Below are positions 1 to 64,000 of a stretch of DNA of 64,000 bases, piece by piece. Position numbers and translations under genes: made by a program. The stretch is taken from NCBI GenBank assembly GCA_016432285.1, contig CP066682.1:118434-182433 (forward strand). The letters run 5' to 3'. The stretch comes from Candidatus Kaiserbacteria bacterium (GTDB taxonomy: Bacteria > Patescibacteriota > Minisyncoccia > Phycocordibacterales > UBA2100). The notes below the pieces were generated by a model. It did no database searches. It was not told the DNA's origin and saw only the letters and a list, made by a program, of their open reading frames with translations. How positions within the stretch are numbered: position 1 is the first letter of the stretch; each line of letters starts with the position of its first letter.

Positions 1-533
1 TCAATGAAGTCGCACGCCCCGTCCGTGTTGGTGACGAAATATGACTCGGTAAGAACTCCGTGCAAAGAGCCATATACCGTCATACCATATCCGTCGTTCT
101 TAATTCCTTTATTGGGTAGATTAAGTGCGTTTACGATAGCCGGATGAATATAGCTTGCAAAGATTTTGTCGTTCTTTTGAGTCACAAAACTTTGAGTGTA
201 ATCCGCCGATGTGTTTGTCGAACCGTTATGGTGAATAGATATAAGCACGGTAGAGCCAGCTGCTTCTGCATTCGCTACTCTATCTTGTCGTGAATCTAAC
301 TGAGCGACTTCGTGATAAGTGCCAACGGGTAAAAGTTTTTCAAGCTCTAATCGAACTGCCCAGTTTACATCCGCTTCTATGACTGGAGTTCCGTTGCAGT
401 CTCCTACCGCACCTGTTTCCCCGTTGCCGTGTCCAGCATCGAGAGCTATGAGTTTTCCGTCAAACGGAGTAGCCGCACTGACTGGAAGTGCCATTGTTAA
501 TACCAGTCCTAGAATCGCTATAGAGTTTTTCAT
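1..533 (-). CDS. N-acetylmuramoyl-L-alanine amidase (Amidase_3 / CwlD-like), 3' end runs off window edge
   Basis: Minus-strand translation from ATG at 533: MKNSIAILGLVLTMALPVSAATPFDGKLIALDAGHGNGETGAVGDCNGTPVIEADVNWAVRLE...LISIHHNGS... Signal peptide plus the DAGHG and HHN motifs are typical of Amidase_3. The frame continues past position 1. Low GC. Confidence 0.6.
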   Translation of the reverse strand, partial: MKNSIAILGLVLTMALPVSAATPFDGKLIALDAGHGNGETGAVGDCNGTPVIEADVNWAVRLELEKLLPVGTYHEVAQLDSRQDRVANAEAAGSTVLISIHHNGSTNTSADYTQSFVTQKNDKIFASYIHPAIVNALNLPNKGIKNDGYGMTVYGSLHGVLTESYFVTNTDGACDFI

Positions 534-580
534 ATATTTTTAATAATACTCTTAACTAATAATTCCTCAATTTGCTCAAA

Positions 581-988
581 TCATTCTCTTTGATTTGAGT
601 CGAAAACAACCTTACCCCCGATAATCATTTTTTGTAGAATCCAACTTTCGTTCTCTAGTCTCATAAGCACAGACCAGTCACTTCTAATCATTGCGCCAAA
701 GCTATTTTGCGAATCTACATACGAAATGACCTGATATGAGCCGTTTCCGTCTGTCCCTGCGTGAACAGGCATTATCGGAAACTCAGCGGTGGACGGCGCT
801 TTGAGTCCTCGTAAGACGAACTGTTGTGCTTGAACATGAAGCTCGATTTCATCTGGCACATACGGCTTATTGGTGGGTGGCGAGCTTTCGCCAAAGAAAA
901 CAAAATATCCCCATGTAAGAAAAAGGAGTGGGGCGACCACCAGCATTATGCCTTTTGGTATTGTTCGTTGTTTTGTAAAAACATTCAT
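581..988 (-). CDS. hypothetical membrane-anchored protein, upstream of the amidase
   Basis: 135-aa ORF with an N-terminal hydrophobic segment (IMLVVAPLLFLTWGYFVFF). Low GC, same strand as the amidase. No recognisable motif. Confidence 0.4.
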   Translation of the reverse strand: MNVFTKQRTIPKGIMLVVAPLLFLTWGYFVFFGESSPPTNKPYVPDEIELHVQAQQFVLRGLKAPSTAEFPIMPVHAGTDGNGSYQVISYVDSQNSFGAMIRSDWSVLMRLENESWILQKMIIGGKVVFDSNQRE

Positions 989-1071
989 ATATGGAATCAG
1001 CTACCCTCATTTGCATTATATAACAATATAACAAGTAGTTATATTCCATATAGTTATAGAACATAGATGGT

Positions 1072-1293
1072 ATGAAGAAGACCATTTATGATGATGACTA
1101 CAAAATCTTTGTTAGGAAGCTAAAGAAAGCTCGTAGCGAATCGGGTTTGACTCAGATTCAAGCAGCAAAAAAGCTTGGTTCTACCCAAGCGTATATTTCA
1201 AAAGTAGAGTCTGGTCAGTTGCGAGTCGATGTTTCTCAACTGAAAAAGTTTGCCACCATGTACGGAAAAAGCATCAGCTACTTTTTAAAGTAG
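1072..1293 (+). CDS. XRE-family helix-turn-helix transcriptional regulator (possible RM controller/C protein)
   Basis: 73 aa; LTQIQAAKKLGSTQAYISKVESGQ is a Cro/C1-type HTH signature. Sits immediately upstream of the RM genes. Confidence 0.6.
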   Translation: MKKTIYDDDYKIFVRKLKKARSESGLTQIQAAKKLGSTQAYISKVESGQLRVDVSQLKKFATMYGKSISYFLK

Positions 1294-1304
1294 CCTGCTT
1301 TGAT

Positions 1305-1541
1305 TTAGATGTCCTGTAGAAGTTTTGAAATAGAAACACCTATGCCTTTAGCAAGCTTGCTTATTGTAAAAAGAGTCGGATTCTTTTTTCCTTGTTCGAG
1401 ATTGCTTATATAACTTTTATCCGCGCGGATAGATTTCGCAATTTGCATTTGAGACAATCCTGCCTTCAAACGCGCCTTCCTTAGATTCCTTCCGAATCGC
1501 GGGTAAAGATCGTTTCTCATGAAGTTATCCACAGAATACAT
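1305..1541 (-). CDS. XRE-family helix-turn-helix transcriptional regulator
   Basis: 78 aa; LSQMQIAKSIRADKSYISNLEQGKKNP is a Cro/C1-type HTH. Convergent with the previous regulator; the stop codons are 11 nt apart. Confidence 0.6.
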   Translation of the reverse strand: MYSVDNFMRNDLYPRFGRNLRKARLKAGLSQMQIAKSIRADKSYISNLEQGKKNPTLFTISKLAKGIGVSISKLLQDI

Positions 1542-1622
1542 CGTTACTTTTTAATAAGATAGTTGTATTATAGTACAACCAGTGTATAATACAAGGGTAA
1601 TGCTAAAATATAACTATCCCTC

Positions 1623-2642
1623 ATGAGATATTACGGCTGTAAAACAAAGCTTTTGGATTATATTTCTGATGTCGTTGCATCTCTTTCTGTAAAAAAAGGG
1701 GCAACTTTTTTTGATATCTTCAGTGGTACTGCTGCAGTCGGGAAACATTTTAAGAGACTGGATTACACGGTCTACTCAAATGACTTTTTAGAGTTTGCAC
1801 ATGCCTTTGCACGTTGCTATATCGAGACAAACTCAAAGCCCAGGTTCGCTAACCTGAAGATTAACGAGGATGTTATTGCGTACTTGAATGAGTTGAAAGG
1901 AAAAGTTGGTTTTATTACAAAGAACTACTCGCCTTATGGAAAAAATGTCCGCCAGTATATTTCCGTGGAGAACGCAAAGAAGGTTGATGTTATAAGGGAA
2001 ACTATTGAATCTTGGAAAAAATCAAAGAAAATATCATCAACGGAGTATTACTACCTTATAACCAGTCTGATAGACGCGATTAATCTGGTAAGCAACGTTA
2101 CTGGAACTTATGCCGCATATTTGAAGACTTGGGACGCTCGTGCTTTGAAGCCAATGAAGCTTTCGCACCCCAAAATAATCCCGAGCATTAGAGAGAACAA
2201 ATCGTTTAATGAAGATGCAAATAAGTTAATCAGTAAATATCGCGTAGATATTTTATATTTAGACCCGCCGTATAACGCCAGACAATTCGCCTCTAATTAT
2301 TTTTTTCTTGAGTTGATAGCAGAGGGATGGTTTAAAAAACAACCTGAGATATATGGCGGTTCGGGAATGCGTCCTTACGAACACCAAAAATCTGATTACT
2401 CGATTTCAAGAAAAGCGGCAGATGCTCTGAACGATTTAGTGATGAAAGCGAAAGCAAAATACATCTTATTGAGCTATAACAATGAGGGCATTATCCCTCA
2501 CGAAAAGATAAGAGAGATACTTAGCAAGCGTGGAAAAGTTAAAGTATTCGAGAAAAGTCATCGAAGATATCGTGCAATCAATCAAGACGGTAGTAATGTT
2601 GTAACGAAAGAGAGCTTGTTTCTAGTTAAAGTCGAAAAATGA
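1623..2642 (+). CDS. DNA adenine methyltransferase, D12 (Dam-like, alpha) class
   Basis: 339 aa. AdoMet motif I (FDIFSGTAAVG) lies N-terminal and catalytic motif IV (DILYLDPPYN) C-terminal, which is the alpha order of D12-class N6-adenine MTases. Confidence 0.75.
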   Translation: MRYYGCKTKLLDYISDVVASLSVKKGATFFDIFSGTAAVGKHFKRLDYTVYSNDFLEFAHAFARCYIETNSKPRFANLKINEDVIAYLNELKGKVGFITKNYSPYGKNVRQYISVENAKKVDVIRETIESWKKSKKISSTEYYYLITSLIDAINLVSNVTGTYAAYLKTWDARALKPMKLSHPKIIPSIRENKSFNEDANKLISKYRVDILYLDPPYNARQFASNYFFLELIAEGWFKKQPEIYGGSGMRPYEHQKSDYSISRKAADALNDLVMKAKAKYILLSYNNEGIIPHEKIREILSKRGKVKVFEKSHRRYRAINQDGSNVVTKESLFLVKVEK

Positions 2643-2643
2643 T

Positions 2644-3447
2644 ATGGCATCAAAAATGAACAACTTGTCGGGAAAAGAGTGGTTGCAAAACTCTTTTACT
2701 ATCTGGAGAGATATCGCAAAAACAAATGGCGAACGAAAACTAAAACACCCAGCGATGTTTCCTTCGCAACTTGCTGAGAAGCTAATCAATATCTACACAA
2801 AAGACCCCGGAGAGGTCATTTTAGACCCATTTTTGGGCATTGGCTCAACTCTATTGGCCGCTTATAGAACTGGTAGAAAAGGAATCGGGATTGAGTTAAA
2901 TAAAGATTATTGCAAGATAGCAAAAACAAGAGCAACTGAATATCAAGGAGAGATTTTTGAAACAAACATAGAAAGATTTGCTCCAGAAGTATATTGCGCA
3001 GATTCACGCAATTTACTGAAGTATGTGAAACCAGAATCAGTAGACTTAGTTGTTACTTCCCCGCCATACTGGGATATTCTCAACATGAAAAGAAGCGCAG
3101 ATTCTAAAGAGATTCGCAACTATTCTGACTCAAAAAAAGATTTAGGAAACATCAACGACTACGAAGCATATTTGCAAGACTTAAAGGCAGTCTTTGAGAA
3201 AGTTTATGTGGCATTAAAACCAAATAAACGATGCTGTTCAGTTGTTATGGATATTCGAAAAAAAGATAAATTCTATCCTTTGCACGAAGACCAGACTAGA
3301 ATAATGAAAGAGATTGGTTTTGAGATTGAAGAGTATGTAATCTGGGATAGACAGAAAGAATACAACAACATGAAAACACTCGGATATCCGTATGTTTTCC
3401 GATTTAACAAGGTACACGAGTTTGTTTGTATCTACTGGAAGCGGTAG
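2644..3447 (+). CDS. DNA methyltransferase, N6_N4_Mtase family (permuted motif order)
   Basis: 267 aa. KHPAMFPSQLAEKLI...VILDPFLGIGSTLLAA (motif X plus motif I) is followed about 70 aa later by DLVVTSPPYW (motif IV). The start is 2 nt after the preceding MTase stop. Confidence 0.75.
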   Translation: MASKMNNLSGKEWLQNSFTIWRDIAKTNGERKLKHPAMFPSQLAEKLINIYTKDPGEVILDPFLGIGSTLLAAYRTGRKGIGIELNKDYCKIAKTRATEYQGEIFETNIERFAPEVYCADSRNLLKYVKPESVDLVVTSPPYWDILNMKRSADSKEIRNYSDSKKDLGNINDYEAYLQDLKAVFEKVYVALKPNKRCCSVVMDIRKKDKFYPLHEDQTRIMKEIGFEIEEYVIWDRQKEYNNMKTLGYPYVFRFNKVHEFVCIYWKR

Positions 3448-3951
3448 TTAGTTGAGCAGGAAGTCCTTTTTGTTGAAAGGTACAATGGAGTTTTGATTTA
3501 TTGAATCTGATTTCTCATCCCAAGCAAAAATAGTTATTTCTCCACCGCCATTAAGTTGTAGAATTCGTTTTCTAATGTCATCGTCAAGCAATAGTATATT
3601 TACTTCACTTGAAAGTCCTCTGGTAGAAGCAAGAAATACAAGGGTGGATTTTGTAAGACGAGCGTAGCAGTTGATTTCTCCGATTTCTTTCAAACTGAGC
3701 GCAGAGGTCGATCTGTTTAACAACACGACTTCCTTATGCTTAGTCGTTTTGTCTTGGATGATACCAAACACATCTGGCTTGAAGTCCCACGATGAATAAT
3801 TCTGAAGTCCTTTAATATGTTCGTTATTTAGTTTTGCCAGACTTGAAGTTGGAGCTAACACTTCAAGTACTGTATGTGTGGAAGCAAGCTTTCTTTTAAA
3901 AAAACTTTCTAACCACTGTCTCATTTTTTCTGTAAAATCATTTTTTTCCAT
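3448..3951 (-). CDS. hypothetical protein, RM-associated (possible specificity/accessory subunit)
   Basis: The ORF track gives 183 aa from 3999. An internal start MEKNDF at about 3951 would begin just after the upstream nuclease stop (3956); the longer form overlaps that gene by 44 nt. No recognisable motif. Confidence 0.35.
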   Translation of the reverse strand: MEKNDFTEKMRQWLESFFKRKLASTHTVLEVLAPTSSLAKLNNEHIKGLQNYSSWDFKPDVFGIIQDKTTKHKEVVLLNRSTSALSLKEIGEINCYARLTKSTLVFLASTRGLSSEVNILLLDDDIRKRILQLNGGGEITIFAWDEKSDSINQNSIVPFNKKDFLLN

Positions 3952-3955
3952 ATTT

Positions 3956-5590
3956 TTATATCTCGATAGATTCGAGGGATTTGCCTGTCCAAACTCCAAG
4001 TTTTATACGCTTTCCTTTGGAGTATTCCAGTAAGTCAGGACGTGCTTTTAAAATCATGACAAGTGATGTCGCGATTGGTTTGTTGGAGACAAGTAAAGCT
4101 TCTTCAGGTTGAGCAACAAAACAATATCCTAAGAGTTGCCCGATTGCTTTCAAATCAAGGGGCGTTATTTTGGCTTCAATAAAAGCAATACGGCGCGTTT
4201 TTGTTAAAAAGCCCACGATGTCAGGACGAATTCTGTACTGGTCGCAGTAATCAAAGACTTCGAGCAGGCTTGGGTTTCTATTTTTCAAAAATAGATTTAG
4301 ATTTCCTGCTGACGTATCAAATGTTATTACATCCTCTTCATATTTTTTGGTTAGATACTCATGCAGATAATCCGAAAGTGGCTCGTATAGAGAAGATTCA
4401 AGTACTGATTCTGCATCTTGTTCTTTCCGCAGCTTCTTTTCAGTTGGTTCTGCGCCTTTTGCAAAAGCTTCCTCTTTAAGTTTTGTGCTAATCGCATCTC
4501 TTTCTCTCATAAGAACGTCTATATCCCCATCGCCTTTCGAATCGCCCGTTAATGCAAAGTACTCTAGATTTTTTGAATGTTTCTGTAATTCGCCTAGGAA
4601 TTTGCAACCCATAGCTAGGTTTATTTGCCAGAATGCGTCGAAGTGCTTCCTAGCGGGTTCTGGTATCCGCAAATCCTGTTCTCCCGGATGATATGCTTTG
4701 ATTTTTCCGGTTGTAACTTTGGACGGTGGAAACCAATCATCTTTATCTTTAAAGACTGTGGCGACATTATGATTATGCAACTCATCGAAAAGAGACTGTT
4801 TTGAACTTATCCTGAACTTAAACATTCCATAGTATTCGGGAAAGAACTTTAGTTGATGTTCACGGCTCCAAGTTGTCGGACGAGCATTAAAAAAGTCGGT
4901 AAGATTTGCATCTCTGATGTTGGGATGTCCCCAGTCAATGGTGTGAATAGGGAGTCCGAACTCTGAACGTAAAAAATTATCTATCTCGACAGGCAGGTGC
5001 CAGTTTCGCACTAACTGAAAATATACTCTCATTCTGCCGTGTCCTTTTTCACCGTCACGGTTTAACCAACCGCCAGGAGAAGGAAAACCAGAAGTGTCTA
5101 GCAATCCATTTATAAATTCGATTTTCGATGCTTTCTCTACTTCGTGAATGGCTTTTGGTATATGGAATCTATCAAAACTCGTGTCTGGCACAAAATGTGA
5201 AAGTACCTCATCAAATACTTTTCCATAGTCTTGAAAATCCACGACCAATAAAGTCATGGTTTTGTTGCCTGTTATATCGAACTTCGCGCCTATCTCTTTG
5301 CTGAGAAACGGGATGATTACATTCTTTAATGACTCAACAGCAGATACTGGTTGGTTGTATGTTTTCTTTACTGAAGGGTCAACGGGTTTACCACAAGCAG
5401 GATTTTTGCACTTCAGGCCGTTGCCATTATTGGTTGCCAGCCAACCGCATACGGGACAATGTGCAATACCTTCCGCATATTCGTTGGCATGTGAAAATTC
5501 GATAGCGATTATTTTGCTATCGTGAAATAGGTGTCCTCTCCCTGTTATGAGCCCTAAAAAATAGGAAAATGTGGGTGTAATGGATTTCAT
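3956..5590 (-). CDS. putative restriction endonuclease: LAGLIDADG-like/zinc-ribbon N-terminal region plus C-terminal PD-(D/E)xK nuclease
   Basis: 544 aa. N-terminal FLGLITGRGHLF and FINGLLDTSGF resemble paired LAGLIDADG motifs. CPVCGWLATNNGNGLKCKNPACGKP is a Cys4 zinc ribbon. The C-terminal YRIRPDIVGF...RRIAFIEAK fits the D...(D/E)xK nuclease core. Adjacent to two MTases. Confidence 0.55.
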   Translation of the reverse strand: MKSITPTFSYFLGLITGRGHLFHDSKIIAIEFSHANEYAEGIAHCPVCGWLATNNGNGLKCKNPACGKPVDPSVKKTYNQPVSAVESLKNVIIPFLSKEIGAKFDITGNKTMTLLVVDFQDYGKVFDEVLSHFVPDTSFDRFHIPKAIHEVEKASKIEFINGLLDTSGFPSPGGWLNRDGEKGHGRMRVYFQLVRNWHLPVEIDNFLRSEFGLPIHTIDWGHPNIRDANLTDFFNARPTTWSREHQLKFFPEYYGMFKFRISSKQSLFDELHNHNVATVFKDKDDWFPPSKVTTGKIKAYHPGEQDLRIPEPARKHFDAFWQINLAMGCKFLGELQKHSKNLEYFALTGDSKGDGDIDVLMRERDAISTKLKEEAFAKGAEPTEKKLRKEQDAESVLESSLYEPLSDYLHEYLTKKYEEDVITFDTSAGNLNLFLKNRNPSLLEVFDYCDQYRIRPDIVGFLTKTRRIAFIEAKITPLDLKAIGQLLGYCFVAQPEEALLVSNKPIATSLVMILKARPDLLEYSKGKRIKLGVWTGKSLESIEI

Positions 5591-5677
5591 GCGACATTAG
5601 CCTGTCGCTAAAATCCTCGCATTTTTTAGGGCAAAAGTACAGCCATACTACTATATATTTGTTGTTTTATAAGCCAA

Positions 5678-5885
5678 CCACCATTTTGGTTGGTCTGCAA
5701 AAAATTTCACGAAGAGTATCCGCCTACTTATATGGCACAATGCAGGCCTGTTTTTTTTACTACTTTTTACAAACCGACCACCAATTTGTTCGTACCGCTA
5801 AAACGGTGAAACCTCTCTTTCCAAGCCGACCTCTAGGATGGTCGGTTTGCAAAGATGCCCTTTCCGTAAGGCAGAGCATCATTTT
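5678..5885. repeat. three degenerate hairpin-containing repeat units (AAGCCRACC...GGTYGGT(C/T)TGCAAA)
   Basis: Unit 1: taagccaaccaccattttggttggtctgcaaa. Unit 2: aaaccgaccaccaatttgttcg. Unit 3: aagccgacctctaggatggtcggtttgcaaa. Each has a CCRACC/GGTYGG inverted repeat. Intergenic, between the nuclease gene start and the 2TM gene stop. Confidence 0.4.
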
Positions 5886-6058
5886 TTATAAAAATCTGCC
5901 TGTGTTGGCACTCGTTTTTGAAGTTCGGCTTGCTCCTGAAGTTTTTGAATGACTCATCCATAGGCCACTTTTACTGGCCTCGCACCAACAAAGTTTCTGC
6001 TTCTGTAAAAAGACTCACTCGCGTGCGTACGCGAAATTATAGCGGTCTATTTGCAGTG

Positions 6059-6682
6059 TCAGCGAGTTTCTACTCGCTTCACCTCGATTGTTCCAAAGTT
6101 GTTCCTATCTCTTCCTGAGTAGTAGTATCCTGCCAATGAATTACTATCGGGGCCATAGGTTAATTTTGCTGAGCCTTCGTGCATAGCCATTGTCTGTGTA
6201 GCATCGTATGACGGTTCATTCCTGAAAAAGTAAAACAGTGCTACTCGGTTATCTATCTCACTTCTACCAAAGTTTTCATGGATGCTAACGGACTTCGATT
6301 TGTTAAAAGTTCCACAGATTTTTATTTTTGTTGCAGTTTGCTCGATTACAAGCTGCGCCTCTATGTCAGTTGCAAAGTTGTCGTAAGAAGATTTTAAACT
6401 GCCGACCCACTTTCCATTTAAATCATCGGCTACAATAATGCCGAGCCGTTTAAAGATTTTCTTTTTCCAAAGAAATCTATCAAACAACACAAAAAGAAAA
6501 GCATACACCGCAGGAATAGACGGTGTTTCAATATAAAAAGGCACGACAATCCCGTATGACTTCAAGGTGTAAGAAATCATATAGACGACTACGGCACTGA
6601 TACCAACTAATATCAAAATGAATGCCGTGAACTGTTTGTAGTTGTTGCCGTCGATGTTCATATAGATGTCCAGTTGTCCCAC
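6059..6682 (-). CDS. 2TM effector with predicted beta-rich C-terminal domain (Cap15-like; CBASS/NTase-associated membrane effector)
   Basis: 207 aa. Two N-terminal hydrophobic helices (FTAFILILVGISAVVVYMISYTL; IPAVYAFLFVLFDRFLW), then about 130 aa with eight alternating beta-like segments (KWVGSLKSS, AQLVIEQ, KIKICGTF, SVSIHENF, VALFYFF, MAMHEGSAKLTY, LAGYYYSG, GTIEVKRV). Overlaps the upstream NTase gene by 25 nt. Confidence 0.5.
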   Translation of the reverse strand: MGQLDIYMNIDGNNYKQFTAFILILVGISAVVVYMISYTLKSYGIVVPFYIETPSIPAVYAFLFVLFDRFLWKKKIFKRLGIIVADDLNGKWVGSLKSSYDNFATDIEAQLVIEQTATKIKICGTFNKSKSVSIHENFGRSEIDNRVALFYFFRNEPSYDATQTMAMHEGSAKLTYGPDSNSLAGYYYSGRDRNNFGTIEVKRVETR

Positions 6683-7572
6683 AAGTGAGCCAATGCACTT
6701 AGTGTTTTTGTCGCGTTGTCATGATGCCAGTGAATACCGGAGTTTCCGAAAAGTTCATGCTGTCCGCTTTGGGTGGTAAAATCTTGCTTGTTGTTTTCGA
6801 TGAGATATTTCAGCGTGTTATAGACGGCCGTACTGTCGTTTCCTGCGAAATGTTCGTTTGGCACATTGTAAATCATGCACTGCAAGAAATATGAGGGCGC
6901 GACGTCTTTGTGGAGAAGTCCTTTGTCTACTGCGTATGCTCGTGCATTTTTGATAATACGAACAATCCTTTTAAAAGCATCAGAGGTCGCTTTGTGTTTG
7001 GCGACGCCGTTGGAATAGTGTTGGTCTGGGTAGTTTATAACCTCTGCATTTGTCATTCGGTGATAGAACATAATACCCTCTACTTTGGCGTGATTCGTGT
7101 GGCCTAGAAAGTAAGAATAGTTGCGGTGCGCGATTACTGGCACGATGTCTGCACGCAAACGGCCATTATTTTTTTGCACTTTGATTGATTTGTTTCCCGA
7201 GACATCAACAGAAGCCACACCATAATACTCATTCAATGCTGTAATAATGTCGCGACGTAAATGCGACCAGTCATATGTCGCTACTGGATATGTTTGCTCG
7301 TGAAGCAAGAACTGATTTGTTGGAAGTGAGTACTTGTTCGAGCCAAAGACATTGAGCCGCACGAGCACATCTACATCACTGTCGCCTCTGGTGTTTGTGT
7401 CGTTTGCGTACGACCCCTGCAAATCGACTCGTATATTGCCCGAGGCAATCTTTTCTCGAATCGGTGACTTACTACCAGTCAGCGCGTTCCTGACCGACTG
7501 GTATGTGGTACTAGAAAGGTCTTTTGAACCTTGTTTTGCCCATGTTTCCAATTGGTCAGCGGGTATCGCCAT
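6658..7572 (-). CDS. minimal nucleotidyltransferase, CD-NTase/SMODS-like (putative signal synthase)
   Basis: 304 aa. GSYANDTNTRGDSDVDVLV matches the pol-beta NTase signature [GS]-x10-[DE]h[DE]h. The size and the downstream 2TM partner are typical of type I CBASS-like operons. Low GC. Confidence 0.6.
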   Translation of the reverse strand: MAIPADQLETWAKQGSKDLSSTTYQSVRNALTGSKSPIREKIASGNIRVDLQGSYANDTNTRGDSDVDVLVRLNVFGSNKYSLPTNQFLLHEQTYPVATYDWSHLRRDIITALNEYYGVASVDVSGNKSIKVQKNNGRLRADIVPVIAHRNYSYFLGHTNHAKVEGIMFYHRMTNAEVINYPDQHYSNGVAKHKATSDAFKRIVRIIKNARAYAVDKGLLHKDVAPSYFLQCMIYNVPNEHFAGNDSTAVYNTLKYLIENNKQDFTTQSGQHELFGNSGIHWHHDNATKTLSALAHLWDNWTSI

Positions 7573-7573
7573 G

Positions 7574-7783
7574 TTAGTCCAGATTATTTCCCTCTTTCCC
7601 GTCAGGGTTTGAAACAGGTGTTCTCACTCCGTTAACGACACGGACATGATAATTTTCATAGTCGCCACATTCTATTTTTTGCACGAACTGAGTGCGTGTC
7701 ATATTTCTGCCAGTAGCGTTGTCATGAAACTGAAGATTCCGACCTGATTCGCTTTCGTCCGTGACTGTTACTCTTTTTGCCAT
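7574..7783 (-). CDS. small conserved protein, DUF3892-like
   Basis: 69 aa. TRTQFVQKIECGDYENYHVRVVNGVRTPVSNPDGKEGNNLD recalls the DUF3892 pattern (call made from memory). Only 1 nt from the NTase start, same strand. Confidence 0.35.
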   Translation of the reverse strand: MAKRVTVTDESESGRNLQFHDNATGRNMTRTQFVQKIECGDYENYHVRVVNGVRTPVSNPDGKEGNNLD

Positions 7784-7784
7784 G

Positions 7785-8414
7785 TTAGTTTAGTGGGTTA
7801 GGTATGCTGTTAATGACTACTCCCTGCACCATGAAATCGCCCTCAAGGATAATCGGCTTATGTGCAGGGTTGCTCGACCGAGGCACGAGTACCACCTTGT
7901 CTCCTTTTCTTTGAAACTCCTTGACGGTGGCGTCATCACCGATGAGGGCAACAACACGCTCTCCGTTGTCTGCAACAGGTTGCTGTCGAACTACGAGCAG
8001 GTCGCCGTCCTTGATTCCACTTTTGTTCATGGAGTCACCCGTAGCTCGGAGCAGAAAATACTGCGCCCCTGGTTTCGCAATTCGCTGAGAAACAGGAACC
8101 CATGCTTCTATGTTTTCTTCCGCTAAGAGCGGTAGCCCGCATGGAACTGAACCGACAAGAGGTATTTCCACTACACGTTCTGTCTCCGTTCTTCCGCCGA
8201 GGTCTTTTAGCAACCGCAAGCTACCCATAGCGGTACGTTCAAGGTAGCCCAGGTCTACGAGTCGTTCGATAAGGAGTGCCGCAGAACGAGAGGAGCCGAA
8301 TCCCATATGCTTCGAAATCTCCCGTAATGTAGGAGATTTACCACGATAAATAATGTAGTCGCGGATATAGAAAAGCCCTTTAAAATCTCGGGGGTTTAAG
8401 CCTTTGGTACTCAT
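7785..8414 (-). CDS. lexA: LexA-like repressor (HTH plus S24 peptidase)
   Basis: N-terminal HTH (TLREISKHMGFGSSRSAALLIERLVDLGYLER). C-terminal S24 Ser/Lys dyad region (LLRATGDSMNKSGIKDGDLLVV...KVV). The ORF track starts at TTG 8423; the first ATG is at 8414. GC is intermediate (about 52%). Confidence 0.8.
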   Translation of the reverse strand: MSTKGLNPRDFKGLFYIRDYIIYRGKSPTLREISKHMGFGSSRSAALLIERLVDLGYLERTAMGSLRLLKDLGGRTETERVVEIPLVGSVPCGLPLLAEENIEAWVPVSQRIAKPGAQYFLLRATGDSMNKSGIKDGDLLVVRQQPVADNGERVVALIGDDATVKEFQRKGDKVVLVPRSSNPAHKPIILEGDFMVQGVVINSIPNPLN

Positions 8415-8463
8415 GGTACTCAAAGCTTACCATATGCGTTTTTTATTTGCAAGCCCCCCTCTT

Positions 8464-9423
8464 TTAATAACCGACCTCGGCAAAAAGGACGCCGCGATGC
8501 GCGAGCGTCGCTTCTCCCGGCCGGATGCCGCTCGATCCGCCGCCGATCAAGGATGCGTACGAAGAAGTGTGATGCGGTGAGCGGAAGGGCGGCCGGTACA
8601 CCGGGCCGCCGAGGAGACCGAGGAGAATACCCGCGAGCGAGTGGATGGTGGTTACTTCGATCATCTCCTCTTCGCCAAGGTCGGGGAGTACGGATGCGGT
8701 GGCGCGTGCGAGGAGCGTTTTCCCGGTGCCCGGAGGGCCCCACAGCGCGATGTTGTGTCCGCCCGCGGCGGCGATGATGAGCGCGCGCTTCGCGCTCTCT
8801 TGGCCGCGGATTTCGTCGAGGGCCGTGTCTTCGGGCTCGGCGCGCTTTATTTTCTGCACAGCAGAGCGTGGCTTCCCTCTGCCTCCGAGTTGCGCGAGCG
8901 CGTCTTCGAGTGAAGCAACCGGATGCACGCGCAGCCCCGAGATCAGCGATGCTTCCGCAGCATTTTCTTCCGGCATGAAAAGATCGGTGAATCCGCGATC
9001 GCGCGCTTCGCTCGCGATCGAGAGCGTGCCGAGAATCGGGCGGATCGTACCGTCGAGGGCGAGCTCTCCCGCAAATACTTTGCCCGCAGGGTCAAATGCT
9101 GCCTGTTCCGATGCGAGGAGGAATGAGAGCGCGAGCGGGAGATCGAATGCTGCGCCCTCCTTTTTGAGCGCGGCGGGCGCGAGCGAAAGAACGATCTTCT
9201 TGTTGCTCTTTTTGGGCGACTCGAGGTCGTTGGTATTTTTGATTGCGGCTGCGAGACGATCCTTCGCCTCTTCCACCGACTTGTCGGGGAGTCCGACGAT
9301 GGCAAACGCGTGGAGGCCTTTCACGATGTCGCACTCCACGCTCACGATGGTCGCTTTTGGCAGCGCGGGCTGTGCGCCAAAGACGCGCGCGAAGCCCGAT
9401 TTTATTTTTTGTGCGCCGGCCAC
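8464..9423 (-). pseudogene. comM: comM/yifB (Mg-chelatase-like AAA+ competence protein), truncated at Walker B
   Basis: 319 aa with the Lon-like/ChlI N-terminal domain and Walker A (GPPGTGKT). The ORF ends ...HRGVLFAEVGY*, exactly where intact ComM has GVLFLDELPEF. The C-terminal third (about 190 aa) is missing, and high-GC sequence gives way to the low-GC island here. Confidence 0.7.
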
Positions 9424-9450
9424 GCGGCCAATTGTACCGCGTTATTTTCT

Positions 9451-9816
9451 CTAGACGTGCGTGATGCAGGTCTTGGCTGCGGGGTTCGCCTCAAGGCGGT
9501 CGACCGGAATCGGCTCGCCGCACTTCTCGCAGATTCCGTAGGTGCCGTCGTCCATCTTTTTCAAAGCCGCCTCGATCTCCTTGCGGCGGGTTTCAAGTTC
9601 CTCAACGAGCGGGACATTGGTGACGAGCTCCTCAATCTTGTCGGCAGCGTCGGTCGGATCCGCCTCCTCGCCCCGCAGCTCCCCGCTTCCGCCCTGCCAG
9701 TCGCCGTTGTTGGATTGACCGTGCTCGGCGAGCTCCTCGTCGAGCGAATCGCGCTCGGCTTCAAGATTTGCGCGCAAATCTTGCAGCTCGTCTTCCGACA
9801 GATGTGTTTTTTTCAT
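9451..9816 (-). CDS. DksA/TraR-family C4 zinc-finger protein
   Basis: 121 aa. The C-terminal CEKCGEPIPVDRLEANPAAKTCITHV is the DksA/TraR zinc-finger signature, preceded by a coiled-coil-like acidic region. Confidence 0.7.
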   Translation of the reverse strand: MKKTHLSEDELQDLRANLEAERDSLDEELAEHGQSNNGDWQGGSGELRGEEADPTDAADKIEELVTNVPLVEELETRRKEIEAALKKMDDGTYGICEKCGEPIPVDRLEANPAAKTCITHV

Positions 9817-9853
9817 TGGATAACTATACGTGCTCCCTTTCTTTCGTGCAATT

Positions 9854-11557
9854 CTAGAGCCTGCGGACGGCGCGCAGCCTGCTTAAAATTTCGGTGAAGG
9901 AGTACGGGCTCTCTCCGATGATCAGGATTCCCTGCGTCGGAAATGAATAGTAGAGCTCGATCGTGCCGCCGTCGTCCTTGAGGGCGCGGACGTCGTAGTT
10001 GCGCATCACGACGTCGCTAAAGGTGCGCTTTTGCGGCAGTCCACCCGCACCGAGCACCTGTTCTGGAACGGGCGTGAATGCGGGCGAAAGATCGGCGTTG
10101 AGCGTTTGCTCCCATGCGAGCATGCCCGCAAAGGCACGCTCGTAGGAGAGCACCGGTATCACAAGGAGCGGCGCATTTTCGTCGACCGTGTGAATGCCGA
10201 AGAAGAAATCGCTGGAGAGCGCGCGCACTAAGTCTGCGGGCGCGCGCGTGCCGAGCGCCCCGAGAAATTCTTCGAGCGTGGCAGCGCGCTCGTAGGGAAC
10301 GCCTTCCTCATCGGTCGCTGTCTTGGTGGGGACGATGCGGGTGATCGATCCGAGCGTTGCACTAGAAGCGCCGCGCGCCGAGGCGATGAGGCGCTTCAAA
10401 TCGAGCGCGTTCTGATTATCGAGCGGAAGTGAGACGGTCGTTTCGGAAAAAAGAAGCGAAGGGGCTTCGGTGCTCGGCGCGCCCCCGCGCTGCTGCGAAA
10501 TAATATACACGCCGAAGAACGCTCCGACGCCGAGCACCGTGAGGAGCGCCGCAGCGAAAATAATGTTGGCCGTGCGACGGGACCGGTGCGTCGCCACCTG
10601 CTCCTCGATCTTTTCGGCGCTGCGGCCATATCGCTTCTCTTGCTCGAGCGCCGCCGCGCGAACGAGCGAGATCTTTTTCTCGCGCACGATGACCTGGAGA
10701 TCGTCTTTGAGAGTTCGAAGCGGCGAAACGATCGACGACGAAAGATCCCTTTTCGGCTCGGGGGCGGGTGCGGATGCGGGCGGCACGCTCGCGCCGAGCG
10801 TTGTATCAAAGGTACGGGCCTCCTCAACTTTCTGCGGGGCGATCGACGAGGGTTGCGAGCGATCCGGCAGTTTGACCTCCTCGAGAATCTTCGCGAGCTC
10901 CGGCGGCTTCTGTACGGCGCCGCTTTGCGGCACAAAGACCGACTCGCGCGCTCGCTCGGCTGCGGGAATCACCGCAGGGGCGGGAGCAGGGGGCATCGGC
11001 TCTGCTCTCGCGGGTGCTGCTGCTGGCATTGGTGGCTCTTGCCGCGGCGCGATCGTTGGGGCGGGCTTCGGTGCCGCTGGAGGAGCGGGCCGTACGGGTG
11101 CGGGCGCAAACGGCATTTCCGGCAAAATGCCTGCCGCAAGCGCAGCGCTGTTGAGGCCATGCGGGTGCTGTTCCGCTGGCTTTGGTATCGGTGTTTTTGA
11201 TGGTACCGGATCGAGCGAATCAAGCGCGATCATCGGCGGCTCCTTTTTTTCAGCGGTCGGAATCGGCGCCGGTGGCGCCGATGGTGAAGTTGTCTCCAGG
11301 GGCGTGATCGGTATTTTCGGCGGAATGAAGATGGGAGCCGTTTCTTCCTTTTGCGGAACGGGAGAAGCGGGAGCGGGCGGTGGAGGCGTCGGTGGTTGCG
11401 GAAGTGGGGCTGGTCGCGGAGCTGGCGCCTTCGGCGCGGGCCTGATCACCGTCTCTTCGAGAATCGTTGCTTCGGGCTCCTGCGCCGGAGTAGATTTCGC
11501 AGCCGCAGGACTTTGCGGATTAGATGCGGTGTCGCGGCGGGCCGTTTCGTCTGCCAT
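9854..11557 (-). CDS. proline-rich single-pass membrane protein, hypothetical
   Basis: 567 aa. Long Pro/Ala-rich N-terminal region, one TM segment (IIFAAALLTVLGVGAFFGVYIIS) and a C-terminal domain without a recognisable motif. The start may lie downstream of the first ATG (38-nt overlap with pnp). Confidence 0.4.
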   Translation of the reverse strand: MADETARRDTASNPQSPAAAKSTPAQEPEATILEETVIRPAPKAPAPRPAPLPQPPTPPPPAPASPVPQKEETAPIFIPPKIPITPLETTSPSAPPAPIPTAEKKEPPMIALDSLDPVPSKTPIPKPAEQHPHGLNSAALAAGILPEMPFAPAPVRPAPPAAPKPAPTIAPRQEPPMPAAAPARAEPMPPAPAPAVIPAAERARESVFVPQSGAVQKPPELAKILEEVKLPDRSQPSSIAPQKVEEARTFDTTLGASVPPASAPAPEPKRDLSSSIVSPLRTLKDDLQVIVREKKISLVRAAALEQEKRYGRSAEKIEEQVATHRSRRTANIIFAAALLTVLGVGAFFGVYIISQQRGGAPSTEAPSLLFSETTVSLPLDNQNALDLKRLIASARGASSATLGSITRIVPTKTATDEEGVPYERAATLEEFLGALGTRAPADLVRALSSDFFFGIHTVDENAPLLVIPVLSYERAFAGMLAWEQTLNADLSPAFTPVPEQVLGAGGLPQKRTFSDVVMRNYDVRALKDDGGTIELYYSFPTQGILIIGESPYSFTEILSRLRAVRRL

Positions 11558-13706
11558 GCATATCTCCGCCGCCTTCCGAAGGCTTCACGCCTTTGCGGGC
11601 AGCCCACTCGGGATCCGCGGCTTTGATAGAAAGATTATACCGTCCCTTTTCATCGATTTCTTTGATGACGACGGGGACGACGTCGCCGATCTGCACGGCA
11701 TCGGAGATTTTGCCGATGCGAAACGGCGCAACTTCCGAAACGTGCACGAGTCCGTCGTTGTTGGGGCCGATCTTCACGAAGGCGCCGAAGTCCATGAGGC
11801 GCACGACCGGGCCCTCGAAGCGATCTCCCACCATGTATTCGCGCGTGAGATCTTCGATTTCCTTGAGTGCAGCTTCGGCGGTGCCTTGGCGGCCCGTAAT
11901 GAAGATCGTGCCGTCTTCTTCGATGGTGATCTCGTCGCAGCCGGTGCGGTCTTTGATGCCGTTGATCATCTTGCCGCCGGGGCCGATCACGAGGCCGATC
12001 TGGTCGACCTTCACTTTGGTCGTGAGAATCTTCGGCGCGCGCGGCGAGATGTCGGCGCGCGGCGCGGGAATCGCTTTTTGAATCACTTCAAGAATCTGCA
12101 TGCGGGCTTTCTTGGCCTGAGCGAACGCCTCGGAAAGCACCTTCAGGGGCACGCCGTCGACTTTCACGTCCATTTGCACGCCCGTCACGCCCTCGCTCGT
12201 ACCTGCGACTTTGAAATCCATGTCGCCGTGATGATCCTCCGGGCCCTGGATGTCGGTGAGCACTTTGTAGACGCCCGCCTTGGCGTCGCTCATCATGCCC
12301 ATCGCGATGCCTGCGACGGGCCTACTGATCGGCACGCCGGAATCCATGAGCGCGAGCGTACCCGCGCACACGCTCGCCATCGAGGTGGAGCCATTGGAGG
12401 CGAGACAGTCGGCGACGATGCGAATCGTGTACGGGAAGTTTTCTTTTTGCGGCAGCACCGCGCGCAGCGACTTTTCGGCGAGCGCGCCGTGGCCGATCAT
12501 GCGGCGGTTCATGCCGCCCACGCGGCCGGTTTCGCCCACCGAAAACGGCGGGAAGTTGTAGTGGAGCATGAAGGTCTTCTTCTTGTCCTGGAACTCGATC
12601 GTGTCGATGAGCTGCGCGTCTCCCGGGCCGCCCAAGGTGAGTGCCGCCAAGACGTGCGTTTGGCCGCGGTAAAAAAGGCCGGTGCCGTGAATGACGGGCG
12701 AGATGCCTCCCGCTTGCGCAAAGAGCGGACGGATTTCGTCCATCGCCCTGCCGTCGACGCGCTTGCCTTCCTTGATCGCGAGATCGTGCACGTGCTCGTC
12801 GAGTTTGTGCTCGAAGATGCCGTCGGGGATCTGTGGCTTTGCGTCGGGGAACTTCTCGAGCGCGTGTTTCATCCATTCAGATTTCAGCGTACCGATGTCG
12901 CCCTTGTCCATCTTTCCGTCGAGGGCGAGGAGTTTCGGACGCATCACGCTCTCAAACTCCGCTTCGATCTCGCCGCTCTCCATGGGTGCAGCAAACGTCT
13001 GCTTGGCGACGCCGCGCTCTGCCACGATGCTCTTCTGCCACGCCTGGATCTTTTCGATCTCCTCGCTGGCTCGTGCGAGGCAGTGCTCCACATGCTCTTC
13101 GCTCACTTCGCGCGCGCCGACTTCGATCATGTTGACGAGGCCGTCCTTGCCGGACACGGTGAGATCCATCTTGGCCCGCGGCGGCAGCTCATCGCTGCGC
13201 TGTCCGTAGCTCGGATTGACGATCGGCGTCGGGTCGTCTTCGACGAGCCCCACGCGCACTGCGGAGACGGGGCCGTTCCACGGAATGTCGGAAGTGGCGA
13301 GCGCGAGAGAGGCGGCGTTGACCGCGAGAATGTCGGTGTCGTAGTCCTCGATCGAGAGCACCGTGATGATCACCTGCACGTCGCGCTTCAGCCCCTTCGG
13401 GAAAAGCGGGCGGATCGTGCGGTCGACGATGCGGCCGGAGAGCACTGCCTCGTCGGAGGGTCGGCCTTCGCGGCGCACGAATCGGCTGCCCAAAATGGCG
13501 CCGGCGGCGTAAAACTTTTCCTCGTACTCGACGGAGAGTGGGAAGTAATCGAGATTCGATTCCTTGTTGCTCATGACGACAGTCGCGAGAACCGCACTGT
13601 TGCCGTACCGCAAAAGCACCGAGCCGTTGGCTTGGTCGGCCCAGTCGTTAAACTCCGCGATCATCGTTTTCCCCGCGATTTCGAGGGAATACTCTTTTTT
13701 CTGCAT
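11520..13706 (-). CDS. pnp: polynucleotide phosphorylase
   Basis: 728 aa. Two RNase PH-like domains plus C-terminal KH and S1 (…GDVVPVVIKEIDEKGRYNLSIKAA). Unambiguous family resemblance. Confidence 0.9.
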   Translation of the reverse strand: MQKKEYSLEIAGKTMIAEFNDWADQANGSVLLRYGNSAVLATVVMSNKESNLDYFPLSVEYEEKFYAAGAILGSRFVRREGRPSDEAVLSGRIVDRTIRPLFPKGLKRDVQVIITVLSIEDYDTDILAVNAASLALATSDIPWNGPVSAVRVGLVEDDPTPIVNPSYGQRSDELPPRAKMDLTVSGKDGLVNMIEVGAREVSEEHVEHCLARASEEIEKIQAWQKSIVAERGVAKQTFAAPMESGEIEAEFESVMRPKLLALDGKMDKGDIGTLKSEWMKHALEKFPDAKPQIPDGIFEHKLDEHVHDLAIKEGKRVDGRAMDEIRPLFAQAGGISPVIHGTGLFYRGQTHVLAALTLGGPGDAQLIDTIEFQDKKKTFMLHYNFPPFSVGETGRVGGMNRRMIGHGALAEKSLRAVLPQKENFPYTIRIVADCLASNGSTSMASVCAGTLALMDSGVPISRPVAGIAMGMMSDAKAGVYKVLTDIQGPEDHHGDMDFKVAGTSEGVTGVQMDVKVDGVPLKVLSEAFAQAKKARMQILEVIQKAIPAPRADISPRAPKILTTKVKVDQIGLVIGPGGKMINGIKDRTGCDEITIEEDGTIFITGRQGTAEAALKEIEDLTREYMVGDRFEGPVVRLMDFGAFVKIGPNNDGLVHVSEVAPFRIGKISDAVQIGDVVPVVIKEIDEKGRYNLSIKAADPEWAARKGVKPSEGGGDMHGRRNGPPRHRI

Positions 13707-13902
13707 TGCTCGAAGTGATGTCCGGATTTCAGCAAGCCCATCGCGCGCTCAGGGCTTTCTGCCTATCCCGACACCACGGTTATCTAATATGCGTGGACTA
13801 TATCACAACGGCCTTTTCTCGCTATTTTTTCGCGGCGGCGTGCTTTGCCGATCCGCGCCCGCATGTATAGTGGTGCTACCCCATCCAACGAGGAGACAGA
13901 GT

Positions 13903-14244
13903 ATGCAGATATGGAAACGGGACCCAGCCGGGCGCTGGAAAAAGACGGTACTCAGCTCTTTTGAGTTCACCGGCATCGCGGAGCTGTGGCACCTGCTGCG
14001 CGGACAGCTCGCGATCGATTGTGAGCGGCACTGGATCGTGCTGAACGAGGCGGAAGTCGATTCGCTCGCGCGCATGCGCCGGCGATACACTTCTTCCGAC
14101 GAAGGCGTCAAGGAATTCGTTCGCAACCTGGGACTCGCGCCTCTCCGCTCGCAAGGTCTTCCGCTCCAGCTCGTCGACCATATGGTCGGACTCTCGGCGG
14201 GCCATCTCGCAATCGAGTGTAACGGACCCGACGCGTTCGCGTGA
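13903..14244 (+). CDS. hypothetical protein
   Basis: 113-aa ORF (MQIWKRDPAGRWKK...). A GAGGAGA Shine-Dalgarno lies 7 nt upstream of the ATG at 13903. No homology recognised. Confidence 0.3.
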   Translation: MQIWKRDPAGRWKKTVLSSFEFTGIAELWHLLRGQLAIDCERHWIVLNEAEVDSLARMRRRYTSSDEGVKEFVRNLGLAPLRSQGLPLQLVDHMVGLSAGHLAIECNGPDAFA

Positions 14245-14325
14245 ATGTGGAGGTCGGGAGACGAAAAAGAGCGACGCGAAGCGCCGCTCTTTTCTTACCG
14301 ATGCAAAACCGCGACGTATGCTAGT

Positions 14326-15318
14326 ATGCCGCGCATGAGAGTGCTCATCTTTCCCACCGTCGTCGCCCTTTTCGCCTGCGTCGCAGCGTACCTCTGGGGC
14401 GGACTCAACGCGCTTTTCACCGTCGCCCTCCTTGCCGTGCTCGAAACCACGCTCTCCTTCGACAACGCCGTCGTCAACGCGAAGGTCTTGCAGCGCATGG
14501 AAGCCGTGTGGCAGAAACGCTTTTTGCAGTGGGGCATCCCGGTGGCGGTCTTCGGCACGCGCTTCGTGCTTCCGATTTTCATCGTCTCGTTTGCGGCCGG
14601 CCTCGGGCCGCTCGTCGTTTTGAATCTCGCGATCTTCGACCCGCTGCAATACGGACACCTCTTGGAGGGCGCGCACGTGGCGATCGCATCCTTTGGAGCC
14701 GCCTTCCTCTTTCTCGTCTCTCTCAAGTATTTCTTCAACGACCGCAAGACAGTGCACTGGATCGAGGTGATCGAAAAGTATCTCTCGCGCTGGGGCGGCG
14801 TCGAGGCGATCGAGGTGGCGCTCACGCTCATCGTGCTCCTCGTCTCCGCGCTTATCCTGCCGATGGAGGCCGCGACGATCCTCGTAGCGGGAGTCATCGG
14901 TGTCGTGCTCTTTATCGTGATCGAGGGAGTGGCGCAGGCTTTCGAGATGCAGGCCGGTGCCGACATCGCAAAAAGCTCGATCGCGCTCTTTGTGTACCTC
15001 AACGTGCTCGACGCGGCCTTCTCGCTCGACGGCGTCGTCGGTGCTTTTGCCGTCACGAGTAATCTCTTGATGATCATCGCGGGCCTCGGCATCGGCGCTC
15101 TTTATGTGCGAAGCGCAACGGTGTATCTCGTGCGCGCCAAGACACTCGAATCGCTTCCCTACCTCGAGCATGGTGCGCACTGGGCGATCTTCGGGCTCGC
15201 GATCGCGATGCTCGGCAGCCTCTTCGTGCGCGTGCCAGAGCCCTTCACCGGATTCATCGGACTCGTCTTTATCGTACTCGCGTACATTTCTTCGCGCCGC
15301 GAAATGCGAAAAGCCTAA
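14326..15318 (+). CDS. TerC-family integral membrane protein
   Basis: Multi-pass membrane protein with the LSFDNAVVNA motif typical of TerC/DUF475. The start is taken at MPRMRVLIF (14326); an in-frame upstream ATG is at 14245. Confidence 0.7.
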   Translation: MPRMRVLIFPTVVALFACVAAYLWGGLNALFTVALLAVLETTLSFDNAVVNAKVLQRMEAVWQKRFLQWGIPVAVFGTRFVLPIFIVSFAAGLGPLVVLNLAIFDPLQYGHLLEGAHVAIASFGAAFLFLVSLKYFFNDRKTVHWIEVIEKYLSRWGGVEAIEVALTLIVLLVSALILPMEAATILVAGVIGVVLFIVIEGVAQAFEMQAGADIAKSSIALFVYLNVLDAAFSLDGVVGAFAVTSNLLMIIAGLGIGALYVRSATVYLVRAKTLESLPYLEHGAHWAIFGLAIAMLGSLFVRVPEPFTGFIGLVFIVLAYISSRREMRKA

Positions 15319-15339
15319 GCGGCGTCTTTGACCCGCAGC

Positions 15340-15366
15340 GACCCGCAGGTTAAACCTGCGGGTCGG
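15340..15366. repeat. REP-like palindrome gacccgcaggttaaacctgcgggtc
   Basis: Same cccgcagg-N-cctgcggg core as the REPs flanking the RAYT gene at 62.6-63.4 kb. Intergenic, between convergent genes. Confidence 0.6.
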
Positions 15367-15375
15367 GCACTAAAA

Positions 15376-15412
15376 AACCGCTCCTTCAGTGAAGAAGCGG
15401 TTTCTTTTTTGC
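15376..15412. terminator. bidirectional rho-independent terminator
   Basis: aaaaaaccgctccttcagtgaagaagcggtttctttttt: an 11-bp stem (one mismatch) flanked by an A-run and a T-run, between the convergent TerC-family and NYN genes. Confidence 0.6.
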
Positions 15413-15429
15413 TGCTCGTTTTTTTGTCG

Positions 15430-16044
15430 CTACTCCACGTCAGTCGCGCGTTCGATTTCGCCGAGTTTGTCTTGCGTTTCTGAAGGCAGCGAACCGACGC
15501 CGTTTTCCTTCGGCGGGAAGCGGCGGCCGCGCACCGGCCGGTAGTTGATGAGGTAGCGGCGCGGGTCTTCGTCGAGATCGAGGAACTGGTCGGCCGCGTC
15601 CTTCAGCTTCCCGGAAGTCGATCGGCCGAAGCTGGTTACTTCCACCTGGCAGCCGTGCTCCTTGAGGTAGTGCACGAGCGGCACGAAGTCGCCGTCGCCC
15701 GTAAAGAGGATGACGGTGTCGAGCTTTTGGGAAGCGACGATCGCGTCGACCGCCATACCGACGTCCCAGTCGGCCTTCTTGGCACCGCCGTAGAAGATTT
15801 GGAGGTCCTTGGTCTTCGGCTCAATGCCCATTTTGGTGAGTGCATCGAGGAAGGCGGTCTCCTCGCCGCTTTCGGTGGTGACCATGTAGGCTCGCGCGCG
15901 GATGAGGCGGCGGCCAGCGACGCTGTCTTTCAGCACGTTGCCGAAATTGACGCGCGCGCGGTAGAGATTTTTCGCGGTGTGATAAAGGTTTTGCGTGTCG
16001 ATGAAGACGCCGACGCGCTGTTCGGGGTGTTTGATGATTGCCAT
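15430..16044 (-). CDS. NYN-domain (LabA-like) protein
   Basis: 204 aa; VGVFIDTQNLY...ILFTGDGDFVPLV are NYN/LabA PIN-like motifs. Confidence 0.7.
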   Translation of the reverse strand: MAIIKHPEQRVGVFIDTQNLYHTAKNLYRARVNFGNVLKDSVAGRRLIRARAYMVTTESGEETAFLDALTKMGIEPKTKDLQIFYGGAKKADWDVGMAVDAIVASQKLDTVILFTGDGDFVPLVHYLKEHGCQVEVTSFGRSTSGKLKDAADQFLDLDEDPRRYLINYRPVRGRRFPPKENGVGSLPSETQDKLGEIERATDVE

Positions 16045-16065
16045 ACAAAAATTAAATACTATTTA

Positions 16066-16107
16066 TGAATAAAATCTATTAAAATCGCCCCGTGATTCGT
16101 TCACGGA
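16066..16107 (-). terminator. rpsO terminator
   Basis: Hairpin ccgtgattcgttcacgg followed on the minus strand by a T-rich tract (the A-rich aaaatctattaaaat on plus). Confidence 0.5.
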
Positions 16108-16136
16108 TGCTCTGAAGCGGGAGTGAAGGGGACGAC

Positions 16137-16403
16137 CTATTTCTTGAGCCCGAGTTTCTTCACCAAAGTGCCGTAGGCGCGCTTGTTGGTACCCTCGAGG
16201 TACTTCAAGTGCGTCCGGCGAGCTGCCACGAGCCCCAAGAGGCCCCGGCGCGAGTGCTTATCCTTGCGATTCTTATCCAAATGAGCACTAAGCTCCTCAA
16301 TGCGGCGAGTGAGGACGGCGATCTGCACCTCCGGAGAGCCGGTGTCGGTGTCGTGTCGCTGCGCCTTTTTCACCTCATTTTGCTTCTTACGCTTCGAAAG
16401 CAT
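16137..16403 (-). CDS. rpsO: 30S ribosomal protein S15
   Basis: 88 aa; HDTDTGSPEVQIAVLTRRIEELSAHL...HSRRGLLGLVAARR is the S15 signature. Confidence 0.85.
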   Translation of the reverse strand: MLSKRKKQNEVKKAQRHDTDTGSPEVQIAVLTRRIEELSAHLDKNRKDKHSRRGLLGLVAARRTHLKYLEGTNKRAYGTLVKKLGLKK

Positions 16404-16441
16404 TGCGGAATGATATCACATTCCTCACCCTTTTGCAAGCC

Positions 16442-16957
16442 CTACTCTGTCGCCTCGGAGGTGGTGGTCGCCGGCGGGGCCTCCTCCACTTTGACCAATT
16501 TGATGTTGAAAATCAGGGTCGATTTGCCCGGGATCACGACCGCACTCGCGGGGTCGTTGGGGTCTTGGCGGACCGGGTTGTCCCCGTAGCCGAAGGCCGG
16601 CGGAATGGCGATGAGGCGCTCGCCGCCTTCCTTCATGCCGTTGATGCCGATCTGGAAGCCCGGGATGATGCCTTGCGCGCCGAGCTGGAATCGGAGCGGC
16701 TCGTTGTTATGCGCCTCGGAGCTGTCGAAGACGGTGCCGTCGGAGAGGCGGCCCACGTAGAGGACCGAGACGATCGAGCCCGGCTTCGCCTCCGCCCCGG
16801 TGCCGACGGTGACGTCTTGCGCCTGCACGACGTCGCCCTGCGGCGTCTCACCTGTAGTCTCGCCTCCAGTGTCTGCTGTCATGTAATTGGTATAGATGAA
16901 GTAACCCGCAACTGCAAGAATAATAACGACGACGATCCAGATGATAGCTTTGCGCAT
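16442..16957 (-). CDS. FKBP-type peptidyl-prolyl cis-trans isomerase, membrane-anchored
   Basis: Start taken at MRKAIIWIVVVIILAVAGYF (N-terminal TM anchor). The FKBP core: VSVLYVGRLSDGTVFDSS...GINGMKEGGERLIAIPPAFGYG. Confidence 0.75.
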   Translation of the reverse strand: MRKAIIWIVVVIILAVAGYFIYTNYMTADTGGETTGETPQGDVVQAQDVTVGTGAEAKPGSIVSVLYVGRLSDGTVFDSSEAHNNEPLRFQLGAQGIIPGFQIGINGMKEGGERLIAIPPAFGYGDNPVRQDPNDPASAVVIPGKSTLIFNIKLVKVEEAPPATTTSEATE

Positions 16958-17111
16958 ATTCACTTCAGGATAGCGCGACGGCGCGCGTGCGCAAGCGCAA
17001 AAAGCGCGCCGGTGTGAATTTGGCCGCACGTTGTCCCGCAAGCGCCGCCGTGATTAGATGGCGGAAGTAAATCTGAGGCCACAGACAACCAGGCGCGAAA
17101 GGGAGAACCAC

Positions 17112-17828
17112 ATGAAGATCATCTGCGCGGGCGTAAGCTCCACGATCAAGACCGTGCTCGAAAAGCATGAATTCGGCATCTTTGATTTCACCAGCGTCCA
17201 GACTTTTACGAAGGCGTTTGAGGAGAAGCCGAAATCTCTCGGCTCGATGCCGCTTCTGTGCGGAGTCGGCAACCTCGACCAGCTCGCACACGTGCCAGCA
17301 TGTATGCGCGAGTTCGGATTCCGGAGCGCCACGATCGGCATCGTTGAGTCCAAGATCGGCGGGCTCAGCTTCGAAGACGCCGAGGTCTTTTTGCTCGACT
17401 GCGGGTGGGATCGGGTGCTTCGTGTCCGCGTACCCGTGAGCGAGCAGTTGCTCGCCGAGTCGATCAGGGCCGTGGTGCGCGGGTACGAGCGTAAGGTTTT
17501 CGTCCCCCCACCCGAGAAGCCCGACGAGCGAACGGCACTCGAGTGCTTCGACGGCCGCATCAAGATCGATGTGCTGAAACGCACGGTGGTCGCTGATGGG
17601 CGGCGGTTGGTACTTTCGGCGACGCCGTACAATGTGCTTGTCATCATGGCTCGCCGACCCGATGTGTGCTTCTCGCGTGAGCAGCTCATGACGGCTCTCT
17701 GCACTCGCGAGGTATCGTACGATCGCTGTGTCGATGCGCACATTAAAAAACTGCGGATCGCACTCGGGAAAGAGTGCCGGGAGGCAGTGGAAACCTTGAG
17801 CGGTGTCGGGTACAAGGTGCTGCCGTAG
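17112..17828 (+). CDS. OmpR-family winged-helix regulator with degenerate receiver domain
   Basis: C-terminal trans_reg_C-like region (LSATPYNVLVIMARRPDVCFSREQLMTAL...GVGYKV). The N-terminal region lacks the canonical Asp pocket. Confidence 0.5.
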   Translation: MKIICAGVSSTIKTVLEKHEFGIFDFTSVQTFTKAFEEKPKSLGSMPLLCGVGNLDQLAHVPACMREFGFRSATIGIVESKIGGLSFEDAEVFLLDCGWDRVLRVRVPVSEQLLAESIRAVVRGYERKVFVPPPEKPDERTALECFDGRIKIDVLKRTVVADGRRLVLSATPYNVLVIMARRPDVCFSREQLMTALCTREVSYDRCVDAHIKKLRIALGKECREAVETLSGVGYKVLP

Positions 17829-17917
17829 GCCGCACCGCGATATTGCCAAAGACTCAAGCGCCGCACGGAGTGCGGCGCTTTCTTTTTGGGATCTTCGAGG
17901 AGGTGTAGAGTGATCCG

Positions 17918-19063
17918 ATGGAGCCGCTCGCCTCACAGATACGGCCAAAGAATCTCGACGAATTCGTGGGACAGGAGCACCTCACCGGTGCAGGCAAGCC
18001 GCTGCGGGTCGCGATTGAAAAGAAAGAGCTCTTCTCTTTCATCCTCTGGGGCCCGCCAGGCTCCGGCAAGACCACGATTGCGCGCATCTACGCCAATGCG
18101 GTGAATGCAGAGTTCCACGAAATCTCCGCTGTCGACGCGGGCAAAGAAGACATCCGAAAGCTGCTCCCGAAGCGCGGCGCGCTCCCGCTTGGGCAGCCGG
18201 TGATTCTTTTTGTCGACGAGATCCACCGCTTCAACAAAGCGCAGCAGGACTTTCTCCTTCCCTTCGTCGAGCGGGGCGATCTGACTCTCATCGGCGCCAC
18301 CACGGAGAACCCGAGCTTCGAGGTGATCGCTCCCCTCCTCTCGCGCTGCCGCGTCTTTGTCTTGCAAGAGCACTCGGAAAAGGAAATGGAAAAGATCATC
18401 GCGCGCACGAAAATCAAGATGCCGAAAGACGCGCGCGAGTGGCTCGTGCGCTTGGCGAGCGGCGACGCGCGCCAGGCGATCACCACGCTCGAGACGGCGC
18501 AGAAGCTCTACGGCAAAATTACGCTTGAGAATCTTAGGGAGGCGGTGCAATCGACGCACCTGCGATACGACAAAAAAGGCGAAGAGCACTACAACACCAT
18601 CTCGGCGTTCATCAAGTCGATGCGCGCCTCGCAGCCCGACGCCGCGCTCTACTATCTCGCGCGCATGGTGGAAGCTGGCGAGGATCCGAAATTCATCGCG
18701 CGGCGCATGGTCGTCTTTGCGAGCGAAGACATCGGGCTTGGTGCACCGACCGCGCTCGTGGTGGCCAACGCCGTCTTTGAGGCGGTCAACAAGATCGGCT
18801 ACCCTGAAGCGACGATCAACCTCGCGCACGGCGTCGCCTACCTCTCGCGGTGCAAGAAGGATCGCCGCGCGTACGACGCGATTTTCGCGGCGCTCGACGA
18901 CGTGAAAGTGCATGGCAATCTGCCGATCCCCATGAAGGTGCGCAACGCGCCTACGAAGCTCATGAAAGATTTGAAGTACGGAAAGGGCTACGAGATGTAC
19001 GACAAAGAATCGTACTTGCCCGACAAGATCAAAAAGAAAAAGTATTTGAAAGGTGAAAAATAG
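17918..19063 (+). CDS. rarA: replication-associated recombination protein A (MgsA/WRNIP1-type AAA+ ATPase)
   Basis: 381 aa. Walker A (LWGPPGSGKTT), Walker B (LFVDEIHRF) and the MgsA C-terminal domain (ALYYLARMVEAGEDPKFIARRM). Confidence 0.85.
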   Translation: MEPLASQIRPKNLDEFVGQEHLTGAGKPLRVAIEKKELFSFILWGPPGSGKTTIARIYANAVNAEFHEISAVDAGKEDIRKLLPKRGALPLGQPVILFVDEIHRFNKAQQDFLLPFVERGDLTLIGATTENPSFEVIAPLLSRCRVFVLQEHSEKEMEKIIARTKIKMPKDAREWLVRLASGDARQAITTLETAQKLYGKITLENLREAVQSTHLRYDKKGEEHYNTISAFIKSMRASQPDAALYYLARMVEAGEDPKFIARRMVVFASEDIGLGAPTALVVANAVFEAVNKIGYPEATINLAHGVAYLSRCKKDRRAYDAIFAALDDVKVHGNLPIPMKVRNAPTKLMKDLKYGKGYEMYDKESYLPDKIKKKKYLKGEK

Positions 19064-19090
19064 GAGGGCGGCGTGTTTGTCAAAGAAAGA

Positions 19091-19118
19091 CGGCCCGCGG
19101 GGTACACCCTGCGGGCCG
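19091..19118. repeat. REP-like palindrome ggcccgcggggtacaccctgcgggcc
   Basis: GC-rich imperfect palindrome. Its reverse complement recurs at 19812..19839, so the two copies bracket gene 19142..19723 in inverted orientation. Confidence 0.55.
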
Positions 19119-19141
19119 TCGAAATCGCGTGCCGAAGATTC

Positions 19142-19723
19142 TCAGTCGAATCTCGGGTGTCCCGGATAACGTTGAAGCAAACCTTCACGATCGTGCCAAC
19201 TCATCTCGATCATCATGTAGAAGACGAACTTCACGTTGGCCGCCGCAGCCACCGATTGCCAGCGGATGTCCGCCGGCAGGTAGTAGGCCGCAAGCAGCAT
19301 GATCGGCGAGAGTGCGACGAGGCGCCACCACCAGCGGCTGTGCGATTGCTCCCACGGCTCGTCGTAGCGTTTGTGACCAGTGTGCGAGTCATACACGAAC
19401 GCCGTTGCCGCAAGCGCGAAGGCAGCGGCGGCCGTGTGGATGATCCACGCAAAGGTGCCGGTGAGCTCGAAAGCCCTGACAACCACGATGAAGATTATTC
19501 CGGTTGCCATGAAAGACGCCGCTCCAAGCGACATGTTCTTCTGTCGCAAGAACATGTAGCCTGTTGCGACAAGCGTGATAAGCGCCGCCGCGTACGAAGC
19601 GAAAAAGTTTTCGCCAACGCTGAGAAGCGCATAGAGCACCACCAGCGCGATCTCGAGCAGTGCGACGGTGACGTACGCCTGTCGCAGCTCTGCCCGCTCG
19701 TATTGAGTCAGTCTCGTGCGCAT
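19142..19723 (-). CDS. hypothetical multi-pass membrane protein
   Basis: Start taken at MRTRLTQYER. Several hydrophobic helices; no recognisable motif. Confidence 0.4.
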   Translation of the reverse strand: MRTRLTQYERAELRQAYVTVALLEIALVVLYALLSVGENFFASYAAALITLVATGYMFLRQKNMSLGAASFMATGIIFIVVVRAFELTGTFAWIIHTAAAAFALAATAFVYDSHTGHKRYDEPWEQSHSRWWWRLVALSPIMLLAAYYLPADIRWQSVAAAANVKFVFYMMIEMSWHDREGLLQRYPGHPRFD

Positions 19724-19811
19724 GATACGAATCCTTCGTATATAGGTGCGAGAAAATCTCGCATCCGTGGGAGTGATAGCGCACATATCGAATAAGCGCA
19801 ATCAAATAGTG

Positions 19812-19839
19812 CGGCCCGCAGGGTGTACCCCGCGGGCCG
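19812..19839. repeat. REP-like palindrome (inverted copy of 19091..19118)
   Basis: ggcccgcagggtgtaccccgcgggcc. Confidence 0.55.
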
Positions 19840-19864
19840 TTTGAGTCGATGATCGTTTGCCGGA

Positions 19865-20140
19865 CTACGCCGACTGGAACTGCGAATCGAGCGCGGCGTC
19901 GATCCATCGTTTCTGAATAGCCGGATGTTGACCGCGATGTTCGAGACGCGCGAACACCATGATCGCATGGAGCACGGCCGTGGTTCGGGGAAGCGAAGCG
20001 TCGCGAAGGTGCAGCTCGGCGCGCGACATCTCTTCGAGGCTTCCCTCGGCGGGCATCTTGCCCGCAAACCACTGCCGCACAGCGGCGCCGGCTTTCCAGA
20101 CGCCTTCGTGCATCCGGTCGTAATCGAGAGGTTTCGGCAT
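19865..20140 (-). CDS. hypothetical protein
   Basis: 92 aa from MPKPLDYDRMHEGVW. A GGGAGAAAG RBS precedes the ATG. No homology recognised. Confidence 0.3.
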   Translation of the reverse strand: MPKPLDYDRMHEGVWKAGAAVRQWFAGKMPAEGSLEEMSRAELHLRDASLPRTTAVLHAIMVFARLEHRGQHPAIQKRWIDAALDSQFQSA

Positions 20141-20270
20141 GGCTTTCTCCCTTGTACCGAAGTGTGATGGCAACGTGGAACTTTGTGCCACCAGAAGGCA
20201 TACGCCCGAAGCGCGAGCGTGTCAATGCGGCGTACTAGTCCAGTACATTTGTCATGCGTGTACTGTTAGA

Positions 20271-20870
20271 TCACGTGTCTATCAGTTTTTCCGCTTCTTT
20301 CAAATGATTAGGAAAGATTACCAACCCGGCATTAATAAGGCATTTGAGATAGTCATCGAATGAGAGCCTGGGATTCTTCAATGCTTTTCTATGTTCTTTG
20401 ATCGTCTCCAATGTCTGATCTCGTTCTAAAGAAAGGTGATGAGTCAAGAATTGATCCGGGTGCTGTACTTCAATCCCAAAAGGAGCAAGAACATCGGAAG
20501 GAAAATGTTTTGTATTTGCAGTGACTATAAGGTCACAGCGGCCGCAAAGAGCCGCGATGACGACGTGTTCGTCTTTTGCGTCGGGCAGTTTCAAGCCAGG
20601 AACTGCGACGCCGTTACACTCTATTAGTGCGTCGGGAAATGCGATCCCCATGCGCTCAGTTACGTAGTCGATCTGCTGATTGGTAAGTCCAGCCTTTTTC
20701 AATAGGGCCTCTCTAAGCTCTTTCAGTATGTGGTCACTCCAGTGGATCCGGAACGTATCTCTCAATGCCAAGCGCAAAATGATGTCTCTTAGATATGAGG
20801 GATAGAGAACATTTGTGTCGAGGAAGACAGCGAATTTAGAGATCTGGAAGTTTATGGGGTCCATGCTCAT
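20271..20870 (-). CDS. PIN-domain toxin-like protein
   Basis: 199 aa; [15 protein letters not shown] starts a PIN fold with acidic residues at the expected positions. Lower GC than neighbours. Overlaps the upstream HTH gene by 35 nt. Confidence 0.6.
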
Positions 20871-21321
20871 TTGAGAATTCTGCTAGCTCATCAAGCGCCC
20901 GTTTAGCATCCGCCTTGCGCTGCGTAAGATATTTCATCAGATCCTGGAACAAAATCCGCCTGTGAGTACCAACCATATGATGAGGAATACTGCCGGCGTC
21001 TAATATTTTGATCAGATGCGGCCTCGAAACATTCAAGAGATTAGCGGCTTGGTGTGTTGTAAGTTCGGCGTGATACGGAACGATAGATACCGCACGGCCT
21101 TTGGACAAATCAAAAAGCATTCTTCTGAACAGTTCCACTATTACCGGATCTTGCACCTCAATTTGTTTTTTGTTTGTATCTACAAGAATTAACGACCCCA
21201 ATTCCCTCAAAAGATTGGCCGCAAATTCGATCGTGTTCTTATCCGGAACTATGGGTGTTAGAGGACTTAGAACACCTCTAGAATCGGGTATAACCTTGGT
21301 GTTTGAAGCTGAGTTCTTCAT
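20836..21321 (-). CDS. HTH (excisionase/MerR-like) DNA-binding protein, putative antitoxin
   Basis: 161 aa; [37 protein letters not shown] is an HTH_17-type motif. Immediately upstream of the PIN gene. Confidence 0.5.
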
Positions 21322-21408
21322 ATGGGCAGTATATATCTAAATGCAATAAATGCAATGAAGGTGTGCACATCTCCTCTCCAGGTTAATTCTGCTGATATTG
21401 TGCGACGT

Positions 21409-22317
21409 ATGGCTGGCGATCTGAAGTCTCTCAAAACGCAGTTCCTCGAATACATCGAGATCGAAAAAGGCAGGAGCGTAAAAACGGTCGAGAATTACGA
21501 CCGCTACCTTTCGCGCTTTCTCACGCAGACCAAGGTGAGCACGCCGCGGCAACTCACCGAGCCCGTCGTGCGCGAATTCCGACTTTGGCTCAACAGGCAG
21601 CCGGGCGTCGCGGGAGACATGAAACGCAAGACACAAAATTACTATCTCATCGCGCTCCGCGCGTTTCTCAAATATCTTCGCAAGCAAAATATCGAATCGC
21701 TCCAGCCGGAGCGGATCGAGCTTGCGAAGGTGGGCGGGAGGGATCTGGATCTCATCACCGCCGACGAGCTCAATCGTTTGCTCCGTTCTCCTCAGGGCGA
21801 CGTGCTCCCCATGCTGCGCGACCGGGCGATGCTCGAGCTGCTCTTTTCCACCGGGCTCCGGGTCTCGGAGCTCTGCTCCCTCAACAGCGATCTCGATCTC
21901 TCTCGCGACGAATTCGCGGTGCGCGGCAAGGGCGACAAGGTGCGCGTGGTCTTTCTCTCGTCGTCGGCCAAAAAAGCGGTTGCGGACTATTTGAAAAAAC
22001 GCGGCGACATGGGCGAGGCACTCTTCGTGAGCTACGGCAGAGGCGGGGCGTCGAAAGATCTGCCGCGCATCACGCCGCGCTCCGTGGAGCGAATCGTAAA
22101 GCAGCATGCCATCAAAGCTGGTATCACGCGCAAAGTAACGCCGCATGTGATCCGCCACTCCTTCGCCACCGATCTTTTGGAAGGCGGCGCCGATCTCCGT
22201 TCCGTACAGGCGCTTCTCGGGCACGCCAACATCGCGACCACACAGGTGTACACGCACGTTACCGACAAACATTTGCAGGAAGTGCACAAAGCTTTTCACG
22301 GCAGGCGCAGAAAATAA
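21409..22317 (+). CDS. tyrosine recombinase XerC/XerD family
   Basis: N-terminal SAM-like domain. C-terminal catalytic motifs R...HxxR...Y (HVIRHSFATDLLEGGADLRSVQALLGHANIATTQVYTHV). Start chosen at MAGDLKSL. Confidence 0.8.
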   Translation: MAGDLKSLKTQFLEYIEIEKGRSVKTVENYDRYLSRFLTQTKVSTPRQLTEPVVREFRLWLNRQPGVAGDMKRKTQNYYLIALRAFLKYLRKQNIESLQPERIELAKVGGRDLDLITADELNRLLRSPQGDVLPMLRDRAMLELLFSTGLRVSELCSLNSDLDLSRDEFAVRGKGDKVRVVFLSSSAKKAVADYLKKRGDMGEALFVSYGRGGASKDLPRITPRSVERIVKQHAIKAGITRKVTPHVIRHSFATDLLEGGADLRSVQALLGHANIATTQVYTHVTDKHLQEVHKAFHGRRRK

Positions 22318-22348
22318 AAACAAAACCCGGGGCGAAGGAGGCCCCGGG
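22305..22348 (-). terminator. ilvC terminator
   Basis: Hairpin cccggggcgaaggaggccccggg preceded on plus by an A-rich tract (T-rich on minus), directly after the ilvC stop. Confidence 0.5.
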
Positions 22349-22376
22349 TGGCTTCGCGTCGCTTGGCGACGCTCGG

Positions 22377-23438
<1,062 letters not shown>

Positions 23439-23556
23439 CTAAGTGGAACCTCTCTCTATGGCAACGGTAGAGAGTAACCAGCGCACATGTAGGCGTGGCG
23501 GCATAGAGAAGTCAAGCACATGAAAAAGAAGAAAGCCGAGGGTGGGACTCGGCTTT

Positions 23557-23922
23557 TCAGTTTGCACTCGCGTTTGTTTTTCCCGCGCTGGTCAGCAACG
23601 TGCAATCCTGCAACGTTCTTCGCAATACGTAGAATCGCTTCGACGTGCGAATCTCGGCAAGTCGGCAGACCACCGGGTCGCCGACGCGTGCGTTTGCCCA
23701 TGCGGCGCCGGGCCAGTTGGATCGAATGTCGTCCGGAGTGCGAAACGACCAGTACCGCGTGGGCGGTACCATGCACGACACCTCGACGGCGCCGTCCTCG
23801 TATCCGATGGCCGTGATCTCACATCGGTCGTATGCCGGCGCAACGGTAAACTCGTGCGCCGTATTCTCTTGTGCGATCGCCGGAGAGGCGAGCAGCACAA
23901 GCACTGCGCAGAGTTTGTTCAT
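23557..23922 (-). CDS. secreted hypothetical protein
   Basis: Signal peptide MNKLCAVLVLLASPAIAQE. About 120 aa. Terminator hairpin (aagccgagggtgggactcggctt) just downstream. Confidence 0.4.
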   Translation of the reverse strand: MNKLCAVLVLLASPAIAQENTAHEFTVAPAYDRCEITAIGYEDGAVEVSCMVPPTRYWSFRTPDDIRSNWPGAAWANARVGDPVVCRLAEIRTSKRFYVLRRTLQDCTLLTSAGKTNASAN

Positions 23923-24069
23923 GGCAGGCACCTCCGCCTCCATCAGATTCCAACGGTGGCGTTTCGTCAATGCCAAAATTCATCCTCCCTTTCCGAGGTG
24001 ACACCTCGGGAGGTTGCGCAAACGAAAAAGCCGCGGGGACACCGCGGCTTTTTCCGGGAAAGGTCAAAC

Positions 24070-24318
24070 TTACGCGCTCTTGAGGCGCCGGTAGGGGTAG
24101 ATGATACGAATCACGTACTGCGGCTCCTTGATCACGATCGGCTTTTTCGGGAGCCGCACGCGGTAGCCGCTTCCCGAGTCGTCCCGCACTGCATTGAATG
24201 CAGACCACTCGCCGCTCCCCTTCTCGCCCGCAGGAGCAAACGCTGAAAACTTCCGATGCTCGTCGATTTGCTGCTTCCGTACTTCAAGAAATGCACTTAT
24301 GTGTTTCATACTGCGCAC
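24070..24318 (-). CDS. hypothetical small protein
   Basis: 82-aa ORF followed by a strong terminator (gccgcggggacaccgcggc plus T-run) at 24026..24056. Confidence 0.3.
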   Translation of the reverse strand: MRSMKHISAFLEVRKQQIDEHRKFSAFAPAGEKGSGEWSAFNAVRDDSGSGYRVRLPKKPIVIKEPQYVIRIIYPYRRLKSA

Positions 24319-24465
24319 GCGACTTGGTTATGATCGCTCTTTATGAAGACGCTTGATAAATCACCCCATTACCGTCCGGAAGTGGCAGCGGGCCGCCCCG
24401 GATACCCTTGATCCTAGGGCCCCCGGGGTGACGTTTCGGTGAACCCCGTATGCTATCGTGGTGCG

Positions 24466-25272
24466 ATGAAACTGATCTCCTGGAACGTCAACGGTATTCG
24501 CAGCATCCATCGGAAAAACCAGCTCGTTCCCTTCCTTGAAAAGGTGAAACCGGATATCGCCTGCTTCCAGGAGACGAAAGCGGAGGAGCATCAATCCGAA
24601 GTCGACCTCCCGGACTACGAGGAATACTGGCACTCTTCGAGCGGTAAGAAGGGGTATGCGGGGACGGCGATCTTCACAAAAGTGAAGCCTGAAGCCGTTT
24701 TTTTGGGGTTCCCGGCGGATATTCTCAAGAAATACAAGCTCAAGGACGGGTACGGCGACCCCAACGGCGAAGGGCGCGTAGTTGCCACGGAGTTCAAGGA
24801 TTTCTTCCTGGTCAATGTCTACACCCCCAACGCCAAGCCCGACCTGAGCCGCCTGAAGTTGCGGCACAAGCTGTGGGACCCCGCCTTTTTGGCCTATGTG
24901 AAGCAGCTCGAGAAGAAAAAACCCGTTATTTTCTGCGGCGATCTCAATGTGGCGCACACCTACGATGACCTCACCCATCCGGAGGCCAACGAGGGCGAGC
25001 ACGGCTTCACCAAGGAGGAGCGGGAGGGTATCGACGCGATCGTGGAGGCAGGATTCATCGACACATTCCGCATGTTTACCGAGGGCAAGGGCCACTACAC
25101 CTGGTGGAGCCACTTTAGCAACGCACGGGCGCGCAACGTGGGCTGGCGGATCGACTACTTTTTCGTCAGCAAATCGCTCCGACCGAAGGTCAAGACGGCC
25201 AAGATCCACCCCGACGCTTTCGGCTCCGATCACTGCCCGATTTCGCTCGATATCGACGTCCGGGGCGCCTAA
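24466..25272 (+). CDS. xth: exodeoxyribonuclease III (AP endonuclease)
   Basis: MKLISWNVNGIRS...CFQETK...GDLNVAH...SDHCPISLD are ExoIII/EEP family motifs. Confidence 0.85.
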   Translation: MKLISWNVNGIRSIHRKNQLVPFLEKVKPDIACFQETKAEEHQSEVDLPDYEEYWHSSSGKKGYAGTAIFTKVKPEAVFLGFPADILKKYKLKDGYGDPNGEGRVVATEFKDFFLVNVYTPNAKPDLSRLKLRHKLWDPAFLAYVKQLEKKKPVIFCGDLNVAHTYDDLTHPEANEGEHGFTKEEREGIDAIVEAGFIDTFRMFTEGKGHYTWWSHFSNARARNVGWRIDYFFVSKSLRPKVKTAKIHPDAFGSDHCPISLDIDVRGA

Positions 25273-25292
25273 AATCCCTGATTTTGGGCCCA

Positions 25293-25700
25293 TGTGCGGC
25301 TGTCCGTTCTATCGGACATATCCACACCCCTGTCCTTTACAATGTCCTTAAGGCGTGTATCCTTGATCGTTAGGGATTGGGATCACACGTCCTCAGTCCT
25401 TAATAGGTTGCGTCAATGATCTTTCATTCTTCGCTTATTTCTCAAGGCAGGGATTACGTTCTTGCTCACGGGTAAGTAAAGCAAGATAGGGCTCACGCCC
25501 TGGGATCTATTACAGGCACACTACACCTAAAGGGCAGTGCATAGCACTCCCACATTATAGGCTTCGTGCCCTCGTAAGATTCCGAACCTCCAGGCGCCAA
25601 CCACATCCAAGGCCGTTTCCAGGCTTGGGCTCACGTACTCATAGAGAGACGACGCGGGCCCCTTCTGGGGGCGGCCTTTTGGCTTTTTCGGTTGTCGGAA
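25293..25700 (+). ncRNA. candidate structured non-coding RNA (unidentified), about 400 nt, ending in an intrinsic terminator
   Basis: About 400 bp with no ORF on either strand. GC is about 50%, in a 65% background. Ends with a GC-rich hairpin plus T-run (gggccccttctgggggcggccttttggctttttcgg). RNase P, tmRNA, SRP and 6S consensus motifs were not recognised by eye. Confidence 0.25.
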
Positions 25701-25714
25701 TTTTTTTTTGAATA

Positions 25715-27184
25715 TTAAGAAACGTGATGCTTTTTACGAAGCTCGGCGACGGCGGCTTCGTCCTCCTCTTCTTTCCTCTCCTTCCCCGCTTCTCCCAACT
25801 TTTTCAAATCCGTGTCGTTGAGGTCCGCCAGCTCTCCGGCCCGCGACTCAAGATACGCTTCCGTATTTTTTTTCGGATCGTCGAGCACCTCTTCGAGCAG
25901 CGCATGCAGGATCCAGCCGATACGCGGGCCCGGCGCTTGCCCGAGCGCGATGAGACGCGAGCCGTCGATCTTGAGCATCGATACCGACACCGGATCGCGC
26001 ATCGCTTCTTCCACCATCGACATGTATTTTCGAAGCCGGAAGGGCTGCTCCTTGGGGCGACCCGTGCCGATCCGGTCGCAGATGCGCAAATTCAGCAAGT
26101 CTTTAATGTGATCGGTGCCCACATTGCGGATCGTGCGCCGCACCGCCGAGAGCGTAACGGTATCGGGATCGGAAAAAAACATGTGCCAGCGCACGAGGGA
26201 GCTCACACGCTCGATTGTCTCGCTCGAAAAGCGCAGATCCTTCAAAATCGCGCGCGCCATGCGAGCGCCGATCACCTCGTGGCCGTGGAAGGTCCAGTCT
26301 TTTTTCTCGTCGGACCATCGCCGGCTCGCGGGCTTGCCGATGTCGTGGAGGAGCGCGGCAAGCCGGATCAAAAGCGGCCACTCTTTGTCGGCCGCGTGCT
26401 GTAGGCTGCGCAAAAGATGCTCAAAGACGTCGTACGCGTGCGCCTGATTTTGCTCGACGCCGATCGCGGATACGAGCTCGGGGATCATGAAACGCAAGAT
26501 TCCAAGCTTCTGTGCCACGAAGATCGCCTGCATGGGCCGAGGGCTCTCTAAGATGCGGACCAGCTCGTCACGCACGCGCTCGCGCGATATTTTCTCCAGC
26601 AGCGGCGCGTCGGCAGCGATCGCGGCAGCCGTCTGTGGCTCCAGCGCGAAGTCGAGCTCCGCAGAGAGCCGCACGGCGCGCAACGTCCGAAGCGCATCTT
26701 CCTTGAAGCGCTCGTTCGGGTCTCCCACCGCAGCGATGCGCCGTGCGGCGAGATCTTCCCTGCCGCCGTGTTCGTCGATGATCTCTCCCGTGTGCGGGTC
26801 GTACGCGATCGCGTTGATCGAAAAGTCGCGCCGCTTCAGATCGTCGCTTAAGGAATCGCTGAAGCGCACTTCGTCGGGGTGCCGTGCGTTGGAGTATTCG
26901 CCTTCGATGCGGTACGGCGTGATCTCGACCACCTTCAGCTTCGGATCCTCGGATTTCGTAACCACGCCGACGGTGCCGAAATCGTTTTCATAAAACGTTT
27001 CTTCGAAGAGCGCCTGGATTTCCGGGGGCTTTGCGTTGGTCGTGATGTCCCAGTCCTTGGGCTCGCGACGCAAGAGCAGATCGCGCACGCAGCCGCCCAC
27101 GAGGTAGGATTCGAAGCCGCCCTTCTTGAGTACGGCGCACAGATTTTTTATTTCAGACGGCACGTGCAGATCAACCGTGTGCAT
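25715..27184 (-). CDS. cca: CCA tRNA nucleotidyltransferase / poly(A) polymerase with HD domain
   Basis: PolA head domain (GGCVRDLLL...DWDITT...RRDFSINA) and HD domain (LAALLHDIGK). Start chosen at MHTVDLHV; the longer upstream ORF would overlap tRNA genes. Confidence 0.8.
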   Translation of the reverse strand: MHTVDLHVPSEIKNLCAVLKKGGFESYLVGGCVRDLLLRREPKDWDITTNAKPPEIQALFEETFYENDFGTVGVVTKSEDPKLKVVEITPYRIEGEYSNARHPDEVRFSDSLSDDLKRRDFSINAIAYDPHTGEIIDEHGGREDLAARRIAAVGDPNERFKEDALRTLRAVRLSAELDFALEPQTAAAIAADAPLLEKISRERVRDELVRILESPRPMQAIFVAQKLGILRFMIPELVSAIGVEQNQAHAYDVFEHLLRSLQHAADKEWPLLIRLAALLHDIGKPASRRWSDEKKDWTFHGHEVIGARMARAILKDLRFSSETIERVSSLVRWHMFFSDPDTVTLSAVRRTIRNVGTDHIKDLLNLRICDRIGTGRPKEQPFRLRKYMSMVEEAMRDPVSVSMLKIDGSRLIALGQAPGPRIGWILHALLEEVLDDPKKNTEAYLESRAGELADLNDTDLKKLGEAGKERKEEEDEAAVAELRKKHHVS

Positions 27185-27242
27185 GTTCGTATTGTAGCTT
27201 GCCGTTGTGTTAAAACGATGGCGCCTGTAGACTTGGCGCACT

Positions 27243-27315
27243 GCTCCCGTGGTGAAACGGATATCACAACAGTCTTCGGAACTGTCGTTCCAGGTTCGAA
27301 TCCTGGCGGGAGCGC
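27243..27315 (+). tRNA. tRNA-Arg (anticodon TCG)
   Basis: Manual fold: acceptor GCTCCCG/CGGGAGC, anticodon stem ACAGT/ACTGT with loop CTTCGGA (anticodon TCG), T-arm CCAGG-TTCGAAT-CCTGG. CCA is not encoded. Confidence 0.6.
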
Positions 27316-27334
27316 AAAGAAGACCAACCCTCTG

Positions 27335-27405
27335 TGCGGATACGGGGAATCGAACCCCGATCTCGTCCTTGGCAAGGACGCGTTCTACCACTAAACCATA
27401 TCCGC
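27335..27405 (-). tRNA. tRNA-Gly (anticodon GCC)
   Basis: Minus-strand sequence GCGGATATGGTTTAGTGGTAGAACGCGTCCTTGCCAAGGACGAGATCGGGGTTCGATTCCCCGTATCCGCA. Anticodon loop TTGCCAA. Confidence 0.65.
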
Positions 27406-27493
27406 GATCCGCAAATTCTACCCGCTGATACGCATCCGGGGAACCTAACTTCTTGTATCATCCACCGAAGCCATATCCGCGATCCGCAAATTC
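27396..27493. repeat. 25-bp direct repeat ccatatccgcgatccgcaaattctac (two copies 47 bp apart); first copy overlaps tRNA-Gly(GCC) 5' end
   Basis: Identical 25-mers at 27396-27420 and 27468-27492, seen directly in the sequence. Confidence 0.6.
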
Positions 27494-27548
27494 TACACGA
27501 CGATATGCGCGCCTGAGATTATACAGGAGCGCTCGGTGTTTCAAAATT

Positions 27549-28475
27549 TTACGTACGTGCCGCCGGGAGCGAAATCACGTTGACCGGCTTCCGGATGTTC
27601 CAGTAGGCGGCGGCGAGTCCCCCGAGTGCGATCAGGATCGCCACCACGGGTGCCCACAAGCCTGTCCGGCAGGTCGGCACGAAGAACCAGATGCCAAAGA
27701 GGAGGAGGAAGGGCACGACAATAGCGGCCGCTGTCCACTCGAGCTTGTAGTCCGTTATGATTTGGAGCTGTCCTGAAGCCGCGATCCCCGCGACGAGCGC
27801 GTAGAGCACCAAAAGGACAACCCACAGGTTGGTCGCGCTTGCGCTCGATGCGCATGCCGGCCCGCCAGCTATGCCCGTGCCTCCGACAACCGGAGGAGCA
27901 CTCGTGGCCGAGCTTGTTCCCGTGCTTACGTTGGAGGGTTTTCCACCCGACTGACTCGCGCCCTGCGATCCGGAGCTTCCTGTTCCCGCTCCCGTGCTGC
28001 CGCCCGAGGTCGGCGCGGAGGGCGTTACCGCGGCTCCACCCCCCTCAATGCTGGTCGAAACCGTAACCATGCACACCGGCTGCCCCGCTTTCGCGGAAAG
28101 CATGGTAACGCTCACCGGGAGACCATTCCCTGAGGGCATCGTAGCCGTATCTACATGAATACGGAGCATCCCCGCAGCATCGACCCGACGCGTCATCTGA
28201 TTGAACGGGATATTTGCGGTGCCCACAGTTCCAGCAATGGCCACGTATGAGCTGTCCGGGACGTAAAATTCAAATGAGTGGGCCGCGTTGTCGTACACAT
28301 AGGGGGTAAAGCCGGAGACCGGGAGTGGCGCGCATGTATTGGAGCCGGGCGGGACCACCTGGGTGGTCCGCACGACCACCTCGGCTGCGTAGGTGTCGGT
28401 TGGGAAAAGTGTGCCGACCGCGAGAAGCAGCGAAATCACAAAAAGCGACTTCAAGATAATCCTCCGCTTTTGCAT
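27549..28475 (-). CDS. secreted/membrane Gly-Ser-rich protein, hypothetical
   Basis: Signal peptide (LKSLFVISLLLAVGTLF), a Gly/Ser/Thr-rich linker and C-terminal hydrophobic helices. Confidence 0.45.
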   Translation of the reverse strand: MQKRRIILKSLFVISLLLAVGTLFPTDTYAAEVVVRTTQVVPPGSNTCAPLPVSGFTPYVYDNAAHSFEFYVPDSSYVAIAGTVGTANIPFNQMTRRVDAAGMLRIHVDTATMPSGNGLPVSVTMLSAKAGQPVCMVTVSTSIEGGGAAVTPSAPTSGGSTGAGTGSSGSQGASQSGGKPSNVSTGTSSATSAPPVVGGTGIAGGPACASSASATNLWVVLLVLYALVAGIAASGQLQIITDYKLEWTAAAIVVPFLLLFGIWFFVPTCRTGLWAPVVAILIALGGLAAAYWNIRKPVNVISLPAART

Positions 28476-28765
28476 TCCGAAAAGCTAGTACGGCGCCGCT
28501 CTATCAGTCAAGCGGGAAATGTGTTCCAGTGTTGACAAATGGCCGGATCTATTTCCTAAAGGACATTCGTAAAGGATATGCAGATGCTATCCACTCCCCT
28601 CTCTCTCCGGCAGACCATCATTTGAGCCACTTTTTCGCGATATCTGTGGAAAACTCTGGGGATATGTGGATAAAGGACAACTATCGACTGTCTTTTTCAA
28701 ACCCGACCCCGTTGAGCGGCGGCTAGTTACGGGATCGACCACCCAATCGCCGCCGTCGCAATGTG

Positions 28766-28786
28766 TACAGAGGACTGTCCTCTGTA
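28766..28786. promoter_or_regulatory. perfect 21-bp palindrome tacagaggactgtcctctgta (candidate operator) in a divergent promoter region
   Basis: 10-bp arms around a central T. Lies between the divergently transcribed 27549..28475 and yraN genes. Confidence 0.4.
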
Positions 28787-28838
28787 GTGGATAAGTAACA
28801 TTTCACGTGAACCGTAAGGGCGGCCGCGAGGTTGATAT

Positions 28839-28852
28839 CCCCCCCCCCCCCC
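28839..28852. repeat. homopolymeric C14 tract
   Basis: atatcccccccccccccgcgc lies about 85 nt upstream of the yraN start. A candidate slipped-strand phase-variation tract, or an assembly artefact. Confidence 0.5.
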
Positions 28853-28938
28853 CGCGCGGTGCCCGAGGCTTTGGGACCGAGGCCCACAGTCCTCGGGCGG
28901 CTAACCTGCCGCTACTGGATGATATGCTGGAATGGAAT

Positions 28939-29316
28939 ATGGATCGGAATGAGAGCGGAAATCTGGGGGAGGAAATTGCATGCCAGTTTCTCGTGAGAAA
29001 GGGATTCAAAGTGGTTGAACGGAACTACCGGCGTCCATGGGGCGAGATCGACATTGTGGCTCAAAAAGGAGACGAGGTCAGATTCGTCGAGGTAAAGGCA
29101 GTTTCACGTGAAATATCGGGGTCCATTTCACGTGAAATGGACTACCGCCCGGAGGAAATGGTACACCGCTCAAAGTTGGAAAAGGTCGCTCGTACGGCAA
29201 CGCTGTATATGGATGAGAAACGCGACAAGCGCGAGTATCAAATCGACGTGGTTGGGGTGATCATGGATCCGCAAAAGCGCCTAGCGCGCTGCCGCCTTTT
29301 TGAGCAGGTGCTCTAA
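28939..29316 (+). CDS. yraN: YraN-family (UPF0102) endonuclease
   Basis: GEEIACQFLVRKGFKVVERNYRRPWGEIDIVAQKGDEVRFVEVK is the UPF0102 signature. An in-gene tandem duplication encodes SREISGSISREM. Confidence 0.7.
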   Translation: MDRNESGNLGEEIACQFLVRKGFKVVERNYRRPWGEIDIVAQKGDEVRFVEVKAVSREISGSISREMDYRPEEMVHRSKLEKVARTATLYMDEKRDKREYQIDVVGVIMDPQKRLARCRLFEQVL

Positions 29317-29421
29317 AGGACATAAAGGACAAACGTCAAGAAACCTCGAAATATCGTGCTAGTATGCAGCTCAACGGGCCGTGTACCGATTGGTGCGCCT
29401 GCGTGGGGAAGTTCGTTTTTT

Positions 29422-29621
29422 CGGGGAGTCGTATAGTGGTAGTACGCGTGCGTGGGGTCAAATGCTTTTTCGGGCTGTCGTATACCGGTAGTACGCCTGC
29501 TTTGGGAGCAGGTAGACTGGGTTCGATTCCCAGCAGCCCGAAAAAGCATTTGACCGGAGGCGCAAAGGCGCTTCCGTGGCCCCAAAGGGGACGTAGTCCG
29601 AGTTCGATTCTCGGCTCCCCG
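29422..29621 (+). other. split tRNA-like gene: 5' half and 3' half with complementary acceptor strands, interrupted by about 130 nt containing tRNA-Pro
   Basis: 5' part CGGGGAG-T-CGTA-TAGTGGTAG-TACG... and 3' part ...GTAGT-CCGAG-TTCGATT-CTCGG-CTCCCCG-A. The acceptor strands CGGGGAG and CTCCCCG are exact complements. The halves are joined by a perfect 15-bp inverted repeat, GGTCAAATGCTTTTT / AAAAAGCATTTGACC, that brackets tRNA-Pro. Confidence 0.45.
29471..29541 (+). tRNA. tRNA-Pro (anticodon TGG)
   Basis: Manual fold: acceptor CGGGCTG/CAGCCCG, anticodon stem CCTGC/GCAGG with loop TTTGGGA, T-arm CTGGG-TTCGATT-CCCAG, discriminator A. Confidence 0.7.
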
Positions 29622-29629
29622 AAAAAATG

Positions 29630-29776
29630 AGCTTCCGGCAGTCCGGGGGACTGCCGCGGCCCCAGAGGGGAGGTAGACGGGTTCAACCTCTTACAGAGGC
29701 GGTACACCTTTCGCGCAAAATGCGCGAAAGGTCTTGCGGATGCTCCAGGTGTTCGCATCCTCACCCAGCAGCCCGA
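29630..29776 (+). other. tRNA-like 3' fragment with interrupted T-arm (homologous to 29556..29621 and to the tRNA-Pro 3' end)
   Basis: Parallel architecture to the preceding 3' half: an 8-bp hairpin, then GCGG-CCCC-AGA-GGGG-AG-GTAGAC-GGGTTC. About 85 nt then separate this from CCCAG-CAGCCCG-A, which is identical to the tRNA-Pro T-stem and acceptor 3' strand. Confidence 0.35.
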
Positions 29777-29788
29777 TCGTACGTTTCG

Positions 29789-30946
29789 CTAGCGAGCGAT
29801 CAGCTCGTCGATCAGGAGGCGCATGAGGTGCGGTGCCGTATTTGATCGGAATTCCGCTGCCTTTGCGGCGACATCGCCCGCAAACAGGGAAGCGAGATCG
29901 GAACCGGTCTGTGTCTTGATGTCGCGGTCGATGTAGCTGAGAGTAACTGCTCGGAGATCCCTCTCCTGAGTCGTCTTGCCGTCGCTCGTCGTGGTGATGA
30001 TACCCACGAGTCGTCCCCATTCGTTGACGACCGCGCCTCCAGAGGAGCCGCTCTGTGCGCCGATAATGCCGCCGAGGGAGACGAGGTCGATCGTATTTTC
30101 GGCGAACGTCAGCAGGTTCTTGATCTCCGTGACCGACGAGACGGCATACAGATCAAAACGAGAGGTGATGCCGCCCACGAATTCGGCCGGATAGCTCGCC
30201 GCGAGCACGGAGTCGTCTTCAAAAGTAATTCCTTCGCGCGTGTCGTACGGCACGAAGGGGAACGATGCTGGCAGTAGCGCTCCGTTTCGTGCGCCGGTGA
30301 TTCTCAAGAGAGCGTAGTCGTGCTCGCCCGTGCCCGTGGGCCGCTCGAGCGTGATGTCTTTGGCGTGCTCCTCCAGCCACGCCGTCGGCATGAAGAGCAT
30401 TTCGGCCGACCAGAGCGCGCGGGCAGGGGAGCCGTAGCGAATATCGCACGTAAGGCGCACCGCGGAGCTCTGCGAGAGCAAGACATACTGCGCAACGTGC
30501 GCGTTGGTGAGGATGATGCCGCGCGGATCGATGATTACGCCGCTTCCCGAGATGGGGCGCAGGCTGTCGGCCCCTGAGGTGCAGAGGATATTGACGAGTG
30601 CGTCACGTGCCTGCTGATTGGTGAGATCGAAGGATTGCGGTGGCGTCGAATACGGGTTCTCGATGCGGCGCACTTCACCGGTAGCAGGCTCGTGCTCTGT
30701 GGCCGGCGCGCTTGATACAACTGCTGTCGGAGCGGGGGATGCGACAGCAGGGGAGTCGGGGGCGACCGGAGAGGTAGACGCCACATCTGCGGCGACCGCA
30801 CTCGCGACCTGAGAGCTACTCGTTGCTGCCGAGTCGGTGGAGACGATCACTTCAGGTGCGGCTGGGGCGGTGAACAGCAGAAGTGCCAACCCAAAAACTC
30901 CCATGATACCGATGATCGTAAAGAGAGGTTGGATTCGAGCGTACAT
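29789..30946 (-). CDS. membrane-anchored trypsin-like serine protease (S1/HtrA-like)
   Basis: N-terminal TM segment. Catalytic motifs GIILTNAHV (His) and GAQSGSSGGAVV (Ser). Confidence 0.7.
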   Translation of the reverse strand: MYARIQPLFTIIGIMGVFGLALLLFTAPAAPEVIVSTDSAATSSSQVASAVAADVASTSPVAPDSPAVASPAPTAVVSSAPATEHEPATGEVRRIENPYSTPPQSFDLTNQQARDALVNILCTSGADSLRPISGSGVIIDPRGIILTNAHVAQYVLLSQSSAVRLTCDIRYGSPARALWSAEMLFMPTAWLEEHAKDITLERPTGTGEHDYALLRITGARNGALLPASFPFVPYDTREGITFEDDSVLAASYPAEFVGGITSRFDLYAVSSVTEIKNLLTFAENTIDLVSLGGIIGAQSGSSGGAVVNEWGRLVGIITTTSDGKTTQERDLRAVTLSYIDRDIKTQTGSDLASLFAGDVAAKAAEFRSNTAPHLMRLLIDELIAR

Positions 30947-31020
30947 TCAATTGGAATATACGCGCTTTCGTTTAGACGAACAAGTTTTCCAGGATCGAAA
31001 AGCAGTGTATGCTTTCCAGC

Positions 31021-31091
31021 GCGGGATTAGTTTAGTGGTAAAACACGAGTTTTCCAAACTTGGGTCGGGAGTTCGATTCTCCCATCCCGCA
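31021..31091 (+). tRNA. tRNA-Gly (anticodon TCC)
   Basis: GCGGGATTAGTTTAGTGGTAAAACACGAGTTTTCCAAACTTGGGTCGGGAGTTCGATTCTCCCATCCCGCA. Anticodon loop TTTCCAA. Confidence 0.75.
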
Positions 31092-31241
31092 CATGTGCAC
31101 GCAGTGCCTTCGCACTGCGTGCGGAGAATCGAAAGGCGGAACGCTGTCGCCGACAGTAGGCGGCGACCGCGAGCCGGGGTCGCGGAATTTTGCGAGCGAC
31201 GGCGAGTAAAATATCCGTGACCGATTCTCCCATCCCGCACA
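31074..31241. repeat. 20-bp direct repeat of the tRNA-Gly(TCC) 3' end (cgattctcccatcccgcaca) flanking 128 bp that contain a perfect 11-bp-arm palindrome
   Basis: Copies at 31074-31093 and 31222-31241. The palindrome gcacgcagtgc-cttc-gcactgcgtgc is at 31097-31122. An att-like signature of an integration or excision footprint. Confidence 0.55.
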
Positions 31242-31245
31242 AAAA

Positions 31246-31276
31246 ACGAAAAGCCGCCCGAGGGCGGCTTTTCTGC
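31246..31276. terminator. bidirectional intrinsic terminator (hup)
   Basis: aaaaaacgaaaagccgcccgagggcggcttttct. Confidence 0.65.
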
Positions 31277-31291
31277 CAATTCACACAGAAA

Positions 31292-31567
31292 CTACTTGAT
31301 CGCGTCTTTCAGGGTCTTCGATGCGCGGAATTTCGGCACGCGCATTGCCTTGATCTGAATCGTCTGCCCGGTGCGCGGGTTGCGGCCCATGCGGCCCTTG
31401 CGCTCTTTCGCCTCGAAGATGCCGAGGCCCGCGATCGATACCTCCTGGCCGCTTTTCAGCGTCGCAGTGATCGTGTCGATAACGGATTCGACGGCGCGCT
31501 CCGCGTCGGCCTTGGTGCAGCCGATCGTCGAAGCCACCTTTTCCACGAGATCCATTTTATTTGCCAT
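31292..31567 (-). CDS. hup: DNA-binding protein HU
   Basis: MANKMDLVEKVAS...GLGIFEAKERKGRMGRNPRTGQTIQIKAMRVPKFRASKTLKDAIK is the HU/IHF fold signature. Confidence 0.85.
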   Translation of the reverse strand: MANKMDLVEKVASTIGCTKADAERAVESVIDTITATLKSGQEVSIAGLGIFEAKERKGRMGRNPRTGQTIQIKAMRVPKFRASKTLKDAIK

Positions 31568-31752
31568 ACAGTTTGAAAGTAATGGTAAGTACGCACTCGA
31601 CCTCACTATCTGACCATTTTGAGCCGCGCTACGGCGCTGTCAATCCGTGGCTCAACTGTGCGATTTATCGGCCATCTGTCAAATATGCCAAAGACTCCCC
31701 TCGGCGAGGGCTCTATTGAGCCGTTTTTTCGTGCCTTACGAGCGAGTGAGGA

Positions 31753-33282
31753 CTAGCGGGCGTACTCGATGACCCGAGTTTCTCGGATGACGCTCACCTT
31801 GATCTCACCCGGATACTGGAGCTCCTTCTCGATTTTGTCGGCGATGTCGCGAGCGAGCTTGCGTGCCTCGAGGTCGGTAACCTCCTCAGGCTTGATGATG
31901 ACGCGGACCTCGCGGCCGGCGGCGATCGCGTAGCTCTTCTCCACGCCGGGGTGCTGGTTGGCGATTGCCTCAAGCTCTTCGAGACGCTTGATGTAGTTTT
32001 CGACGGAGTCGCGCCGCGCGCCCGGACGGCCGCCGGAGATCGCGTCGGCGACCTGCACGATCATGGATTCGGGCGTTTCGTACGGATACTCCTCGTGGTG
32101 CGCCTGCATGGCTTTCACCACGGCTTCGTCGATGCCGAATTTCTGGAGGATGCGGCGACCGATCTCGACGTGCGTGCCGGGCACTTCATGGTCGACAGCC
32201 TTGCCGATGTCGTGGAAGAGCGCTCCCGCGCGCGCGGTGGCCTCGTTGGCGCCAAGCTCCGCCGCGAGCATGCCGGCGAGGTGCGCCACTTCCACCGAGT
32301 GATCGAGCACGTTCTGGCCGTAGCTCGTGCGGAAGTAGAGGCGGCCCAAAATCATGAGTAGCTTCGGATCGAGATTGGGGACTTTCGCGGCATACGCGGC
32401 CTCCGCGCCCTTTTTCTTGATGATGTTGTTGATTTCCTCCTCGGCCTTTTTCACCGACTCCTCGATCTTGGCCGGCTGGATGCGGCCGTCAAGAATGAGA
32501 TTCTCGAGCGCGATGCGCGCGATCTGGCGGCGGATCGGGTCGTACGAAGAGAGCGTGATGGTGCCGGGCGTATCGTCGATGATCACATCGACGCCGGTCG
32601 CGCGCTCGAACGAGCGGATGTTGCGGCCCTCTTTGCCGATGATTTTGCCCTTGATTTCGTCGTTGGGGATCGTGATCGTGGTGGCCAAGACGTCGGAGAC
32701 GACCGAGTTGCCGAGGCGGTGCACGGCGGTCGTGAGAATCTCACGCGCGCGCTGCTCGAGCTTTTCGTTGGAGGCGATTTCGAGCTTGCGCATCCTTCCT
32801 TCGAGGTCGGTCTCGTACTGTTTCTCAACGGATTTCACGAGCTCGCCCTTGGCTTCCTCGGCGGTGAGCTCCGCCACCTTCTCCAGTTTCTCCTGCTGCG
32901 CGCGCACGAGCTCCTCGGATTTCTCCTTCGTTTTTTGCAACTCCTCGTTTTTCTTGTTGATCGATTCCTGCTCGGAGTCGAGGTTGATCTGGCGCTTGTC
33001 GAGCATCTCCTCTTTGCGGACGAGGCGCTCCTCGGTAGTCTTCAGCTCGCGTTCGCGCTCCTTGTGCTCTCCCGCAATCTCGACTTCCTTCTCTTTCGCG
33101 CGCGCTTCGGCTCCTTCGAGGATCTGCTTCGATTTTTCCTCGGCGTCAAGGCGCATTTTGCGGATCTCCAGTTCCATGGAGCCGCGCTTTCCTAATGAAA
33201 TAATGAGACGGAGAAAATATCCGACTCCAATGCCGACGCCGCCGGCGACGGCGATCAGGGCGAGTGCTATTTTTAATGACAT
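31753..33282 (-). CDS. rny: ribonuclease Y
   Basis: N-terminal TM, coiled coil, KH domain (IIGKEGRNIRSFE) and HD domain (LFHDIGKAVDHE). Confidence 0.9.
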   Translation of the reverse strand: MSLKIALALIAVAGGVGIGVGYFLRLIISLGKRGSMELEIRKMRLDAEEKSKQILEGAEARAKEKEVEIAGEHKERERELKTTEERLVRKEEMLDKRQINLDSEQESINKKNEELQKTKEKSEELVRAQQEKLEKVAELTAEEAKGELVKSVEKQYETDLEGRMRKLEIASNEKLEQRAREILTTAVHRLGNSVVSDVLATTITIPNDEIKGKIIGKEGRNIRSFERATGVDVIIDDTPGTITLSSYDPIRRQIARIALENLILDGRIQPAKIEESVKKAEEEINNIIKKKGAEAAYAAKVPNLDPKLLMILGRLYFRTSYGQNVLDHSVEVAHLAGMLAAELGANEATARAGALFHDIGKAVDHEVPGTHVEIGRRILQKFGIDEAVVKAMQAHHEEYPYETPESMIVQVADAISGGRPGARRDSVENYIKRLEELEAIANQHPGVEKSYAIAAGREVRVIIKPEEVTDLEARKLARDIADKIEKELQYPGEIKVSVIRETRVIEYAR

Positions 33283-33491
33283 ACGCGTGGTTTCCCACGC
33301 CGAATCTTGCTAGCGGGACAAAACGTGGACGTTTGGAAGCTCGCGAGTAAGGTTGCTCTGCGCTTCAGAAGGCAGCACGGCGTTGAGAAAAGTGAATTTC
33401 ATACAATACTAATGGGGTACTGCGCGAGTATACCACTCCTCTCGAAAAAGGGAATACGAAAGTTGCACTCCCGATGATTTTGTGTCCTAAA

Positions 33492-34064
33492 CTAGCGGAG
33501 CACCTTGTCGATGATGCCGTATTTGACCGACTCCTCGGCGTCCATGAAGAAGTCGCGGTCCACGTCACGCTCTATCTTGTCGAGCTTCTGCCCAGTGTTT
33601 TTGGCGAGGATCTGGTTGAGGCGGGAGCGCAGCTTCAAGATCTGCTTCGCGGTGATCTCGATGTCGGCCGCCATGCCTTCGGCACCGCCGGAAGGCTGGT
33701 GGATCATGACCTCCGCGTTCGGGAGCGCGTAGCGCTTGCCCTTCTCGCCGGAGGAGAGGAGTATCGCGGCCATCGAAGCGGCCATGCCGACGCACACGGT
33801 CGAGACTGCGGGCTGGATGTGCCGCATAGTGTCGAGAACCGCGAGGCCGGCGGTTACGACACCGCCCGGAGAGTTGATGTAGAACGAGATGTCTTTCTTC
33901 GGGTCTTCGGACGCGAGGAAGAGAAGCTGTGCGATCACGAGGTTGGCCACCTCATCGTTGATCGGGCCCCCGAGGAAGACGATGCGCTCCTTCAAAAGGC
34001 GCGAATAAATGTCGTACGCACGCTCGCCGAGAGAGGTTTTTTCCACCACCATGGGGACGAGCAT
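33492..34064 (-). CDS. clpP: ATP-dependent Clp protease proteolytic subunit
   Basis: [35 protein letters not shown] are ClpP active-site Ser and His motifs. Start chosen at [10 protein letters not shown]. Confidence 0.9.
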
Positions 34065-34228
34065 CTGAGATTTAGAAGCGGTCATTGAGAGGAGTGTACC
34101 CCATGAGATAAGTGCGCTCAAGTTTTTAAAATCTCAAGACTACCTTTGGGTCAATACATTGCATCTCGCGCCGCGTCTCTATCTCACGGGGTGTATCAAG
34201 GGGAAGCGGGGAGGCGCACATTTCCTCT

Positions 34229-35335
34229 TTAGTGGGCGTGATCATGCGCCGACGCTTGCACCGGTGTCGCATCTCCTTCAAGCAGGCGGAGCGTCGCCTC
34301 GTTGCGCATAACGCCCGCAATGTGCGCGCGAAGCGCGCCGTCTTCAGCCTCGGGATAGTGCTGCTTCGCATGCGCAAACTCGGCGTCCAGTTCCTTCGCA
34401 GGCGGCTGCACATTTTCTTTGCGGGCGATTTCCGCAAGTATAAGCCGCACCTTCGCACGCTTGTCAGCCGCATCCTTCCACTCCGCTCTCACTGAGTCGA
34501 TCGTTTTTTTGGTTTGCGCGAGGTAGCCTTCGAGGCTCGTGCCCATGCGCTCCAGATCGCTTTTCATGCGTGCTTCCATGTCGTCGAGCTCGTATTCGCG
34601 CAACACGGCGGGGAAGCGGATCGAGGACTGTTCGACGAGCGAATCGAGCAGCGTCGCACGGCGCTTTTCGCGCGCCTGCACCTCTTTCTCGTGCTTGATG
34701 TTGGAGCGCAGTGTTTCCGAAAATTTCTCGCTGCTCTCGTAACCGAGCGTCTTGACGAACTCGTCATCGAGGGCCGGGAGCTCCTCCGGCTTCAGCGCAC
34801 GCGATTCCTCGTGCGCTTTTTGCGCTTCCACGCCCGCCTCGAGACGGTCGATCCGTGCCCGCTCGCGCCGGAGATGCGCGGTGGCTTCCGCATGCTCTTC
34901 GTCTGACACCGACACTTCTTCTTTTGCATCCATAATCGCCTTGGCGATCTTCGTGTAGTCCGGGAGTTGTACCTCCGGCGCGAGCGCGGCACGGGCCGTA
35001 AAGGCGACCGGCTTCCCGGCCACAGGTGCCTCGAGCGAGACGCGCGGCGATTCAACGATCATCAGATTTTCCGCAGCCAAAAGTTCAGGGAGCTCGTGCT
35101 GCACGGCGTCTTCGGCCGCGCGCTTCAGAATCGCTTGGTCGCCGTAGATCTGTACGATGCGATCCACGGGCGCCATACCTACCCGAAAGCCGTCGAGCTT
35201 CGCGGTTTTCTGGAGCTCCTTCAGCGCCGCCGCTTTGTACCGCTCCATTGCTTCGGGAGTAATCGTCGCGCGGATTTCGGCTTCCCACGTTTTATCGTCT
35301 CGGGAGACTTTCAGATCTTGCAGATTTTTTGACAT
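34229..35335 (-). CDS. tig: trigger factor, short form without an obvious PPIase domain
   Basis: N-terminal ribosome-binding domain (KTAKLDGFRVGMAPVDRIVQIYG), with clpP immediately downstream (the conserved tig-clpP order). At 368 aa it is shorter than canonical TF. Confidence 0.75.
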   Translation of the reverse strand: MSKNLQDLKVSRDDKTWEAEIRATITPEAMERYKAAALKELQKTAKLDGFRVGMAPVDRIVQIYGDQAILKRAAEDAVQHELPELLAAENLMIVESPRVSLEAPVAGKPVAFTARAALAPEVQLPDYTKIAKAIMDAKEEVSVSDEEHAEATAHLRRERARIDRLEAGVEAQKAHEESRALKPEELPALDDEFVKTLGYESSEKFSETLRSNIKHEKEVQAREKRRATLLDSLVEQSSIRFPAVLREYELDDMEARMKSDLERMGTSLEGYLAQTKKTIDSVRAEWKDAADKRAKVRLILAEIARKENVQPPAKELDAEFAHAKQHYPEAEDGALRAHIAGVMRNEATLRLLEGDATPVQASAHDHAH

Positions 35336-35479
35336 CGCGAGATTCTAGCAGTTTTCGCGGATTTTCCCATACTCGTGCGTTTGTGCCGGTCGGCACAAAA
35401 CGTGGAGTTCGCAAGAAGTGGGCAGTGTGTAAAAAATCCGCGCAAGAAAGCGCGGACCATCCGCGCTCGTCGCGTGCCG

Positions 35480-35725
35480 CTAGCCTTGCTGCGCGGGGAT
35501 GAGAGGAAGCGTGTCGGTTTCTTTTTCCTTATTCAACTGCGCTCCCCAGAAGTAGAGCGCACCGAGCGCGAGTACGAGAATGATGATCACGGCGCCGACC
35601 ACTGGCCCCATCGAGGATTCTTGTTTCCGGCCGGGCAAAATTCCTCCCTGACTCAGGTGCGGAGGTGGAAGCATGTGCGAGGTGTCGGACGATCCGGCAG
35701 AGGGCTGCGATGTCGAGGATGGAGG
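35480..35725 (-). CDS. small membrane protein, hypothetical
   Basis: Contains MGPVVGAVIIILVLALGALYFWG. Start uncertain. Confidence 0.25.
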   Translation of the reverse strand, partial: PPSSTSQPSAGSSDTSHMLPPPHLSQGGILPGRKQESSMGPVVGAVIIILVLALGALYFWGAQLNKEKETDTLPLIPAQQG

Positions 35726-35786
35726 CATACAAATAAGTGTACACCCACCCCTTCGGGCGGTGCCAAAGAATGAAGGGGATATCCAG

Positions 35787-36323
35787 CTACTTCGCGAACT
35801 TCGCGTCGTACGAAACGATTGATTTTTTGACCGCCGCAAGTGCCTCGGCCTTGCCCTCAAAGCCGTGCACGGTGATCTCCACCGGCTTCTTTTTGAGCTT
35901 CTTGTTCTGCTCGAAGAAGTGCTGCAACTCTTTCAGCGTGTGTGTATTGATGTCTTCGAGCTCCTGCACATGATCGAAGCGGATGTCTTCGGTCGGGACT
36001 GCGATCACCTTGTCGTCGGAGGCCCCGTCGTCAGTCATCTTCATGAGCCCGACCGGCCGCACCGACACGAGAATGCCCGGCGGAATCGGATTGGTCGTGA
36101 GCACGATCACGTCGAGTGCGTCGCCATCGTCCCAGAGCGTGCGCGGCACGAAGCCGTAGTCGCACGGATACGCGGCGGCAGAATAATTGACGCGATCGAG
36201 CTTGATCAAGCCGCTGTCTTTGTCGATCTCGTACTTATTGTGCGAGCCGCGCGGGATTTCAATCACCGTGTTGAATTCTTCGGGAGCGTTCTCGCCGAGC
36301 GGAATGTCGTGCCAGAGATTCAT
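35787..36323 (-). CDS. ppa: inorganic pyrophosphatase
   Basis: 178 aa family I PPase (EIPRGSHNKYEIDKDSGLIKLDRV...DGDALDVIVL). Confidence 0.9.
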   Translation of the reverse strand: MNLWHDIPLGENAPEEFNTVIEIPRGSHNKYEIDKDSGLIKLDRVNYSAAAYPCDYGFVPRTLWDDGDALDVIVLTTNPIPPGILVSVRPVGLMKMTDDGASDDKVIAVPTEDIRFDHVQELEDINTHTLKELQHFFEQNKKLKKKPVEITVHGFEGKAEALAAVKKSIVSYDAKFAK

Positions 36324-36481
36324 GTGAGATCAGCTTACCGCAAGAAAAGGCTTTCACAAGACCTCGGGGCCTGCGTAACGCCGAAAAACACATGACCGCA
36401 TTTGATCTCGATTGATTTCTGTGTCATCGTCTCCTCGACGGAAATTCCGTTGTTCTCAAGATCACACATAGGGAGAGTGAC

Positions 36482-37222
36482 ATGCGGTACAAGATTTGCT
36501 GCATCCTCAAATTAACTGAAGATCCTACCAAGCATCTCGGCGGTCCCGACCGTGCCTGCGGAGCGGACGTGATCGTGAGGCTCTGGCAGGAGGGTCGGCA
36601 GAAGGCAAACGCGCCCTTTCTGCCCGGTGCCGTGACTGTCGGCGAGAAGTTTGGCGACCTCTATCCGACGATCGTTTTCGAAGGCGAGGTCGAGGGGCTT
36701 CCCCGCGAGGAAGTCGAGGAGTTACTCCGTGAGATTGCGGAGGGCTTCGAGAAATCGACGTACTTCATCATGGAGGGCGTCAACGCCTATCCGGGTGAGA
36801 AGCTCTCGATCACACTCGACGGTGATCATGTGCCGCGCGTCGTGGCGCAACCGACGCTCCAGCGCATGCGATTTGAAGTGCTGTGGGCCCTTCCGGGCAA
36901 CAAGGCGCGGTCTGCAAAGTACTACGCCGAGCTGGTCCGCAAGCACCTGAAGACATGGCGTGCGAAGCGCGGGGAGTTGCTCGATCTCGCGGTCGTCGGC
37001 CATGATGTGCGGTTCGCCGAAGGGACCGTGGAGTTCGGTATGGTCGCTTTGCACGGATACACGTATCCGTCGACCAAGGAAAAGGTCCGCGCTCTGCTCG
37101 AGGAGTTCAACGCGCTCACGGCAGGGGCCCGGATGACGGTTCCTCGTGACTCCGTCTTCATCAACGTTGGTGAGGACTCTCTAGAGAAAAGAAGGTACGC
37201 CCAGCTCGTTACTGCGGCTTGA
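36482..37222 (+). CDS. hypothetical protein
   Basis: 246-aa ORF; no recognisable motif. Confidence 0.4.
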   Translation: MRYKICCILKLTEDPTKHLGGPDRACGADVIVRLWQEGRQKANAPFLPGAVTVGEKFGDLYPTIVFEGEVEGLPREEVEELLREIAEGFEKSTYFIMEGVNAYPGEKLSITLDGDHVPRVVAQPTLQRMRFEVLWALPGNKARSAKYYAELVRKHLKTWRAKRGELLDLAVVGHDVRFAEGTVEFGMVALHGYTYPSTKEKVRALLEEFNALTAGARMTVPRDSVFINVGEDSLEKRRYAQLVTAA

Positions 37223-37293
37223 ACGCAGCCAGCGGGGCGCAACTGAAAACGGCGGGACTCAACCCGCCGTTTTGTTTTTCAATTAAGTCTTTT

Positions 37294-38571
37294 TTACTCC
37301 GTCTGCTTCTCTACATCTGGAGAGGCGATGTCACGATCCTGCGGAATATCTTCGGTGATCGTGTCTTCTTCGGCGGGAAGCTCTTTGCCGCTTTCTGTTT
37401 CTCCAGCGGGTACTTCCTTCGCCTCCTCTTTCTTCTTTAGCGCGCCGCCTTCTTCGGTGCCGGCGACCTGTTCGCCGCTCATGGAGCGGATGTCGATCTT
37501 CCAGCCGGTGAGGCGTGCGGCGAGGCGGACGTTTTGTCCGCCGCGGCCGATCGCGAGCGACTGCTGATCCTCGGCCACCTGCACGACCGCGCGTCCTTCT
37601 TCTTCAAAGAGTTCGATCCCTAAGACCTGCGCGGGCTTGAGCGCTTCTTTCACGTAATCTCCCGCAGTTTCGCTCCACTCCACAACATCGATTTTTTCGC
37701 CGCCGAGCTCCGAGGTGACCACCGCGACGCGAACGCCCCGCTGGCCGACAAGCGCGCCAACCGGGTCGACGTGCTCGTCGCTCGATTTCACCGCGATCTT
37801 GGCGCGCGATCCCGGTTCGCGGACGATGCCCTTCACTTCCACGACACCGCTCGCCATTTCCGGCACTTCGGCTTCAAAAAGCTTCGTGAGAAAACGCGGG
37901 TGCGAGCGCGAGAGGCGGATGAAGGTGCCCCGCACGCCTTCGTCGACTCGGAGCAGAAGCGCGCGCACGCGCTCGCCCTGGCGGTAGCGCTCGCCCGGGA
38001 TCTGTTCGTCGTAGGGGAGGATGGCGGTCGCGCGTCCGAGATCGATGTAGAGATTGCCGCGCTCGAAGCGCTGCACGTGGCCCGTCACGATCTCGCCTTC
38101 GCGTTCGCCATATTCGGAAATGATGGAGGCGCGCTCCGCTTCGCGCACCTTTTGCATGATCACTTGCTTCGCGGCCTGCGCGGCGATGCGGCCAAAATCT
38201 TCGCGCGTTTCGAGCGGGAAGGAGATCTCCTCGTCGAGCTGAGCGTCGCGCTTAATGCGTCGCGCGTCTTCTATCATGATGTGCTGCTCGGGATTGAAGC
38301 GGGAGCGCTGGTCGTCTTCGCCCTTCTGCTCCTCGTCTTCCTTCCGCACGAGCGTTTCGTCGACGACGATTTTCGCCTGTCGGAATTCCATTTCGCCCGT
38401 CTGCGGATTAAAGGTGGCGCGGATGATCTGCCCGCGCTTGCCGTATTCGCGGCGGTAGGCGGCGGCGAGCGCCGTCGCCAAAGCTTCGATCACGCTCTCG
38501 CGGCTGATGCCGCGCTCCTGCTGGAGCTCGTCGAGAGCGGAGTTGAGTGATTTGAGGTCAAAGAGAGCCAT
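37294..38571 (-). CDS. nusA: transcription termination/antitermination factor NusA
   Basis: NusA N-terminal domain, an S1 domain and two KH domains (LAIGRGGQNVRLAARLTGWKIDI). Confidence 0.85.
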   Translation of the reverse strand: MALFDLKSLNSALDELQQERGISRESVIEALATALAAAYRREYGKRGQIIRATFNPQTGEMEFRQAKIVVDETLVRKEDEEQKGEDDQRSRFNPEQHIMIEDARRIKRDAQLDEEISFPLETREDFGRIAAQAAKQVIMQKVREAERASIISEYGEREGEIVTGHVQRFERGNLYIDLGRATAILPYDEQIPGERYRQGERVRALLLRVDEGVRGTFIRLSRSHPRFLTKLFEAEVPEMASGVVEVKGIVREPGSRAKIAVKSSDEHVDPVGALVGQRGVRVAVVTSELGGEKIDVVEWSETAGDYVKEALKPAQVLGIELFEEEGRAVVQVAEDQQSLAIGRGGQNVRLAARLTGWKIDIRSMSGEQVAGTEEGGALKKKEEAKEVPAGETESGKELPAEEDTITEDIPQDRDIASPDVEKQTE

Positions 38572-38747
38572 ATGGATTATGTTGTGCCAACCTTACTTTC
38601 AATAAAAATTCCGGCACAAGCCGGAACGATGAAGGAAATGTACCCCCGTTCCTCGGGCCTGTCAACGAGGTATCGATCTCGCCTCGGGGCGGGGTAACGC
38701 AGCAAGCCGCCGCATCGTCTGCGCATGCGCGGTGCTATACTTTTTGC

Positions 38748-40487
38748 ATGTACATCAGCGATACGCACCTTCGCTCGTTTCTCGCCGATGCGGGACTCGT
38801 TTCACAAAAAGATTTCGATGCCGCGGAGACGGAAGCCAAGGAGAGCGGTAAATCCGTCGGCGACATTCTCACCGCGCACAACGCGATCGGCGAAGACGAG
38901 CTCCGGCGCACGTATGCGTACATTCTCGGTATTCCGTTTGTCTCGCTCTCAGGCACCGCCATCAAGTACGACACGCTCGCACTGATCCCGGAGCCGGTGG
39001 CGCGCCGCAACAACATCATCGCGTATGCGCACAAGGGCGACGAGCTCGAAGTTGCCATGCTCGACACCGACGACTTGGCCGCGATCGATTTCATCAAAAA
39101 GAAGACGCGCCTCAAAGTGATGCCGCGGCTCACCGACGTCGCTTCGATCAAGTTCGCCCTCAAGCAGTACCAGCAGGGATTGAAAGACAACCTCGGCGAC
39201 GTGATCGAGCGCGAGACGCGCGCGCTCGAAAAGCAAACCGGCGAGGGCGGGGAGAAGGAGCTGCGGGAAATGGCCGAAGGCACGTCCGCAGTGCGCATCG
39301 TCGACACCTTGCTGCGGCACGCCAACGCGCAGAACGCCTCCGACATCCACATCGAGCCGCTCGAAGATTCGCTCCTCATCCGCTACCGCATCGACGGTCT
39401 CCTCCACGACGCCATGGAGCTCCCAAAGCATGCGGCGGCCGCGATCACCGCGCGCGTCAAGGTGCTCGCCAACATGCGCCTCGACGAACACCGTCTGCCG
39501 CAAGACGGGCGCTTCGGGGTGGAGGCCGGCGCGGAGAAAATTTCATTCCGCGTGTCGGTGCTGCCCACCTACTACGGCGAAAAAATCGTGATGCGCCTTT
39601 TGCGCGACTCGATCTCCGGCTTCACGCTGGAGTCGATCGGCTTTCATGGCACCGCGCTGGAGCACATGCACGAAGCGATGAAAGCAACGACCGGCATGAT
39701 CTTGGCGTGCGGCCCCACGGGCGCAGGCAAATCCACCACGCTCTACACGCTTCTCGACATCGTCAACACGCCCGACGTCAACATCTCGACGATCGAGGAT
39801 CCGATCGAGTATCAGATGAAACGCATCAATCAAACGCAGGTGCGGCCCGAGATCGGCTTTACCTTCGCCAACGGCCTGCGCACGCTCGTGCGCCAGGATC
39901 CGGACATCATCATGGTGGGCGAGATCCGCGACAAAGAGACCGCGTCGCTCGCGATCAATGCGGCGCTCACCGGCCACCTCGTGCTCTCGACGCTGCACAC
40001 CAACTCCGCTGCGGGCGCGATTCCGCGCCTCCTTGATATGGGCGTCGAGCCTTTCCTCCTTGTTTCCACGTTGCGGATCTGCATCGGGCAGCGGCTCGTG
40101 AGAAAGCTCACCGCATCGCGCGAAAAGTACGAGCTCTCGCGCGACGAGCAGGCGCAGCTCGAAAAAAACATCGACCCGGCGGTCATCTTGAAAGTGCTGA
40201 AGGAAGAAAAATCTGTTCCGAAGGACGCCACGTGGAAAAACGTGCCGTTTTATAAACCAAAACCCTCGACCGACGCACCCTCGGGCTACGCCGGACGCAT
40301 CGGCATCTATGAAACGCTCGCGGTAAGCCCGGCGATCAAGGAGCTCGTTATGAAAAGCGCCACCGACGACGCGCTCTACAAGCAGGCTCGCAGCGAAGGC
40401 ATGCTCACCATGGCCGAAGATGGCATCGTCAAAGCTGCACAGGGAATAACGACAATCGAAGAAGTGCTTCGCGTGGTTACGGAATAG
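38748..40487 (+). CDS. pilB: type IV pilus assembly ATPase PilB (GspE family)
   Basis: N-terminal T2SE_N domain, Walker A (GPTGAGKSTTLYTLL) and Walker B/Asp box (DPDIIMVGEIRD). Confidence 0.9.
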   Translation: MYISDTHLRSFLADAGLVSQKDFDAAETEAKESGKSVGDILTAHNAIGEDELRRTYAYILGIPFVSLSGTAIKYDTLALIPEPVARRNNIIAYAHKGDELEVAMLDTDDLAAIDFIKKKTRLKVMPRLTDVASIKFALKQYQQGLKDNLGDVIERETRALEKQTGEGGEKELREMAEGTSAVRIVDTLLRHANAQNASDIHIEPLEDSLLIRYRIDGLLHDAMELPKHAAAAITARVKVLANMRLDEHRLPQDGRFGVEAGAEKISFRVSVLPTYYGEKIVMRLLRDSISGFTLESIGFHGTALEHMHEAMKATTGMILACGPTGAGKSTTLYTLLDIVNTPDVNISTIEDPIEYQMKRINQTQVRPEIGFTFANGLRTLVRQDPDIIMVGEIRDKETASLAINAALTGHLVLSTLHTNSAAGAIPRLLDMGVEPFLLVSTLRICIGQRLVRKLTASREKYELSRDEQAQLEKNIDPAVILKVLKEEKSVPKDATWKNVPFYKPKPSTDAPSGYAGRIGIYETLAVSPAIKELVMKSATDDALYKQARSEGMLTMAEDGIVKAAQGITTIEEVLRVVTE

Positions 40488-40526
40488 CGAACGTGAACGC
40501 GTTGTTTCGATGGTACTCTTTTTGGC

Positions 40527-42128
40527 ATGAGAGAGGACCAGCGGCCTGACAAAGTCCGTCAAACACGTACCGAACATATTCGAGATCAGCGAAGCAGGTT
40601 GCAGGATCTGGCCGAAGCGGCCAAGCAACTTGGCGATTTCGAGCACGATGCCGCCGCAAAGCGGAGCAGCAATGAACCCGAGAGCCCAGAGTTTGCCGTA
40701 CTCCGGCAGAAAGTCGCGAAGCGGCTTGACATGCAAATGCCATTCCTGCGAACCTCCCTTGCCGACGAACGTTTGACCCCTCAAGCGCTCGGTGTTTTTC
40801 ATCGCCTCTTTGCGACCCGGGAGTTTGAAAAAAAGGCCGCTGATAGCATCGCGGAATGCGCGGACCATTTGGCAAAAAGTATAAAAGGCTACACCCCTTA
40901 TATGGGGCACGTCATTCAATTGTTTGGCGAGGCATTCGCAGTCCTGGAACGCGAAGCGAATATGACGGACCCACTGACCCCTGGTGGAGAGAAAATCCGA
41001 GCAGCGCTCGATAGTGCGGGACCGGAGCTCGAGATATTTTTTAGCAAAGCCAATGTACCTGCGGGCGACGTGATCAAAGATCGATTGAAAGTACTCGGTC
41101 TACTCTTACAGATAGGTGATCCAACAAAAACCGAGTGGGCGATTGAAGCCGCCGCTGAGCATATTGCATTGGTTTTACGCAACAACGAGTATGTCCCACA
41201 CTTTTCGACGACCGCGTTACTCGACGTTCTGGGGAAACAATCAATTTCGCACATGCTCGAGAGGCCTGTACCCATGAGTGCAGTGACGAGGTATGACGTT
41301 GAGGCCATGCTTCAAGACCTCCGCTACGAGCAAGCGAGAAAGGTTATGGCGTCCACCATGGCACAGTTCGGGCTACCGGCAGATGAGTACACGCACGAGA
41401 GCTTCGGGTACCATATTCTTGATCAGTTCGAGCTTATTCAGAAACTCGAGTCCGAACGTCCAGGGGCCGTTGCGGAGTTACATGAGCGCTTCGGAATTCG
41501 TTGGTTTACGCGCTACGGTGCGGAAGTACTCAAGGCTCAGTACGATCAACGTGATAAGGTCGACCAGAAGTACGGGGTTTTCCTCGCGGCAGCATACGAT
41601 CACAATGCTGGAACGTTTCAGAAAAATGATCAGACAGTCGTGTCGAGTGTTGCGTGGCAACTCAAACAACTCGGATATGCGCTACGCATCATCGAATGCG
41701 ACAGTAAGCAGGAGGTCGAATACTACTTCGGGGAATTCAAGAAAAAATACGGACCATCAAGAAAGGCGTCGTTCCTATTCATTCGCGCACATTCATGGCG
41801 TCAGCATTTGGAATTCGGACCTGATGAAAATGGTGGTGACATCGATGTGGACGATATTATGGGAGGACTCGGCGCCGGGCCTGAATTGTTCGTAGAGGAG
41901 CCTACTTTTATTCTTGACGGGTGCTCGTTGGGTCGCCGCGGGGGGATCGGAGAGAAAGCATCGGAAAGATTTTCAGCGCTCGTGTTTGCCCCAAAAAGCA
42001 CTGCCAGTGCTCTCACCAAAGTCGATATCACCGAATCAAACGGAAGACTTGCGTTTAGCGCTGAGTACGAAGATCATCAAGATAAAAAAGTTTCGCCGCG
42101 TGTGTACATTAGAGGTCGGAAACGATAA
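40527..42128 (+). CDS. hypothetical protein, lower-GC orphan between pilB and pilC
   Basis: 533 aa, soluble, no recognisable motif. About 52% GC against about 64% for the flanking pil genes. Confidence 0.5.
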   Translation: MREDQRPDKVRQTRTEHIRDQRSRLQDLAEAAKQLGDFEHDAAAKRSSNEPESPEFAVLRQKVAKRLDMQMPFLRTSLADERLTPQALGVFHRLFATREFEKKAADSIAECADHLAKSIKGYTPYMGHVIQLFGEAFAVLEREANMTDPLTPGGEKIRAALDSAGPELEIFFSKANVPAGDVIKDRLKVLGLLLQIGDPTKTEWAIEAAAEHIALVLRNNEYVPHFSTTALLDVLGKQSISHMLERPVPMSAVTRYDVEAMLQDLRYEQARKVMASTMAQFGLPADEYTHESFGYHILDQFELIQKLESERPGAVAELHERFGIRWFTRYGAEVLKAQYDQRDKVDQKYGVFLAAAYDHNAGTFQKNDQTVVSSVAWQLKQLGYALRIIECDSKQEVEYYFGEFKKKYGPSRKASFLFIRAHSWRQHLEFGPDENGGDIDVDDIMGGLGAGPELFVEEPTFILDGCSLGRRGGIGEKASERFSALVFAPKSTASALTKVDITESNGRLAFSAEYEDHQDKKVSPRVYIRGRKR

Positions 42129-42199
42129 GTCGGCCCGAACTCCACATTTTCTCGAAAAGAAGCCGCTCGGGCGCCGCTTTCTCATCTATAATTGAGTGA

Positions 42200-43420
42200 A
42201 TGGCGCGCTTCAACTACACGGCCGAAAAGCCGGACGGAGAGATCTACACCGGCGTCGCCGATGCCAAGGATCGCTTTGAGCTCTACTCGATCGTCCGCAA
42301 AGAGGGCGGCCACATCGTCTCGATCGCGGAAGAATCCGGCAATAAGTGGCTGAGCCTCTCGTACCTCAACTCAAAGTTCGGGAGCGTGAAGGAGTACGAC
42401 AAGATTCTCCTGGCCCGCAACCTCGGTGCCATGCTCTCGGCCGGCCTCGCGCTCGCGCGGGCGCTCGCGGTCTTGGAGCGGCAGACGAAAAATCCGAAGC
42501 TGCGGAACGTGATCGGCGAGGTCGCGAGCAGTGTGAGGCGCGGCGACACGCTCCACGACGCGCTTTCAAAATTCCCCAACGTCTTCAGCAATCTTTTCGT
42601 GGCCATGGTGCGCGCGGGTGAAGAGGGCGGCACACTCCCCGACGCGCTTTCGGTCGTCTCCGAGCAGATGGAGCGCATGTACCAACTCAAAAAGAAGATC
42701 AAAAGCGCGATGATCTATCCGTGCATCATCATCATCGCGATCATCGGCATCGGCGTCCTCATGATGATCAAGGTGGTGCCCACGCTCGCGCAGACCTTTC
42801 GCGAGGTCAACGCCGAACTTCCCCCGTCGACGCAGTTCGTGATCGGCGTGAGCGACTTTTTGGTGCAGTACACGGTGGTCGCAATCGGACTCGCGGGCGG
42901 CGCGCTCGCGCTCTTCTATTTTGCGCTGCGTACGCCGATCGGTCGGCGCACGCTCGATTTCGTGATCCTGCACCTGCCGCTCATCAGTCCCATGGTGCGC
43001 GAGGTGAATGCGGCGCGCACCTCGCGTACGCTCGCCTCGCTCCTCTCCTCTGGGGTCGACGTGATCGCCTCGCTCGAGATCACGGGGCAGGTGGTCCAGA
43101 ACCATTACTTCAAAGGAGTGATCGACGACGCGAAGCGTGGTGTCGGGCAGGGCGAGCCGCTCTCCGCTGCGTTTGTGCGCCGCGAAGATCTCTATCCGCC
43201 GTTTGTGGGCGAGATGATGTCGGTCGGCGAAGAGACAGGAGCGCTCTCGGAGATGCTGAAGCGACTCGCGGTTTTCTACGAAGACGAAGTCGACCGCAAG
43301 ACGAAAGACATGTCGACGATCGTCGAGCCCTTCCTCATGGTCATCATCGGGCTCGCCGTCGGATTTTTCGCGGTTTCGATGATTACCCCAATCTACTCCT
43401 TGTCGCAATCGATCGGATAG
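42200..43420 (+). CDS. pilC: type IV pilus platform protein PilC (GspF family)
   Basis: Two T2SSF repeats and three TM segments. Confidence 0.9.
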   Translation: MARFNYTAEKPDGEIYTGVADAKDRFELYSIVRKEGGHIVSIAEESGNKWLSLSYLNSKFGSVKEYDKILLARNLGAMLSAGLALARALAVLERQTKNPKLRNVIGEVASSVRRGDTLHDALSKFPNVFSNLFVAMVRAGEEGGTLPDALSVVSEQMERMYQLKKKIKSAMIYPCIIIIAIIGIGVLMMIKVVPTLAQTFREVNAELPPSTQFVIGVSDFLVQYTVVAIGLAGGALALFYFALRTPIGRRTLDFVILHLPLISPMVREVNAARTSRTLASLLSSGVDVIASLEITGQVVQNHYFKGVIDDAKRGVGQGEPLSAAFVRREDLYPPFVGEMMSVGEETGALSEMLKRLAVFYEDEVDRKTKDMSTIVEPFLMVIIGLAVGFFAVSMITPIYSLSQSIG

Positions 43421-43433
43421 GATTTTTGCGTGT

Positions 43434-44780
43434 ATGCGGTTCTTTCATGGAGCGATACATCGGCAACGTGGGATGACGCTCATCGATACGATGGTCGGCA
43501 GCGCGCTCCTTCTCATCGTGTTTGTCGGTGTCGCCGGCGTCTTTCAGCTTTCGGTCGACGTGGTAACCAACAACAAATCGCGCGCCGGTGCGATCGCGCT
43601 CGCCGCCGAGCGCATGGAATACGTGCGAAGTCTCTCATACTCCTCGATCGGCACCTCGGGCGGCATTCCCTCGGGCGCGCTCGCGCAGTCGGAGACGATC
43701 ACGCTCAACAACACCGACTATACGAGACGCACGACGATTCTCTACGGAGACGATCCGTACGACGGACTTGCCGGTGCCGACACCTACCCGTCAGAAAGCC
43801 CCACGCCGCTCGACTACAAGAGCGTGCGCGTCGACGTCTCGTGGACCTCGCGGATCGGTGAGCGGCATATCACGCTCGTTACGCGCATCGAGCCGCGCAA
43901 CGGCACCGAAGTTTCATGCACCGCGCCGTGCGGCGCGATCTCTGTCTACGTGGTCAACGCGGCTTCGCAGCCCGTGCAGAACGCGCGCGTGGACATCATC
44001 AACAGCACCGTGAACCCCACGGTGAGCCTCACGACCTACACCAACACCGATGGCGTCGCGTCGCTGCTCGGCGCGCCCGTCGGGTCCGGCTACTCGATCG
44101 TCATCACGAAAACGGGCTACTCGTCGGATCAAACATGGGGATCGAGCGGGCAGAACCCGTCGCCTTCTCCACCGCACGTCTCGGTGGCCAACAACCAGAC
44201 GACCTCCATGACATTTGCGATCGACTACCTCGCGTCGAAGACGGTCGTTACGAGATCGCAGGCGACCGGCGGCGGACTCGCGGCCGTTCCGTTCACGCTC
44301 CGGGGCAACAAGTACATCGGCTCCAATCCTACGGTCTACAAGTTCGAGGAGGTTCTCGGAAACGGTGGCACCGGCACGACCACGCTCGCGAACATGGAGT
44401 GGGATACGTACGCGATCTCGATCGACCCCTCCACCGGATACGACATCGCTTCATCGTGCGACGCACCGCAGCCGCAGTACCTCGCGCCTGCGTCGAGCCA
44501 AACGACGGTGCTCTACCTTGCGGCTCACACGAGCGATTCGCTGCTTGTCGACGTACGTACGAATACTGGGGTGCTCGTGCCGGGCGCCACGGTACGGCTC
44601 GAAAAAAATCCCAGTATCGACACGACGCTCACAAGCGACCTCTGCGGACAGGCATTTTTTTCGTCGCTTTCAAACGGCGGAAACTACTCGCTCACCATCA
44701 GCGCTGCGGGCTACACACAAAAGACGTTCACGAACGTCAACGTCAACGGCACGAGCGTTTTCTCCGCCCCCTTTGATTGA
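43434..44780 (+). CDS. large type IV (pseudo)pilin-like protein
   Basis: Class III leader MRFFHGAIHRQRG followed by MTLIDTMVGSALLLIVFVGVAG (prepilin cleavage/methylation motif with D at +5). 448 aa. Confidence 0.7.
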   Translation: MRFFHGAIHRQRGMTLIDTMVGSALLLIVFVGVAGVFQLSVDVVTNNKSRAGAIALAAERMEYVRSLSYSSIGTSGGIPSGALAQSETITLNNTDYTRRTTILYGDDPYDGLAGADTYPSESPTPLDYKSVRVDVSWTSRIGERHITLVTRIEPRNGTEVSCTAPCGAISVYVVNAASQPVQNARVDIINSTVNPTVSLTTYTNTDGVASLLGAPVGSGYSIVITKTGYSSDQTWGSSGQNPSPSPPHVSVANNQTTSMTFAIDYLASKTVVTRSQATGGGLAAVPFTLRGNKYIGSNPTVYKFEEVLGNGGTGTTTLANMEWDTYAISIDPSTGYDIASSCDAPQPQYLAPASSQTTVLYLAAHTSDSLLVDVRTNTGVLVPGATVRLEKNPSIDTTLTSDLCGQAFFSSLSNGGNYSLTISAAGYTQKTFTNVNVNGTSVFSAPFD

Positions 44781-44781
44781 T

Positions 44782-45381
44782 ATGCAGAAAGAACGAGGAG
44801 TCACCATGCTTGAAACGGTCGTGTGGATCGGCGTCTTCATTGCTGTCCTAACGGCGATTCTCTCCTCGATCATTTACTTCTACCGCACAAGCGGATATGC
44901 GATCGAGCAGGCATCCGCCACCGCATCGGCGCAGCGCGGCATCGATACCATGGTACGAATCGTGCGCGAAGCCTCGTATGGAAGCGACGGCTCTTATCCG
45001 ATCGTCTCCATGTCCACGTCGTCCATCGTTTTCTATGCCGACGTCGATACCGATCCGGCGATCGAGAAAGTGCGCTTCTACGTGGCCACCACGAGCTTCA
45101 ATTTTCAGACGCTCAATCAGGGCATCGTGAACCCTGTGGGCGATCCGCCTGCCTACACGGGCGCGGAGGCCACCTCGACGCTTTCGGAATATGTGCACAA
45201 CATCGATCAGGGAATCAGCGCCTTTACCTACTACGACAAAAACGGCGCTGAGATCACCGACCTCACGAAGGTCGCCGATCTCCGCTTCCTCACGCTCACG
45301 GTCGTCGTCGACGTCAACCCGATCAAATCTCCTACGCTCCTCACCTTCCGCTCGTCGGCGGCGCTCCGCAACATCAGATGA
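44782..45381 (+). CDS. type IV pilin-like protein
   Basis: MQKERG|VTMLETVVWIGVFIAVL is a prepilin leader with E at +5. Confidence 0.65.
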   Translation: MQKERGVTMLETVVWIGVFIAVLTAILSSIIYFYRTSGYAIEQASATASAQRGIDTMVRIVREASYGSDGSYPIVSMSTSSIVFYADVDTDPAIEKVRFYVATTSFNFQTLNQGIVNPVGDPPAYTGAEATSTLSEYVHNIDQGISAFTYYDKNGAEITDLTKVADLRFLTLTVVVDVNPIKSPTLLTFRSSAALRNIR

Positions 45382-45382
45382 T

Positions 45383-46855
45383 ATGAGACCGATCATGCAA
45401 AAATCTTCGCGCGGCGTTACGACGCTCATCGTCGTCGCGTTCATGGGCATCTTCCTCATCGTTATGGGCACGATCACGAGCTACGTCTTCGAGCAGGCCA
45501 AGTACGGCCGCGCGCTCCACGCGCGCGAGCAGGCAATCGCGATCGCCGAGTCAGGTCTCGAATACTACAAATGGTTCCTCGCGCACAATCCCGCTATCTT
45601 GGTGAGTGGTAGCGGACTCATCTCGCCCTACACGCACTCGGTGAGCGACCCCGAAGGGGGAGCGGTCGGAAGCGCCGAGATTACGGCGACGTCGGCGCTT
45701 CAGTGCAATCGCGTGCAGTGGATCGATCTCGAATCGAAGGGCACCGCCGCTATCGACACGCGCTTCCCGCGGACGATTCTCGCCCGCTACATGCGCCCGT
45801 CCGTCGCCGAATACGCCTTCCTCCTCAATTCCAACGTGTGGTTTACGTCGAGCAATTTAAGCAACGGCCCCTACTTCTCCAACGGCGGTATCCGGCAGGA
45901 TGGTCTCAACAACTCCACAGTCTCGAGCGCTGTTTCCACGTGGAACTGCACCACGAGCTACAACTGCAACCCGGCGCAGCCGAGCGCTCCCGGCGTTGTC
46001 GGATCGGGTCCGGGCTTCGCGCTCTGGCAGTATCCTGTGGCGTCGATCGATTTTGCAGGTGTCGCATCCAACTTCGGCACGCTCCAAACCCTCGCGAATA
46101 CGAGCGGCATCTATCTTTCTGGCACCGCAACGTACGTGGCGGGCGCGCAGCAGGGATCGAGCTACTCCTCGGTCGCCGCGAGCGATCAGCGCGGCTATCA
46201 CCTCGTCTTCAATTCCAATGGCACCGTCACGATCTACCGCGTGACGGCGACGAACGGGTCGACGCAGGGGTACCGCACCGAGACCGGGCAGTGGCACCTC
46301 GAGTACGATGTGATCACCGGTGAGACGCTCCTCGGCACCTTCACGCCGCCCTCCGGATGTTCGGTGATTTATGTGAATGCGAAAGCGTGGATCGAAGGGA
46401 CAGTCTCGGGGAAGGTGACGGTCGTCGCGGCCGACACCGGCAACTACGCACCAGACGTGCTGCCGGTAAATAACATCGGCTACACGACGACCGACGGATC
46501 GACCGGGCTCACGGTGATCGCGGAGCATTCGATCCGCTTTCCGATCAACGTCCCAAACACGATGACGCTCCGCGGCATCTTCGTGGCGCAGTCAGGCTAC
46601 TACGGCCGCGACTACTACTACGCGGGATACACCGGCGGCTACGATTCGTACATTTTGCGCAGCTCTCTCACGGTCGCAGGATCGATCGCTTCCAACGTGC
46701 GCGCGGGTACCGTGTGGTTCGACAGCTACGGCAACGTGACCAACGGCTTTCAAACGCGCACCAACACGTACGACCAGATACTGGCCTTCAGCCCGCCGCC
46801 GTTTACGCCTTCGACCTCCGTCGACTACGGCCTCGTGCTCTGGCGCGAGCAATGA
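45383..46855 (+). CDS. type IV minor pilin-like protein (PilX-like, no Glu5)
   Basis: MRPIMQKSSRG|VTTLIVVAFMGIFLIV is a prepilin-type N-terminus. 490 aa. Confidence 0.6.
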   Translation: MRPIMQKSSRGVTTLIVVAFMGIFLIVMGTITSYVFEQAKYGRALHAREQAIAIAESGLEYYKWFLAHNPAILVSGSGLISPYTHSVSDPEGGAVGSAEITATSALQCNRVQWIDLESKGTAAIDTRFPRTILARYMRPSVAEYAFLLNSNVWFTSSNLSNGPYFSNGGIRQDGLNNSTVSSAVSTWNCTTSYNCNPAQPSAPGVVGSGPGFALWQYPVASIDFAGVASNFGTLQTLANTSGIYLSGTATYVAGAQQGSSYSSVAASDQRGYHLVFNSNGTVTIYRVTATNGSTQGYRTETGQWHLEYDVITGETLLGTFTPPSGCSVIYVNAKAWIEGTVSGKVTVVAADTGNYAPDVLPVNNIGYTTTDGSTGLTVIAEHSIRFPINVPNTMTLRGIFVAQSGYYGRDYYYAGYTGGYDSYILRSSLTVAGSIASNVRAGTVWFDSYGNVTNGFQTRTNTYDQILAFSPPPFTPSTSVDYGLVLWREQ

Positions 46856-46949
46856 TACTTGCTTTTTTGTATTTTCCTGACATAATTTCGCCGGTTTAGA
46901 GAGATGAAATCGCCGCAATCCGCGGCGATCAAGTTGAAGAGGTTCTGAA

Positions 46950-47666
46950 ATGAACAAGCGTATCCTGATGGCCTCTGCGGCCATCCCCGTGTTCGCCGTC
47001 GCGTACGGCGGATCGGTCTCGCTCGATCCGCAGGATGTGCGGATCGCGCTCGTGGGCGATGCGTCGGCACAGGGGATCTGTTGCGGTCCGGGAGGACCGC
47101 CTCCCGGCGGTGGCGGATCGTCAACTCCCGGTGCCACAGAAGGCAAGGGCGGTGGCGGCCACAAGAGCAATGCCGGTACCGGTAAAACCGCAGTCGGTTG
47201 CATCTGGTCGTCGGCGTTCTCAACGTGGAACGGCGCGCGTTGGCAAGGCGCCAGTCTCACCGATCCGCGCAGCATGACTGCCCGCGAATCGGCCGTGAAC
47301 ATGATCAAGGGCTGCGTGGCGACTGCGGTGTTCGCCGGAGCCTGGCTGCCGTATCGCGACAATGATCGTGTGTTGCAGGCGGCACGGCTGGAGACGGTCT
47401 GGGAGAACACCGAGCAAGGCAGAAGCTTCGCGCAAACATGCATGCGTGGTGCGGCCGACGGCTGCAACACGAACGGCAAGCAGGAGCTCTGGGTGGGGCA
47501 GTGGTATGCCTACCACCACAACGCTTTGCCCAAGGGCTTCGCGAAGAAGCTCCAGAAGCAAGGCATTCAAGTTACCGCACGCATGGTGCGGCAGGCCGAG
47601 AAGCCTCTCATTGGCAAGAACGCTGCGGTTACGTTCAACGCCAAGAAGAAGCATAAGCACGGCTGA
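46950..47666 (+). CDS. secreted hypothetical protein (Gly-rich)
   Basis: Signal peptide MNKRILMASAAIPVFAVAYG and a Gly/Pro-rich segment. Confidence 0.45.
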   Translation: MNKRILMASAAIPVFAVAYGGSVSLDPQDVRIALVGDASAQGICCGPGGPPPGGGGSSTPGATEGKGGGGHKSNAGTGKTAVGCIWSSAFSTWNGARWQGASLTDPRSMTARESAVNMIKGCVATAVFAGAWLPYRDNDRVLQAARLETVWENTEQGRSFAQTCMRGAADGCNTNGKQELWVGQWYAYHHNALPKGFAKKLQKQGIQVTARMVRQAEKPLIGKNAAVTFNAKKKHKHG

Positions 47667-47746
47667 CGCTCACCGCGTCGGCAACGAGTCAAACGAGTAC
47701 GGTCCCCGCGGCCCGTACTCGTTTTCTTTTTTGGTATACTGGCAGC

Positions 47747-48493
47747 GTGAAATCCATCGTCGTTGCGAATTGGAAAATGAATCCGCCGACGATGCGCGAG
47801 GCGAAACAACTCTTCGATGCCACGCGAAAGGCCGCCGAGCAGGGCAAAAACTTCCAGCTCGTCGTGGCGCCTCCCGCGATCTTTCTCCGGGAGCTCACGG
47901 CCGCCTACAAGGGCAAGCGAATCTCGTTTGCGACACAGAATGCGCATGCGGAAGCAAAAGGCGCCTTCACGGGCGCCACCTCTTTGGCGCAGGCCAAGGA
48001 CGCGCGCGCCAGCTTCGCCGTGATCGGCCATTCGGAAAAACGCGCGCGCGGCACGAATAATGACGACACGCGCCGGCAGGTCGCAGCGGCCCTCGCGCTG
48101 AAGCTCACACCGATCCTCTGCGTCGGGGAGCAGCAGCGTGATTCCTCCGCCGAGTTTTTCCCGTTCGTGCGAGAGCAGCTGATCGCCGGATTTTCCGACG
48201 TCCCGGCCACGCAGATTGCAAAAGTGATCGTGGCGTACGAGCCTGTGTGGGTGATCGGCGGCGAGAAGACCATGAACCCGCGGCAGATGCACGAGATGGC
48301 GATTTTCATCCGCAAGACGATCGTGGAGCAGTACGGCGAGAAGGGTCACGCGATCAAAATTTTGTACGGCGGCTCGGTCAACGAAGAGAGCACGCGTCCC
48401 ATGCTGGAAGGAGGCGACGTGGCCGGGCTTCTCGTTGGGCACGTGAGCATCGACGCGCCGCGCTTTGCCGCGCTCCTTGCTACCATCGGCTGA
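47747..48493 (+). CDS. tpiA: triosephosphate isomerase
   Basis: VVANWKMN...IGHSEKR...YEPVWVIGG are TIM motifs. Confidence 0.9.
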   Translation: MKSIVVANWKMNPPTMREAKQLFDATRKAAEQGKNFQLVVAPPAIFLRELTAAYKGKRISFATQNAHAEAKGAFTGATSLAQAKDARASFAVIGHSEKRARGTNNDDTRRQVAAALALKLTPILCVGEQQRDSSAEFFPFVREQLIAGFSDVPATQIAKVIVAYEPVWVIGGEKTMNPRQMHEMAIFIRKTIVEQYGEKGHAIKILYGGSVNEESTRPMLEGGDVAGLLVGHVSIDAPRFAALLATIG

Positions 48494-48498
48494 TTCAC

Positions 48499-49626
48499 AT
48501 GAAGTGCATCGACGAAATACCGGCCGCAGATTTGAAGGGGAAGCGCGTGCTGCTGCGCAGCGATTTCAACGTGCCGATCGGGCGGGACGGAGCGGTGGCC
48601 GACACGTACCGCATACAGCAGGGTTGGCAGACGATCAAGTATCTCTCGGAGAAGGGGGCACGAGTCATCGTGATTTCGCACATCGGGAGGGACCCGGAGG
48701 AGACGCTGGAGCCGGTCGCGCAGGCGATCAAGGCCTTCGGGCCGGTCGTATTCATCGCCGACATCGTGGGGCACGCCGCGCGTGGAGCGGTACAGGCCAT
48801 GCGGGATGGCGATGTGCTTCTCTTAGAAAATCTGCGACGCGATCCGCGCGAGAGTGGCAACGACGAGGGCTTCGCCAAGGAGCTCGCCTCACTCGCGGAA
48901 ATCTACGTCGACGACGCCTTCGCAGCTGTGCACCGCGCGCACGCTTCCATCGCGGGCGTGCCAAAATTCTTGCCGTCGTACGCGGGCTTTCTCTTGCGCG
49001 ACGAAGTGCGCGAAGCGGATGCCGCCCGCGCGCCCCTCTCGCCTTCGTTTGCCATGCTCGGCGGCGCGAAGTTTGAAACGAAAGCGCCGCTCATCAAGTT
49101 GCTTTTGGAAAAATATGACCGCGTGTTCATCACGGGCGCGCTTGCCAACGACGTTTTCAGGGCGCGCGGGCTTCCGACCGGCCGTTCCCTGATCTCCAAG
49201 GAGCTGCCCGGCCCCGACGTGTTGCAGCATCCGCACTTTCTTGCGCCCGTCGACGTGACGGTCGAGTTGCCCGACAAATCGGCACGCGTGAAAAAGCCTG
49301 AGGAGGTGGCAGCGGAGGAGAAGATCGTCGACATCGGGCCCGAGACGGTGAAGCTGCTCGCTCCGCACATCGCCGCAGCGAAGTTCGTACTCTGGAACGG
49401 CCCCACTGGGATTTACGAGGATGGCTATATTTCGTACACCAAAGCTATCGCGGAGCTCGCGGGGCAAAGCGGCGCGAAGATCGTCATCGGCGGGGGAGAC
49501 ACGATCGCCGCGATCGAGGCTGCGGGCGTCGATCTCCGGAAAAAGGCCTTTCTCTCTACGGGCGGGGGCGCGATGCTCGAGTATCTCCTCAAAGGTACGC
49601 TTCCAGGCATTGAGGCATTGGGATAA
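48499..49626 (+). CDS. pgk: phosphoglycerate kinase
   Basis: KRVLLRSDFNVPI N-terminal motif and the C-terminal GGGDT nucleotide-binding motif. Confidence 0.9.
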   Translation: MKCIDEIPAADLKGKRVLLRSDFNVPIGRDGAVADTYRIQQGWQTIKYLSEKGARVIVISHIGRDPEETLEPVAQAIKAFGPVVFIADIVGHAARGAVQAMRDGDVLLLENLRRDPRESGNDEGFAKELASLAEIYVDDAFAAVHRAHASIAGVPKFLPSYAGFLLRDEVREADAARAPLSPSFAMLGGAKFETKAPLIKLLLEKYDRVFITGALANDVFRARGLPTGRSLISKELPGPDVLQHPHFLAPVDVTVELPDKSARVKKPEEVAAEEKIVDIGPETVKLLAPHIAAAKFVLWNGPTGIYEDGYISYTKAIAELAGQSGAKIVIGGGDTIAAIEAAGVDLRKKAFLSTGGGAMLEYLLKGTLPGIEALG

Positions 49627-49708
49627 TTTCCTGTAACAAACAATAATGAAGGCCGTCTTCATCCACAGCGGCCCGTGCGCCGCTTTAGAAAAGCGTTACT
49701 TTTAATAC

Positions 49709-50983
49709 ATGAACAAAAAACTGATTGCCGGTATTACGCTCGCGACGTTGTTTTCGGTCGGCGCTCTCTCTGTGAGTCCTGCCTCGGCTCTCACCGTCGA
49801 TGAAATACAAACGCAGATAAAAGAGCTCTTCGCGAAAATCGCCGACCTGCAGAAGCTGCTCGCCTCCACAAACGCCACCTCGACCGCTTCCACCGCTGTT
49901 GCTTCAAGTGTGCAGCATCGCGTGTGCGCGATCCTCAATCGCAATCTTGCGCGGAACACCTCGGGCGACGACGTGATGAGCCTCCAGGAGTTTTTGCGCG
50001 ACGAAGGGTATCTCTCGGCAAACGCGACCGGGTACTTCGGCCCCGCCACGGCAGCAGCGGTGGCGAAGTGGCAGTCGGCCGAGGGAATCTCGGCCGTGGG
50101 CTCTATCGGACCTCTGAGCCGCGAGCGCATTAAAATCTGGTGCGGCGCGAAGAGCGATCTTTCGGCTTCTCCCGCGCGCGGCGCCGCTCCGCTTGCCGTC
50201 GAATTTACCTACCAGCCTCAGGGCGAAGAAGGCCAGTACTACATCGACTTCGGCGATGGCGGCGGACAACTGATGGACACGCGGCAGATCTACTGCATCC
50301 GTGCTCCGTGCGTCTCGCCTGCTGTCGCATCGCACACGTACCGCTCACCCGGCACCTACACGGCGACCGTCTCCCGCTACATCGCGTGTCTGCACACGGA
50401 GCCGCGCTGCCTTCTTGCGGAGCCGCCGCCGCTCGCGCGCGCCAAGGTGGTGGTGCTCGATCCGTCTAGCGCCTCCAACAAACCGCCGGTGGTTTCCGGC
50501 TTCTCCGGCCCCACATCGCTCACCTTAAACGAAACCGGCACGTGGACGATCACCGCATCCGATCCTGAAAACGGGCCGCTCTCGTACGCGATTTCCTGGG
50601 GCGATGAGTGGCAGGACAAGGGCGCGACGCGCGTATCAAGCGCGGCGTCGTCGATCCAGCAAGAAACCACCTTCACGCACAGCTACGCGCGTGCCGGCTC
50701 CTACCGTGTAACGGTCGTTGTAACGGACAGCGCAGGCAAAGAGGCAAAAACGAGCTCAAGCGTGCAGGTCTCCAATTCGCAGGTCGCGTGCACACTTGAA
50801 TACAATCCGGTCTGCGGCCGTCCGCCAGGCTGCACCAATACCTGCCCGCCGGGACAATTCTGCACCGCGATCTGTCGCCTGCCGGACCCGGTTACCTACG
50901 GCAATCGCTGCCAGTTGAACGCGGCCAACGCGGAGTTCCTCTACGCAGGCGCCTGCGCTCCGGCACAGAGTTCGTCAAACTAA
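49709..50983 (+). CDS. secreted protein with peptidoglycan-binding-like domain and Cys-rich C-terminus
   Basis: Signal peptide. SLQEFLRDEGYLSANATGYFGPATAAAVAKWQ resembles PG_binding_1. Cys-rich C-terminal region. Confidence 0.5.
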   Translation: MNKKLIAGITLATLFSVGALSVSPASALTVDEIQTQIKELFAKIADLQKLLASTNATSTASTAVASSVQHRVCAILNRNLARNTSGDDVMSLQEFLRDEGYLSANATGYFGPATAAAVAKWQSAEGISAVGSIGPLSRERIKIWCGAKSDLSASPARGAAPLAVEFTYQPQGEEGQYYIDFGDGGGQLMDTRQIYCIRAPCVSPAVASHTYRSPGTYTATVSRYIACLHTEPRCLLAEPPPLARAKVVVLDPSSASNKPPVVSGFSGPTSLTLNETGTWTITASDPENGPLSYAISWGDEWQDKGATRVSSAASSIQQETTFTHSYARAGSYRVTVVVTDSAGKEAKTSSSVQVSNSQVACTLEYNPVCGRPPGCTNTCPPGQFCTAICRLPDPVTYGNRCQLNAANAEFLYAGACAPAQSSSN

Positions 50984-51390
50984 CGAAGCGCGCCGACGAT
51001 CTTTCGCTGCGACTCCTCAGCTTCGCTCGCTTCGTATGAGCGCTGCGGCATGAGCTTCAGGCCGTCGCCCTTGAATCGCGGAATGATGTGCACGTGCGGA
51101 TGCGGTACCACCTGCCCGGCGTGTTCGCGGTTGTTCATCGCGATATTGACGCCGTCGGCCTCCATCCCTTTTTCAATCGCGATCGCGAGCAGTCGCACCG
51201 TCTCCGAAACAGCGGCCCAGTCCTCCGGAGCGATGTCAAAGATATTGTGCGAGTGCTTTTTGGGAGCGACGAGCGTGTGCCCGGCGTTGACGGGGTGGAT
51301 GTCGAGGAAGGCGATCGTCCGCTCGTCTTCGTAGACCGTAAATGAAGGAAGTTCTCCTCGGATGATTTTGCAAAAGAGGCAATCGCTCAT
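50980..51390 (-). CDS. HIT-family hydrolase
   Basis: Histidine triad VVPHPHVHIIPR. The start codon overlaps the recJ start on the opposite strand (cATg). Confidence 0.8.
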   Translation of the reverse strand: MSDCLFCKIIRGELPSFTVYEDERTIAFLDIHPVNAGHTLVAPKKHSHNIFDIAPEDWAAVSETVRLLAIAIEKGMEADGVNIAMNNREHAGQVVPHPHVHIIPRFKGDGLKLMPQRSYEASEAEESQRKIVGALR

Positions 51391-53131
51391 GGAGGCAGTA
51401 TACAATGGGGCGATGGAAGTTTCCGAGTTTCTACGCACGCTTCTTTCGAAACGCGGCATTGATGAGGAGCATCGCATCGCGGAATTTCTCAATCCTGATT
51501 ACGATCTCCACCTCCACTCACCCTTTACGATCTTCGACATGGAGCGCGCGGTCACGCGGCTCTTGCTCGCGATCCAGCAGAACGAGCGCATCGCCGTATA
51601 TGCCGACTTCGACTGCGACGGCATTCCCGGGGCCGCGGTGCTCTCGGATTTTTTTACGAAAATCGGGCACGAAAATTTTGAAGTGTACCTCCCACACCGC
51701 GACCGAGAGGGGTACGGCTTTCACGCGGAGGCGCTCGCGGCGCTCGCGGCGCGCGGTGTTTCGCTCATCATCACCGTCGACGTCGGCACCAACGCCGCGG
51801 CGGAAGTGGAAGTCGCAAAAAAGCTGGGTGTCGACGTGATCGTTACCGATCACCACGAGGTTACCGGCGTGCTGCCGGACTGTGTCGCCGTTTTGAATCC
51901 AAAGCTCGGCGAGTACCCCTTCCGCGACCTGTGCGGGGCGGCGGTCGCGTGGAAGCTCGTGCAGGCAGCGCTTGTCGAGGGGCGGCAGCGGGGCATTCCT
52001 TCCTTTACGCAGGTGGCCGACGGCTGGGAGAAGTGGCTTTTGGATCTCGTGGCGATCGCGACGGTCGCCGATCTCGTACCGCTTGTCGGCGAGAATCGCG
52101 TACTCGCGCACTGGGGTCTCCGGGTGCTGCGCAAGTCCCCCCGGCTCGGCCTCCAGGCACTCTGCAACAGCGCCCGCGTGAAGCGAGCGGATATTTTGGA
52201 AGACGACATCGCCTTTTCGATCGCGCCGCGCATCAACGCCGCCTCGCGCATGGACGAGCCCGACGCCGCTTTCCGGCTCCTCACCACGCGCAAGCGGGAT
52301 GAGGCGGAAAAAATCGCTGCGCATCTTGAGGATTTGAACGCGAAACGGAAGGGAATCGTGGCCGGCATCGTGCGGCAGGCGAAAAAAAGCGTGAAGCAGC
52401 GTTTTTCCGAGAACGATCAGGTGATAGTGGTTGGAAACCCGGAGTGGAAGCCCGCACTTTTGGGCCTTGCCGCCAATTCCATCATGGAGGAGCGGGGTGG
52501 GCTCGTGTGCGTGTGGGGGCGCGACGCAAAGGGTCGCATCAAGGGCTCGTGCCGCTCCGACGGCAGCGTCTCAGTCGTCGACTGTTTTGCGGCCGCGGAC
52601 GAGGCGTTCGTCGAGTACGGAGGGCATCGCCAGAGCGGCGGCTTTACCTTGCGAGAGGGAAGCGTGCACACGCTGCCGGAGACTCTCGCGAAAGCGGCGG
52701 CGGATTCGGGCGCCGTTGCAATCGAACCGAAATCCTTTGCGGCCGACGCGATCCTCGCGCTCTCGGAAATCTCGTGGTCGCTCTACGAAGATCTTTCGCG
52801 CATGGGGCCCTTTGGCATCGGCAATCAAAAGCCGATTTTTCTCGTCGCCGACGGGATCGTGACGGAAGTCCGGCGTTTCGGCAAGGAGAAAAATCATGTG
52901 GAGCTCATGCTGGAGTGCCGCAAGACAGGCTCGCGGGCGCGGGCGTTCCAATTTTTCCGCTCGCCGGAGCAGTTTACGCTGCCGCCCACGCAAGGACTCC
53001 CAGTGGGAGTAACGGCGAGCCTCGAGCGCGATTCGTACCGTGGCGGACTCACCCTGCGGCTCGTCGACGTGCTTCAATCAAACGCAATACACAGTGAGGA
53101 GGCGCAAGAGCGCGCCGGCATGGTAGGCTAA
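51389..53131 (+). CDS. recJ: single-stranded-DNA-specific exonuclease RecJ
   Basis: DHH motifs (ADFDCDGI, VTDHH) and DHHA1 (GGGH-like GGHRQSGG). Confidence 0.85.
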   Translation: MEAVYNGAMEVSEFLRTLLSKRGIDEEHRIAEFLNPDYDLHLHSPFTIFDMERAVTRLLLAIQQNERIAVYADFDCDGIPGAAVLSDFFTKIGHENFEVYLPHRDREGYGFHAEALAALAARGVSLIITVDVGTNAAAEVEVAKKLGVDVIVTDHHEVTGVLPDCVAVLNPKLGEYPFRDLCGAAVAWKLVQAALVEGRQRGIPSFTQVADGWEKWLLDLVAIATVADLVPLVGENRVLAHWGLRVLRKSPRLGLQALCNSARVKRADILEDDIAFSIAPRINAASRMDEPDAAFRLLTTRKRDEAEKIAAHLEDLNAKRKGIVAGIVRQAKKSVKQRFSENDQVIVVGNPEWKPALLGLAANSIMEERGGLVCVWGRDAKGRIKGSCRSDGSVSVVDCFAAADEAFVEYGGHRQSGGFTLREGSVHTLPETLAKAAADSGAVAIEPKSFAADAILALSEISWSLYEDLSRMGPFGIGNQKPIFLVADGIVTEVRRFGKEKNHVELMLECRKTGSRARAFQFFRSPEQFTLPPTQGLPVGVTASLERDSYRGGLTLRLVDVLQSNAIHSEEAQERAGMVG

Positions 53132-53136
53132 GTTTC

Positions 53137-53766
53137 ATGCAGGGCTTCAGGAACACCGAAGCGATCAAGACAGCGTGGGAGATTTTCAAAAAGAAGCCGT
53201 GGGTGCTCGCGGGCGGACTCCTTCTCACCACAGTCATCAGCTGGCTCCTCGGCGCCTTCGGAGAGCAGATGCGGGGAGATCCGACCGCGTCGCTCTTTTT
53301 CACGCTTGTGAGCTTCGTGGTCAATCTTTTCATCGGCATGGGGATGACCGCGTTTTTCATCAAGGCGCACGATTCTATTGAAAGTGTTTCGATCAACGAC
53401 CTCTGGCACCCGGCGGACTTTTGGAAATATCTTGGCGCCGCCGTCTTGTACGGACTCATGGCGGCCGTGGGCTTCGTGCTCCTCATCATCCCCGGAGTCA
53501 TCGTCGTGCTCACATTCCAGTTTGCGCAGTATTTCGTCATCGACAAAGGCCTCGGCCCGATTGAGGCGCTGAAAGAAAGCGCGCGCATCACCAAGGGGCA
53601 CAAGTGGGAGCTCCTCGGGCTCTTCGCCTTCATCCTCGGTATCAACATCCTCGGCTTTCTCGCGCTCGTCGTGGGGCTCCTCGTATCGGTGCCGGTGACG
53701 GCGCTTTCCATCGTCTACGCCTACCGCACGCTCGAGAAGCTCGCCGCTTCTGCTGCGTCGGCATGA
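53137..53766 (+). CDS. multi-pass membrane protein, hypothetical
   Basis: 209 aa with four or more hydrophobic helices. Confidence 0.5.
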   Translation: MQGFRNTEAIKTAWEIFKKKPWVLAGGLLLTTVISWLLGAFGEQMRGDPTASLFFTLVSFVVNLFIGMGMTAFFIKAHDSIESVSINDLWHPADFWKYLGAAVLYGLMAAVGFVLLIIPGVIVVLTFQFAQYFVIDKGLGPIEALKESARITKGHKWELLGLFAFILGINILGFLALVVGLLVSVPVTALSIVYAYRTLEKLAASAASA

Positions 53767-54599
53767 GCGATCTCGCGCGTCCGATCGCCATTCTTTTTGC
53801 AGGCGCAGGGATCGCCTTCCTTTTTTTCATGGGCGGCGTCCAGTGGTACGGCAACTGGTATCAGCGCTGGAGCACGATGCTGCCCCCGATTTCGGATGGC
53901 CTTTGTTCGATCGCCGTCATACCGATCCAGGGAGAGATCGTGCCGTACGACGGCTTTTACGACGAAACAGAATACTCCGCCGTTGCTACCTCGGGCGATT
54001 TTGTGGAGCGCTACCTCAAAGAGGCCGAGGCCGATCCGAATATCTTCGGTGTCGTCGTCGAGATCGACTCCGGCGGCGGGTACGGCGCCGCATCGATGCA
54101 GATAATGAACGCCATCAAAAATGTGTCGATCCCGGTCGTCGCCTACGTGCGGGAGGTCGGCGCCTCCGGCGCGTACCTCGCCGCCACCGCGGCGGATTCG
54201 ATCATCGCGTCTCCTTTCGCGACGGTGGGCTCGATCGGCGTCACCTATTCCTACGTCGACAACGTGCAGAAAAACAAAAACGAGGGACTGAATTTCGTCG
54301 AGCTCGCCTCGGGCCCTTATAAAGACACCGGCAATCCCAACAAGCCCCTGAGCGAAGCGGAGCGCAGGCTCTTCGAGCGCGATCTTGAGATTTTTGCCGA
54401 CGTCTTCATCGAAGCGGTCGCGCGCAATCGCGCGCTTGCCGAGGGCGAGGTGCGTGCCATGGCCGACGGCTCCGCCATGCCTGCATCGCTCGCGCTTGAG
54501 CAAAAGCTCATCGACGCCGTCGGCTCCGAAGACGAGGTGCGTGCGTGGTTTGCGGCTTCACTCGAGCGTGACCTTGAGAGCATCATTTTGTGCAAATAA
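53763..54599 (+). CDS. sppA: signal peptide peptidase SppA (S49)
   Basis: IPVVAYVREVGASGAYLAATAADSIIASPFATVGSIGV is the S49/ClpP-fold signature. Start overlaps the previous stop (ATGA). Confidence 0.75.
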   Translation: MSDLARPIAILFAGAGIAFLFFMGGVQWYGNWYQRWSTMLPPISDGLCSIAVIPIQGEIVPYDGFYDETEYSAVATSGDFVERYLKEAEADPNIFGVVVEIDSGGGYGAASMQIMNAIKNVSIPVVAYVREVGASGAYLAATAADSIIASPFATVGSIGVTYSYVDNVQKNKNEGLNFVELASGPYKDTGNPNKPLSEAERRLFERDLEIFADVFIEAVARNRALAEGEVRAMADGSAMPASLALEQKLIDAVGSEDEVRAWFAASLERDLESIILCK

Positions 54600-54601
54600 T
54601 C

Positions 54602-55018
54602 ATGGCAGAGATCGTCATCTACACCGACGGCGGGGCGCGGGGAAACCCGGGGAAGGCGGGCGCAGGCGCGCTCTTGATCGACGGCGCGAAAAAAATTGAG
54701 ATCAAAAAATATCTCGGCGATGGGCGCACGAACAACTGGGCCGAGTATGAGGCAGTGATCCTCGCGCTCACCGAGGCGAAAAAACGCGGTCTCTCGGAGC
54801 GCGAGATCGAGGTGCGTATGGACAGCGAGCTGATTCAGCGGCAGCTCACCGATGTGTACCAGATCAAAGAGGAGACGCTCTGGCCGCAGTACATGAAAGT
54901 ACACAACCTGATCGTGGCCCATTTCCCGCGGATCTCCTTCGTGCATGTGCCGCGTGCCGAGAACGCGGAAGCCGACCGGCTCGTCAACGAGGCGATCGAC
55001 GAAGCCGCGCAAGCGTGA
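54602..55018 (+). CDS. rnhA: ribonuclease HI
   Basis: IYTDGGARGNPG...NNWAEYEAVILAL...HVPRAENAEADRLV contains the RNase H DEDD residues. Confidence 0.85.
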   Translation: MAEIVIYTDGGARGNPGKAGAGALLIDGAKKIEIKKYLGDGRTNNWAEYEAVILALTEAKKRGLSEREIEVRMDSELIQRQLTDVYQIKEETLWPQYMKVHNLIVAHFPRISFVHVPRAENAEADRLVNEAIDEAAQA

Positions 55019-55036
55019 TGCGGGTATAATCCTCGT

Positions 55037-55420
55037 ATGACAGATGATCTCAAGGTGATACAAACGCAGACGCCCGAAAATGTGCCGCCCCGCCAACCGA
55101 CGATCCTCGCGGCGCCCGAACGCGCGTTTGCCGGATTCGTGCAGTTCATCAGGGAGCGCGGCGTCATGGGGCTCGCAATCGGTTTCGTGCTCGGCTCCTC
55201 GGTGCAGAAGGTCGTCACGGCGCTCGTTACCGACATCATCAACCCGCTGATCGGGCTCCTCACGGGGGAGGGCGACAAAAACTTTTCGCAATTCACCGTC
55301 GGCCCCTTCCTCGTAGGCGATTTTATTTCGGTACTCATCGATTTTTTGATTCTCGCTGCGGTCGTCTACTTCGTGTTCAAGAGCTTGAAGCTCGAACAGC
55401 TCGATAAGCCGAAAGAATGA
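55037..55420 (+). CDS. mscL: large-conductance mechanosensitive channel
   Basis: FIRERGVMGLAIGFVLGSSVQKVVTALVTDIINPLIG is the MscL signature. Confidence 0.85.
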   Translation: MTDDLKVIQTQTPENVPPRQPTILAAPERAFAGFVQFIRERGVMGLAIGFVLGSSVQKVVTALVTDIINPLIGLLTGEGDKNFSQFTVGPFLVGDFISVLIDFLILAAVVYFVFKSLKLEQLDKPKE

Positions 55421-56928
55421 GCGCCCGAGTGCTCTACGGGCTCTCCGGCGGTTTTCTCTTTGGTGTTTTTGTCGGCAGTTTCGACGCAGACCTGGCGCTC
55501 GCTGCGTTCCTTCTTGTGCTTGCCGCGGCCGCATTCGCGGTCGCGCGTTTCGGGGCGCTCCGGCACGAAGCGGCCGTGCTCGCGTGCGTGGTCCTCGTCG
55601 CCATGGCGGGCGGCGTGGTGCGTGTGGGCGCGGCCGCGGAGCCCCCTGATCCACAACTTTCCGAGGCAGTCGGATCGCGCGTAACGGTTGAGGGTGTCGT
55701 GTTTGCCGAGCCGGACATGCGCGAAAGCAGTATCCGCCTCTACGTGCAAACCGACACGCTGGTATATCAAAGTGCGACGACGAGCATCGAAACTGGCATT
55801 CTCGTGATCGCTCCCCTTGGGAGCGATGTGTCGTATGGCGATCGCGTACGAGCCGGTGGGAAGCTCACGTTGCCCGAAGTCTTTGATGCGGGCGCGGGAC
55901 GAGAGTTCGACTATCCGATGTATCTCAAGAAGGACGGTATCACGCATGAACTCAGCTTTGCGGAGGTGGAGAAAATCGGAGCGGGCGGCCGGAATCCTCT
56001 GAAGGCGGCGGCGATCTTCCTGAAGCGCGTCTATCTTGACGGTCTCCACGCTGCTTTGCCGGAGCCACAGGCGGGGCTCGCTGCGGGCATTACCGTGGGC
56101 GACAAGCGCGGCGTCGGGCCAGAGCTTTCCGACACTTTCCGCGCAGTGGGCCTCACGCACATCATCGTGCTCTCCGGATACAACATCATGATTGTGATCG
56201 ACTATCTTTCTCGCGCGCTTGCGCGATTCGCGCTCCCGCGCTTTGTGCACCTTAGCCTCAGCATCTTCACCGCATTTCTCTTTTCGGCATTTACGGGTTT
56301 CGCGTCGGCCTCGGTGCGCGCCGGTTCGATGGCGGGGATCGCAGTCGCAGCTCGCATGGCGGGCCGTCTCTACATCGCGTCGCGCGCGCTCGCGGTGGTG
56401 GCCGCGCTTATGGTGCTGTGGAATCCGCTCGTGCTTCGGTACGACCCGGGCTTCCAGCTCTCCGCTCTCGCCACGTTCGGCCTCGTTTTTTTCACGCCGA
56501 TCATGATCAGGAAACTCTCGTTCCTCACCTATCGATTCGGCGTGCGGGAAATCGCCGCCACCACCCTCGCCACGCAAATCACGGTGCTTCCGCTTCTCCT
56601 TTTTGAAAACGGGCAGCTTCCGGTGTACTCTCTTTTCGCGAATCTTTTCGCGCTCATTGCGGTGCCGCTCGCCATGCTCTTTTCGGCGATGACGGCGCTT
56701 GCGGGGCTCCTCTTTGGCGGCTTCGCCGCTTTTGTCGGGCTCCCCGCGTATGCGCTCCTCTCGTACATCGTCGGCATCGCGCAGTTTTTCGCATCGCTCC
56801 CCTTTGCATCCATCACGTTGCCTGCTTTCAGTCCGGTGTGGCTTGTTCTCATCTACGGGGGAGTGATACTATTCGTACTGAAATATGGACGAACTCAAAC
56901 CGAAGAAGGAGAGAAAGCTCATGGATGA
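55417..56928 (+). CDS. comEC: ComEC/Rec2 competence membrane channel (membrane domain only)
   Basis: DUF4131-like N-terminus and the Competence domain (multi-TM). No C-terminal MBL domain in this ORF. Confidence 0.8.
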   Translation: MSARVLYGLSGGFLFGVFVGSFDADLALAAFLLVLAAAAFAVARFGALRHEAAVLACVVLVAMAGGVVRVGAAAEPPDPQLSEAVGSRVTVEGVVFAEPDMRESSIRLYVQTDTLVYQSATTSIETGILVIAPLGSDVSYGDRVRAGGKLTLPEVFDAGAGREFDYPMYLKKDGITHELSFAEVEKIGAGGRNPLKAAAIFLKRVYLDGLHAALPEPQAGLAAGITVGDKRGVGPELSDTFRAVGLTHIIVLSGYNIMIVIDYLSRALARFALPRFVHLSLSIFTAFLFSAFTGFASASVRAGSMAGIAVAARMAGRLYIASRALAVVAALMVLWNPLVLRYDPGFQLSALATFGLVFFTPIMIRKLSFLTYRFGVREIAATTLATQITVLPLLLFENGQLPVYSLFANLFALIAVPLAMLFSAMTALAGLLFGGFAAFVGLPAYALLSYIVGIAQFFASLPFASITLPAFSPVWLVLIYGGVILFVLKYGRTQTEEGEKAHG

Positions 56929-57136
56929 GACGACCGCAGAGGAGCTGCGAGCAGAGGCGACTGCAAAGCATCCCATCGCGGGAACCAAAAACTTCCGTGA
57001 TGTGGACGATCGCAAAGTTGACCACGCCTTTATGAAGCCGCAATCGCTTCTCGCTCACGACAACCTCGAAGCTGATACCGAAGTCGACAAGGACTCGGCC
57101 GAACAGGGGCGGAGCGCAGACGGCAGCTTCCGGTAA
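56921..57136 (+). CDS. small acidic hypothetical protein
   Basis: Start overlaps the comEC stop (ATGGATGA). No motif. Confidence 0.2.
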   Translation: MDETTAEELRAEATAKHPIAGTKNFRDVDDRKVDHAFMKPQSLLAHDNLEADTEVDKDSAEQGRSADGSFR

Positions 57137-57185
57137 GGGATCGAAATGAATTGAAAAAGGCGCGGCCCGCGAGCCGCGCTTTTTG

Positions 57186-57773
57186 TTACTGAAGCGCGTC
57201 GAAGCGCTTTTCGATCATGCTCCAATTGAGGTTCTTGAAGAAAGCGTCCACGTATGTGCCTTTGCCCGTCGCGCCGTAGTCGAGGAGGAAGGCGTGCTCC
57301 CACACATCGAGCGCGAGGATGATGGGTAGCGTCGCGAAGTGTCCTTGGTGCTGCTCGCCGGTGAATCCCGTGAGGAACTGTTTGCTCTCCGGATCCCAGT
57401 AGAGCATGGCCCAGCCGGGGCCGCGCATCGCGGCGATCGCTTTCATCATTTCGATCAACCACTCGGGCTTGTGGTATTCCTTTACGATCGCTTCGTAGAA
57501 AGCGCCGCTCGTGGGGACCGGTGTCGGTCCGCCCTCAAACTGCGGGAAGTAGTGCTCGTGGAGCCGCATGCCGCCGAATTCGAACGAGCGGCGACGGATA
57601 ATCTCCGCGAGCGGGTGCATATTTTTCTCCGGATCTTTCGCGAGCTCCGGCAAAAGATTCGAGAGTGCGTTGAAATTTTTTACGTAGCCTTCGTAGAGCG
57701 CGAGATGCTGCTTTACCGACTCGTCGGAGATTCCGTCGAGCGAGGGGAGGTTGAATCTTTTCGCCTCAAACAT
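57186..57773 (-). CDS. superoxide dismutase (Fe/Mn family)
   Basis: FEFGGMRLHEHYF and LALDVWEHAF carry the metal-ligand motifs. Confidence 0.85.
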   Translation of the reverse strand: MFEAKRFNLPSLDGISDESVKQHLALYEGYVKNFNALSNLLPELAKDPEKNMHPLAEIIRRRSFEFGGMRLHEHYFPQFEGGPTPVPTSGAFYEAIVKEYHKPEWLIEMMKAIAAMRGPGWAMLYWDPESKQFLTGFTGEQHQGHFATLPIILALDVWEHAFLLDYGATGKGTYVDAFFKNLNWSMIEKRFDALQ

Positions 57774-57815
57774 ACGCCGCACAGTATACCGTATTCATGA
57801 AGGTACAATGACCCG

Positions 57816-58670
57816 ATGCGTCGGAGCGCGAGGCTGTACGGAATCGCGATTCTTGTGCTCCTCGTCCTCGTTTTTGTGATAGGCATCATCGTGCTCCGGG
57901 AGGATCGGCGCGGCTCTCTCACCGTCTCCTTCCTCGACGTGGGGCAGGGAGATGCGATTTTTATCGACGCGCCCTCCGGGAGGCAGGTGCTGATCGATGG
58001 CGGGAAAGGCTCTACCGTGCTGCGGCAGCTTTCGGGAGTTCTGCCGTTTTACGACCGCTCGATCGACATGGTGGCGCCCACGCATCCCGATGCGGACCAT
58101 ATCGGCGGTCTTCTCGACGTGCTGAAGCGGTACGAGATCGGCACGATCATCGAATCCGGCGTGCAGGGCGACAGCTCGATTTTTGCGGCGTTTGAAAAAG
58201 CGGCGCAGGAAGAAGGATCGGAACGCCTCGTCGCGAAGCGCGGAGACGTGTTTGATCTCGGAGGTGGTGCGCAGCTCGAGATTCTCTTTCCCGATCGCGC
58301 AGTGCCCGGCGTGGAAACCAATACCGGCTCCCTGGTCGCACGCCTCACGTACGGCGCCACGTCGTTCCTGCTGCCGGGCGATGCGCCACAGAATATTGAG
58401 GAGTATTTGGCGCGGCTCGACGGGAAAAATCTGAAATCCAACGTGCTAAAGGCGGGGCACCACGGCTCGCGCACCTCGTCGGCCGCGCTCTTTGTGGGGT
58501 ACGCAAGCCCGGAGTATGCGATCTTTTCGCGCGGCTGCGAGAATACCTACGGACATCCGCATCAGGAGGTGGTCGATCTTTTGGCGCGCTTTGAAATACC
58601 GACGCTCGATACGTGCGAGGAAGGCACGATCACCTTCGTGTCGGACGGGAAAACGGTCAGGAGAAAATAA
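57816..58670 (+). CDS. metallo-beta-lactamase-fold protein (ComEC C-terminal domain-like), membrane-anchored
   Basis: FLDVGQGDAIFID...HPDADHIGG...GHHGS are MBL motifs, with an N-terminal TM. Confidence 0.75.
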   Translation: MRRSARLYGIAILVLLVLVFVIGIIVLREDRRGSLTVSFLDVGQGDAIFIDAPSGRQVLIDGGKGSTVLRQLSGVLPFYDRSIDMVAPTHPDADHIGGLLDVLKRYEIGTIIESGVQGDSSIFAAFEKAAQEEGSERLVAKRGDVFDLGGGAQLEILFPDRAVPGVETNTGSLVARLTYGATSFLLPGDAPQNIEEYLARLDGKNLKSNVLKAGHHGSRTSSAALFVGYASPEYAIFSRGCENTYGHPHQEVVDLLARFEIPTLDTCEEGTITFVSDGKTVRRK

Positions 58671-58681
58671 CTCCCTCTTTT

Positions 58682-58927
58682 CTACTTGATGAGACCGGCG
58701 GCCTTCAGAGTCTGGAAGGCGCCCTTCTTTTTCATGATCTTGAGGCCCTTTGCGGAGACGGTGATCGTTACCTTGCGGTTGAGCTCGGGCACGAAGACGG
58801 TCTTCTTCTGAAGATTGACGAGGCGGCGGCGCTTACCGGTCGGATTGAATTTCGTCGCGCGAGTGCGGTTGGAGTACCCACCGCCGACCTGGGATGACTT
58901 GCCTGTTATGTCGCACACTCGTGCCAT
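58682..58927 (-). CDS. rpmB: 50S ribosomal protein L28
   Basis: MARVCDITGK...VSAKGLKIMKKKG. Confidence 0.8.
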   Translation of the reverse strand: MARVCDITGKSSQVGGGYSNRTRATKFNPTGKRRRLVNLQKKTVFVPELNRKVTITVSAKGLKIMKKKGAFQTLKAAGLIK

Positions 58928-58987
58928 ACGTCCGCGGATCCTACCATCCTGAAAAGGCGAGCGCAAACCTCGCTATGGTAGGATCTC

Positions 58988-59614
58988 GTGATGGAAGTGA
59001 TCGATATCGTATTTCTCGTCGCGGTGATCGTGATGTCCGCAGTCGTGCACGAAGTGATGCACGGCGTAGCGGCCAACTCGCTCGGCGATCCGACCGCGCG
59101 CTTAGAGGGACGGCTGACGCTGAATCCGCTTCCGCATCTCGACCTCTTCGGCTCGATTATCTTGCCGGCAATCTTCGTGCTCACGCAATCTCCCTTGTTT
59201 TTCGCATGGGCGAAGCCGGTGCCGTACAACCCCTACAACCTCCGCGGCGGACGCTTCTCGGAGGCCATCGTCGCTGGTGCGGGCCCGCTCGCGAATCTCG
59301 CGATTGCCCTCCTTGCCGGCCTTTTGCTGCGGCTCGGACTCTTCCCCGGCGCGCCCGACATCATTTTCACGATCGTGGTGATCAACGTCATGCTCTTTAT
59401 CTTCAATCTCATTCCCATTCCGCCGCTCGACGGCTCCAAGGTAATTGAGGCGTTTCTTCCGGGGCCTCTACAGTACGCGTATGCTGGGTGGCGCCGCTCG
59501 CTGGAGCTGAACCCCTTCCTCGGCTTCGGGATCGTCGTGCTCATCATCGTCTTTTTCGGCGGCACGTTCGGCAGCTTCGTCTACCAAGTCGCGCGTGGCA
59601 TCGCGGGCGTGTAG
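58988..59614 (+). CDS. site-2 protease family (M50) zinc metalloprotease
   Basis: HEVMH zinc motif in a TM helix and a second NLIPIPPLDGS motif. Confidence 0.7.
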   Translation: MMEVIDIVFLVAVIVMSAVVHEVMHGVAANSLGDPTARLEGRLTLNPLPHLDLFGSIILPAIFVLTQSPLFFAWAKPVPYNPYNLRGGRFSEAIVAGAGPLANLAIALLAGLLLRLGLFPGAPDIIFTIVVINVMLFIFNLIPIPPLDGSKVIEAFLPGPLQYAYAGWRRSLELNPFLGFGIVVLIIVFFGGTFGSFVYQVARGIAGV

Positions 59615-59673
59615 TCTTGTAGTCTTTCCGCAACGCGAGTGGGAAGCGTCCGATCGGATGCTACGCTTGTAGC

Positions 59674-60711
59674 ATGAAGGTACGCTGGAGCCTGCCGCTT
59701 TTCTTTTGGACGTTTTCGCTCGTCGCGTTCGTGGCTGCGGCGGGAGTCGGCACGCTCGGCGGCATTTCCATGCGCATCCCGTCCGAAAGCGCAGGACAAC
59801 TCGCGGCGGGCGGCTCACTGAATCTCGCGGCACCCAAAAGCTGCATGGAAGCGATCTCGCGTGCCGTTACGATGCAGGGCGTCAACGACGGCACGTACAC
59901 CTCGACCGTAACAGGCGTCGGCAAAGAGCTTTCCGGGAAAACGCTCGACGATTGTTACGGCGCGGTGCTGAAGGCGGGCGCAAAACAGCCGTACAAATTT
60001 TCCGACTATCAGTGCACCGGGCGCATAGGCACCACGAAGGTCTCGTCGGCGGGCGTCGTCGACACCACCGTCGCTTCGCTCGGTGCGCCGCCCAAAAAGT
60101 GCAACACCAAGGTGACCAACGAAAAACCGAAAACTCCAGGGCAAGAGCCGGGGCAGGAGAAGCCAGCGGCTGGAAAAGGGGAGGGCGGCATGCCAAAGCT
60201 TCCCGAGCTCCCGAAACCTCCGGGCGGTGGACAGGGTGGCGGACAAGGTGGAGGTCAGAGCCCGCTAGGCGCGCAGACCGGCTGCGCGGAAGTCGACAAA
60301 AGCAAATGCCCCGGGGCTCTTCCCACGGTGAGCGATTCTCTGCTCGGTGCGTTCACCTCGGCAAGCGCGCCCACTGAAGGTAGTGCGCCACAGGCGCAGC
60401 CAGAGCCAAGCGTGCCGTACGAACCGGAGACGTTTGTCTCGCGGCGGGTCGATGGAGCGCCCTACGAGGCGCCCGTGTTCACGCCGGCACAGGACGTGGT
60501 CAAAATCTCCGTCGCCGCTCCGAAAAGCGAGTCCGCACCCGCTGGTCCGTACACCGGGATCACTCCCGAGATCATTCAAACGACCGGATTTACGGATACG
60601 AGTGTGAACACAGCGGTGAGCGAAGACCTTTCCGGGCAAGGCGTGCTCCAAGGACTCTTCACGCGACTCTCCAACGGACTCCGCAGCCTCCTCAGCAGAT
60701 TTTCTTTCTAG
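59674..60711 (+). CDS. secreted Gly/Pro-rich hypothetical protein
   Basis: Signal peptide; PGQEPGQEKPAAGKGEGG... low-complexity region. Confidence 0.45.
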   Translation: MKVRWSLPLFFWTFSLVAFVAAAGVGTLGGISMRIPSESAGQLAAGGSLNLAAPKSCMEAISRAVTMQGVNDGTYTSTVTGVGKELSGKTLDDCYGAVLKAGAKQPYKFSDYQCTGRIGTTKVSSAGVVDTTVASLGAPPKKCNTKVTNEKPKTPGQEPGQEKPAAGKGEGGMPKLPELPKPPGGGQGGGQGGGQSPLGAQTGCAEVDKSKCPGALPTVSDSLLGAFTSASAPTEGSAPQAQPEPSVPYEPETFVSRRVDGAPYEAPVFTPAQDVVKISVAAPKSESAPAGPYTGITPEIIQTTGFTDTSVNTAVSEDLSGQGVLQGLFTRLSNGLRSLLSRFSF

Positions 60712-60771
60712 ACGCGTAAAAAAAGCGGCCCGCGAGGGCGGGCCGTTTTGTTTTTTTCAGTGGCGCAGACG

Positions 60772-61150
60772 TTACGCCGCGCTGAAGATCTGCTCCGTCT
60801 CGACGACCTTGATGCCACCGTCGGGCCACTCATCGTCGCCGCAGTGTGAGCGGACCAGAGCTCGCGCCCGATCGAGCGCCTGATCCTTGTTATGGAGCGG
60901 CCGTCCGGTGAAGCGGTACTGCTTTACGGCGGGATCGAGATGCGGCCAATTGGCACGGAACTTCTTGAGGTCGTTCCCCTCGAGAAATGCCACACGAAAT
61001 TCGGTGGCACCGTGGTTGGGGCCGGGCGAGCGGACCACGTAGACGGCCTGGCTCGGGTAGCCCGTGTGGATGCCAGGCGTGGACGATGGCCGCCACGGCG
61101 CGGAACTGTAGGGCGTGTCGCCAAAATAGGAATAGGAATGCGCCACCATT
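60772..61150 (-). CDS. hypothetical protein
   Basis: 126 aa from MVAHSYSYFG. An AAGGAG RBS lies upstream. This is the only plausible portion of a 541-aa antisense ORF. Confidence 0.35.
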
Positions 61151-61260
61151 GCATTTCTCCTTCTGAAGAACCGGGATGGTTCTCTGTGGCCACTCTCCCA
61201 TATCTTGCGTCCGCACTCAATCAATAGTAGACTCCGCGGTGCGCTGAGGCGCATTTTTTC

Positions 61261-61677
61261 ATGGCAACGATCAACCAGCTCACACGAAAGGGACGCCGCA
61301 AGAAGACGTGGCGCACCAAAACCATCGCGCTTTCGCGCGGCTTCAACACGCTTGAAAACCGCCCGAGCTTTTACCCCGCGCCCTTCAAGCGTGGTGTCTG
61401 CTCGCGCGTGACCACCAAGACCCCGCGTAAGCCCAACTCCGCGATCCGCAAGATCGCCCGTGTCCGCCTCAGCAACGGCATGGAAATCACCGCATACATT
61501 CCGGGCGAGGGACACAATTTGCAGGAGCACTCCGTGGTCTTGGTGCGCGGCGGCCGCGTGAAAGACATCGGCCTTCGATATACCATCGTGCGCGGCAAGC
61601 TCGACACCGCCGGCATCGACAAGCGCCGCCGCGGCCGCTCGCTCTACGGAGCCAAGAAGCCGAAAGGTGAAAAATAA
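61261..61677 (+). CDS. rpsL: 30S ribosomal protein S12 (with about 13-aa N-terminal insertion)
   Basis: [46 protein letters not shown]. At 138 aa it is longer than the usual ~124. Confidence 0.9.
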
Positions 61678-61680
61678 TCT

Positions 61681-62142
61681 ATGCGACGCCCTGTCAAAAA
61701 TCGCAACCAGCCCGGCCCCGACGAGATCTACGGATCCGTGAAGGTCTCGAAGCTCATCAACTACGTGATGGAGCGTGGCAAGAAGGACACTGCACGGAAG
61801 ATCGTCTACAAGGTGATGGAGGAGTTGAAGAAGGACGGCGACCCTGTCGCACTCCTTGAGCAGGCGCTCGAGAACGCGTCTCCCACCGTGGAGGTGCGCA
61901 GCCGCCGCGTCGGCGGCGCCAACTATCAGGTACCGCGCGAGGTCAACCCAAACCGCAAGCTCGCACTCGGGCTCCGCTGGATCGTGGAGGCAGCCGAGGG
62001 CACCAAAGGTAAGCCCATGAACGAATCGCTGCTCACGGAGCTGAAGGCCGCGATCAAGAACGAGGGCGTAGCCGTCACCAAGAAAGAAACGACCCACCGC
62101 ATGGCCGAAGCCAACAAGGCCTTCGCCCACTTCGCGTGGTAG
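61681..62142 (+). CDS. rpsG: 30S ribosomal protein S7
   Basis: S7 family motifs (GKKDTARKIVY...RRVGGANYQVP). Confidence 0.9.
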   Translation: MRRPVKNRNQPGPDEIYGSVKVSKLINYVMERGKKDTARKIVYKVMEELKKDGDPVALLEQALENASPTVEVRSRRVGGANYQVPREVNPNRKLALGLRWIVEAAEGTKGKPMNESLLTELKAAIKNEGVAVTKKETTHRMAEANKAFAHFAW

Positions 62143-62173
62143 ACAAACAGATACCTTCTGGCACCATACGTGT

Positions 62174-62569
62174 ATGGGTCTAGAAAATAAGAAAAGTCTG
62201 GAGTCGGAAGCAGTTGATATCCAGAAGTTAGGGCAAGATTTCGCAGACTTGGCTGACCAGCGAAGATTTGCGGAAATCCAAATTTTGGCAAAACAAGTAA
62301 GACTCACTCCGCAACAGCTTTCTAATACTTTCGAACAGGCGATAAGAATTATGCAAAAAAAATCGCCTCTTACCCTAACCAATAGACCCATTACCATAGG
62401 TTTGACAGGAGGCGCGCTGCTCGGGATGTTAGCAGGTCAGATTGTTGTGGGAGCTATGGCTGGAGGTTCCGCAGGTGCCATCGTGGACCAGATGCAAGAA
62501 CATGCGCAGAGGGATAAACTCCAGAAACTAATAGAAGCGAAAGAATGGCTCGAAAAGAGCAATAGTTGA
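62174..62569 (+). CDS. glycine-zipper membrane protein, hypothetical (lower GC, part of insertion)
   Basis: GLTGGALLGMLAGQIVVGAMAGGSAGAIV is a glycine-zipper motif. About 45% GC. Confidence 0.4.
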   Translation: MGLENKKSLESEAVDIQKLGQDFADLADQRRFAEIQILAKQVRLTPQQLSNTFEQAIRIMQKKSPLTLTNRPITIGLTGGALLGMLAGQIVVGAMAGGSAGAIVDQMQEHAQRDKLQKLIEAKEWLEKSNS

Positions 62570-62613
62570 CGAAGCATATCCTGTAGTTCACTCAGCCTTC
62601 TTTCAAAAGTAGC

Positions 62614-62637
62614 GACCCGCAGGTTAGACCTGCGGGT
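62614..62637. repeat. REP element gacccgcaggttagacctgcgggt (3' flank of RAYT, overlaps its stop codon)
   Basis: Same palindrome family as 15340..15366 and 63321..63356. Confidence 0.65.
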
Positions 62638-63301
62638 TTGCCTCCATGTAGTACTCCCTGGCGTCCTTGAGCATATCGCGCAGCGATGGCATCCGGTCAT
62701 AGTAATCACCGAGAACTTTCTGCGGAATTTTGCTCTCCGGTCGAATAGTTCCGTTCATATCCGGCAGATTCGAATACGGGTATTTCAGTAGCTTCTCTCC
62801 GACCGTCGCGATATTACCGACGCCGCGTTTCCAGTTTCGTTCGAACAGCTCAATCGGGTTTAGAAGGACATATGGAATCACTCGCTTCAGGTAGGCGTCG
62901 TCTGTAATGTGTTTCGACTTGAAGCTGCCCGCAAACAACGGGCCAGTTCGTTCGTTTTTATTATTGAAATACATTGTGTAGCCAGTGAAAACTCGCTGCA
63001 TGAAGGTGGCGATACCTCCCGATTTGATTTGATGCAGCACGAAATGCACGTGCGTGGGCATCAAGCAGTACGCCGCTATTTCAACAATCGGATCCGCGTC
63101 GAACCTCTCGTTGGCCAGTACAGCATGAAGATGGAGATCGGCTATGTCGGAAACGCGACGACTCGCGCTACTGTTCGCGACATACGCGTGAACGAGGAAA
63201 CGTTCATAGTCAGTTTTATTTTGAAAAACAATTCTTTTGTCTACGCCGCGGGAGTAGCAGTGATACCACTCACCAGCGGGCATCGGGGGCCGAGTTGCCA
63301 T
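62624..63301 (-). mobile_element. REP-associated tyrosine transposase (RAYT, IS200/IS605 Y1-transposase-like)
   Basis: 225 aa. HuH motif CLMPTHVHFVL and a downstream catalytic Tyr region (YLKRVIPYVLLNP). Flanked on both sides by cognate REP palindromes. Lower GC. Confidence 0.8.
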
Positions 63302-63320
63302 CCATTTATCTTATCACCAA

Positions 63321-63356
63321 TCCCGCAGGTCGAACCTGCGGGTGAACCTGCGGGTT
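63321..63356. repeat. REP doublet cccgcaggtcgaacctgcgggtgaacctgcggg (5' flank of RAYT)
   Basis: One full palindrome plus a partial tandem copy of the right arm. Confidence 0.65.
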
Positions 63357-63443
63357 AAGGTCAGCGGGTTAGATCGGAACCGTCTGCGATGTCGGGTGCG
63401 GCTTCACGCTGCGTTTAGCCGCACTCCGTACCATGGGCGGCGT

Positions 63444-63548
63444 ATGGATTTTCTGCTTCTCATCGGCGGCCCTCTGGGCTTCGTGGCCATCTGCATGTTC
63501 GGGCTCTTTTTGGCGATGGTCTTCATCGAGGAGTTCTACGTGCGCTGA
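63444..63548 (+). CDS. possible 34-aa hydrophobic peptide
   Basis: MDFLLLIGGPLGFVAICMFGLFLAMVFIEEFYVR; speculative. Confidence 0.15.
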   Translation: MDFLLLIGGPLGFVAICMFGLFLAMVFIEEFYVR

Positions 63549-63607
63549 GCATCTTTGCGTTTTCGCGCCATATCGGCTACATTACTGAAACGCCTTCGGG
63601 CGTCTTT

Positions 63608-64000
63608 CTTTTAGCGTATGGCACGAGACTACCCACTCGAAAAAGTCCGCAACTTCGGCATCGTCGCGCACGTGGACGCCGGGAAGACCACCACGTCGGA
63701 GCGCATCCTCTACTACACCGGCGAGTCGCACAAAATCGGCGAGGTGCACGAGGGCAACACGGTTACCGACTGGATGGAGCAGGAGCGCGAGCGCGGCATC
63801 ACGATCACCGCCGCTGCGATCACTTGCTTCTGGAACCCCACGTACATGGGGAGCGACACTTCCTACAAGCACCGTTTCAATATCATCGATACACCCGGAC
63901 ACATCGACTTCACGTCGGAGGTGAAGCGTTCGATGCGCGTCCTCGATGGCGCAGTCGTCGTCTTCGACGGCGTCGCCGGCGTGGAGCCGCAGAGCGAGAC
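63608..64000 (+). CDS. fusA: elongation factor G (5' part; continues beyond window)
   Basis: [35 protein letters not shown]...DTPGHIDF is the G-domain. Confidence 0.9.

Follow-up and report, generated by a model that had tools for sequence, protein, structure and literature searches.

Positions 1 to about 8480 of the window (the whole 64,000-nt stretch of the Candidatus Kaiserbacteria contig analyzed here) very probably represent the right-hand 8.48 kb of a 14.9-kb mobile element that was inserted into comM by a large serine recombinase (LSR), belongs to a plasmid-like family found across the CPR and carries a putative array of alternative attP sites that would widen its host range. The insertion breaks ComM after residue 314, inside the Walker B motif GVLF-X-DEFPEF, and the crossover falls on GC, positions 1-2 of the single variable codon X. 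Precise excision of the island would re-form the comM reading frame.

The 5' fragment of comM (8464..9423, minus strand) is a 319-aa open reading frame that encodes ComM residues 1-314, followed by four island-encoded codons (E-V-G-Y) and a stop. Its C-terminal end is ...AHRGVLFAEVGY and reads ...HRGVLFAEVGY, with the host-derived sequence ending at ~8477-8480. The Pfam ChlI domain is matched in full, the Mg_chelatase profile only at positions 2-111 of 207. NCBI protein P0001 (named ‘ATP-binding protein’, from Ca. Kaiserbacteria) has the identical sequence, and an intact, uninterrupted ComM, 77-78% identical to the fragment, is present in two relatives (P0002 and P0003), which supply the empty comM site that the earlier note had proposed to look for in related genomes. 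Calculated per 500 nt, the GC content is 0.36-0.47 over window positions 1-8000, 0.49-0.57 across 8000-8750 and 0.58-0.66 beyond, with a mean of 0.410 for the island part versus 0.591 for the host part (8500-64000); over positions 7000-8400, the island's final 1.3 kb, it is 43-51%.

In an independent Logan assembly, we found a contig, L001 (14,948 bp), that matches window positions 1-8506 in reverse complement with no mismatches and runs 6.4 kb further. It contains the complete island of 14,888 bp, including both junctions and the LSR. The terminus of L001 (...CAACCACT|GCCGACGAGTTTCCCGAGTTTCACCGCGA) translates as A-D-E-F-P-E-F-H-R, in frame with the comM 5' fragment, and the comM 3' half of this Kaiserbacteria genome is known only from the last 30 nt of the contig. 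At NCBI, a single contig of 859,170 bp holds both the truncated ComM and the exact recombinase (QQG38045.1) with its neighbors. Read on the comM sense strand, attL (8456..8505, minus strand) consists of the B arm (comM ...GVLF), the GC dinucleotide and the P' arm CGAGGTCGGTTATTAAAAGAGG. The central GC lies at 8480-8481 within a 6-nt block, TGCCGA (8477-8482), which is the only sequence common to attL and attR (~14895-14945 of L001, at the far end of the island). The earlier note had thus placed the island end (8480) exactly and had read the premature comM end correctly. It was also right that the island runs on past the window start, with a second junction and the comM 3' part at the far end. 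The GC drop that it described at the comM break stands as well (about 60% to 41%), its figures of 65% to 40% being slightly generous. What goes beyond that note is the type of recombinase, the existence of a family spread over the CPR and the presence of more than one attP site.

The LSR (587 aa; L001 12847-14610) contains Resolvase (PF00239, 2.5e-36), Recombinase (PF07508, 1.6e-19) and Zn-ribbon (PF13408, 5.6e-4) domains, and the catalytic-motif residues Y17, R19, S21, T22 and Q25 are invariant across 32 homologues. Its best NCBIfam matches are CcrB (1e-36) and CcrC (1.5e-29), with scores far under the family cut-offs (126 vs 900 bits). Just upstream lies a 148-aa resolvase-domain ORF (L001 12393-12839) in which the catalytic serine does not have its canonical context; downstream, a 70-aa HTH_17 protein (L001 14687-14899) is encoded. 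The part of L001 to the left of the window further encodes p58, p294, p122, p71 and p142, then a RepO-like initiator (L001 11328-12083) and p56. The 56-aa ORF that precedes the LSR and the HTH_17 protein that follows it are candidates for the recombination directionality factor. Both belong to the conserved backbone, together with an XRE repressor, a membrane protein, the RepO-like initiator and the LSR.

Among non-redundant CPR loci with an LSR that is at least 42% identical, comM is broken at residue 300-325 in 25 out of 47; of the remaining 22, 19 extend less than 2.4 kb downstream, and most are too short to show whether comM is broken. Three loci with related LSRs (L007, L008 and L035) have 6.5-10 kb of downstream flank and contain no comM there. 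Below 42% identity, no comM break was found in 38 loci. Every junction observed falls between GVLF and DEFPEF. Judged by these junctions, the island belongs to a CPR-wide family whose members target one same comM codon, and this LSR/comM family is apparently widespread and undescribed. The identity block between attL and attR is exactly 2 nt (X-codon positions 1-2) in L011, L012, L013 and L023, and 3-6 nt at the same position in the other islands, that of the window included. The best inverted-repeat center coincides with the crossover dinucleotide in six out of ten reconstructed attP sites (for example TTGTGGGACA-N6-TT-N6-TGTCCCACAA in L012) and ties for best in one more (L014); the attP of the window island is among the weaker inverted repeats (6 of 14 arm matches). 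The LSR domains, the 2-nt shared core and the inverted-repeat attP are, at the sequence level, those of a serine-integrase element.

Family members appear to carry arrays of two to five alternative attP sites with common half-sites and a differing central dinucleotide (CT, TT, AT, GT or GC). The window island used its GC site (Ala, GCC) and keeps a CT and a TT site intact, plus a weaker AT candidate, all on the minus strand. In the CT site (5810..5861, core 5824-5849; TTTGCAAACCGACC-ATC-CT-AGA-GGTCGGCTTGG), each arm is 100% identical to the arm found at one of the two junctions of the L003 island, where integration into comM split the site. The same P arm borders comM in L016, L017 and L020, as does a close variant (TTTGCAAACCGAACATC) in L005. 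The TT site (5772..5797; (TAG)CGGTACGAAC-AAA-TT-GGT-GGTCGGTTTG) has an intact, 100% identical copy in L017; in L004 and L018 its P arm adjoins comM and the host codon is TTG, indicating that the TT site was used there. The AT candidate (5672..5697; CAGACCAACC-AAA-AT-GGT-GGTTGGCTTA) departs from the half-site consensus at 5 of 20 positions and is less certain because it overlaps a promoter-like hexamer pair; a similar site is located at 1423 in L017.

Sites that are intact in one element are used in others. L003, whose LSR is 92% identical, used CT and retains an intact GC site (96% over 52 nt), L017 used CT and retains GC and TT, and L004 used TT and retains CT. In a second subfamily, the intact CT site of L012 differs from the used sites of L011 and L013 only in the outermost part of the P' arm, by one or two bases. 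Scanning with a half-site consensus derived from used sites gave 46 full sites in 955 kb versus 3-6 in shuffles. The used dinucleotide equals the start of the host codon in every case, and the intact ones differ from it in every case. Inner spacers share 5.8 of 12 positions between sites of the same type versus 4.1 of 12 between different types. Within one element the dinucleotides mostly differ, and the set fits the residues allowed at X, which across ComM homologues is A (83), L (12), T (10), C (8), V (1) or M (1). L011 also has a single ‘TG’ site that might suit Cys codons. Only two islands are inverted, both as the dinucleotide rule predicts: L030 uses the palindromic AT, and L003 uses CT against a Ser AGT codon.

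This rule, that serine integrases religate matching 2-nt overhangs only, is established for phiC31 and Bxb1. If it is carried over to the present family, stable insertion would be expected only for an attP whose dinucleotide equals the start of the host X codon, since religation needs matching overhangs. An array would then let one element enter hosts that spell X as Ala (GC), Leu (CT/TT), Ile/Met (AT) or Val (GT) and would widen the range of hosts open to it. We therefore infer, from the sites and by this analogy, that the arrays may serve as a host-range device; no description of natural attP arrays matched to target-codon spelling was found in the literature searched. Alternatively, the extra attP-like sites could be relics of fusions between related elements, or regulatory binding sites of the recombinase or a repressor, which we consider unlikely. 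Past fusions are suggested by the 148-aa resolvase-domain ORF beside the LSR, with similar fragments in L004, L012 and L013, and the LexA-CBASS cassette between the GC and CT sites has a GC content of 45-51%, above the rest of the island. However, integration leaves hybrid attL and attR, so that its relics would not resemble intact attP sites. The reciprocal use of the site types between close relatives, their conservation across elements together with the dinucleotide, and a set of dinucleotides that mostly differ within an element and fit the residues allowed at X all argue against relics as well.

Apart from its serine-integrase system, the element is by gene content plasmid-like and not viral, and its variable cargo consists of predicted defense genes, here a type I CBASS operon and a two-methylase restriction-modification (RM) module; related islands carry RM, Shedu, RT, STAND and Schlafen genes. 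The four-gene operon begins 40 nt past the stop codon of the comM fragment and is encoded on the minus strand. It starts with a LexA-type repressor (7785..8423; PF00717 Peptidase_S24 4.7e-28, PF01726 winged-helix LexA_DNA_bind 5e-8), which scores 148.5 bits against TIGR00498 lexA (cut-off 110.95). A 69-aa DUF3892 protein follows (7574..7783; PF13031, E 4e-4, just below the curated cut-off), whose gene is spaced by 1-2 nt from both neighboring genes. The third gene encodes a CdnE-like CD-NTase, the CBASS cyclase (6658..7572), which matches the PADLOC Cyclase model PDLC00788 over its full length (1.6e-99) and also matches the CdnE homologue in PDB 6e0k (2e-53) and PF26305 (CD_NTase_C). The start of the fourth gene overlaps the cyclase gene; its product, the effector Cap15 (6059..6682; PF18153 7e-25, PF23471 5e-5, PADLOC 2TM effector PDLC00703 1e-55), combines two TM helices with a cyclic-dinucleotide receptor beta-barrel. 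A CD-NTase with a single effector is what assigns the operon, as predicted from these matches, to type I CBASS. The CD-NTase and Cap15 have LexA and DUF3892, and not Cap2-4, as neighbors, and the accessory genes Cap2/Cap3, HORMA/TRIP13 and QueC/TGT are not among the operon members.

The RM module certainly encodes two adenine methylases, as assigned by profile matches: a D12-class N6-adenine DNA methyltransferase (1623..2642, plus strand; Pfam 6e-34, PADLOC MTase_II 3e-95) and a beta-class N6_N4-type DNA methyltransferase (2644..3447, plus strand; Pfam and PADLOC). Divergent from these genes is that of a 78-aa XRE-type HTH protein (1305..1541, minus strand; PADLOC Control_protein PDLC03665, 3e-15), which resembles RM control (C) proteins. 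A 544-aa protein (3956..5590, minus strand) is the candidate restriction endonuclease. In its predicted structure (pLDDT 87), which Foldseek matches to I-DmoI and PI-SceI (E 4e-5 to 1e-3), the N-terminal domain has a LAGLIDADG fold into which a CxxC...CxxC zinc ribbon is inserted; the C-terminal part of the protein contains a PD-(D/E)xK motif with invariant D457, E472 and K474. The 544-aa protein is always followed by a 167-aa partner (3448..3951, minus strand) without a Pfam, NCBIfam or PADLOC match and without BLAST similarity to it, and the same gene order, including two adenine methylases, is seen again in Acinetobacter and Polynucleobacter. The 544-aa protein matches no restriction endonuclease family in Pfam, PADLOC or NCBIfam; the invariant residues, the LAGLIDADG-like fold and a gene order kept in distant hosts point to a putative endonuclease role.

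Three further genes lie at the left end of the window, the second and third of which belong to the backbone. A secreted Amidase_3 protein with a signal peptide is represented by its N-terminal 177 aa (1..533, minus strand; full length 216 aa, the rest on L001) and is missing from L003. The membrane-anchored p135 (135 aa; 581..988, minus strand) is 58% identical in L003, also occurs in L014 and matches only PHROG families of unknown function. A 73-aa XRE-type HTH protein (1072..1293, plus strand), 85% identical in L003, is a candidate element repressor, as its gene diverges from the long operon running from p135 to the recombinase. The cargo named in the earlier note (S24 repressor, DUF3892, CD-NTase/2TM, methylases, amidase) proved real in Pfam, TIGR00498 and PADLOC searches.

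Several of these genes would suit a small temperate phage or a phage satellite, with LexA and XRE as lysogeny switch, the amidase as endolysin and the unannotated ORFs serving as unrecognized capsid or for helper redirection. The PHROG matches are to endolysin families for the amidase, to phage replication initiators for the RepO-like protein and to phage families of unknown function for p135; the island also encodes an S24 repressor and pairs of XRE proteins, and LSRs are typical phage integrases. In addition, no homology was detected for five or six of the backbone ORFs, which leaves room for a novel small virion and counts against a plasmid-like element. We nevertheless regard a phage or satellite as quite improbable, since no capsid, terminase, portal or other virion family was found in the island ORFs (Pfam, PHROGs), nor capsid, terminase or portal families among 79 ORFs from nine related islands. 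Complete relatives are just 8-12 kb, with much of the space taken by RM cargo, IMG/VR (2.9 million contigs) contains no relative of the LSR, and no LSR in 50,697 phage records exceeds 30% identity to it. The amidase itself has a signal peptide and is missing from L003.

The classical comM insertions of Acinetobacter and Pasteurellaceae are Tn7-like or AbaR-type transposons or islands with a tyrosine integrase; they share the target gene, and the literature on the comM hot-spot concerns such elements. Gene content rules out an origin of this kind: TnsA-E, DDE transposase and Phage_integrase domains occur in none of 22 island genes, and where the earlier note had suggested looking for an integrase or Tns genes, the recombinase found is the LSR. 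The island ends show neither terminal inverted repeats nor a ~5-bp target-site duplication, and the junctions share the crossover core only. An assembly artefact that joined foreign low-GC DNA to a truncated gene of the Kaiserbacteria contig, as the abrupt GC shift in a metagenome-assembled genome might suggest, is excluded for practical purposes, because the junction recurs in an independent assembly, which also contains the second one and shows 0 mismatches over 8.5 kb, the two junctions together make up a single reading frame, the same architecture at the same codon occurs in 25 other loci from different projects, and island GC is steady (35-49%) over hosts of 32% to 59% GC.

The LSR-inserted element can be compared with several known systems. 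The sr1WO prophages WO of Wolbachia are integrated by an LSR in a magnesium chelatase (comM/yifB-type) gene (PMC9203015). As here, the LSR insertion bisects a Mg-chelatase-family gene whose halves flank the element, a likeness at the gene-family level. Phage WO, however, is a complete tailed phage, tens of kb long, with an alphaproteobacterial host, whereas the family described here has 8-15 kb, no virion genes, CPR hosts and multiple attP sites, a multiplicity that is not reported for WO. AbaR/Tn6022-type islands and tyrosine-integrase elements occur in comM of Acinetobacter, Aggregatibacter, Mannheimia, Pseudomonas and Vibrio (PMC11441513, PMC4774983, PMC12378983). These accessory-cargo islands likewise break comM repeatedly, with less curing by natural transformation as the proposed gain. 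ComM disruption may additionally shield the present island against such loss, and the broken gene probably guards it from transformation-driven removal if the role of ComM in CPR is that known from proteobacterial work. In contrast to the serine integrase found here, those elements use Tn7-like transposition or tyrosine integrases; they reside in another phylum, carry resistance instead of defense genes and have a single target site.

SPbeta in spsM is a serine-integrase prophage that reversibly splits a host gene. The same applies to the Listeria prophage A118 in comK (PMC3556126). Both share with our family an LSR with attP and attB, a 2-nt crossover, insertion in a coding sequence and a gene that is re-formed on excision, but each is a phage that has a single attP and a single host species, while the family here spans many CPR classes. 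LSR-family recombinases also move non-viral cargo islands in the SCCmec Ccr system, which targets the end of a conserved housekeeping gene (rlmH); target gene and host differ, and the LSR here scores well below the Ccr cut-off. A parallel to the array is the phiC31 assembly system, with engineered orthogonal attP/attB pairs that differ solely in the central dinucleotide (PMC3936721). In both, one integrase has several att sites, whose pairing is set by the 2-nt overlap alone in the assembly system and would be so here, yet the assembly system is a laboratory design, whereas the array described here is apparently natural, conserved in divergent elements and tied to target-codon variation.

The comM gene of this genome is cut within the sequence for its Walker B motif, since the nearest full-length relatives of the truncated product (ComM/YifB of Candidatus Kaiserbacteria or Parcubacteria, 77-78% identity) run on past the break point. 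The remaining fragment (window 8464-9423, minus strand) encodes 319 aa with the C-terminus ...AHRGVLFAEVGY, directly followed by the stop codon; in this product ChlI is complete, but just the first half of the Mg_chelatase AAA+ domain is present. The GC content ranges from 36 to 47% over window 1-8000, climbs across 8000-8750 and lies at 58-66% beyond, with a mean of 41.0% for the island part versus 59.1% for the remainder of the window. An interruption of comM in its Walker B motif and a fall in GC at the end of the gene had both been read in an earlier note and are borne out here; the finding is correct and, on its own, fairly ordinary. Three features of the host portion should be mentioned as well. 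Beside comM and dksA lies a host gene (window 9854-11557, minus strand) whose 567-aa product has no match in Pfam; its long N-terminal half is rich in proline and alanine. At window 20271-21321 (minus strand), GC falls to 47% over 1 kb within 60% GC host DNA, and the HTH_17 and PIN_3 proteins encoded there probably form a toxin-antitoxin-like pair that was acquired. Finally, a region of 51% GC (window 62624-63301, minus strand) gives a weak match to an IS200-like Y1 transposase (E 3e-4, under the Pfam cut-off).

The earlier note had further expected the island to continue leftwards beyond the window, with the 3' part of comM at its far end, which was confirmed by an independent contig. An exact-protein search with a window gene retrieved the Logan contig L001 (14,948 bp, run SRR12113420), whose bases 1-8,506 are the reverse complement of window 1-8506 with 0 mismatches. 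This contig starts 30 nt within the comM 5' fragment and ends with ...TTCAACCACT-GCCGACGAGTTTCCCGAGTTTCACCGCGA, of which the final 29 bases encode A-D-E-F-P-E-F-H-R, continuing the frame of ...HRGVLF; the last 30 nt of L001 are all that was seen of the 3' half of comM in this genome. As L001 carries both junctions in one comM frame, the island is 14,888 bp long (41.7% GC), and comM would be restored intact on its excision. The reconstructed attB (the empty comM site) is GGCGTCCTTTTTGCCGACGAGTTTCCCGAG, and the attP of the circular form is CAACCACTGCCGAGGTCGGTTATTAAAAG. A search of the whole island against Rfam returned nothing at E <= 0.1. The far end of the island encodes a 587-aa large serine recombinase (LSR) with Resolvase, Recombinase and zinc-ribbon domains, which matches QQG38045.1 exactly, and a neighboring 70-aa protein (QQG38044.1, HYS26_00610). 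Both are recorded, along with the 294-aa island protein and the amidase, on the 859,170-bp NCBI contig that also carries the truncated ComM; the published genome thus contains the whole island.

The ends of L001 are informative in themselves. Logan contigs are built from a de Bruijn graph with k = 31 (PMC12424806), and L001 begins exactly 30 nt ahead of the first base separating the attL junction from attB and finishes exactly 30 nt past the last base separating attR from attB. Such comM overhangs of k-1 nt are the pattern expected from a graph branch at both junctions, so that, judging from the contig ends, filled and unoccupied comM alleles probably co-exist in this sample. Two JGI contigs (L023 and L029) consist of one island with about 120 nt of comM per side, which likewise suggests assembly-graph branches, with filled and empty comM in the same samples.

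Leftwards from attL, the island opens with a compact minus-strand operon encoding a LexA-type repressor, a DUF3892 protein, a CdnE-like CD-NTase and Cap15, the latter two forming a type I CBASS. The repressor and DUF3892 genes (window 7574-8423) thus share one operon with the CBASS genes (6059-7572), and the operon starts 40 nt past the stop of the truncated comM. A promoter scan gave signals no higher than in shuffled sequence, with none found between the comM fragment and the lexA-like gene. SOS-type control of the CBASS operon, functionally like CapH/CapP, or read-through from the comM promoter are both possible, the read-through into the lexA-like gene being speculation. Next leftwards come an array of attP-like sites and a restriction-modification module, in which genes for a 544-aa and a 167-aa protein converge on those for N6_N4 and D12 methylases and which includes a C-protein-like HTH. 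The backbone comprises an XRE HTH, a 135-aa protein (p135), a secreted Amidase_3, several unknown ORFs, a RepO-like initiator, a 56-aa protein (p56), a 148-aa resolvase-domain ORF, the LSR and the 70-aa HTH_17 protein. RepO, p56, LSR and HTH_17 are conserved across the relatives, and p135, a 58-aa protein and a 73-aa XRE-type protein are additionally common to L003, a closely related locus. Several family members have, immediately upstream of the LSR, a short ORF with only the resolvase catalytic domain (L001 12393-12839, left of the window; L004 9590-10141; L013 9977-10414; L012 9742-9993). Ours has the catalytic motif YLRVES-EQ and not YLRVSTDEQ; this ORF could represent a decayed second recombinase from an element fusion, or an accessory subunit.

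The 544-aa protein (window 3956-5590, minus strand) is a candidate endonuclease with 315 homologues and no Pfam annotation. In its AlphaFold model (pLDDT 87) the N-terminal half matches the LAGLIDADG homing endonucleases I-DmoI and PI-SceI; the first LAGLIDADG motif (LGLITGRG) has no acidic residue and the second (NGLLDTSG) contains an invariant D165. Residues D457, E472 and K474 are invariant among the homologues, which fits a PD-(D/E)xK nuclease, and the protein combines a LAGLIDADG-fold domain, a zinc ribbon and a PD-(D/E)xK motif. Two adenine methylases always flank the gene, and the order methylase, 544-aa protein, ~160-aa protein, methylase is repeated in an Acinetobacter prophage and in Polynucleobacter. 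The fold, the invariant residues and the conserved gene order support a putative restriction role, and it would be unusual for a restriction enzyme to recognize DNA through a LAGLIDADG fold. The 167-aa protein was also considered as a paralogue of the C-terminal nuclease domain, an idea that was dropped as BLASTP showed no similarity.

The cargo of the family is overwhelmingly defensive, with methylases (C5, N4/N6, D12), nucleases (HincII, AlwI, MutH-like, Eco57I) and Shedu, reverse transcriptase, AAA_14/DUF4143, STAND, Schlafen and PrimPol proteins. That these elements are prophages is unlikely, because no capsid, portal or terminase family was found in our island or among 79 ORFs from nine related islands and the LSR has no relative in IMG/VR; phage and plasmid collections searched with the LSR gave matches of <=30% identity only. 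We therefore treat the family as plasmid-like integrative defence islands.

The LSR has 480 homologues at E <= 1e-10; 32 LSR homologues were aligned, and GTDB genomes and JGI metagenomes were scanned for relatives. With intact ComM as tblastn query, comM was found broken at residue 300-325 in 25 of the 47 non-redundant loci whose LSR shares 42% identity or more with ours, and in 0 of 38 loci with an LSR below 42%. Of the remaining 22 loci, 19 extend less than 2.4 kb past the LSR, two of them still showing a junction motif. All junctions fall within a single codon, here called X, between GVLF and DEFPEF. Host labels include Kaiser-, Zambryski-, Nomura- and Adlerbacteria, Paceibacterota and Saccharibacteria, and island GC remains at 35-49% while the host flanks range from 32% to 59%. 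Locus L003 has an LSR 92% identical to ours in a host with a ComM 49% identical to the Kaiserbacteria reference, which, on sequence comparison, indicates a recent transfer across deep lineages. In three loci (L007/L028, L008 and L035) the LSR is 50-52% identical to ours, but no comM fragment occurs in the 6.5-10 kb downstream; they may carry very long cargo or use another target site. In the related islands L011, L012 and L013 the LSR (~6414-8175, 9998-11762 and 10399-12151, respectively) reads as two overlapping ORFs (residues 13-359 and 375-587), for which a frameshift, programmed recoding or an error in sequencing could each account.

Both attB and attP were reconstructed for ten islands in which the two junctions are present. 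attL and attR have just two bases (CT or TT) in common in L011, L012, L013 and L023, and a block of 3-6 bases including the same position in the others; our block is TGCCGA, in which GC corresponds to positions 1-2 of codon X. The best inverted-repeat center of attP coincides with the crossover dinucleotide in six of the ten and is tied for best in one more (L014). A clear inverted repeat is seen in the L012 attP, TTGTGGGACA-AAGGCA-TT-AGAGAC-TGTCCCACAA. A two-base common core at the center of an inverted-repeat attP is an established hallmark of serine integrases (PMC3783163, PMC3642061).

Between Cap15 and the 544-aa gene lie 468 non-coding nt, in which a repeat search picked up an inverted repeat. 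In LSR orientation, this stretch holds an intact attP site centered on CT (TTTGCAAACCGACC-ATC-CT-AGA-GGTCGGCTTGG), a TT site 25 nt beyond it (CGGTACGAAC-AAA-TT-GGT-GGTCGGTTTG) and a weaker AT site (CAGACCAACC-AAA-AT-GGT-GGTTGGCTTA). Our island used a GC-centered attP and keeps CT, TT and, as a weak candidate, AT intact. The CT site is a copy of the attP used by L003, both junction arms of which are 100% identical to its halves, and L003 in turn keeps an intact copy of our GC-centered attP (96% over 52 nt). Further, L017 used CT and keeps GC and TT, and L004/L018 used TT and keep CT. The same organization recurs in a second half-site subfamily, where L012 used TT and keeps CT, GT and AT; L013 used CT and keeps AT and TT; and L011 used CT and keeps AT, TT, GT and TG. 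The CT site used by L013 and L011 equals the intact CT site of L012 save for 1-2 bases at the outer end of the P' arm. In this subfamily, L010, L021, L027, L032, L033, L036 and L043 used TT and keep CT, L040 used TT and keeps AT, and L029 and L038 used CT and keep AT and/or TT. As a generic palindrome scan (>=11/16 arm matches) was too noisy (664 real versus 380 in shuffles), a scan with half-site consensus sequences, derived from used sites only, was adopted. It yielded 46 full sites in 955 kb versus 3-6 across five shuffles, with about 37 of them inside islands.

Wherever the case could be resolved, the host X codon begins with the dinucleotide of the used site, and the dinucleotides of the intact sites are different. 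Residue X among ComM homologues is A (83), L (12), T (10), C (8), V (1) or M (1), and the dinucleotides GC, CT, TT, AT, GT and TG correspond to Ala, Leu, Leu, Ile/Met, Val and Cys, respectively. Only two islands are inverted relative to comM, namely L030, which used the palindromic AT, and L003 (JAUYHD010000032.1), which used CT against a Ser AGT codon (antisense CT). Both are precisely those that the dinucleotide rule would permit, and, as far as their sequences tell, L003 and L030 are natural cases in which the polarity of integration is set by the central dinucleotide alone. Our GC is palindromic too, and our element could in principle insert either way.

We infer that the attP-like arrays are alternative attachment sites. 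The element would offer several attP sites at once, and only the one with an overhang matching the host codon would be religated, giving a stable insertion. In several elements, single cargo genes or modules separate one attP site from the next: L012 reads LSR, gene, CT, gene, GT, gene, AT, gene, TT, and our LexA-CBASS operon is located between the GC and CT sites. The sites may therefore also act as cassette boundaries of an integron-like platform swapping defence modules between elements, a reading that we put forward tentatively and hold to be rather unlikely. The choice of attP would then set which module stands directly downstream of the comM promoter.

Little is known of the mobile elements of CPR/Patescibacteria, and this family offers exact boundaries, a fixed target, mostly defence cargo and dozens of resolved insertions. 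CPR bacteria are thought to rely on DNA uptake, and the disabling of comM by mobile elements is here extended to an entire bacterial radiation. The related integrases, with well-defined 34-50-bp sites, are potential tools for CPR genetics or multiplex integration. Insertion of mobile elements into comM, among them AbaR/Tn7-like elements and tyrosine-integrase islands, is documented in Proteobacteria, where the island is proposed to gain by escaping its curing through transformation (PMC11441513, PMC4774983, PMC12378983). LSR-driven entry into a Mg-chelatase gene is known from sr1WO of phage WO in Wolbachia (PMC9203015), and LSR prophages splitting comK are classical (PMC3556126). The literature searched contained no description of a comM-targeting LSR family in CPR or of natural multi-attP arrays, with engineering papers only, an absence that is not proof. 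The family context and the attP arrays amount to a new form of serine-integrase integration, with a proposed mechanism. If true, the arrays would show how codon drift at the crossover can be accommodated by a serine-integrase element, which so crosses deep host boundaries. Orthogonal att pairs differing in the central dinucleotide are a tool of synthetic biology (PMC3936721), of which the multi-attP arrays, if true, would be the first natural counterpart.

Follow-up and report, generated by a model that had tools for sequence, protein, structure and literature searches.

A predicted Type IIS/IIT-like restriction-modification cassette whose endonuclease combines a LAGLIDADG-like module with a PD-(D/E)XK domain

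The window, i.e. the whole stretch of 64,000 nucleotides analysed here, carries between positions 1072 and 5590 two small XRE genes, two intact DNA methyltransferase genes (M1 and M2), a gene for a 544-aa protein (p544) and a small gene tightly linked to the latter (p167). A previous sequence-only reading had proposed this set of genes, and all of them were found where it had placed them. The features outside p544 are given below; all functional readings of the cassette are computational.

1016..1061, no strand: inverted repeats upstream of XRE1, candidate operator (AATATAAC/GTTATATT, 8 nt, 100% complementary, 5-nt spacer)
1072..1293, plus strand: XRE1, 73-aa HTH_3 protein, candidate controller (Pfam HTH_3 4e-13; PADLOC Control_protein 5e-7)
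1305..1541, minus strand: XRE2, 78-aa HTH_3 protein, C-protein-like, divergent from M1 (Pfam HTH_3 2e-13)
1562..1579, no strand: palindrome GTTGTATTA/TAGTACAAC, candidate operator, within the 81-nt divergent intergenic region between XRE2 and M1
1623..2642, plus strand: M1, 339-aa D12-class (alpha) methyltransferase (Pfam PF02086 MethyltransfD12 6e-34)
2644..3447, plus strand: M2, 267-aa permuted N6_N4 methyltransferase with SPPY (Pfam PF01555 1e-34)
3448..3951, minus strand: p167, predicted degenerate paralogue of the p544 nuclease domain (pseudo-nuclease), from fold and hhalign
3956..5590, minus strand: p544, 544-aa predicted endonuclease large subunit (FLGLITGRG, FINGLLDTSG, four Cys, RPDIVGF...IAFIEAK)
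5826..5838, minus strand: att-like core, end of the restriction-modification island (CCTAGAGGTCGG)

M1 covers the complete MethyltransfD12 profile (positions 1-253 of 253) with the FxGxG-like AdoMet motif DIFSGTAAVG preceding the catalytic motif DPPY, matches the PADLOC model MTase_II (3e-95) and has orthologues of 38-73% identity in 15 related genome loci and in an A. baumannii prophage. M2 begins 1 nt past the M1 stop and matches its Pfam profile in two stretches of permuted order, X-I and then SPPY, with the motifs DPFLGIGST and SPPY; among solved structures it is closest to TTHA0409 (2zie, 8e-30) and N4-cytosine methyltransferases (8s9n, 3e-14). Both enzymes possess AdoMet-binding and catalytic motifs and are intact. 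Regarding the predicted target base, M1 is probably an N6-adenine methyltransferase and M2 probably an N4-cytosine methyltransferase. M2 is the constant partner of the p544 endonuclease, with 48-100% identity across all loci with sufficient flanking DNA. The other methyltransferase is not of the D12 class in approximately 10 other loci, where a gamma-class enzyme with NPPF/NPPY is found (class confirmed by Pfam in the four loci scanned). This second methyltransferase is thus either D12 or gamma-class N6_Mtase/Eco57I/TaqI_C, two unrelated adenine classes, and has been replaced non-orthologously between loci while the SPPY enzyme remained unchanged. Since the two methyltransferases are of unlike class, the recognition site would be asymmetric.

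The best PADLOC match of XRE2 is Control_protein (3e-15). A locus on a contig of another candidate phylum (L001) carries copies of XRE1 and XRE2 with 97% and 100% identity, respectively, and L004-L006 carry a homologue of XRE1 (51% identity) immediately ahead of the endonuclease gene. The repeats AATATAAC/GTTATATT upstream of XRE1 are flanked by additional outer arms of 14 nt, and TGTATAATACAA, which is related to the palindrome GTTGTATTA/TAGTACAAC, was read off the sequence at ~1583-1594; an operator role of the repeats near XRE1 and XRE2 is possible. The two XRE genes noted earlier are real and C-protein-like. They are missing from most family loci and belong to this variant of the cassette, and are thus not conserved across the family.

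The large protein p544 can be divided into the following parts.

4781..5590, minus strand: residues 1-270, monomeric double-LAGLIDADG fold, apparently without catalytic acids (AlphaFold and Foldseek)
5381..5470, minus strand: residues 41-70, Cys4 ribbon inserted in the LAGLIDADG module (C45, C48, C61, C66)
4541..4780, minus strand: residues 271-350, conserved helical region (H301, E304, H316, W321 and Q322 invariant)
4415..4540, minus strand: residues 351-392, long helix and disordered linker (low pLDDT, poor conservation)
3959..4414, minus strand: residues 393-544, PD-(D/E)XK cleavage domain (invariant catalytic signature)

By sequence, p544 matches neither a LAGLIDADG nor a nuclease model of Pfam, and no LAGLIDADG model was found in Pfam, NCBIfam or PHROG at an E value of 0.1 or below; the fold assignment therefore depends on predicted structure. 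In the AlphaFold model (pLDDT 91.5) the order of helices and strands of the N-terminal module agrees with the LAGLIDADG fold, and Foldseek matched this part in the PDB to the TliVMA intein endonuclease (1e-5), PI-SceI, E-DreI, I-DmoI, I-OnuI and WhiA, with E values of 1e-5 to 1e-3 for many LAGLIDADG structures and probabilities of 0.8-1.0 for those listed. The LAGLIDADG-like repeats first noticed in the letters are thus borne out by structure. R18 of p544 aligns with D21 of I-DmoI and S167 with E117. Of 111 sequences, 108 have R and 2 have K at position 18; at position 167, 57 have A, 51 have S, 2 have T and 1 has I. A distant clade in which the two halves of the protein are separate genes (the split clade) has R or N, and T. 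An acidic residue at the C-terminal end of either motif helix was present in none of the 111 homologues. The LAGLIDADG motifs hence appear to be catalytically dead, for which reason this module most likely serves target recognition and is not a second nuclease, and as modelled it would read the target sequence. LAGLIDADG saddles usually read 14-22 bp, far longer than the sites that methyltransferases commonly protect, a point against the restriction-modification reading proposed below.

The Cys4 ribbon proposed earlier is supported by conservation in the 111 homologues, C45, C48 and C61 being invariant and C66 at least 90% conserved. The motifs TIDWGHPN, REHQxK, HPxE and HFD are strongly conserved as well, also where the methyltransferases differ, and are therefore not specificity determinants. 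Likewise, the region 271-350 is kept in split-clade and plasmid homologues with other methyltransferases. In the linker the pLDDT drops to 49 at residues 384-390 within a low-confidence stretch (380-392), and the linker is missing where the halves are separate genes, as tblastn matches span residues 4-333 and 398-544. In the C-terminal domain E398, D457, E472, K474, Q485 and Y489 are invariant in 111/111 sequences (E472-x-K474; Q485xxxY489), and the secondary structure (H393-417, E421-425, E458-462, E467-474, H480-493, E497-502) fits the alpha-beta-beta-beta-alpha-beta core of PD-(D/E)XK nucleases with D...(D/E)xK on strands 2 and 3, as the earlier assignment of this domain had anticipated. 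With motifs conserved in 111 homologues and both domains backed by fold prediction, the motifs of p544 exceed what chance would yield. The nuclease domain is homologous to p167 and to the free-standing nuclease subunits (163-168 aa) of the split clade.

For the linked gene a length of 183 aa had been given. The tight linkage was confirmed, the ATG of p167 lying 4 nt past the p544 stop codon, but the length was not: the 183-aa ORF (3448-3999) results from mechanically extending the gene to a TTG, and as all 43 homologues comprise 165-169 aa, the gene spans 3448-3951 on the minus strand and encodes 167 aa. Its stop abuts the convergent M2 stop with zero spacer. The AlphaFold model of p167 (pLDDT 95.4) has the order alpha-beta-beta-beta-alpha-beta, Foldseek matched it to the nuclease domains of MspJI (8e-4), PaqCI and Can2, and hhalign against residues 399-540 of p544 yielded a probability of 97.3% (E 2e-11). 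At the canonical nuclease positions p167 has K3, D60, N79, S81, E92 and Y96; in the hhalign alignment K3 faces E398 of p544, N79 faces E472 and S81 faces K474. L010, L020 and the copy of A. baumannii have lost D60, which is N, K or missing there; the A. baumannii copy is also without E89 and Y96. Most members keep PD, and E89, E92 and E/D116 are conserved acidic residues, with only K68 and G91 universal in the alignment. Thus, p167 is a paralogue of the p544 nuclease domain which has lost the canonical catalytic residues.

In ~25 loci from a wide range of bacterial and archaeal phyla, p544 and p167 always adjoin both the SPPY enzyme and another methyltransferase, a synteny that upholds the original reading as a restriction-modification locus with two unlike methyltransferases. 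The order p544, p167, convergent M2 is kept in 21/21 loci of the fused clade with enough flanking DNA, and the second methyltransferase is present in each locus whose contig extends past M2; these loci belong to Patescibacteria, Proteobacteria, Actinomycetota, Firestonebacteria, Cyanobacteria-related lineages, DPANN and Thermococci. In the split clade (L025-L028, L030 and two phages) a recognition protein of 295-311 aa and the nuclease subunit are encoded by separate adjacent genes, with the gene boundary coinciding with the position of the p544 linker; the recognition and cleavage modules of p544 are thus separable. The split-clade nuclease subunit carries the full catalytic motif and is unaccompanied by an extra nuclease-domain copy, and the recognition proteins are without the zinc ribbon. 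One split example resides on a 6.5-kb L. plantarum plasmid, adjoining a 700-aa C5 methyltransferase. Sequence searches with Pfam, NCBIfam, PADLOC and the PDB revealed no similarity to the heterodimeric enzymes BtsI, BsrDI and BspD6I/BstNBI, and a curated family, solved relative or paper on this design was not found. The p544-type endonuclease is best regarded as an uncharacterised, widespread enzyme of new architecture.

The cassette differs from its host in GC content (37-41% vs ~60%) and is 96% identical at the nucleotide level to the contig of the other candidate phylum (L001). This block of 96% identity stops at 5826..5838, and in L001 and L002 a truncated comM runs straight into the cassette at the same junction sequence, CCTAGAGGTCGG. 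One further copy is located within the A. baumannii prophage. The best reading of these data is a horizontally mobile, low-GC island inserted in comM.

Taken together, we predict with a probability of roughly 0.7 that the cassette encodes a Type II restriction-modification system of Type IIS/IIT-like kind which spreads by horizontal transfer. The endonuclease gene is adjacent to methyltransferase genes, as expected for Type II, including the plasmid and prophage loci, and two methyltransferases of different classes, as expected for Type IIS/IIT, are present in the loci extending past M2. Type IIT enzymes consist of a large recognising subunit and a small subunit and are accompanied by two methyltransferases (PMC4081073), a precedent that supports this reading. 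In the proposed system, M1 (probably m6A) and M2 (probably m4C) would each modify one strand of an asymmetric site, and the two XRE proteins would probably time methyltransferase and endonuclease expression following transfer. The dead double-LAGLIDADG scaffold and zinc ribbon of p544 would most likely read the sequence, and the flexible linker would tether the canonical PD-(D/E)XK domain, which may cut nearby, outside the site. Made from the p544 operon 4 nt downstream, p167 as a nuclease-domain duplicate without the metal-binding and lysine residues would most likely be a non-catalytic partner of the p544 nuclease domain, positioning or licensing the single active site. Such a p544-p167 pair would hold one canonical active site only, which counts against the Type IIS/IIT assignment. 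Further points against this reading are the dependence of the fold assignment on a predicted structure, the conserved motifs of p544 that persist beside different methyltransferases and the lack of XRE genes in most of the family.

Two other readings concern the role of p167. The two subunits might form a genuine Type IIT heterodimer in which each has an active site: p544 would recognise the target and cut one strand, and p167 would cut the other by means of a site that is non-canonical or composite with p544 residues, as in BtsI, BsrDI and BspD6I. The layout of large and small subunit with two methyltransferases agrees with this (PMC4081073), as do the nuclease fold of p167, the mostly kept PD and the conserved acidic residues, and for BtsI a part of the second catalytic domain is reported to come from the large subunit (PMC2909958). 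Nevertheless, we consider it unlikely: a second catalytic site on the small subunit was not found at the canonical residues of p167, in which K3, N79 and S81 stand in place of E398, E472 and K474, D60 is lost in three copies, K68 and G91 alone are universal, and the BsrDI-type pattern PD-Xn-E-X12-QR was not found in the alignment. Alternatively, p167 might mainly be a regulator or inhibitor, a nuclease mimic which would occupy the surface through which the p544 cleavage domain dimerises and hold p544 inactive or nicking-only until bound at the proper site, serving as an inherent safeguard or to delay cleavage while establishing in a new host. Its own conserved replacements (K3, N79, S81, E92), the translational linkage to p544, the faster evolution (36-61% identity vs 47-64% for p544 and 63-80% for M2 in the same loci) and a split clade that does without the extra copy would suit such a role. 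It appears rather improbable to us, as interaction with p544 would have to be assumed, a fixed-ratio inhibitor from the same operon gains no obvious timing benefit and the cassette already contains XRE regulators.

Doubts of another kind concern p544 itself. Its LAGLIDADG-like module might be a protein scaffold and not a DNA reader, with specificity coming from the zinc ribbon, the conserved middle region or a complex with the methyltransferases; its most conserved motifs are kept in relatives with unrelated methyltransferases, and the LAGLIDADG domain of WhiA, for which the same has been suggested, may have abandoned DNA binding (PMC3384342). However, split-clade recognition proteins lack the ribbon, the nuclease subunit of 163-168 aa is confined to a minimal catalytic domain, in which no element for reading DNA is obvious, and neither a methyltransferase fusion nor a conserved adaptor gene was found in related loci, so that we regard a mere scaffold as decidedly improbable. 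The LAGLIDADG ancestry of p544 and the occurrence on mobile islands and prophages could also suggest a homing-type selfish or methylation-dependent (Type IV) nuclease merely near the methyltransferases. This is very hard to reconcile with a pair that adjoins the same M2 orthologue in each sufficiently flanked locus across phyla, with no intron or intein context and no solitary p544 among the related loci, and a Type IV nuclease beside active methyltransferases would be self-toxic.

Under the preferred Type IIS/IIT-like reading, the cassette shares individual traits with several known systems. The best structural matches of p544 are I-DmoI, PI-SceI and intein endonucleases, and the motif helices are similar (SYFLGLITGRG and EFINGLLDTSG in p544 vs AYLLGLIIGDG and AFIKGLYVAEG in I-DmoI). 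Unlike these homing endonucleases, p544 appears to lack the catalytic acids and has neither a Pfam LAGLIDADG match nor an intron or intein host, and it has an inserted zinc ribbon and a nuclease domain fused at its C-terminus, with its gene in a restriction-modification operon. As in FokI-type Type IIS enzymes and PaqCI, p544 would consist of recognition part, linker and cleavage domain, the methyltransferase arrangement fits an asymmetric site, and the folds of p167 and the p544 C-terminal domain resemble the cleavage domains of PaqCI and MspJI (Foldseek). FokI and PaqCI use winged-helix-type DNA recognition and complete cleavage by recruiting more copies of the same protein, whereas in the p544 family a degenerate version of the cleavage domain has a gene of its own, p167. 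With BtsI, BsrDI and BspD6I/BstNBI the cassette shares a large subunit that would hold both recognition and the PD-(D/E)XK site, an adjacent gene for a small subunit of ~160-190 aa and two separate methyltransferases for a site that would be asymmetric (PMC4081073; PMC2909958); it differs in the LAGLIDADG fold of the putative recognition module, the C-terminal catalytic domain and a small subunit without canonical catalytic residues. WhiA/DUF199 joins a domesticated LAGLIDADG domain without catalytic activity to a second DNA-related domain; it likewise has the monomeric double-LAGLIDADG fold with both catalytic positions non-acidic, Arg and Gly in T. maritima WhiA (PMC3384342) and Arg and Ser/Ala in p544, and its structure (3hyi) is among the Foldseek matches. 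The design that we propose for p544 also underlies the chimera of a non-cleaving I-SceI and the FokI cleavage domain engineered by Lippow et al. in 2009 (PMC2685105), in which a dead LAGLIDADG endonuclease determines the target and DNA is cut next to it by the PD-(D/E)XK domain tethered to it. That chimera is an artificial protein with a site of 18 bp and without a methyltransferase, whereas the p544 family needs a site which two methyltransferases can protect and possesses an extra pseudo-nuclease subunit.

The restriction-modification cassette consists of two small HTH proteins, two methyltransferases and two adjoining genes for the putative endonuclease:

1072-1293 (+): XRE1, 73 aa, HTH_3, matching the PADLOC Control_protein model (5e-7)
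1305-1541 (-): XRE2, 78 aa, HTH_3, matching the PADLOC Control_protein model (3e-15)
1623-2642 (+): M1, 339 aa, full-length D12-class methyltransferase (PF02086, 6e-34) with DPPY
2644-3447 (+): M2, 267 aa, N6_N4_Mtase match (1e-34) in two pieces and permuted order, with SPPY
3448-3999 (-): small ORF, 183 aa as mechanically called
3956-5590 (-): p544, the large subunit, 544 aa

The full-length match of M1 and the permuted two-piece match of M2 bear out the D12 and N6_N4 classes proposed in the sequence-only reading, and N4-cytosine methyltransferases are among the nearest solved relatives of M2. For p544 and the small ORF no family was found in Pfam, NCBIfam, PADLOC or PHROGs, nor any sequence match in the PDB. 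Weak matches of the two proteins to zf-tcix, RAC_head and CARF_PIN were disregarded, being below the cut-offs, and PDB searches with p544 as a single sequence and as a 111-sequence profile yielded chance coiled-coil and zinc-ribbon matches only. At least 315 homologues of p544 exist, nearly all of 538-560 aa and every one named 'hypothetical protein'.

An AlphaFold model of p544, built on 111 sequences, reached a mean pLDDT of 91.5. Foldseek comparison of this predicted model with the PDB showed that the N-terminal 250-300 residues correspond to monomeric LAGLIDADG proteins, namely the TliVMA intein endonuclease (1e-5), PI-SceI, E-DreI, I-DmoI, I-OnuI, I-SceI and WhiA, with a probability of mostly 1.00 and at the lowest 0.77 among these matches. 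A Cys4 ribbon (C45, C48, C61, C66) is inserted behind the second strand in the first half of the module. Using an I-DmoI reference sequence identical to PDB entry 1b24, the two motif helices were paired (AYLLGLIIGDG with SYFLGLITGRG; AFIKGLYVAEG with EFINGLLDTSG), and since these helices align, the catalytic residues D21 and E117 of I-DmoI correspond to R18 and S167 of p544. Among 111 homologues position 18 is Arg in 108 and Lys in 2, position 167 is Ala, Ser, Thr or Ile, and neither is ever acidic, on which ground a second nuclease in this module was rejected. WhiA is a published case of a domesticated, inactive LAGLIDADG domain with Arg and Gly at the catalytic places (PMC3384342), comparable to R18 and S167 here.

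Behind the proposed recognition module, residues 351-392 form a long helix that runs into a segment modelled at low confidence (pLDDT 49), and residues 393-544 are modelled in the order alpha-beta-beta-beta-alpha-beta. E398, D457 (RPD), E472-x-K474 (IEAK) and Q485xxxY489, invariant in 111 out of 111 sequences, make up a complete PD-(D/E)XK signature. Of the composite nuclease suggested from the sequence, the LAGLIDADG fold, the Cys4 ribbon and the PD-(D/E)XK signature thus stood, but the LAGLIDADG half has lost its catalytic acids.

The linked 183-aa ORF of the same reading needs shortening. All 43 homologues of the small gene are 165-169 aa long and start where the mechanical ORF has Met17, which sets the gene at 3448-3951 (-), encoding 167 aa (p167), and the version overlapping p544 was rejected. 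The tight linkage itself holds, as the ATG of p167 lies 4 nt beyond the p544 stop codon; the stop codons of p167 and the convergent M2 abut with zero spacer. The structure model of p167 (pLDDT 95.4) matched best the cleavage domains of MspJI, PaqCI and Can2, and profile-profile comparison aligned p167 with p544 residues 399-540 (probability 97.3%, E 2e-11). In the profile alignment, E398, D457, E472, K474, Q485 and Y489 of p544 correspond to K3, D60, N79, S81, E92 and Y96 of p167; those of them that are replacements are conserved among close relatives. D60 is Asn and Lys, respectively, in two divergent members (L010 and L020), and by eye, in the unaligned sequence, the Acinetobacter baumannii copy lacks D60, E89 and Y96. 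Because the counterparts of E398, E472 and K474 are replaced and D60 is lost in divergent members, p167 is without a canonical active site. A C-terminal tail common to p167 and to the separately encoded nucleases described below is missing from the p544 nuclease domain. p167 probably descends from a duplicated nuclease gene.

A context scan, taking a single genome for each species, found 29 loci. In all 21 loci with a one-gene p544 (fused clade) and enough flanking DNA, p544 is followed by the small gene and then by convergent M2 (62-100% identity). Wherever the contig extends past M2, a second methyltransferase adjoins it, which is of two unrelated kinds: a D12 enzyme as in the window, or a 506-581-aa gamma-class enzyme (NPPF) with N6_Mtase, Eco57I and TaqI_C domains. 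An asymmetric site requires one enzyme for each strand, which a fixed M2 plus an exchangeable adenine methyltransferase can supply, and the pairing of two unlike methyltransferases from which such a site was claimed recurs across loci. The motifs TIDWGHPN, REHQxK, HPxE and HFDxWQ do not vary even in relatives whose methyltransferases differ, so they do not determine specificity; possible roles are as nuclease docking surface, in DNA-backbone contact or in metal binding. C-protein-type control of the cassette, also proposed earlier, fares less clearly: XRE1 and XRE2 match Control_protein models and, together with palindromes, fit such control, but an XRE gene close to the cassette is lacking in the majority of the family.

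In the distant split clade (L025-L028; 29-37% identity), the endonuclease is divided into a 295-311-aa LAGLIDADG-like protein without zinc ribbon and, after it, a nuclease of 163-168 aa that has the complete E...D...ExK...QxxxY motif, the gene boundary coinciding exactly with the p544 linker. No extra degenerate nuclease copy was found in these four loci. The nuclease subunit consists of a catalytic domain alone, which leaves the LAGLIDADG protein as the only candidate reader in this clade. The split pair also occurs in two phage genomes and on a Lactiplantibacillus plantarum plasmid of 6.5 kb, where it lies downstream of the gene for a C5 cytosine methyltransferase of 700 aa:

NZ_CP060181.1 (L030, plasmid p9), 584-4210: 292-aa recognition-like protein and 168-aa active-looking nuclease, both annotated hypothetical

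Plasmid p9 also encodes a YafQ toxin. An exhaustive HMMER search of 1.84 billion proteins with p544 residues 1-350 gave 149 cluster representatives of three architectures: fused, at about 545 aa; split, at about 300 aa; and long, at 991-1299 aa. No Pfam domains were found in nine relatives of the recognition module (five of 991-1299 aa, four of 363-446 aa); in the five long ones (P0214, P0215, P0221, P0225, P0243) the extreme C-terminus corresponds to the conserved second half of the module, approximately p544 140-335. Two unannotated 142- to 205-aa ORFs without Pfam match interrupt the gene order elsewhere, one between small subunit and M2 (205 aa, L017 10100-10717) and one between M2 and the recognition gene (142 aa, L026 3557-3985).

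Cassette hosts comprise Patescibacteria, Gamma- and Betaproteobacteria, Actinomycetota, Firestonebacteria, Gastranaerophilales, Nanoarchaeota and Thermococci. Inside an A. baumannii prophage (L031-L033, 5908-12024), the four cassette genes stand between phage lysis genes on one side and two HTH genes, a gene for the anti-restriction protein ArdA and a resolvase gene on the other; here M1 points away from the endonuclease gene and does not adjoin M2. The window copy lies in a low-GC segment (1-8,460; 37-44%), nearly all the rest having 56-63% with a few patches of 50-54%, and the window proteins have counterparts of 100% identity in a Candidatus Kaiserbacteria genome, QQG38058.1 and QQG38057.1. 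Window 897-5836 shares 96% nucleotide identity with 93-5029 of a Candidatus Howlettbacteria MAG contig (L001) and the flank (6-563) only 74%, which points to the cassette having recently been exchanged among bacteria of candidate phyla. The host comM, 8464-9423 (-), ends early after GVLFAEVG. In L001 and a further contig (L002), comM breaks off at this same codon and runs straight into the cassette where CCTAGAGGTCGG meets CTTGGAAAGAGAGG, a junction repeated at window 5838-5814, the exact end of the 96% block. The segment contains:

8471-8478 and 5826-5838: junction core CCTAGAGGTCGG, the second copy between the CBASS and restriction-modification modules
6658-7572 (-): CD-NTase (PADLOC cyclase, 2e-99)
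6059-6682 (-): Cap15-type 2TM effector (Cap15_CD_rec, 7e-25), overlapping the CD-NTase gene by 25 nt

Because the junction recurs at the end of the 96% block, the window order is truncated comM, CBASS island, attachment-core repeat and restriction-modification island. This arrangement indicates tandem comM-targeting islands, and the cassette is cargo of such an element. An assembly artefact is unlikely, since two other contigs share the comM cut codon and the cassette end. No integrase was found within the window on the comM side of the island.

The two-gene Type I CBASS system, 6059-7572 (-), adjoins the cassette. Window 7574-8423 (-) encodes a 69-aa DUF3892 protein (phrog_11939, 3e-32) and, after 1 nt, a 212-aa LexA-like repressor (Peptidase_S24 and LexA_DNA_bind) at the end of the island nearest comM; in three other loci (L004-L006), M1 is flanked by a LexA-like gene with 29% identity to it. 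At the left edge (1-988), a partial gene (-) is 74% similar at the nucleotide level to the L001 ORF 5512-6174, read by eye as a cell-wall amidase from its secreted N-terminus and ALDAGHG motif, and 581-988 encodes a 135-aa membrane-anchored ORF matching PHROGs of unknown function; with these two the island therefore extends past the window start. Further GC dips (0.50-0.54 versus about 0.60) at 20001-22000, 40001-42000 and 62001-64000, the first including a tyrosine recombinase-like ORF (21322-22317), may be other acquired segments.

The most economical reading of the cassette is a Type IIS/IIT-like restriction-modification system. M1 (DPPY, probably m6A) and M2 (SPPY, probably m4C) would each protect one strand of an asymmetric site. 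In p544, the dead LAGLIDADG saddle would read this site, and the PD-(D/E)XK domain, held by the linker, would cut nearby. LAGLIDADG saddles usually read sites far longer than methyltransferases protect; if the saddle is fully used, the sites are possibly long and asymmetric, which is unusual for restriction-modification. p167 would stand in for the second nuclease protomer, and we tentatively favour a non-catalytic partner. As its canonical site is gone, there are three possibilities for the second strand: another p544 molecule might cut it, p544 and p167 might together build a composite active site, or the enzyme might nick.

We put at somewhat below one half (about 0.45) the probability that these are the first restriction enzymes in nature to recognise DNA through a domesticated, dead LAGLIDADG homing-endonuclease scaffold on behalf of a tethered or, in a sister clade, separate PD-(D/E)XK cutter, with a pseudo-nuclease paralogue replacing the second cleavage copy and controlling the second-strand cut. 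A family so far listed only as 'hypothetical protein' would thereby gain a predicted function, and would offer a new scaffold for recognition that could probably be re-targeted and comes with its own methyltransferases. Its split, fused and fused-plus-pseudo-nuclease forms would make up an evolutionary series recording the assembly of multi-subunit Type IIS/IIT enzymes. Copies are present in culturable hosts, namely an A. baumannii prophage (WP_407487131.1), Polynucleobacter sp. IMCC30063 (WP_233937673.1) and small L. plantarum plasmids (NZ_CP060181.1).

Type II restriction-modification systems of the IIS/IIT sort are already known, whereas the endonuclease architecture is in no curated family searched. 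Known restriction-enzyme folds are PD-(D/E)XK, HNH, GIY-YIG, PLD and half-pipe, LAGLIDADG not being listed (PMC2441816). In the literature searched we found no LAGLIDADG-based restriction enzyme, although REBASE may already list the present one as a putative enzyme, and LAGLIDADG is the sole large homing-endonuclease fold without a report among restriction enzymes. The cassette has the same layout as the Type IIT systems BtsI, BsrDI and BspD6I, which combine a large subunit, a small subunit and two methyltransferases; their small subunit cuts the second strand (PMC4081073), whereas p167 is without the canonical site. The nearest functional analogue of p544 is engineered, dead I-SceI joined to the FokI cleavage domain, and the p544 family would be the natural counterpart of such chimeric nucleases (PMC2685105).

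Follow-up and report, generated by a model that had tools for sequence, protein, structure and literature searches.

A tRNA-Pro gene nested within two shells of tRNA-Pro-derived halves in a Candidatus Kaiserbacteria genome

Interrupted tRNA genes are known in Patescibacteria through group I introns, which share with the locus described here the phylum, the interruption of the anticodon loop, a structured RNA insert and the fact of being missed by standard finders. The published cases include no tRNA-Pro, none at position 37/38 and no nested tRNA. Archaea and eukaryotes have bulge-helix-bulge tRNA introns, some of which host a functional RNA, as archaeal tRNA-Trp does with a box C/D RNA, and Nanoarchaeum has split tRNAs. 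Integrative elements in tRNA genes were reportedly sorted by Williams in 2002 into sublocation classes, namely the anticodon loop, the T loop and the 3' end, and engineered tRNA scaffolds for the expression of recombinant RNA were reportedly described by Ponchon and Dardel in 2007. In the literature on Patescibacteria, we found no description of a nested tRNA-in-tRNA architecture.

The window analysed here is a 64-kb stretch of the 859-kb genome of a Candidatus Kaiserbacteria (CPR) bacterium. Within it, the locus at 29375-29776, all features of which lie on the + strand, consists of three concentric tRNA-Pro layers, not two. One intact tRNA-Pro(UGG), the core, is surrounded by two shells, each composed of a 5' and a 3' half of tRNA-Pro-derived sequence broken in the anticodon loop, the innermost tRNA-Pro sitting within the halves of a second and those within the halves of a third. 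In all shells the junction runs from positions 27-31 and GUGG through a GG-leader, the inner tRNA, a trailer ending in CC, a hairpin (S3), GYGG and a second hairpin (S4, CCCC-RRA-GGGG) to A-N-N-UAGA, the T arm and the acceptor. A four-way junction replaces the anticodon arm of the shells, with the acceptor, D and T arms left intact. The region shows direct periodicities of 49 nt (29393 / 29442 / 29491) and of 80/81 nt, and folds as a whole into nested cloverleaves (-226 kcal/mol, z = -9.7 versus shuffles). Only the core was called as an intact tRNA by ARAGORN and Rfam, and no shell forms the cloverleaf of a functional tRNA with a 5-bp anticodon stem and a 7-nt loop.

The core (29471-29541) is the complete tRNA-Pro(TGG) that a previous sequence-only reading had placed inside a split tRNA-like gene; it was detected by ARAGORN and by the Rfam tRNA model (59.2 bits, E = 2.4e-11), has C1-G72 and A73, and does not encode CCA. 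It is preceded by the inner S2 leader GGTCAAATGCTTTTT (29456-29470), whose first two bases would correspond to G36 and G37 of the shell, and followed by the inner S2 trailer AAAAGCATTTGACC (29542-29555), which together with A73 makes a 15-bp helix. The underlying inverted repeat, GGTCAAATGCTTTTT / AAAAAGCATTTGACC, is perfect over 15 nt, as had been claimed, and has no further copy in the 64-kb window; the discriminator A73 is used in its last pair, and the pairing continues into the acceptor stem to give a perfect 22-bp helix (29456-29477 with 29534-29555). The flanking halves were also found as described. The 5' half of this inner shell, U2, lies at 29422-29455 (CGGGGAG TC GTAT AGTGGTA GTAC G CGTGC GTGG), and its 3' half at 29591-29622 consists of ACG (41-43), TAGT, the T arm CCGAG TTCGATT CTCGG, the acceptor CTCCCCG and A73, and is a direct repeat of the core's 3' part. 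Between the trailer and the 3' half stand the inner S3, GGAGGCGC AAAG GCGCTTCC (29556-29575; fold, inverted repeat and covariation), and the linker GTGG with S4, CCCC AAA GGGG (29576-29590; nhmmer junction model, E = 1.6e-7). This S3 is the 8-bp hairpin already recognised, with one G.U pair, and the same hairpin type occurs in the outer layer of a related locus, L037.

The outer shell, U1, has its 5' partner upstream of the point where the sequence-only reading began, as CGGGCCG, a degenerate D arm and CCTGC GTGGGGA (29375-29409). The half itself, delimited at 29375-29406 by its sequence and the 49-nt direct repeats, comprises CGGGCCG, a shortened D arm (GTAC CGATTG GTGC), G26, CCTGC at 27-31 and GTGG. 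The outer S2 leader GGAAGTTCGTTTTTT (29407-29421) pairs with 29622-29636, a stretch that includes the outer trailer AAAAATGAGCTTCC (29623-29636), through 13 Watson-Crick and 2 G.U pairs (15 in all); with the start of the U2 acceptor stem, the complementarity extends over 25 nt at 88% (29407-29431 with 29612-29636). The outer junction module at 29637-29670 (nhmmer, E = 1.1e-7) contains S3, GGCAGTCC GGG GGACTGCC, the linker GCGG and S4, CCCC AGA GGGG. It is 87% identical overall to that of the related locus L081, with identical S3, and L081 also presents the CGGGCCG / CAGCCCG combination. The U1 3' half starts at 29671-29686 with AGG (41-43), TAGA and a truncated T arm, CGGG TTCAA, as judged from sequence and direct repeat. 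It is followed by an insert in the T loop with three inverted-repeat hairpins (29687-29699, 29706-29732 and 29735-29763). A third, 3'-like segment with such an insert had been noted before; the segment is present (29637-29776), and the insert, put at about 85 nt, is in fact 77 nt long (29687-29763). It had been considered as a member of a tRNA-3'-end element family, an assignment that was dropped when the family HMM gave no match to it; its end, TTCGCATCCTCA, is common to the locus L018. The shell closes at 29764-29776 with CCCAG CAGCCCG A, that is, the T-stem 3' strand, the acceptor 3' strand and the discriminator, and this end pairs with 29375-29381 save one C x A. As claimed, the segment ends with the tRNA-Pro acceptor strand: CCCAGCAGCCCGA is an exact 13-nt repeat of the core's 3' end.

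An extended -10-like box, TGCTAGTAT (29357-29365, pattern TGnTAnnAT), precedes the outermost 5' half by 9 nt. The pattern is found upstream of tRNA-Pro in 60 of 68 loci; plain loci have it 8-15 nt ahead of the tRNA, and here it is 104 nt from the core. No further copy lies between the box and the core, which leaves it the sole promoter-like signal for the nest; a scan for the full sigma-70 consensus gave no match. We infer that the nest is one transcription unit with co-transcribed layers. A Pfam scan of 18 ORFs gave matches for nine around the locus (CCA-adding enzyme, UPF0102/YraN, serine protease, RNase Y, trigger factor, LexA, Mg-chelatase-like ATPase and defence genes). The neighbouring UPF0102/YraN nuclease was considered as a dedicated enzyme and rejected, since gene order is identical in shell-less genomes.

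Comparison of tRNA loci in related genomes, as had been proposed from the sequence, showed that the nested design recurs and that its helices covary. In at least 10 distant relatives, the orthologous locus has the same architecture. A full junction at the orthologous tRNA-Pro locus was observed in L036, L037 (two layers), L054 = L082, L081, L083 and L084, one-sided remnants in L017, L018, L051, L062, L068 and L077, and a variant lacking S3 and S4 in L074 and L061. The identical L054 and L082 and the pair L074 / L061 (73%) aside, the neighbouring protease is only 45-66% identical between hosts. The nest is neither a chance arrangement nor an assembly artefact, because independent assemblies show the same design: L054 (GTDB) is identical to L082 (JGI metagenome), and L036, L037, L081, L083 and L084 add further cases. 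About 85% of related genomes carry tRNA-Pro without a shell. An upstream copy of the 5' half is essentially specific to tRNA-Pro (9/69, versus 0/76, 3/53 (weak) and 0/44 at neighbouring tRNAs; controls 0), and duplicated tRNA 3' parts are common downstream of four neighbouring tRNAs (16/76, 16/71, 5/53 and 5/44).

Scanning metagenomes for the junction pattern returned four contigs, all at tRNA-Pro and in the same neighbourhood. Viral contigs contained no match to the shell junction and none to the tRNA-3'-end element, and annotated phage genomes showed generic tRNA similarity only. In the window, the metagenome scan and the viral contigs, no cassette copy was found away from tRNA-Pro. Among the relatives, no filled and empty pair of close genomes was found, the nearest (65-69% protease identity) having plain genes: the best relative of the window genome (69%) has a plain tRNA-Pro, and of six loci from four relatives of L054 (65-69%), five are plain and the sixth ends before tRNA-Pro. 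This counts against insertion, which is thus deduced and not observed. Tracking of the tRNA-Pro sequence against host phylogeny, aimed at separating native from foreign copies, was uninformative, all four tRNAs being saturated below 70% protease identity.

Across the copies, helices S1-S4 are paired in 96% of cells and show double changes at 16 of 24 pairs, which none of 500 shuffles equalled; the covariation score is 0.68, versus about 0.09 for slid controls. Covariation is seen in S1, where 27-29 pair with 41-43, in S2, where leader and trailer vary in sequence among copies and keep their pairing (double changes at 8 of 10 scored pairs), and in S3 (5 of 7 scored pairs across shells), while S4 carries a compensatory change in L036 (CCCC/GGGG to CCAC/GUGG). 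The unpaired junction bases, UGG at 33-35 and YGG in the linker, are invariant. Read on the tRNA strand, the leader-trailer helices contain 157 Watson-Crick pairs, 10 G.U and 1 A.C (p = 0.006). Mismatches are G.U rather than A.C, and the constraint therefore acts on the tRNA-sense strand; strand-biased mutation could be an alternative source of this bias, as template switching in quasi-palindromes could be of the compensatory changes. In addition, S3-S4 are identical in L054 and L017 despite differing S2 helices and a protease identity of 56% between the hosts. This looks like selection at the level of sequence, and hence like a function rather than a relic.

Judged by their similarities, the shells were once real tRNA-Pro genes, because the inner bodies are close to functional tRNA-Pro of other genomes (0-3 differences, versus 8-13 from their own core, over 61 positions) and the closest relative, L085, has the U1 acceptor strand CGGGCCG in its plain tRNA-Pro. 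The U2 body, for example, differs at 3 of 61 comparable positions from the functional tRNA-Pro of L055 and at 13 from its own core. The layers show an age gradient, inner shells having perfect acceptor, D and T arms and outer shells being degraded or missing one half. Type b of S3 is outside and type c inside in the window, and the reverse holds in L037, which would point to independent insertion events; this opposite order rests mainly on one 8-bp hairpin, whole-module identities being 72-73% versus 64-67%. L054, L083 and L084 are asymmetric, with two 3' modules and one 5' half, and the two 3' modules of L054 are nearly identical. The two halves in L074 cover positions 1-32 (5') and 33-73 (3'), dividing a single gene between them with neither gap nor overlap.

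With the anatomy and its recurrence, the covarying helices, the strand-biased mismatches and the graded ages of the layers taken as direct observations, the explanation we favour, to which we give a probability of roughly one half, is that small tRNA-Pro-bearing cassettes were repeatedly inserted into the resident tRNA-Pro, only the core decoding and the shells being co-transcribed tRNA-like relics. The insertion history and processing route that we infer would be as follows. A cassette of about 135 nt, in which a GG-leader and an A-rich trailer, complementary to each other, flank a complete tRNA-Pro gene and are followed by the hairpins S3 and S4, would have replaced the anticodon-loop region (about positions 32-41) of each former tRNA-Pro gene. 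Carrying an intact copy of its own target, such a cassette would therefore be open to re-invasion, and re-invasion would produce a Russian-doll order with the oldest, most decayed layer outside and the youngest inside. Transcription would begin at the resident promoter, ahead of the outermost 5' half, and the RNA would fold into concentric cloverleaves in which each S2 helix closes off the inner tRNA and joins the shell halves. RNase P and an endonuclease acting at the 3' end would free the core, perhaps once the long helix had been cut, leaving the shells as anticodon-less tRNA-like by-products, akin to an engineered tRNA scaffold with a tRNA cargo. Candidate routes of insertion are recombination via flanking tRNA-half homology after DNA uptake, and homing after a break in the anticodon-loop DNA. 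At the locus, we found no enzyme, unambiguous target-site duplication or conserved terminal sequence that would account for mobility; GGGGA is present at both junctions, and if it is read as a target-site duplication the 3' half lacks 39-41 in every copy. The odd junction (G32 and loss of 39-41) is common to all shells, and fits a single ancestral event followed by recombination no less well than it fits insertions that occurred repeatedly and independently.

Repeated cassette insertion has partial counterparts among known systems. As in integrative elements, the insert supplies a working copy of an essential tRNA, the anticodon and T loops are targets and the displaced original decays; here, however, the replacement is an entire tRNA gene and both old halves are kept, and the insert is about 135 nt long, lacks an integrase and ends in an RNA-type covarying helix. 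Nested mobile elements and MITEs share the age layering, the small non-coding units and the inverted terminal sequences. The MITE proposed in the sequence-only reading came closest in spirit, in that a tRNA-Pro carrier appears inserted into tRNA-Pro, but its supposed TIRs vary in sequence from copy to copy and keep only their pairing; moreover, the copies occur only at tRNA-Pro, so that the single target is the gene carried by the element itself, and the unit also has two conserved hairpins. Like the engineered scaffold, which is expected to be a substrate of RNase P and the tRNA 3'-end enzymes, the shells keep the acceptor, D and T arms and replace the anticodon arm by a closing stem with a cargo RNA. 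The present scaffold differs in being natural, in having a tRNA as cargo, in being iterated two or three times and in that its stabilising role is putative. Hairpins of IS200/IS605-like or bridge-RNA-like type were considered as well, with no defining feature matched.

The shells could instead be live. Each would then be an intron-containing tRNA-Pro(GGG) whose intron near 37/38 hosts tRNA-Pro(UGG) and which yields a second proline isoacceptor. The 5' halves end in the anticodon loop, as at group I tRNA introns (27-31, G32, U33, GGG, G37), and all read U33-GGG-G37-(A/U)38, as the loop of a tRNA-Pro(GGG) needs; the proline identity set C1-G72 and A73 is present, inner-shell bodies show no decay, and a dispensable isoacceptor would account for frequent shell loss. 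ARAGORN also accepts the in-silico join 29458|29589 as a 73-nt tRNA-Pro(GGG), but over 160 alternative joins, with about a dozen different anticodons, pass as well, and acceptance therefore reflects only the intact acceptor, D and T arms. Against a joined tRNA, which had been suggested from the halves alone, every shell has GG at positions 39-40, and these bases pair with the CCCC of S4, a hairpin backed by the compensation in L036; the joined anticodon stem therefore always has G30xG40. The best join, CGUGC/GGACG, has this mismatch, only 3 of 5 pairs form in L037, L054 and L084, position 32 is G, and outer shells decay. Group I exons restore a canonical tRNA, whereas joining the exons here cannot produce a normal anticodon stem, and the insert, at about 130 nt including the 71 nt of another tRNA, is too short for such an intron. 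Rfam group I/II models had no match at positions 26500-32000 of the window (E up to 10) or in six related loci (E up to 1); in both sets, permissive Rfam searches returned only tRNAs and chance matches. With intron models, ARAGORN called no outer tRNA at default or 90% stringency and gave only scattered false calls at 80%. The bulge-helix-bulge introns offer a likeness in that the interruption adjoins the anticodon, a long helix unites the halves and a useful RNA lies within the intron; the host here is bacterial, however, and the halves are taken as co-transcribed, not separate as in Nanoarchaeum. By inspection of sequence and fold, a 4-bp GGGG(34-37)/CCCC helix is possible, with no 3-nt bulges and no outer helix, and the L036 change favours the local CCCC/GGGG hairpin over it. 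We know of no splicing endonuclease in the host's group and of no bacterial pathway that trims both stubs precisely. Removal would have to follow a non-group-I route, e.g. release of the inner tRNA by RNase P/Z, trimming and RtcB-type ligation. We consider the intron-hosting isoacceptor quite unlikely, and find it very hard to credit that the shells are live for tRNA-Pro(GGG) through protein-dependent splicing of this sort (RNase P/Z release, stub trimming and ligation of halves); were that true, it would be a third kind of bacterial tRNA splicing, with two isoacceptors per nested transcript.

The strong covariation, the invariant unpaired junction bases, the S3-S4 identity between L054 and L017 at 56% protease identity, the sense-strand G.U bias and the pristine inner shells would all suit a selected functional RNA, either a natural scaffold that protects, folds or times the embedded tRNA-Pro or a tRNA-like RNA that uses the conserved four-way junction in some different role. 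Such a role is nevertheless unlikely, given that some 85% of related genomes do without the shell, that either half is often lost (the six one-sided remnants), that outer shells decay in genomes keeping inner ones and that multiple layers have no obvious use. Also unlikely on present data is an origin in place, in which unequal crossing-over would have duplicated the 49-nt 5' unit and the 80-nt 3' unit, and quasi-palindrome correction, by fold-back or template switch at the acceptor-stem palindrome, would keep the arms complementary. The 49-nt and 80/81-nt periodicities, the asymmetric L054, L083 and L084 with the near-identical 3' modules of L054, and the perfect 22-bp inner helix, as expected of a recent template switch, are consistent with it. 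Yet shell and core of one genome differ at 8-13 of 61 positions with matching halves differing together, layer types are reversed between the window and L037, mismatches are G.U and not A.C, and the exact partition in L074 is expected of insertion and not of two independent duplications. Stacked attachment-site remnants of a phage or ICE that targets tRNA-Pro and brings a replacement gene part had also been proposed. Duplicated tRNA 3' parts are indeed common downstream of neighbouring tRNAs, and the T-loop insert followed by a second CCCAGCAGCCCGA has the form of an att remnant. However, integration duplicates the 3' part only, so that the upstream 5' halves, and with them the complementary leader and trailer, are left unexplained; acceptor strands match within a layer but differ from those of the core, the locus contains neither an integrase nor the body of an element, and the elements would be about 135 nt long. 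The 5' halves largely refute this reading for the shells, and we hold it to be highly improbable.

Whatever its origin, the enclosure of one tRNA gene by the halves of others, in as many as three layers, is a new architecture, seen in bacteria whose genomes are among the smallest known. If repeated cassette insertion is right, the element would disable an essential gene yet supply its replacement, and would thus be self-perpetuating, a simple natural model of addictive or homing-like elements that manage without a protein of their own. The shells are also a natural counterpart of the engineered tRNA scaffold and offer a design for expressing and releasing small RNAs. The locus raises the question of how a pre-tRNA with its ends locked in a 22-bp helix is processed by the reduced RNase set of CPR. 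In annotation, tRNA finders detect the core only and low-stringency intron-aware runs give false calls here; tRNA counts that serve as a measure of genome completeness could be misled, as could the prediction of att sites.

A separate structured element of about 130 nt follows tRNA-Gly at 31093-31240. A direct repeat of the tRNA 3' part lies downstream only and brackets the element DNA, as in an att remnant, and the att reading may apply to this element and to the 77-nt insert in the U1 T loop.

The region, from a Candidatus Kaiserbacteria bacterium (Patescibacteria/CPR), holds a single intact tRNA gene, a tRNA-Pro(UGG) at 29471-29541 on the forward strand (C1-G72, A73, no encoded CCA; 59.2 bits in Rfam), on which ARAGORN and Rfam agree, bearing out the complete tRNA-Pro claimed by the sequence-only reading. 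The 15-nt inverted repeat described around it is indeed perfect and has no further copy within the 64-kb window. Its pairing continues past the discriminator and merges with the acceptor stem, so that this core tRNA caps a helix of 22 perfectly matched base pairs. The flanking pieces were numbered by the Rfam tRNA alignment. The 5' piece of this inner shell (CGGGGAG UC GUAU AGUGGUA GUAC G CGUGC G32 U33 GGG G37) corresponds to a tRNA through the first nucleotide past the anticodon, and the 3' piece reads ACG UAGU CCGAG UUCGAUU CUCGG CUCCCCG A. The trailer is separated from the 3' piece by two hairpins, S3 of 20 nt and S4 of 11 nt (CCCC AAA GGGG), with the linker GUGG between them.

A repeat search, together with the sequence itself, showed three layers rather than two: a second, outer inverted repeat joins 29407-29431 with 29612-29636, with a direct periodicity of 49 nt on the 5' side and 80 nt on the 3' side. 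The outer shell begins with a 5' half at 29375-29406 (CGGGCCG and a shortened D arm, followed by CCUGC GUGGGGA), whose leader GGAAGUUCGUUUUUU pairs, with two G.U pairs, with the trailer behind the middle layer. The 3' fragment with an interrupted T-arm, previously taken for a third segment, does exist, but it closes this outer layer as its 3' half, and the 5' partner lies upstream of where the locus had been thought to start. It comprises an S3 hairpin (29637-29655), the linker GCGG, an S4 hairpin (29660-29670) and, in order, AGG UAGA, the truncated T arm, 77 nt of inserted sequence and CCCAG CAGCCCG A. The predicted fold of the whole region is a set of concentric cloverleaves (-226 kcal/mol, z = -9.7). 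No description of this nested architecture was found in the Patescibacteria-related literature searched.

An extended -10 box, TGCTAGTAT, is located at 29357-29365, ahead of the outermost 5' half; the pattern TGnTAnnAT precedes tRNA-Pro in 60 of 68 related loci. The distance from box to tRNA-Pro is 8-15 nt in plain loci and 104 nt to the core in the window, and no second TGnTAnnAT occurs between promoter box and core, so that a single transcript covering the whole nest would be the simplest reading of the sequence. Strict sigma-70 and terminator scans of the region gave no matches.

The recurrence of this design was assessed in 80 species-representative genomes fetched with the neighbouring trypsin-like protease gene as anchor. 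The gene order tRNA-Gly(UCC) - protease - tRNA-Pro(UGG) - ... - tRNA-Gly(GCC) - tRNA-Arg(UCG) is conserved, the window's neighbours including the CCA-adding enzyme, UPF0102/YraN, the protease, RNase Y and trigger factor. The nested design recurs at the tRNA-Pro of relatives with an identical junction type: full shells are found at loci L036, L054 and L037 (two full layers in L037), and a metagenome scan added L081, L083, L084 and L082, the last equal to L054 in sequence. Other loci retain only a 5' half (L051, L062) or only a 3' module (L017, L018, L068, L077). In a variant lacking S3 and S4 (L074), 5' half (1-32) and 3' half (33-73) split one gene exactly, and L061 is this variant reduced to its 5' half. 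Protease identity among these hosts is only 45-66%, leaving out L054 = L082 and L074/L061 (73%). An upstream 5'-half copy is essentially specific to tRNA-Pro (9/69; neighbouring tRNAs 0/76, 3/53 (weak) and 0/44; controls 0).

Nine shells were aligned with the inner tRNA swapped for GAAA, and four helices were scored: S1 (27-29 with 41-43), S2 (leader with trailer), S3 and S4. Paired cells amounted to 96.2% versus 73% in shuffles, 16 of the 24 pairs changed on both sides, and the covariation score was 0.68, against 0.05-0.10 when partners were slid; none of 500 shuffles reached any of these measures. S1 occurs as CGU/ACG, CCU/AGG, CUU/AAG, UUU/AGG and UUU/AAA, and three sequence types of S3 are seen. 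All S4 helices are CCCC/GGGG except for CCAC/GUGG in L036; this compensatory change speaks for the local hairpin and against a pairing between CCCC and the 5' GGGG. Twelve full-length S2 helices contain 157 Watson-Crick, 10 G.U, 1 A.C and 1 A.G pairs; the excess of G.U over A.C (p = 0.006) points to constraint on the tRNA-sense strand, as expected of RNA, although strand-biased mutation could yield an equal G.U bias and some of the compensatory changes might be imitated by template switching at quasi-palindromes. Two sets of unpaired bases at the junction never vary: UGG at 33-35 and YGG in the linker. The architecture first noticed in the sequence is genuine, recurs in other genomes, is under structural constraint and extends further than had been described.

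The most likely account, to which we assign a probability of roughly 0.5, is serial nesting of tRNA-Pro cassettes around a single functional core. Over 61 comparable positions, inner shells are 0-3 bases away from functional tRNA-Pro genes found in other genomes and 8-13 away from their own genome's core; these inner shells were therefore once real tRNA-Pro genes and are not recent core copies. The window's outermost 5' half carries the acceptor strand CGGGCCG, as does the plain tRNA-Pro gene of the closest relative, L085 (protease 69%), at the equivalent position after the same promoter. There is also an age gradient: acceptor, D and T arms are perfect in inner shells, and outer shells are degraded (window, L037) or no longer have a 5' half (L054, L083, L084). 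The window has S3 type b outside and c inside, L037 has c outside and b inside; this reversal is hard to derive from a single inherited nest and lends modest support. Together these observations suggest repeated insertion of a cassette that would consist of leader, tRNA-Pro, trailer, S3 and S4. Each insertion would hit whichever tRNA-Pro gene is intact at that time, from the second event on the gene supplied by the cassette itself. Since all shells share the odd junction, copying from an already interrupted allele would be the simplest mechanism of spread; it could proceed via flanking tRNA-half homology, being homing-like or following DNA uptake and recombination.

Against insertion, no filled/empty pair was found among close relatives in the loci compared. 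S3-S4 can be identical in distant hosts with differing S2 helices (L054, L017), which looks like sequence selection and therefore function; that shells were selected as a functional scaffold seems unlikely to us. In-place duplication of layers would fit the near-identical tandem 3' modules at the asymmetric loci L054 and L083, and we regard it as similarly doubtful. Stacked att-site remnants, one of the original proposals, fail for the shells because 5' halves are present, leaving that idea very improbable. A spliced tRNA was another: U33-GGG-G37-A38 with C1-G72 and A73 is the exact signature of tRNA-Pro(GGG). However, Rfam gave no group I or II signal at the nest (window region and related loci), a bulge-helix-bulge motif could not be drawn, and the literature on Patescibacteria tRNA introns reports group I only, with none in tRNA-Pro or at 37/38 and no nested tRNA. 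The would-be positions 39-40 are GG in every shell and part of S4, so that G30xG40 would be the mildest defect of a joined product (CGUGC/GGACG, inner shell of the window), and the joined anticodon stem would be down to three pairs in L037, L054 and L084. Of all 780 in-silico joins, ARAGORN accepted 169, which carry roughly twelve kinds of anticodon and include tRNA-Pro(GGG); its acceptance reflects no more than the intactness of the acceptor, D and T arms. The nest is probably not a spliced tRNA, and we hold splicing to be quite improbable.

Behind many tRNA genes in related genomes stands an element of 125-190 nt, after which the 3' part of the tRNA is repeated (Gly-UCC 16/76; Pro 16/71, a count that takes in shell 3' halves; Gly-GCC 5/53; Arg 5/44; controls 0). 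The family is present after about 10-20% of tRNA-Gly, tRNA-Pro and tRNA-Arg genes. In its members, one stretch is complementary to the T arm of the local tRNA, another copies the 5' strand of that tRNA's acceptor, and there are hairpins with compensatory changes; the decaying copy is the downstream duplicate. In the window, tRNA-Gly(UCC) (31021-31092, forward strand) is followed by an element of about 130 nt, conserved and structured (31093-31222; family HMM E = 7.5e-37; T-arm-complementary stretch GGAGAATCGAA), a second copy of its last 18 nt, GATTCTCCCATCCCGCAC (31223-31240), and a terminator-like hairpin at about 31249-31275. Rfam gave no match for this family. The 77-nt T-loop insert of the outer shell is laid out in the same way, but the family HMM does not recognise it.

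Several further observations were made. A hairpin of about 35 nt within the D loop of shell 5' halves (e.g. ACCCCGGTAGCAAAGCGAAGCTTGCTACGGGGCA), common to L081, L083 and L036, marks a shell sub-lineage present in distant hosts. The tRNA-Pro loci L035, L041 and L044 show a decayed ...AGA TAGA... remnant besides a leader-trailer helix, with neither S3/S4 nor a recognisable 5' half, and may be older or independent versions of nesting. A recurring leader hairpin, CCCTTCTTCGCCAAGGCTACGAAGGG and relatives, lies directly 5' of many tRNA genes (tRNA-Pro: L086, L090; tRNA-Gly: L004, L010, L011, L031, L054, L057); trailers TACTTCGC occur in L018, L054, L061 and L078, and the trailer (TA)CTTCGC can pair with leader GCGAAG. 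Pairing of leader and trailer around tRNA genes may be widespread in the group.

The four tRNA genes around the protease (27243-27315(+), 27334-27405(-), 29471-29541(+) and 31021-31092(+)) keep their order in about 80 genomes (L001-L080), yet each lies on either strand depending on the genome. A separate TGnTAnnAT box stands about 10 nt ahead of every one of them, and this pattern suggests that small units of promoter plus tRNA have often been inverted in place. The listed CCA-adding enzyme ORF (558 aa, 25715-27391(-)) overlaps tRNA-Arg and tRNA-Gly(GCC) (27243-27405); as its Pfam matches begin at residue 96, the true start codon must lie further downstream. The 9-mer TAAAGGACA has five copies in the window versus 0.14 expected (25331-25339(-), 28557-28565, 28671-28679, 29314-29322, 29323-29331), two of them in tandem just 5' of the tRNA-Pro promoter; many related loci have direct and inverted copies (TAAAGGACA ... 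TGTCCTTTA) at the equivalent place, and it is probably a regulator binding site. Finally, window positions 1-8000 have a low GC content (0.37-0.44 versus about 0.60 elsewhere) and encode two DNA methyltransferases (1623-2642, 2644-3447) and a CBASS-like pair (Cap15 effector, 6059-6682; nucleotidyltransferase/SMODS protein, 6658-7572) followed by LexA, and are probably an acquired defence island.
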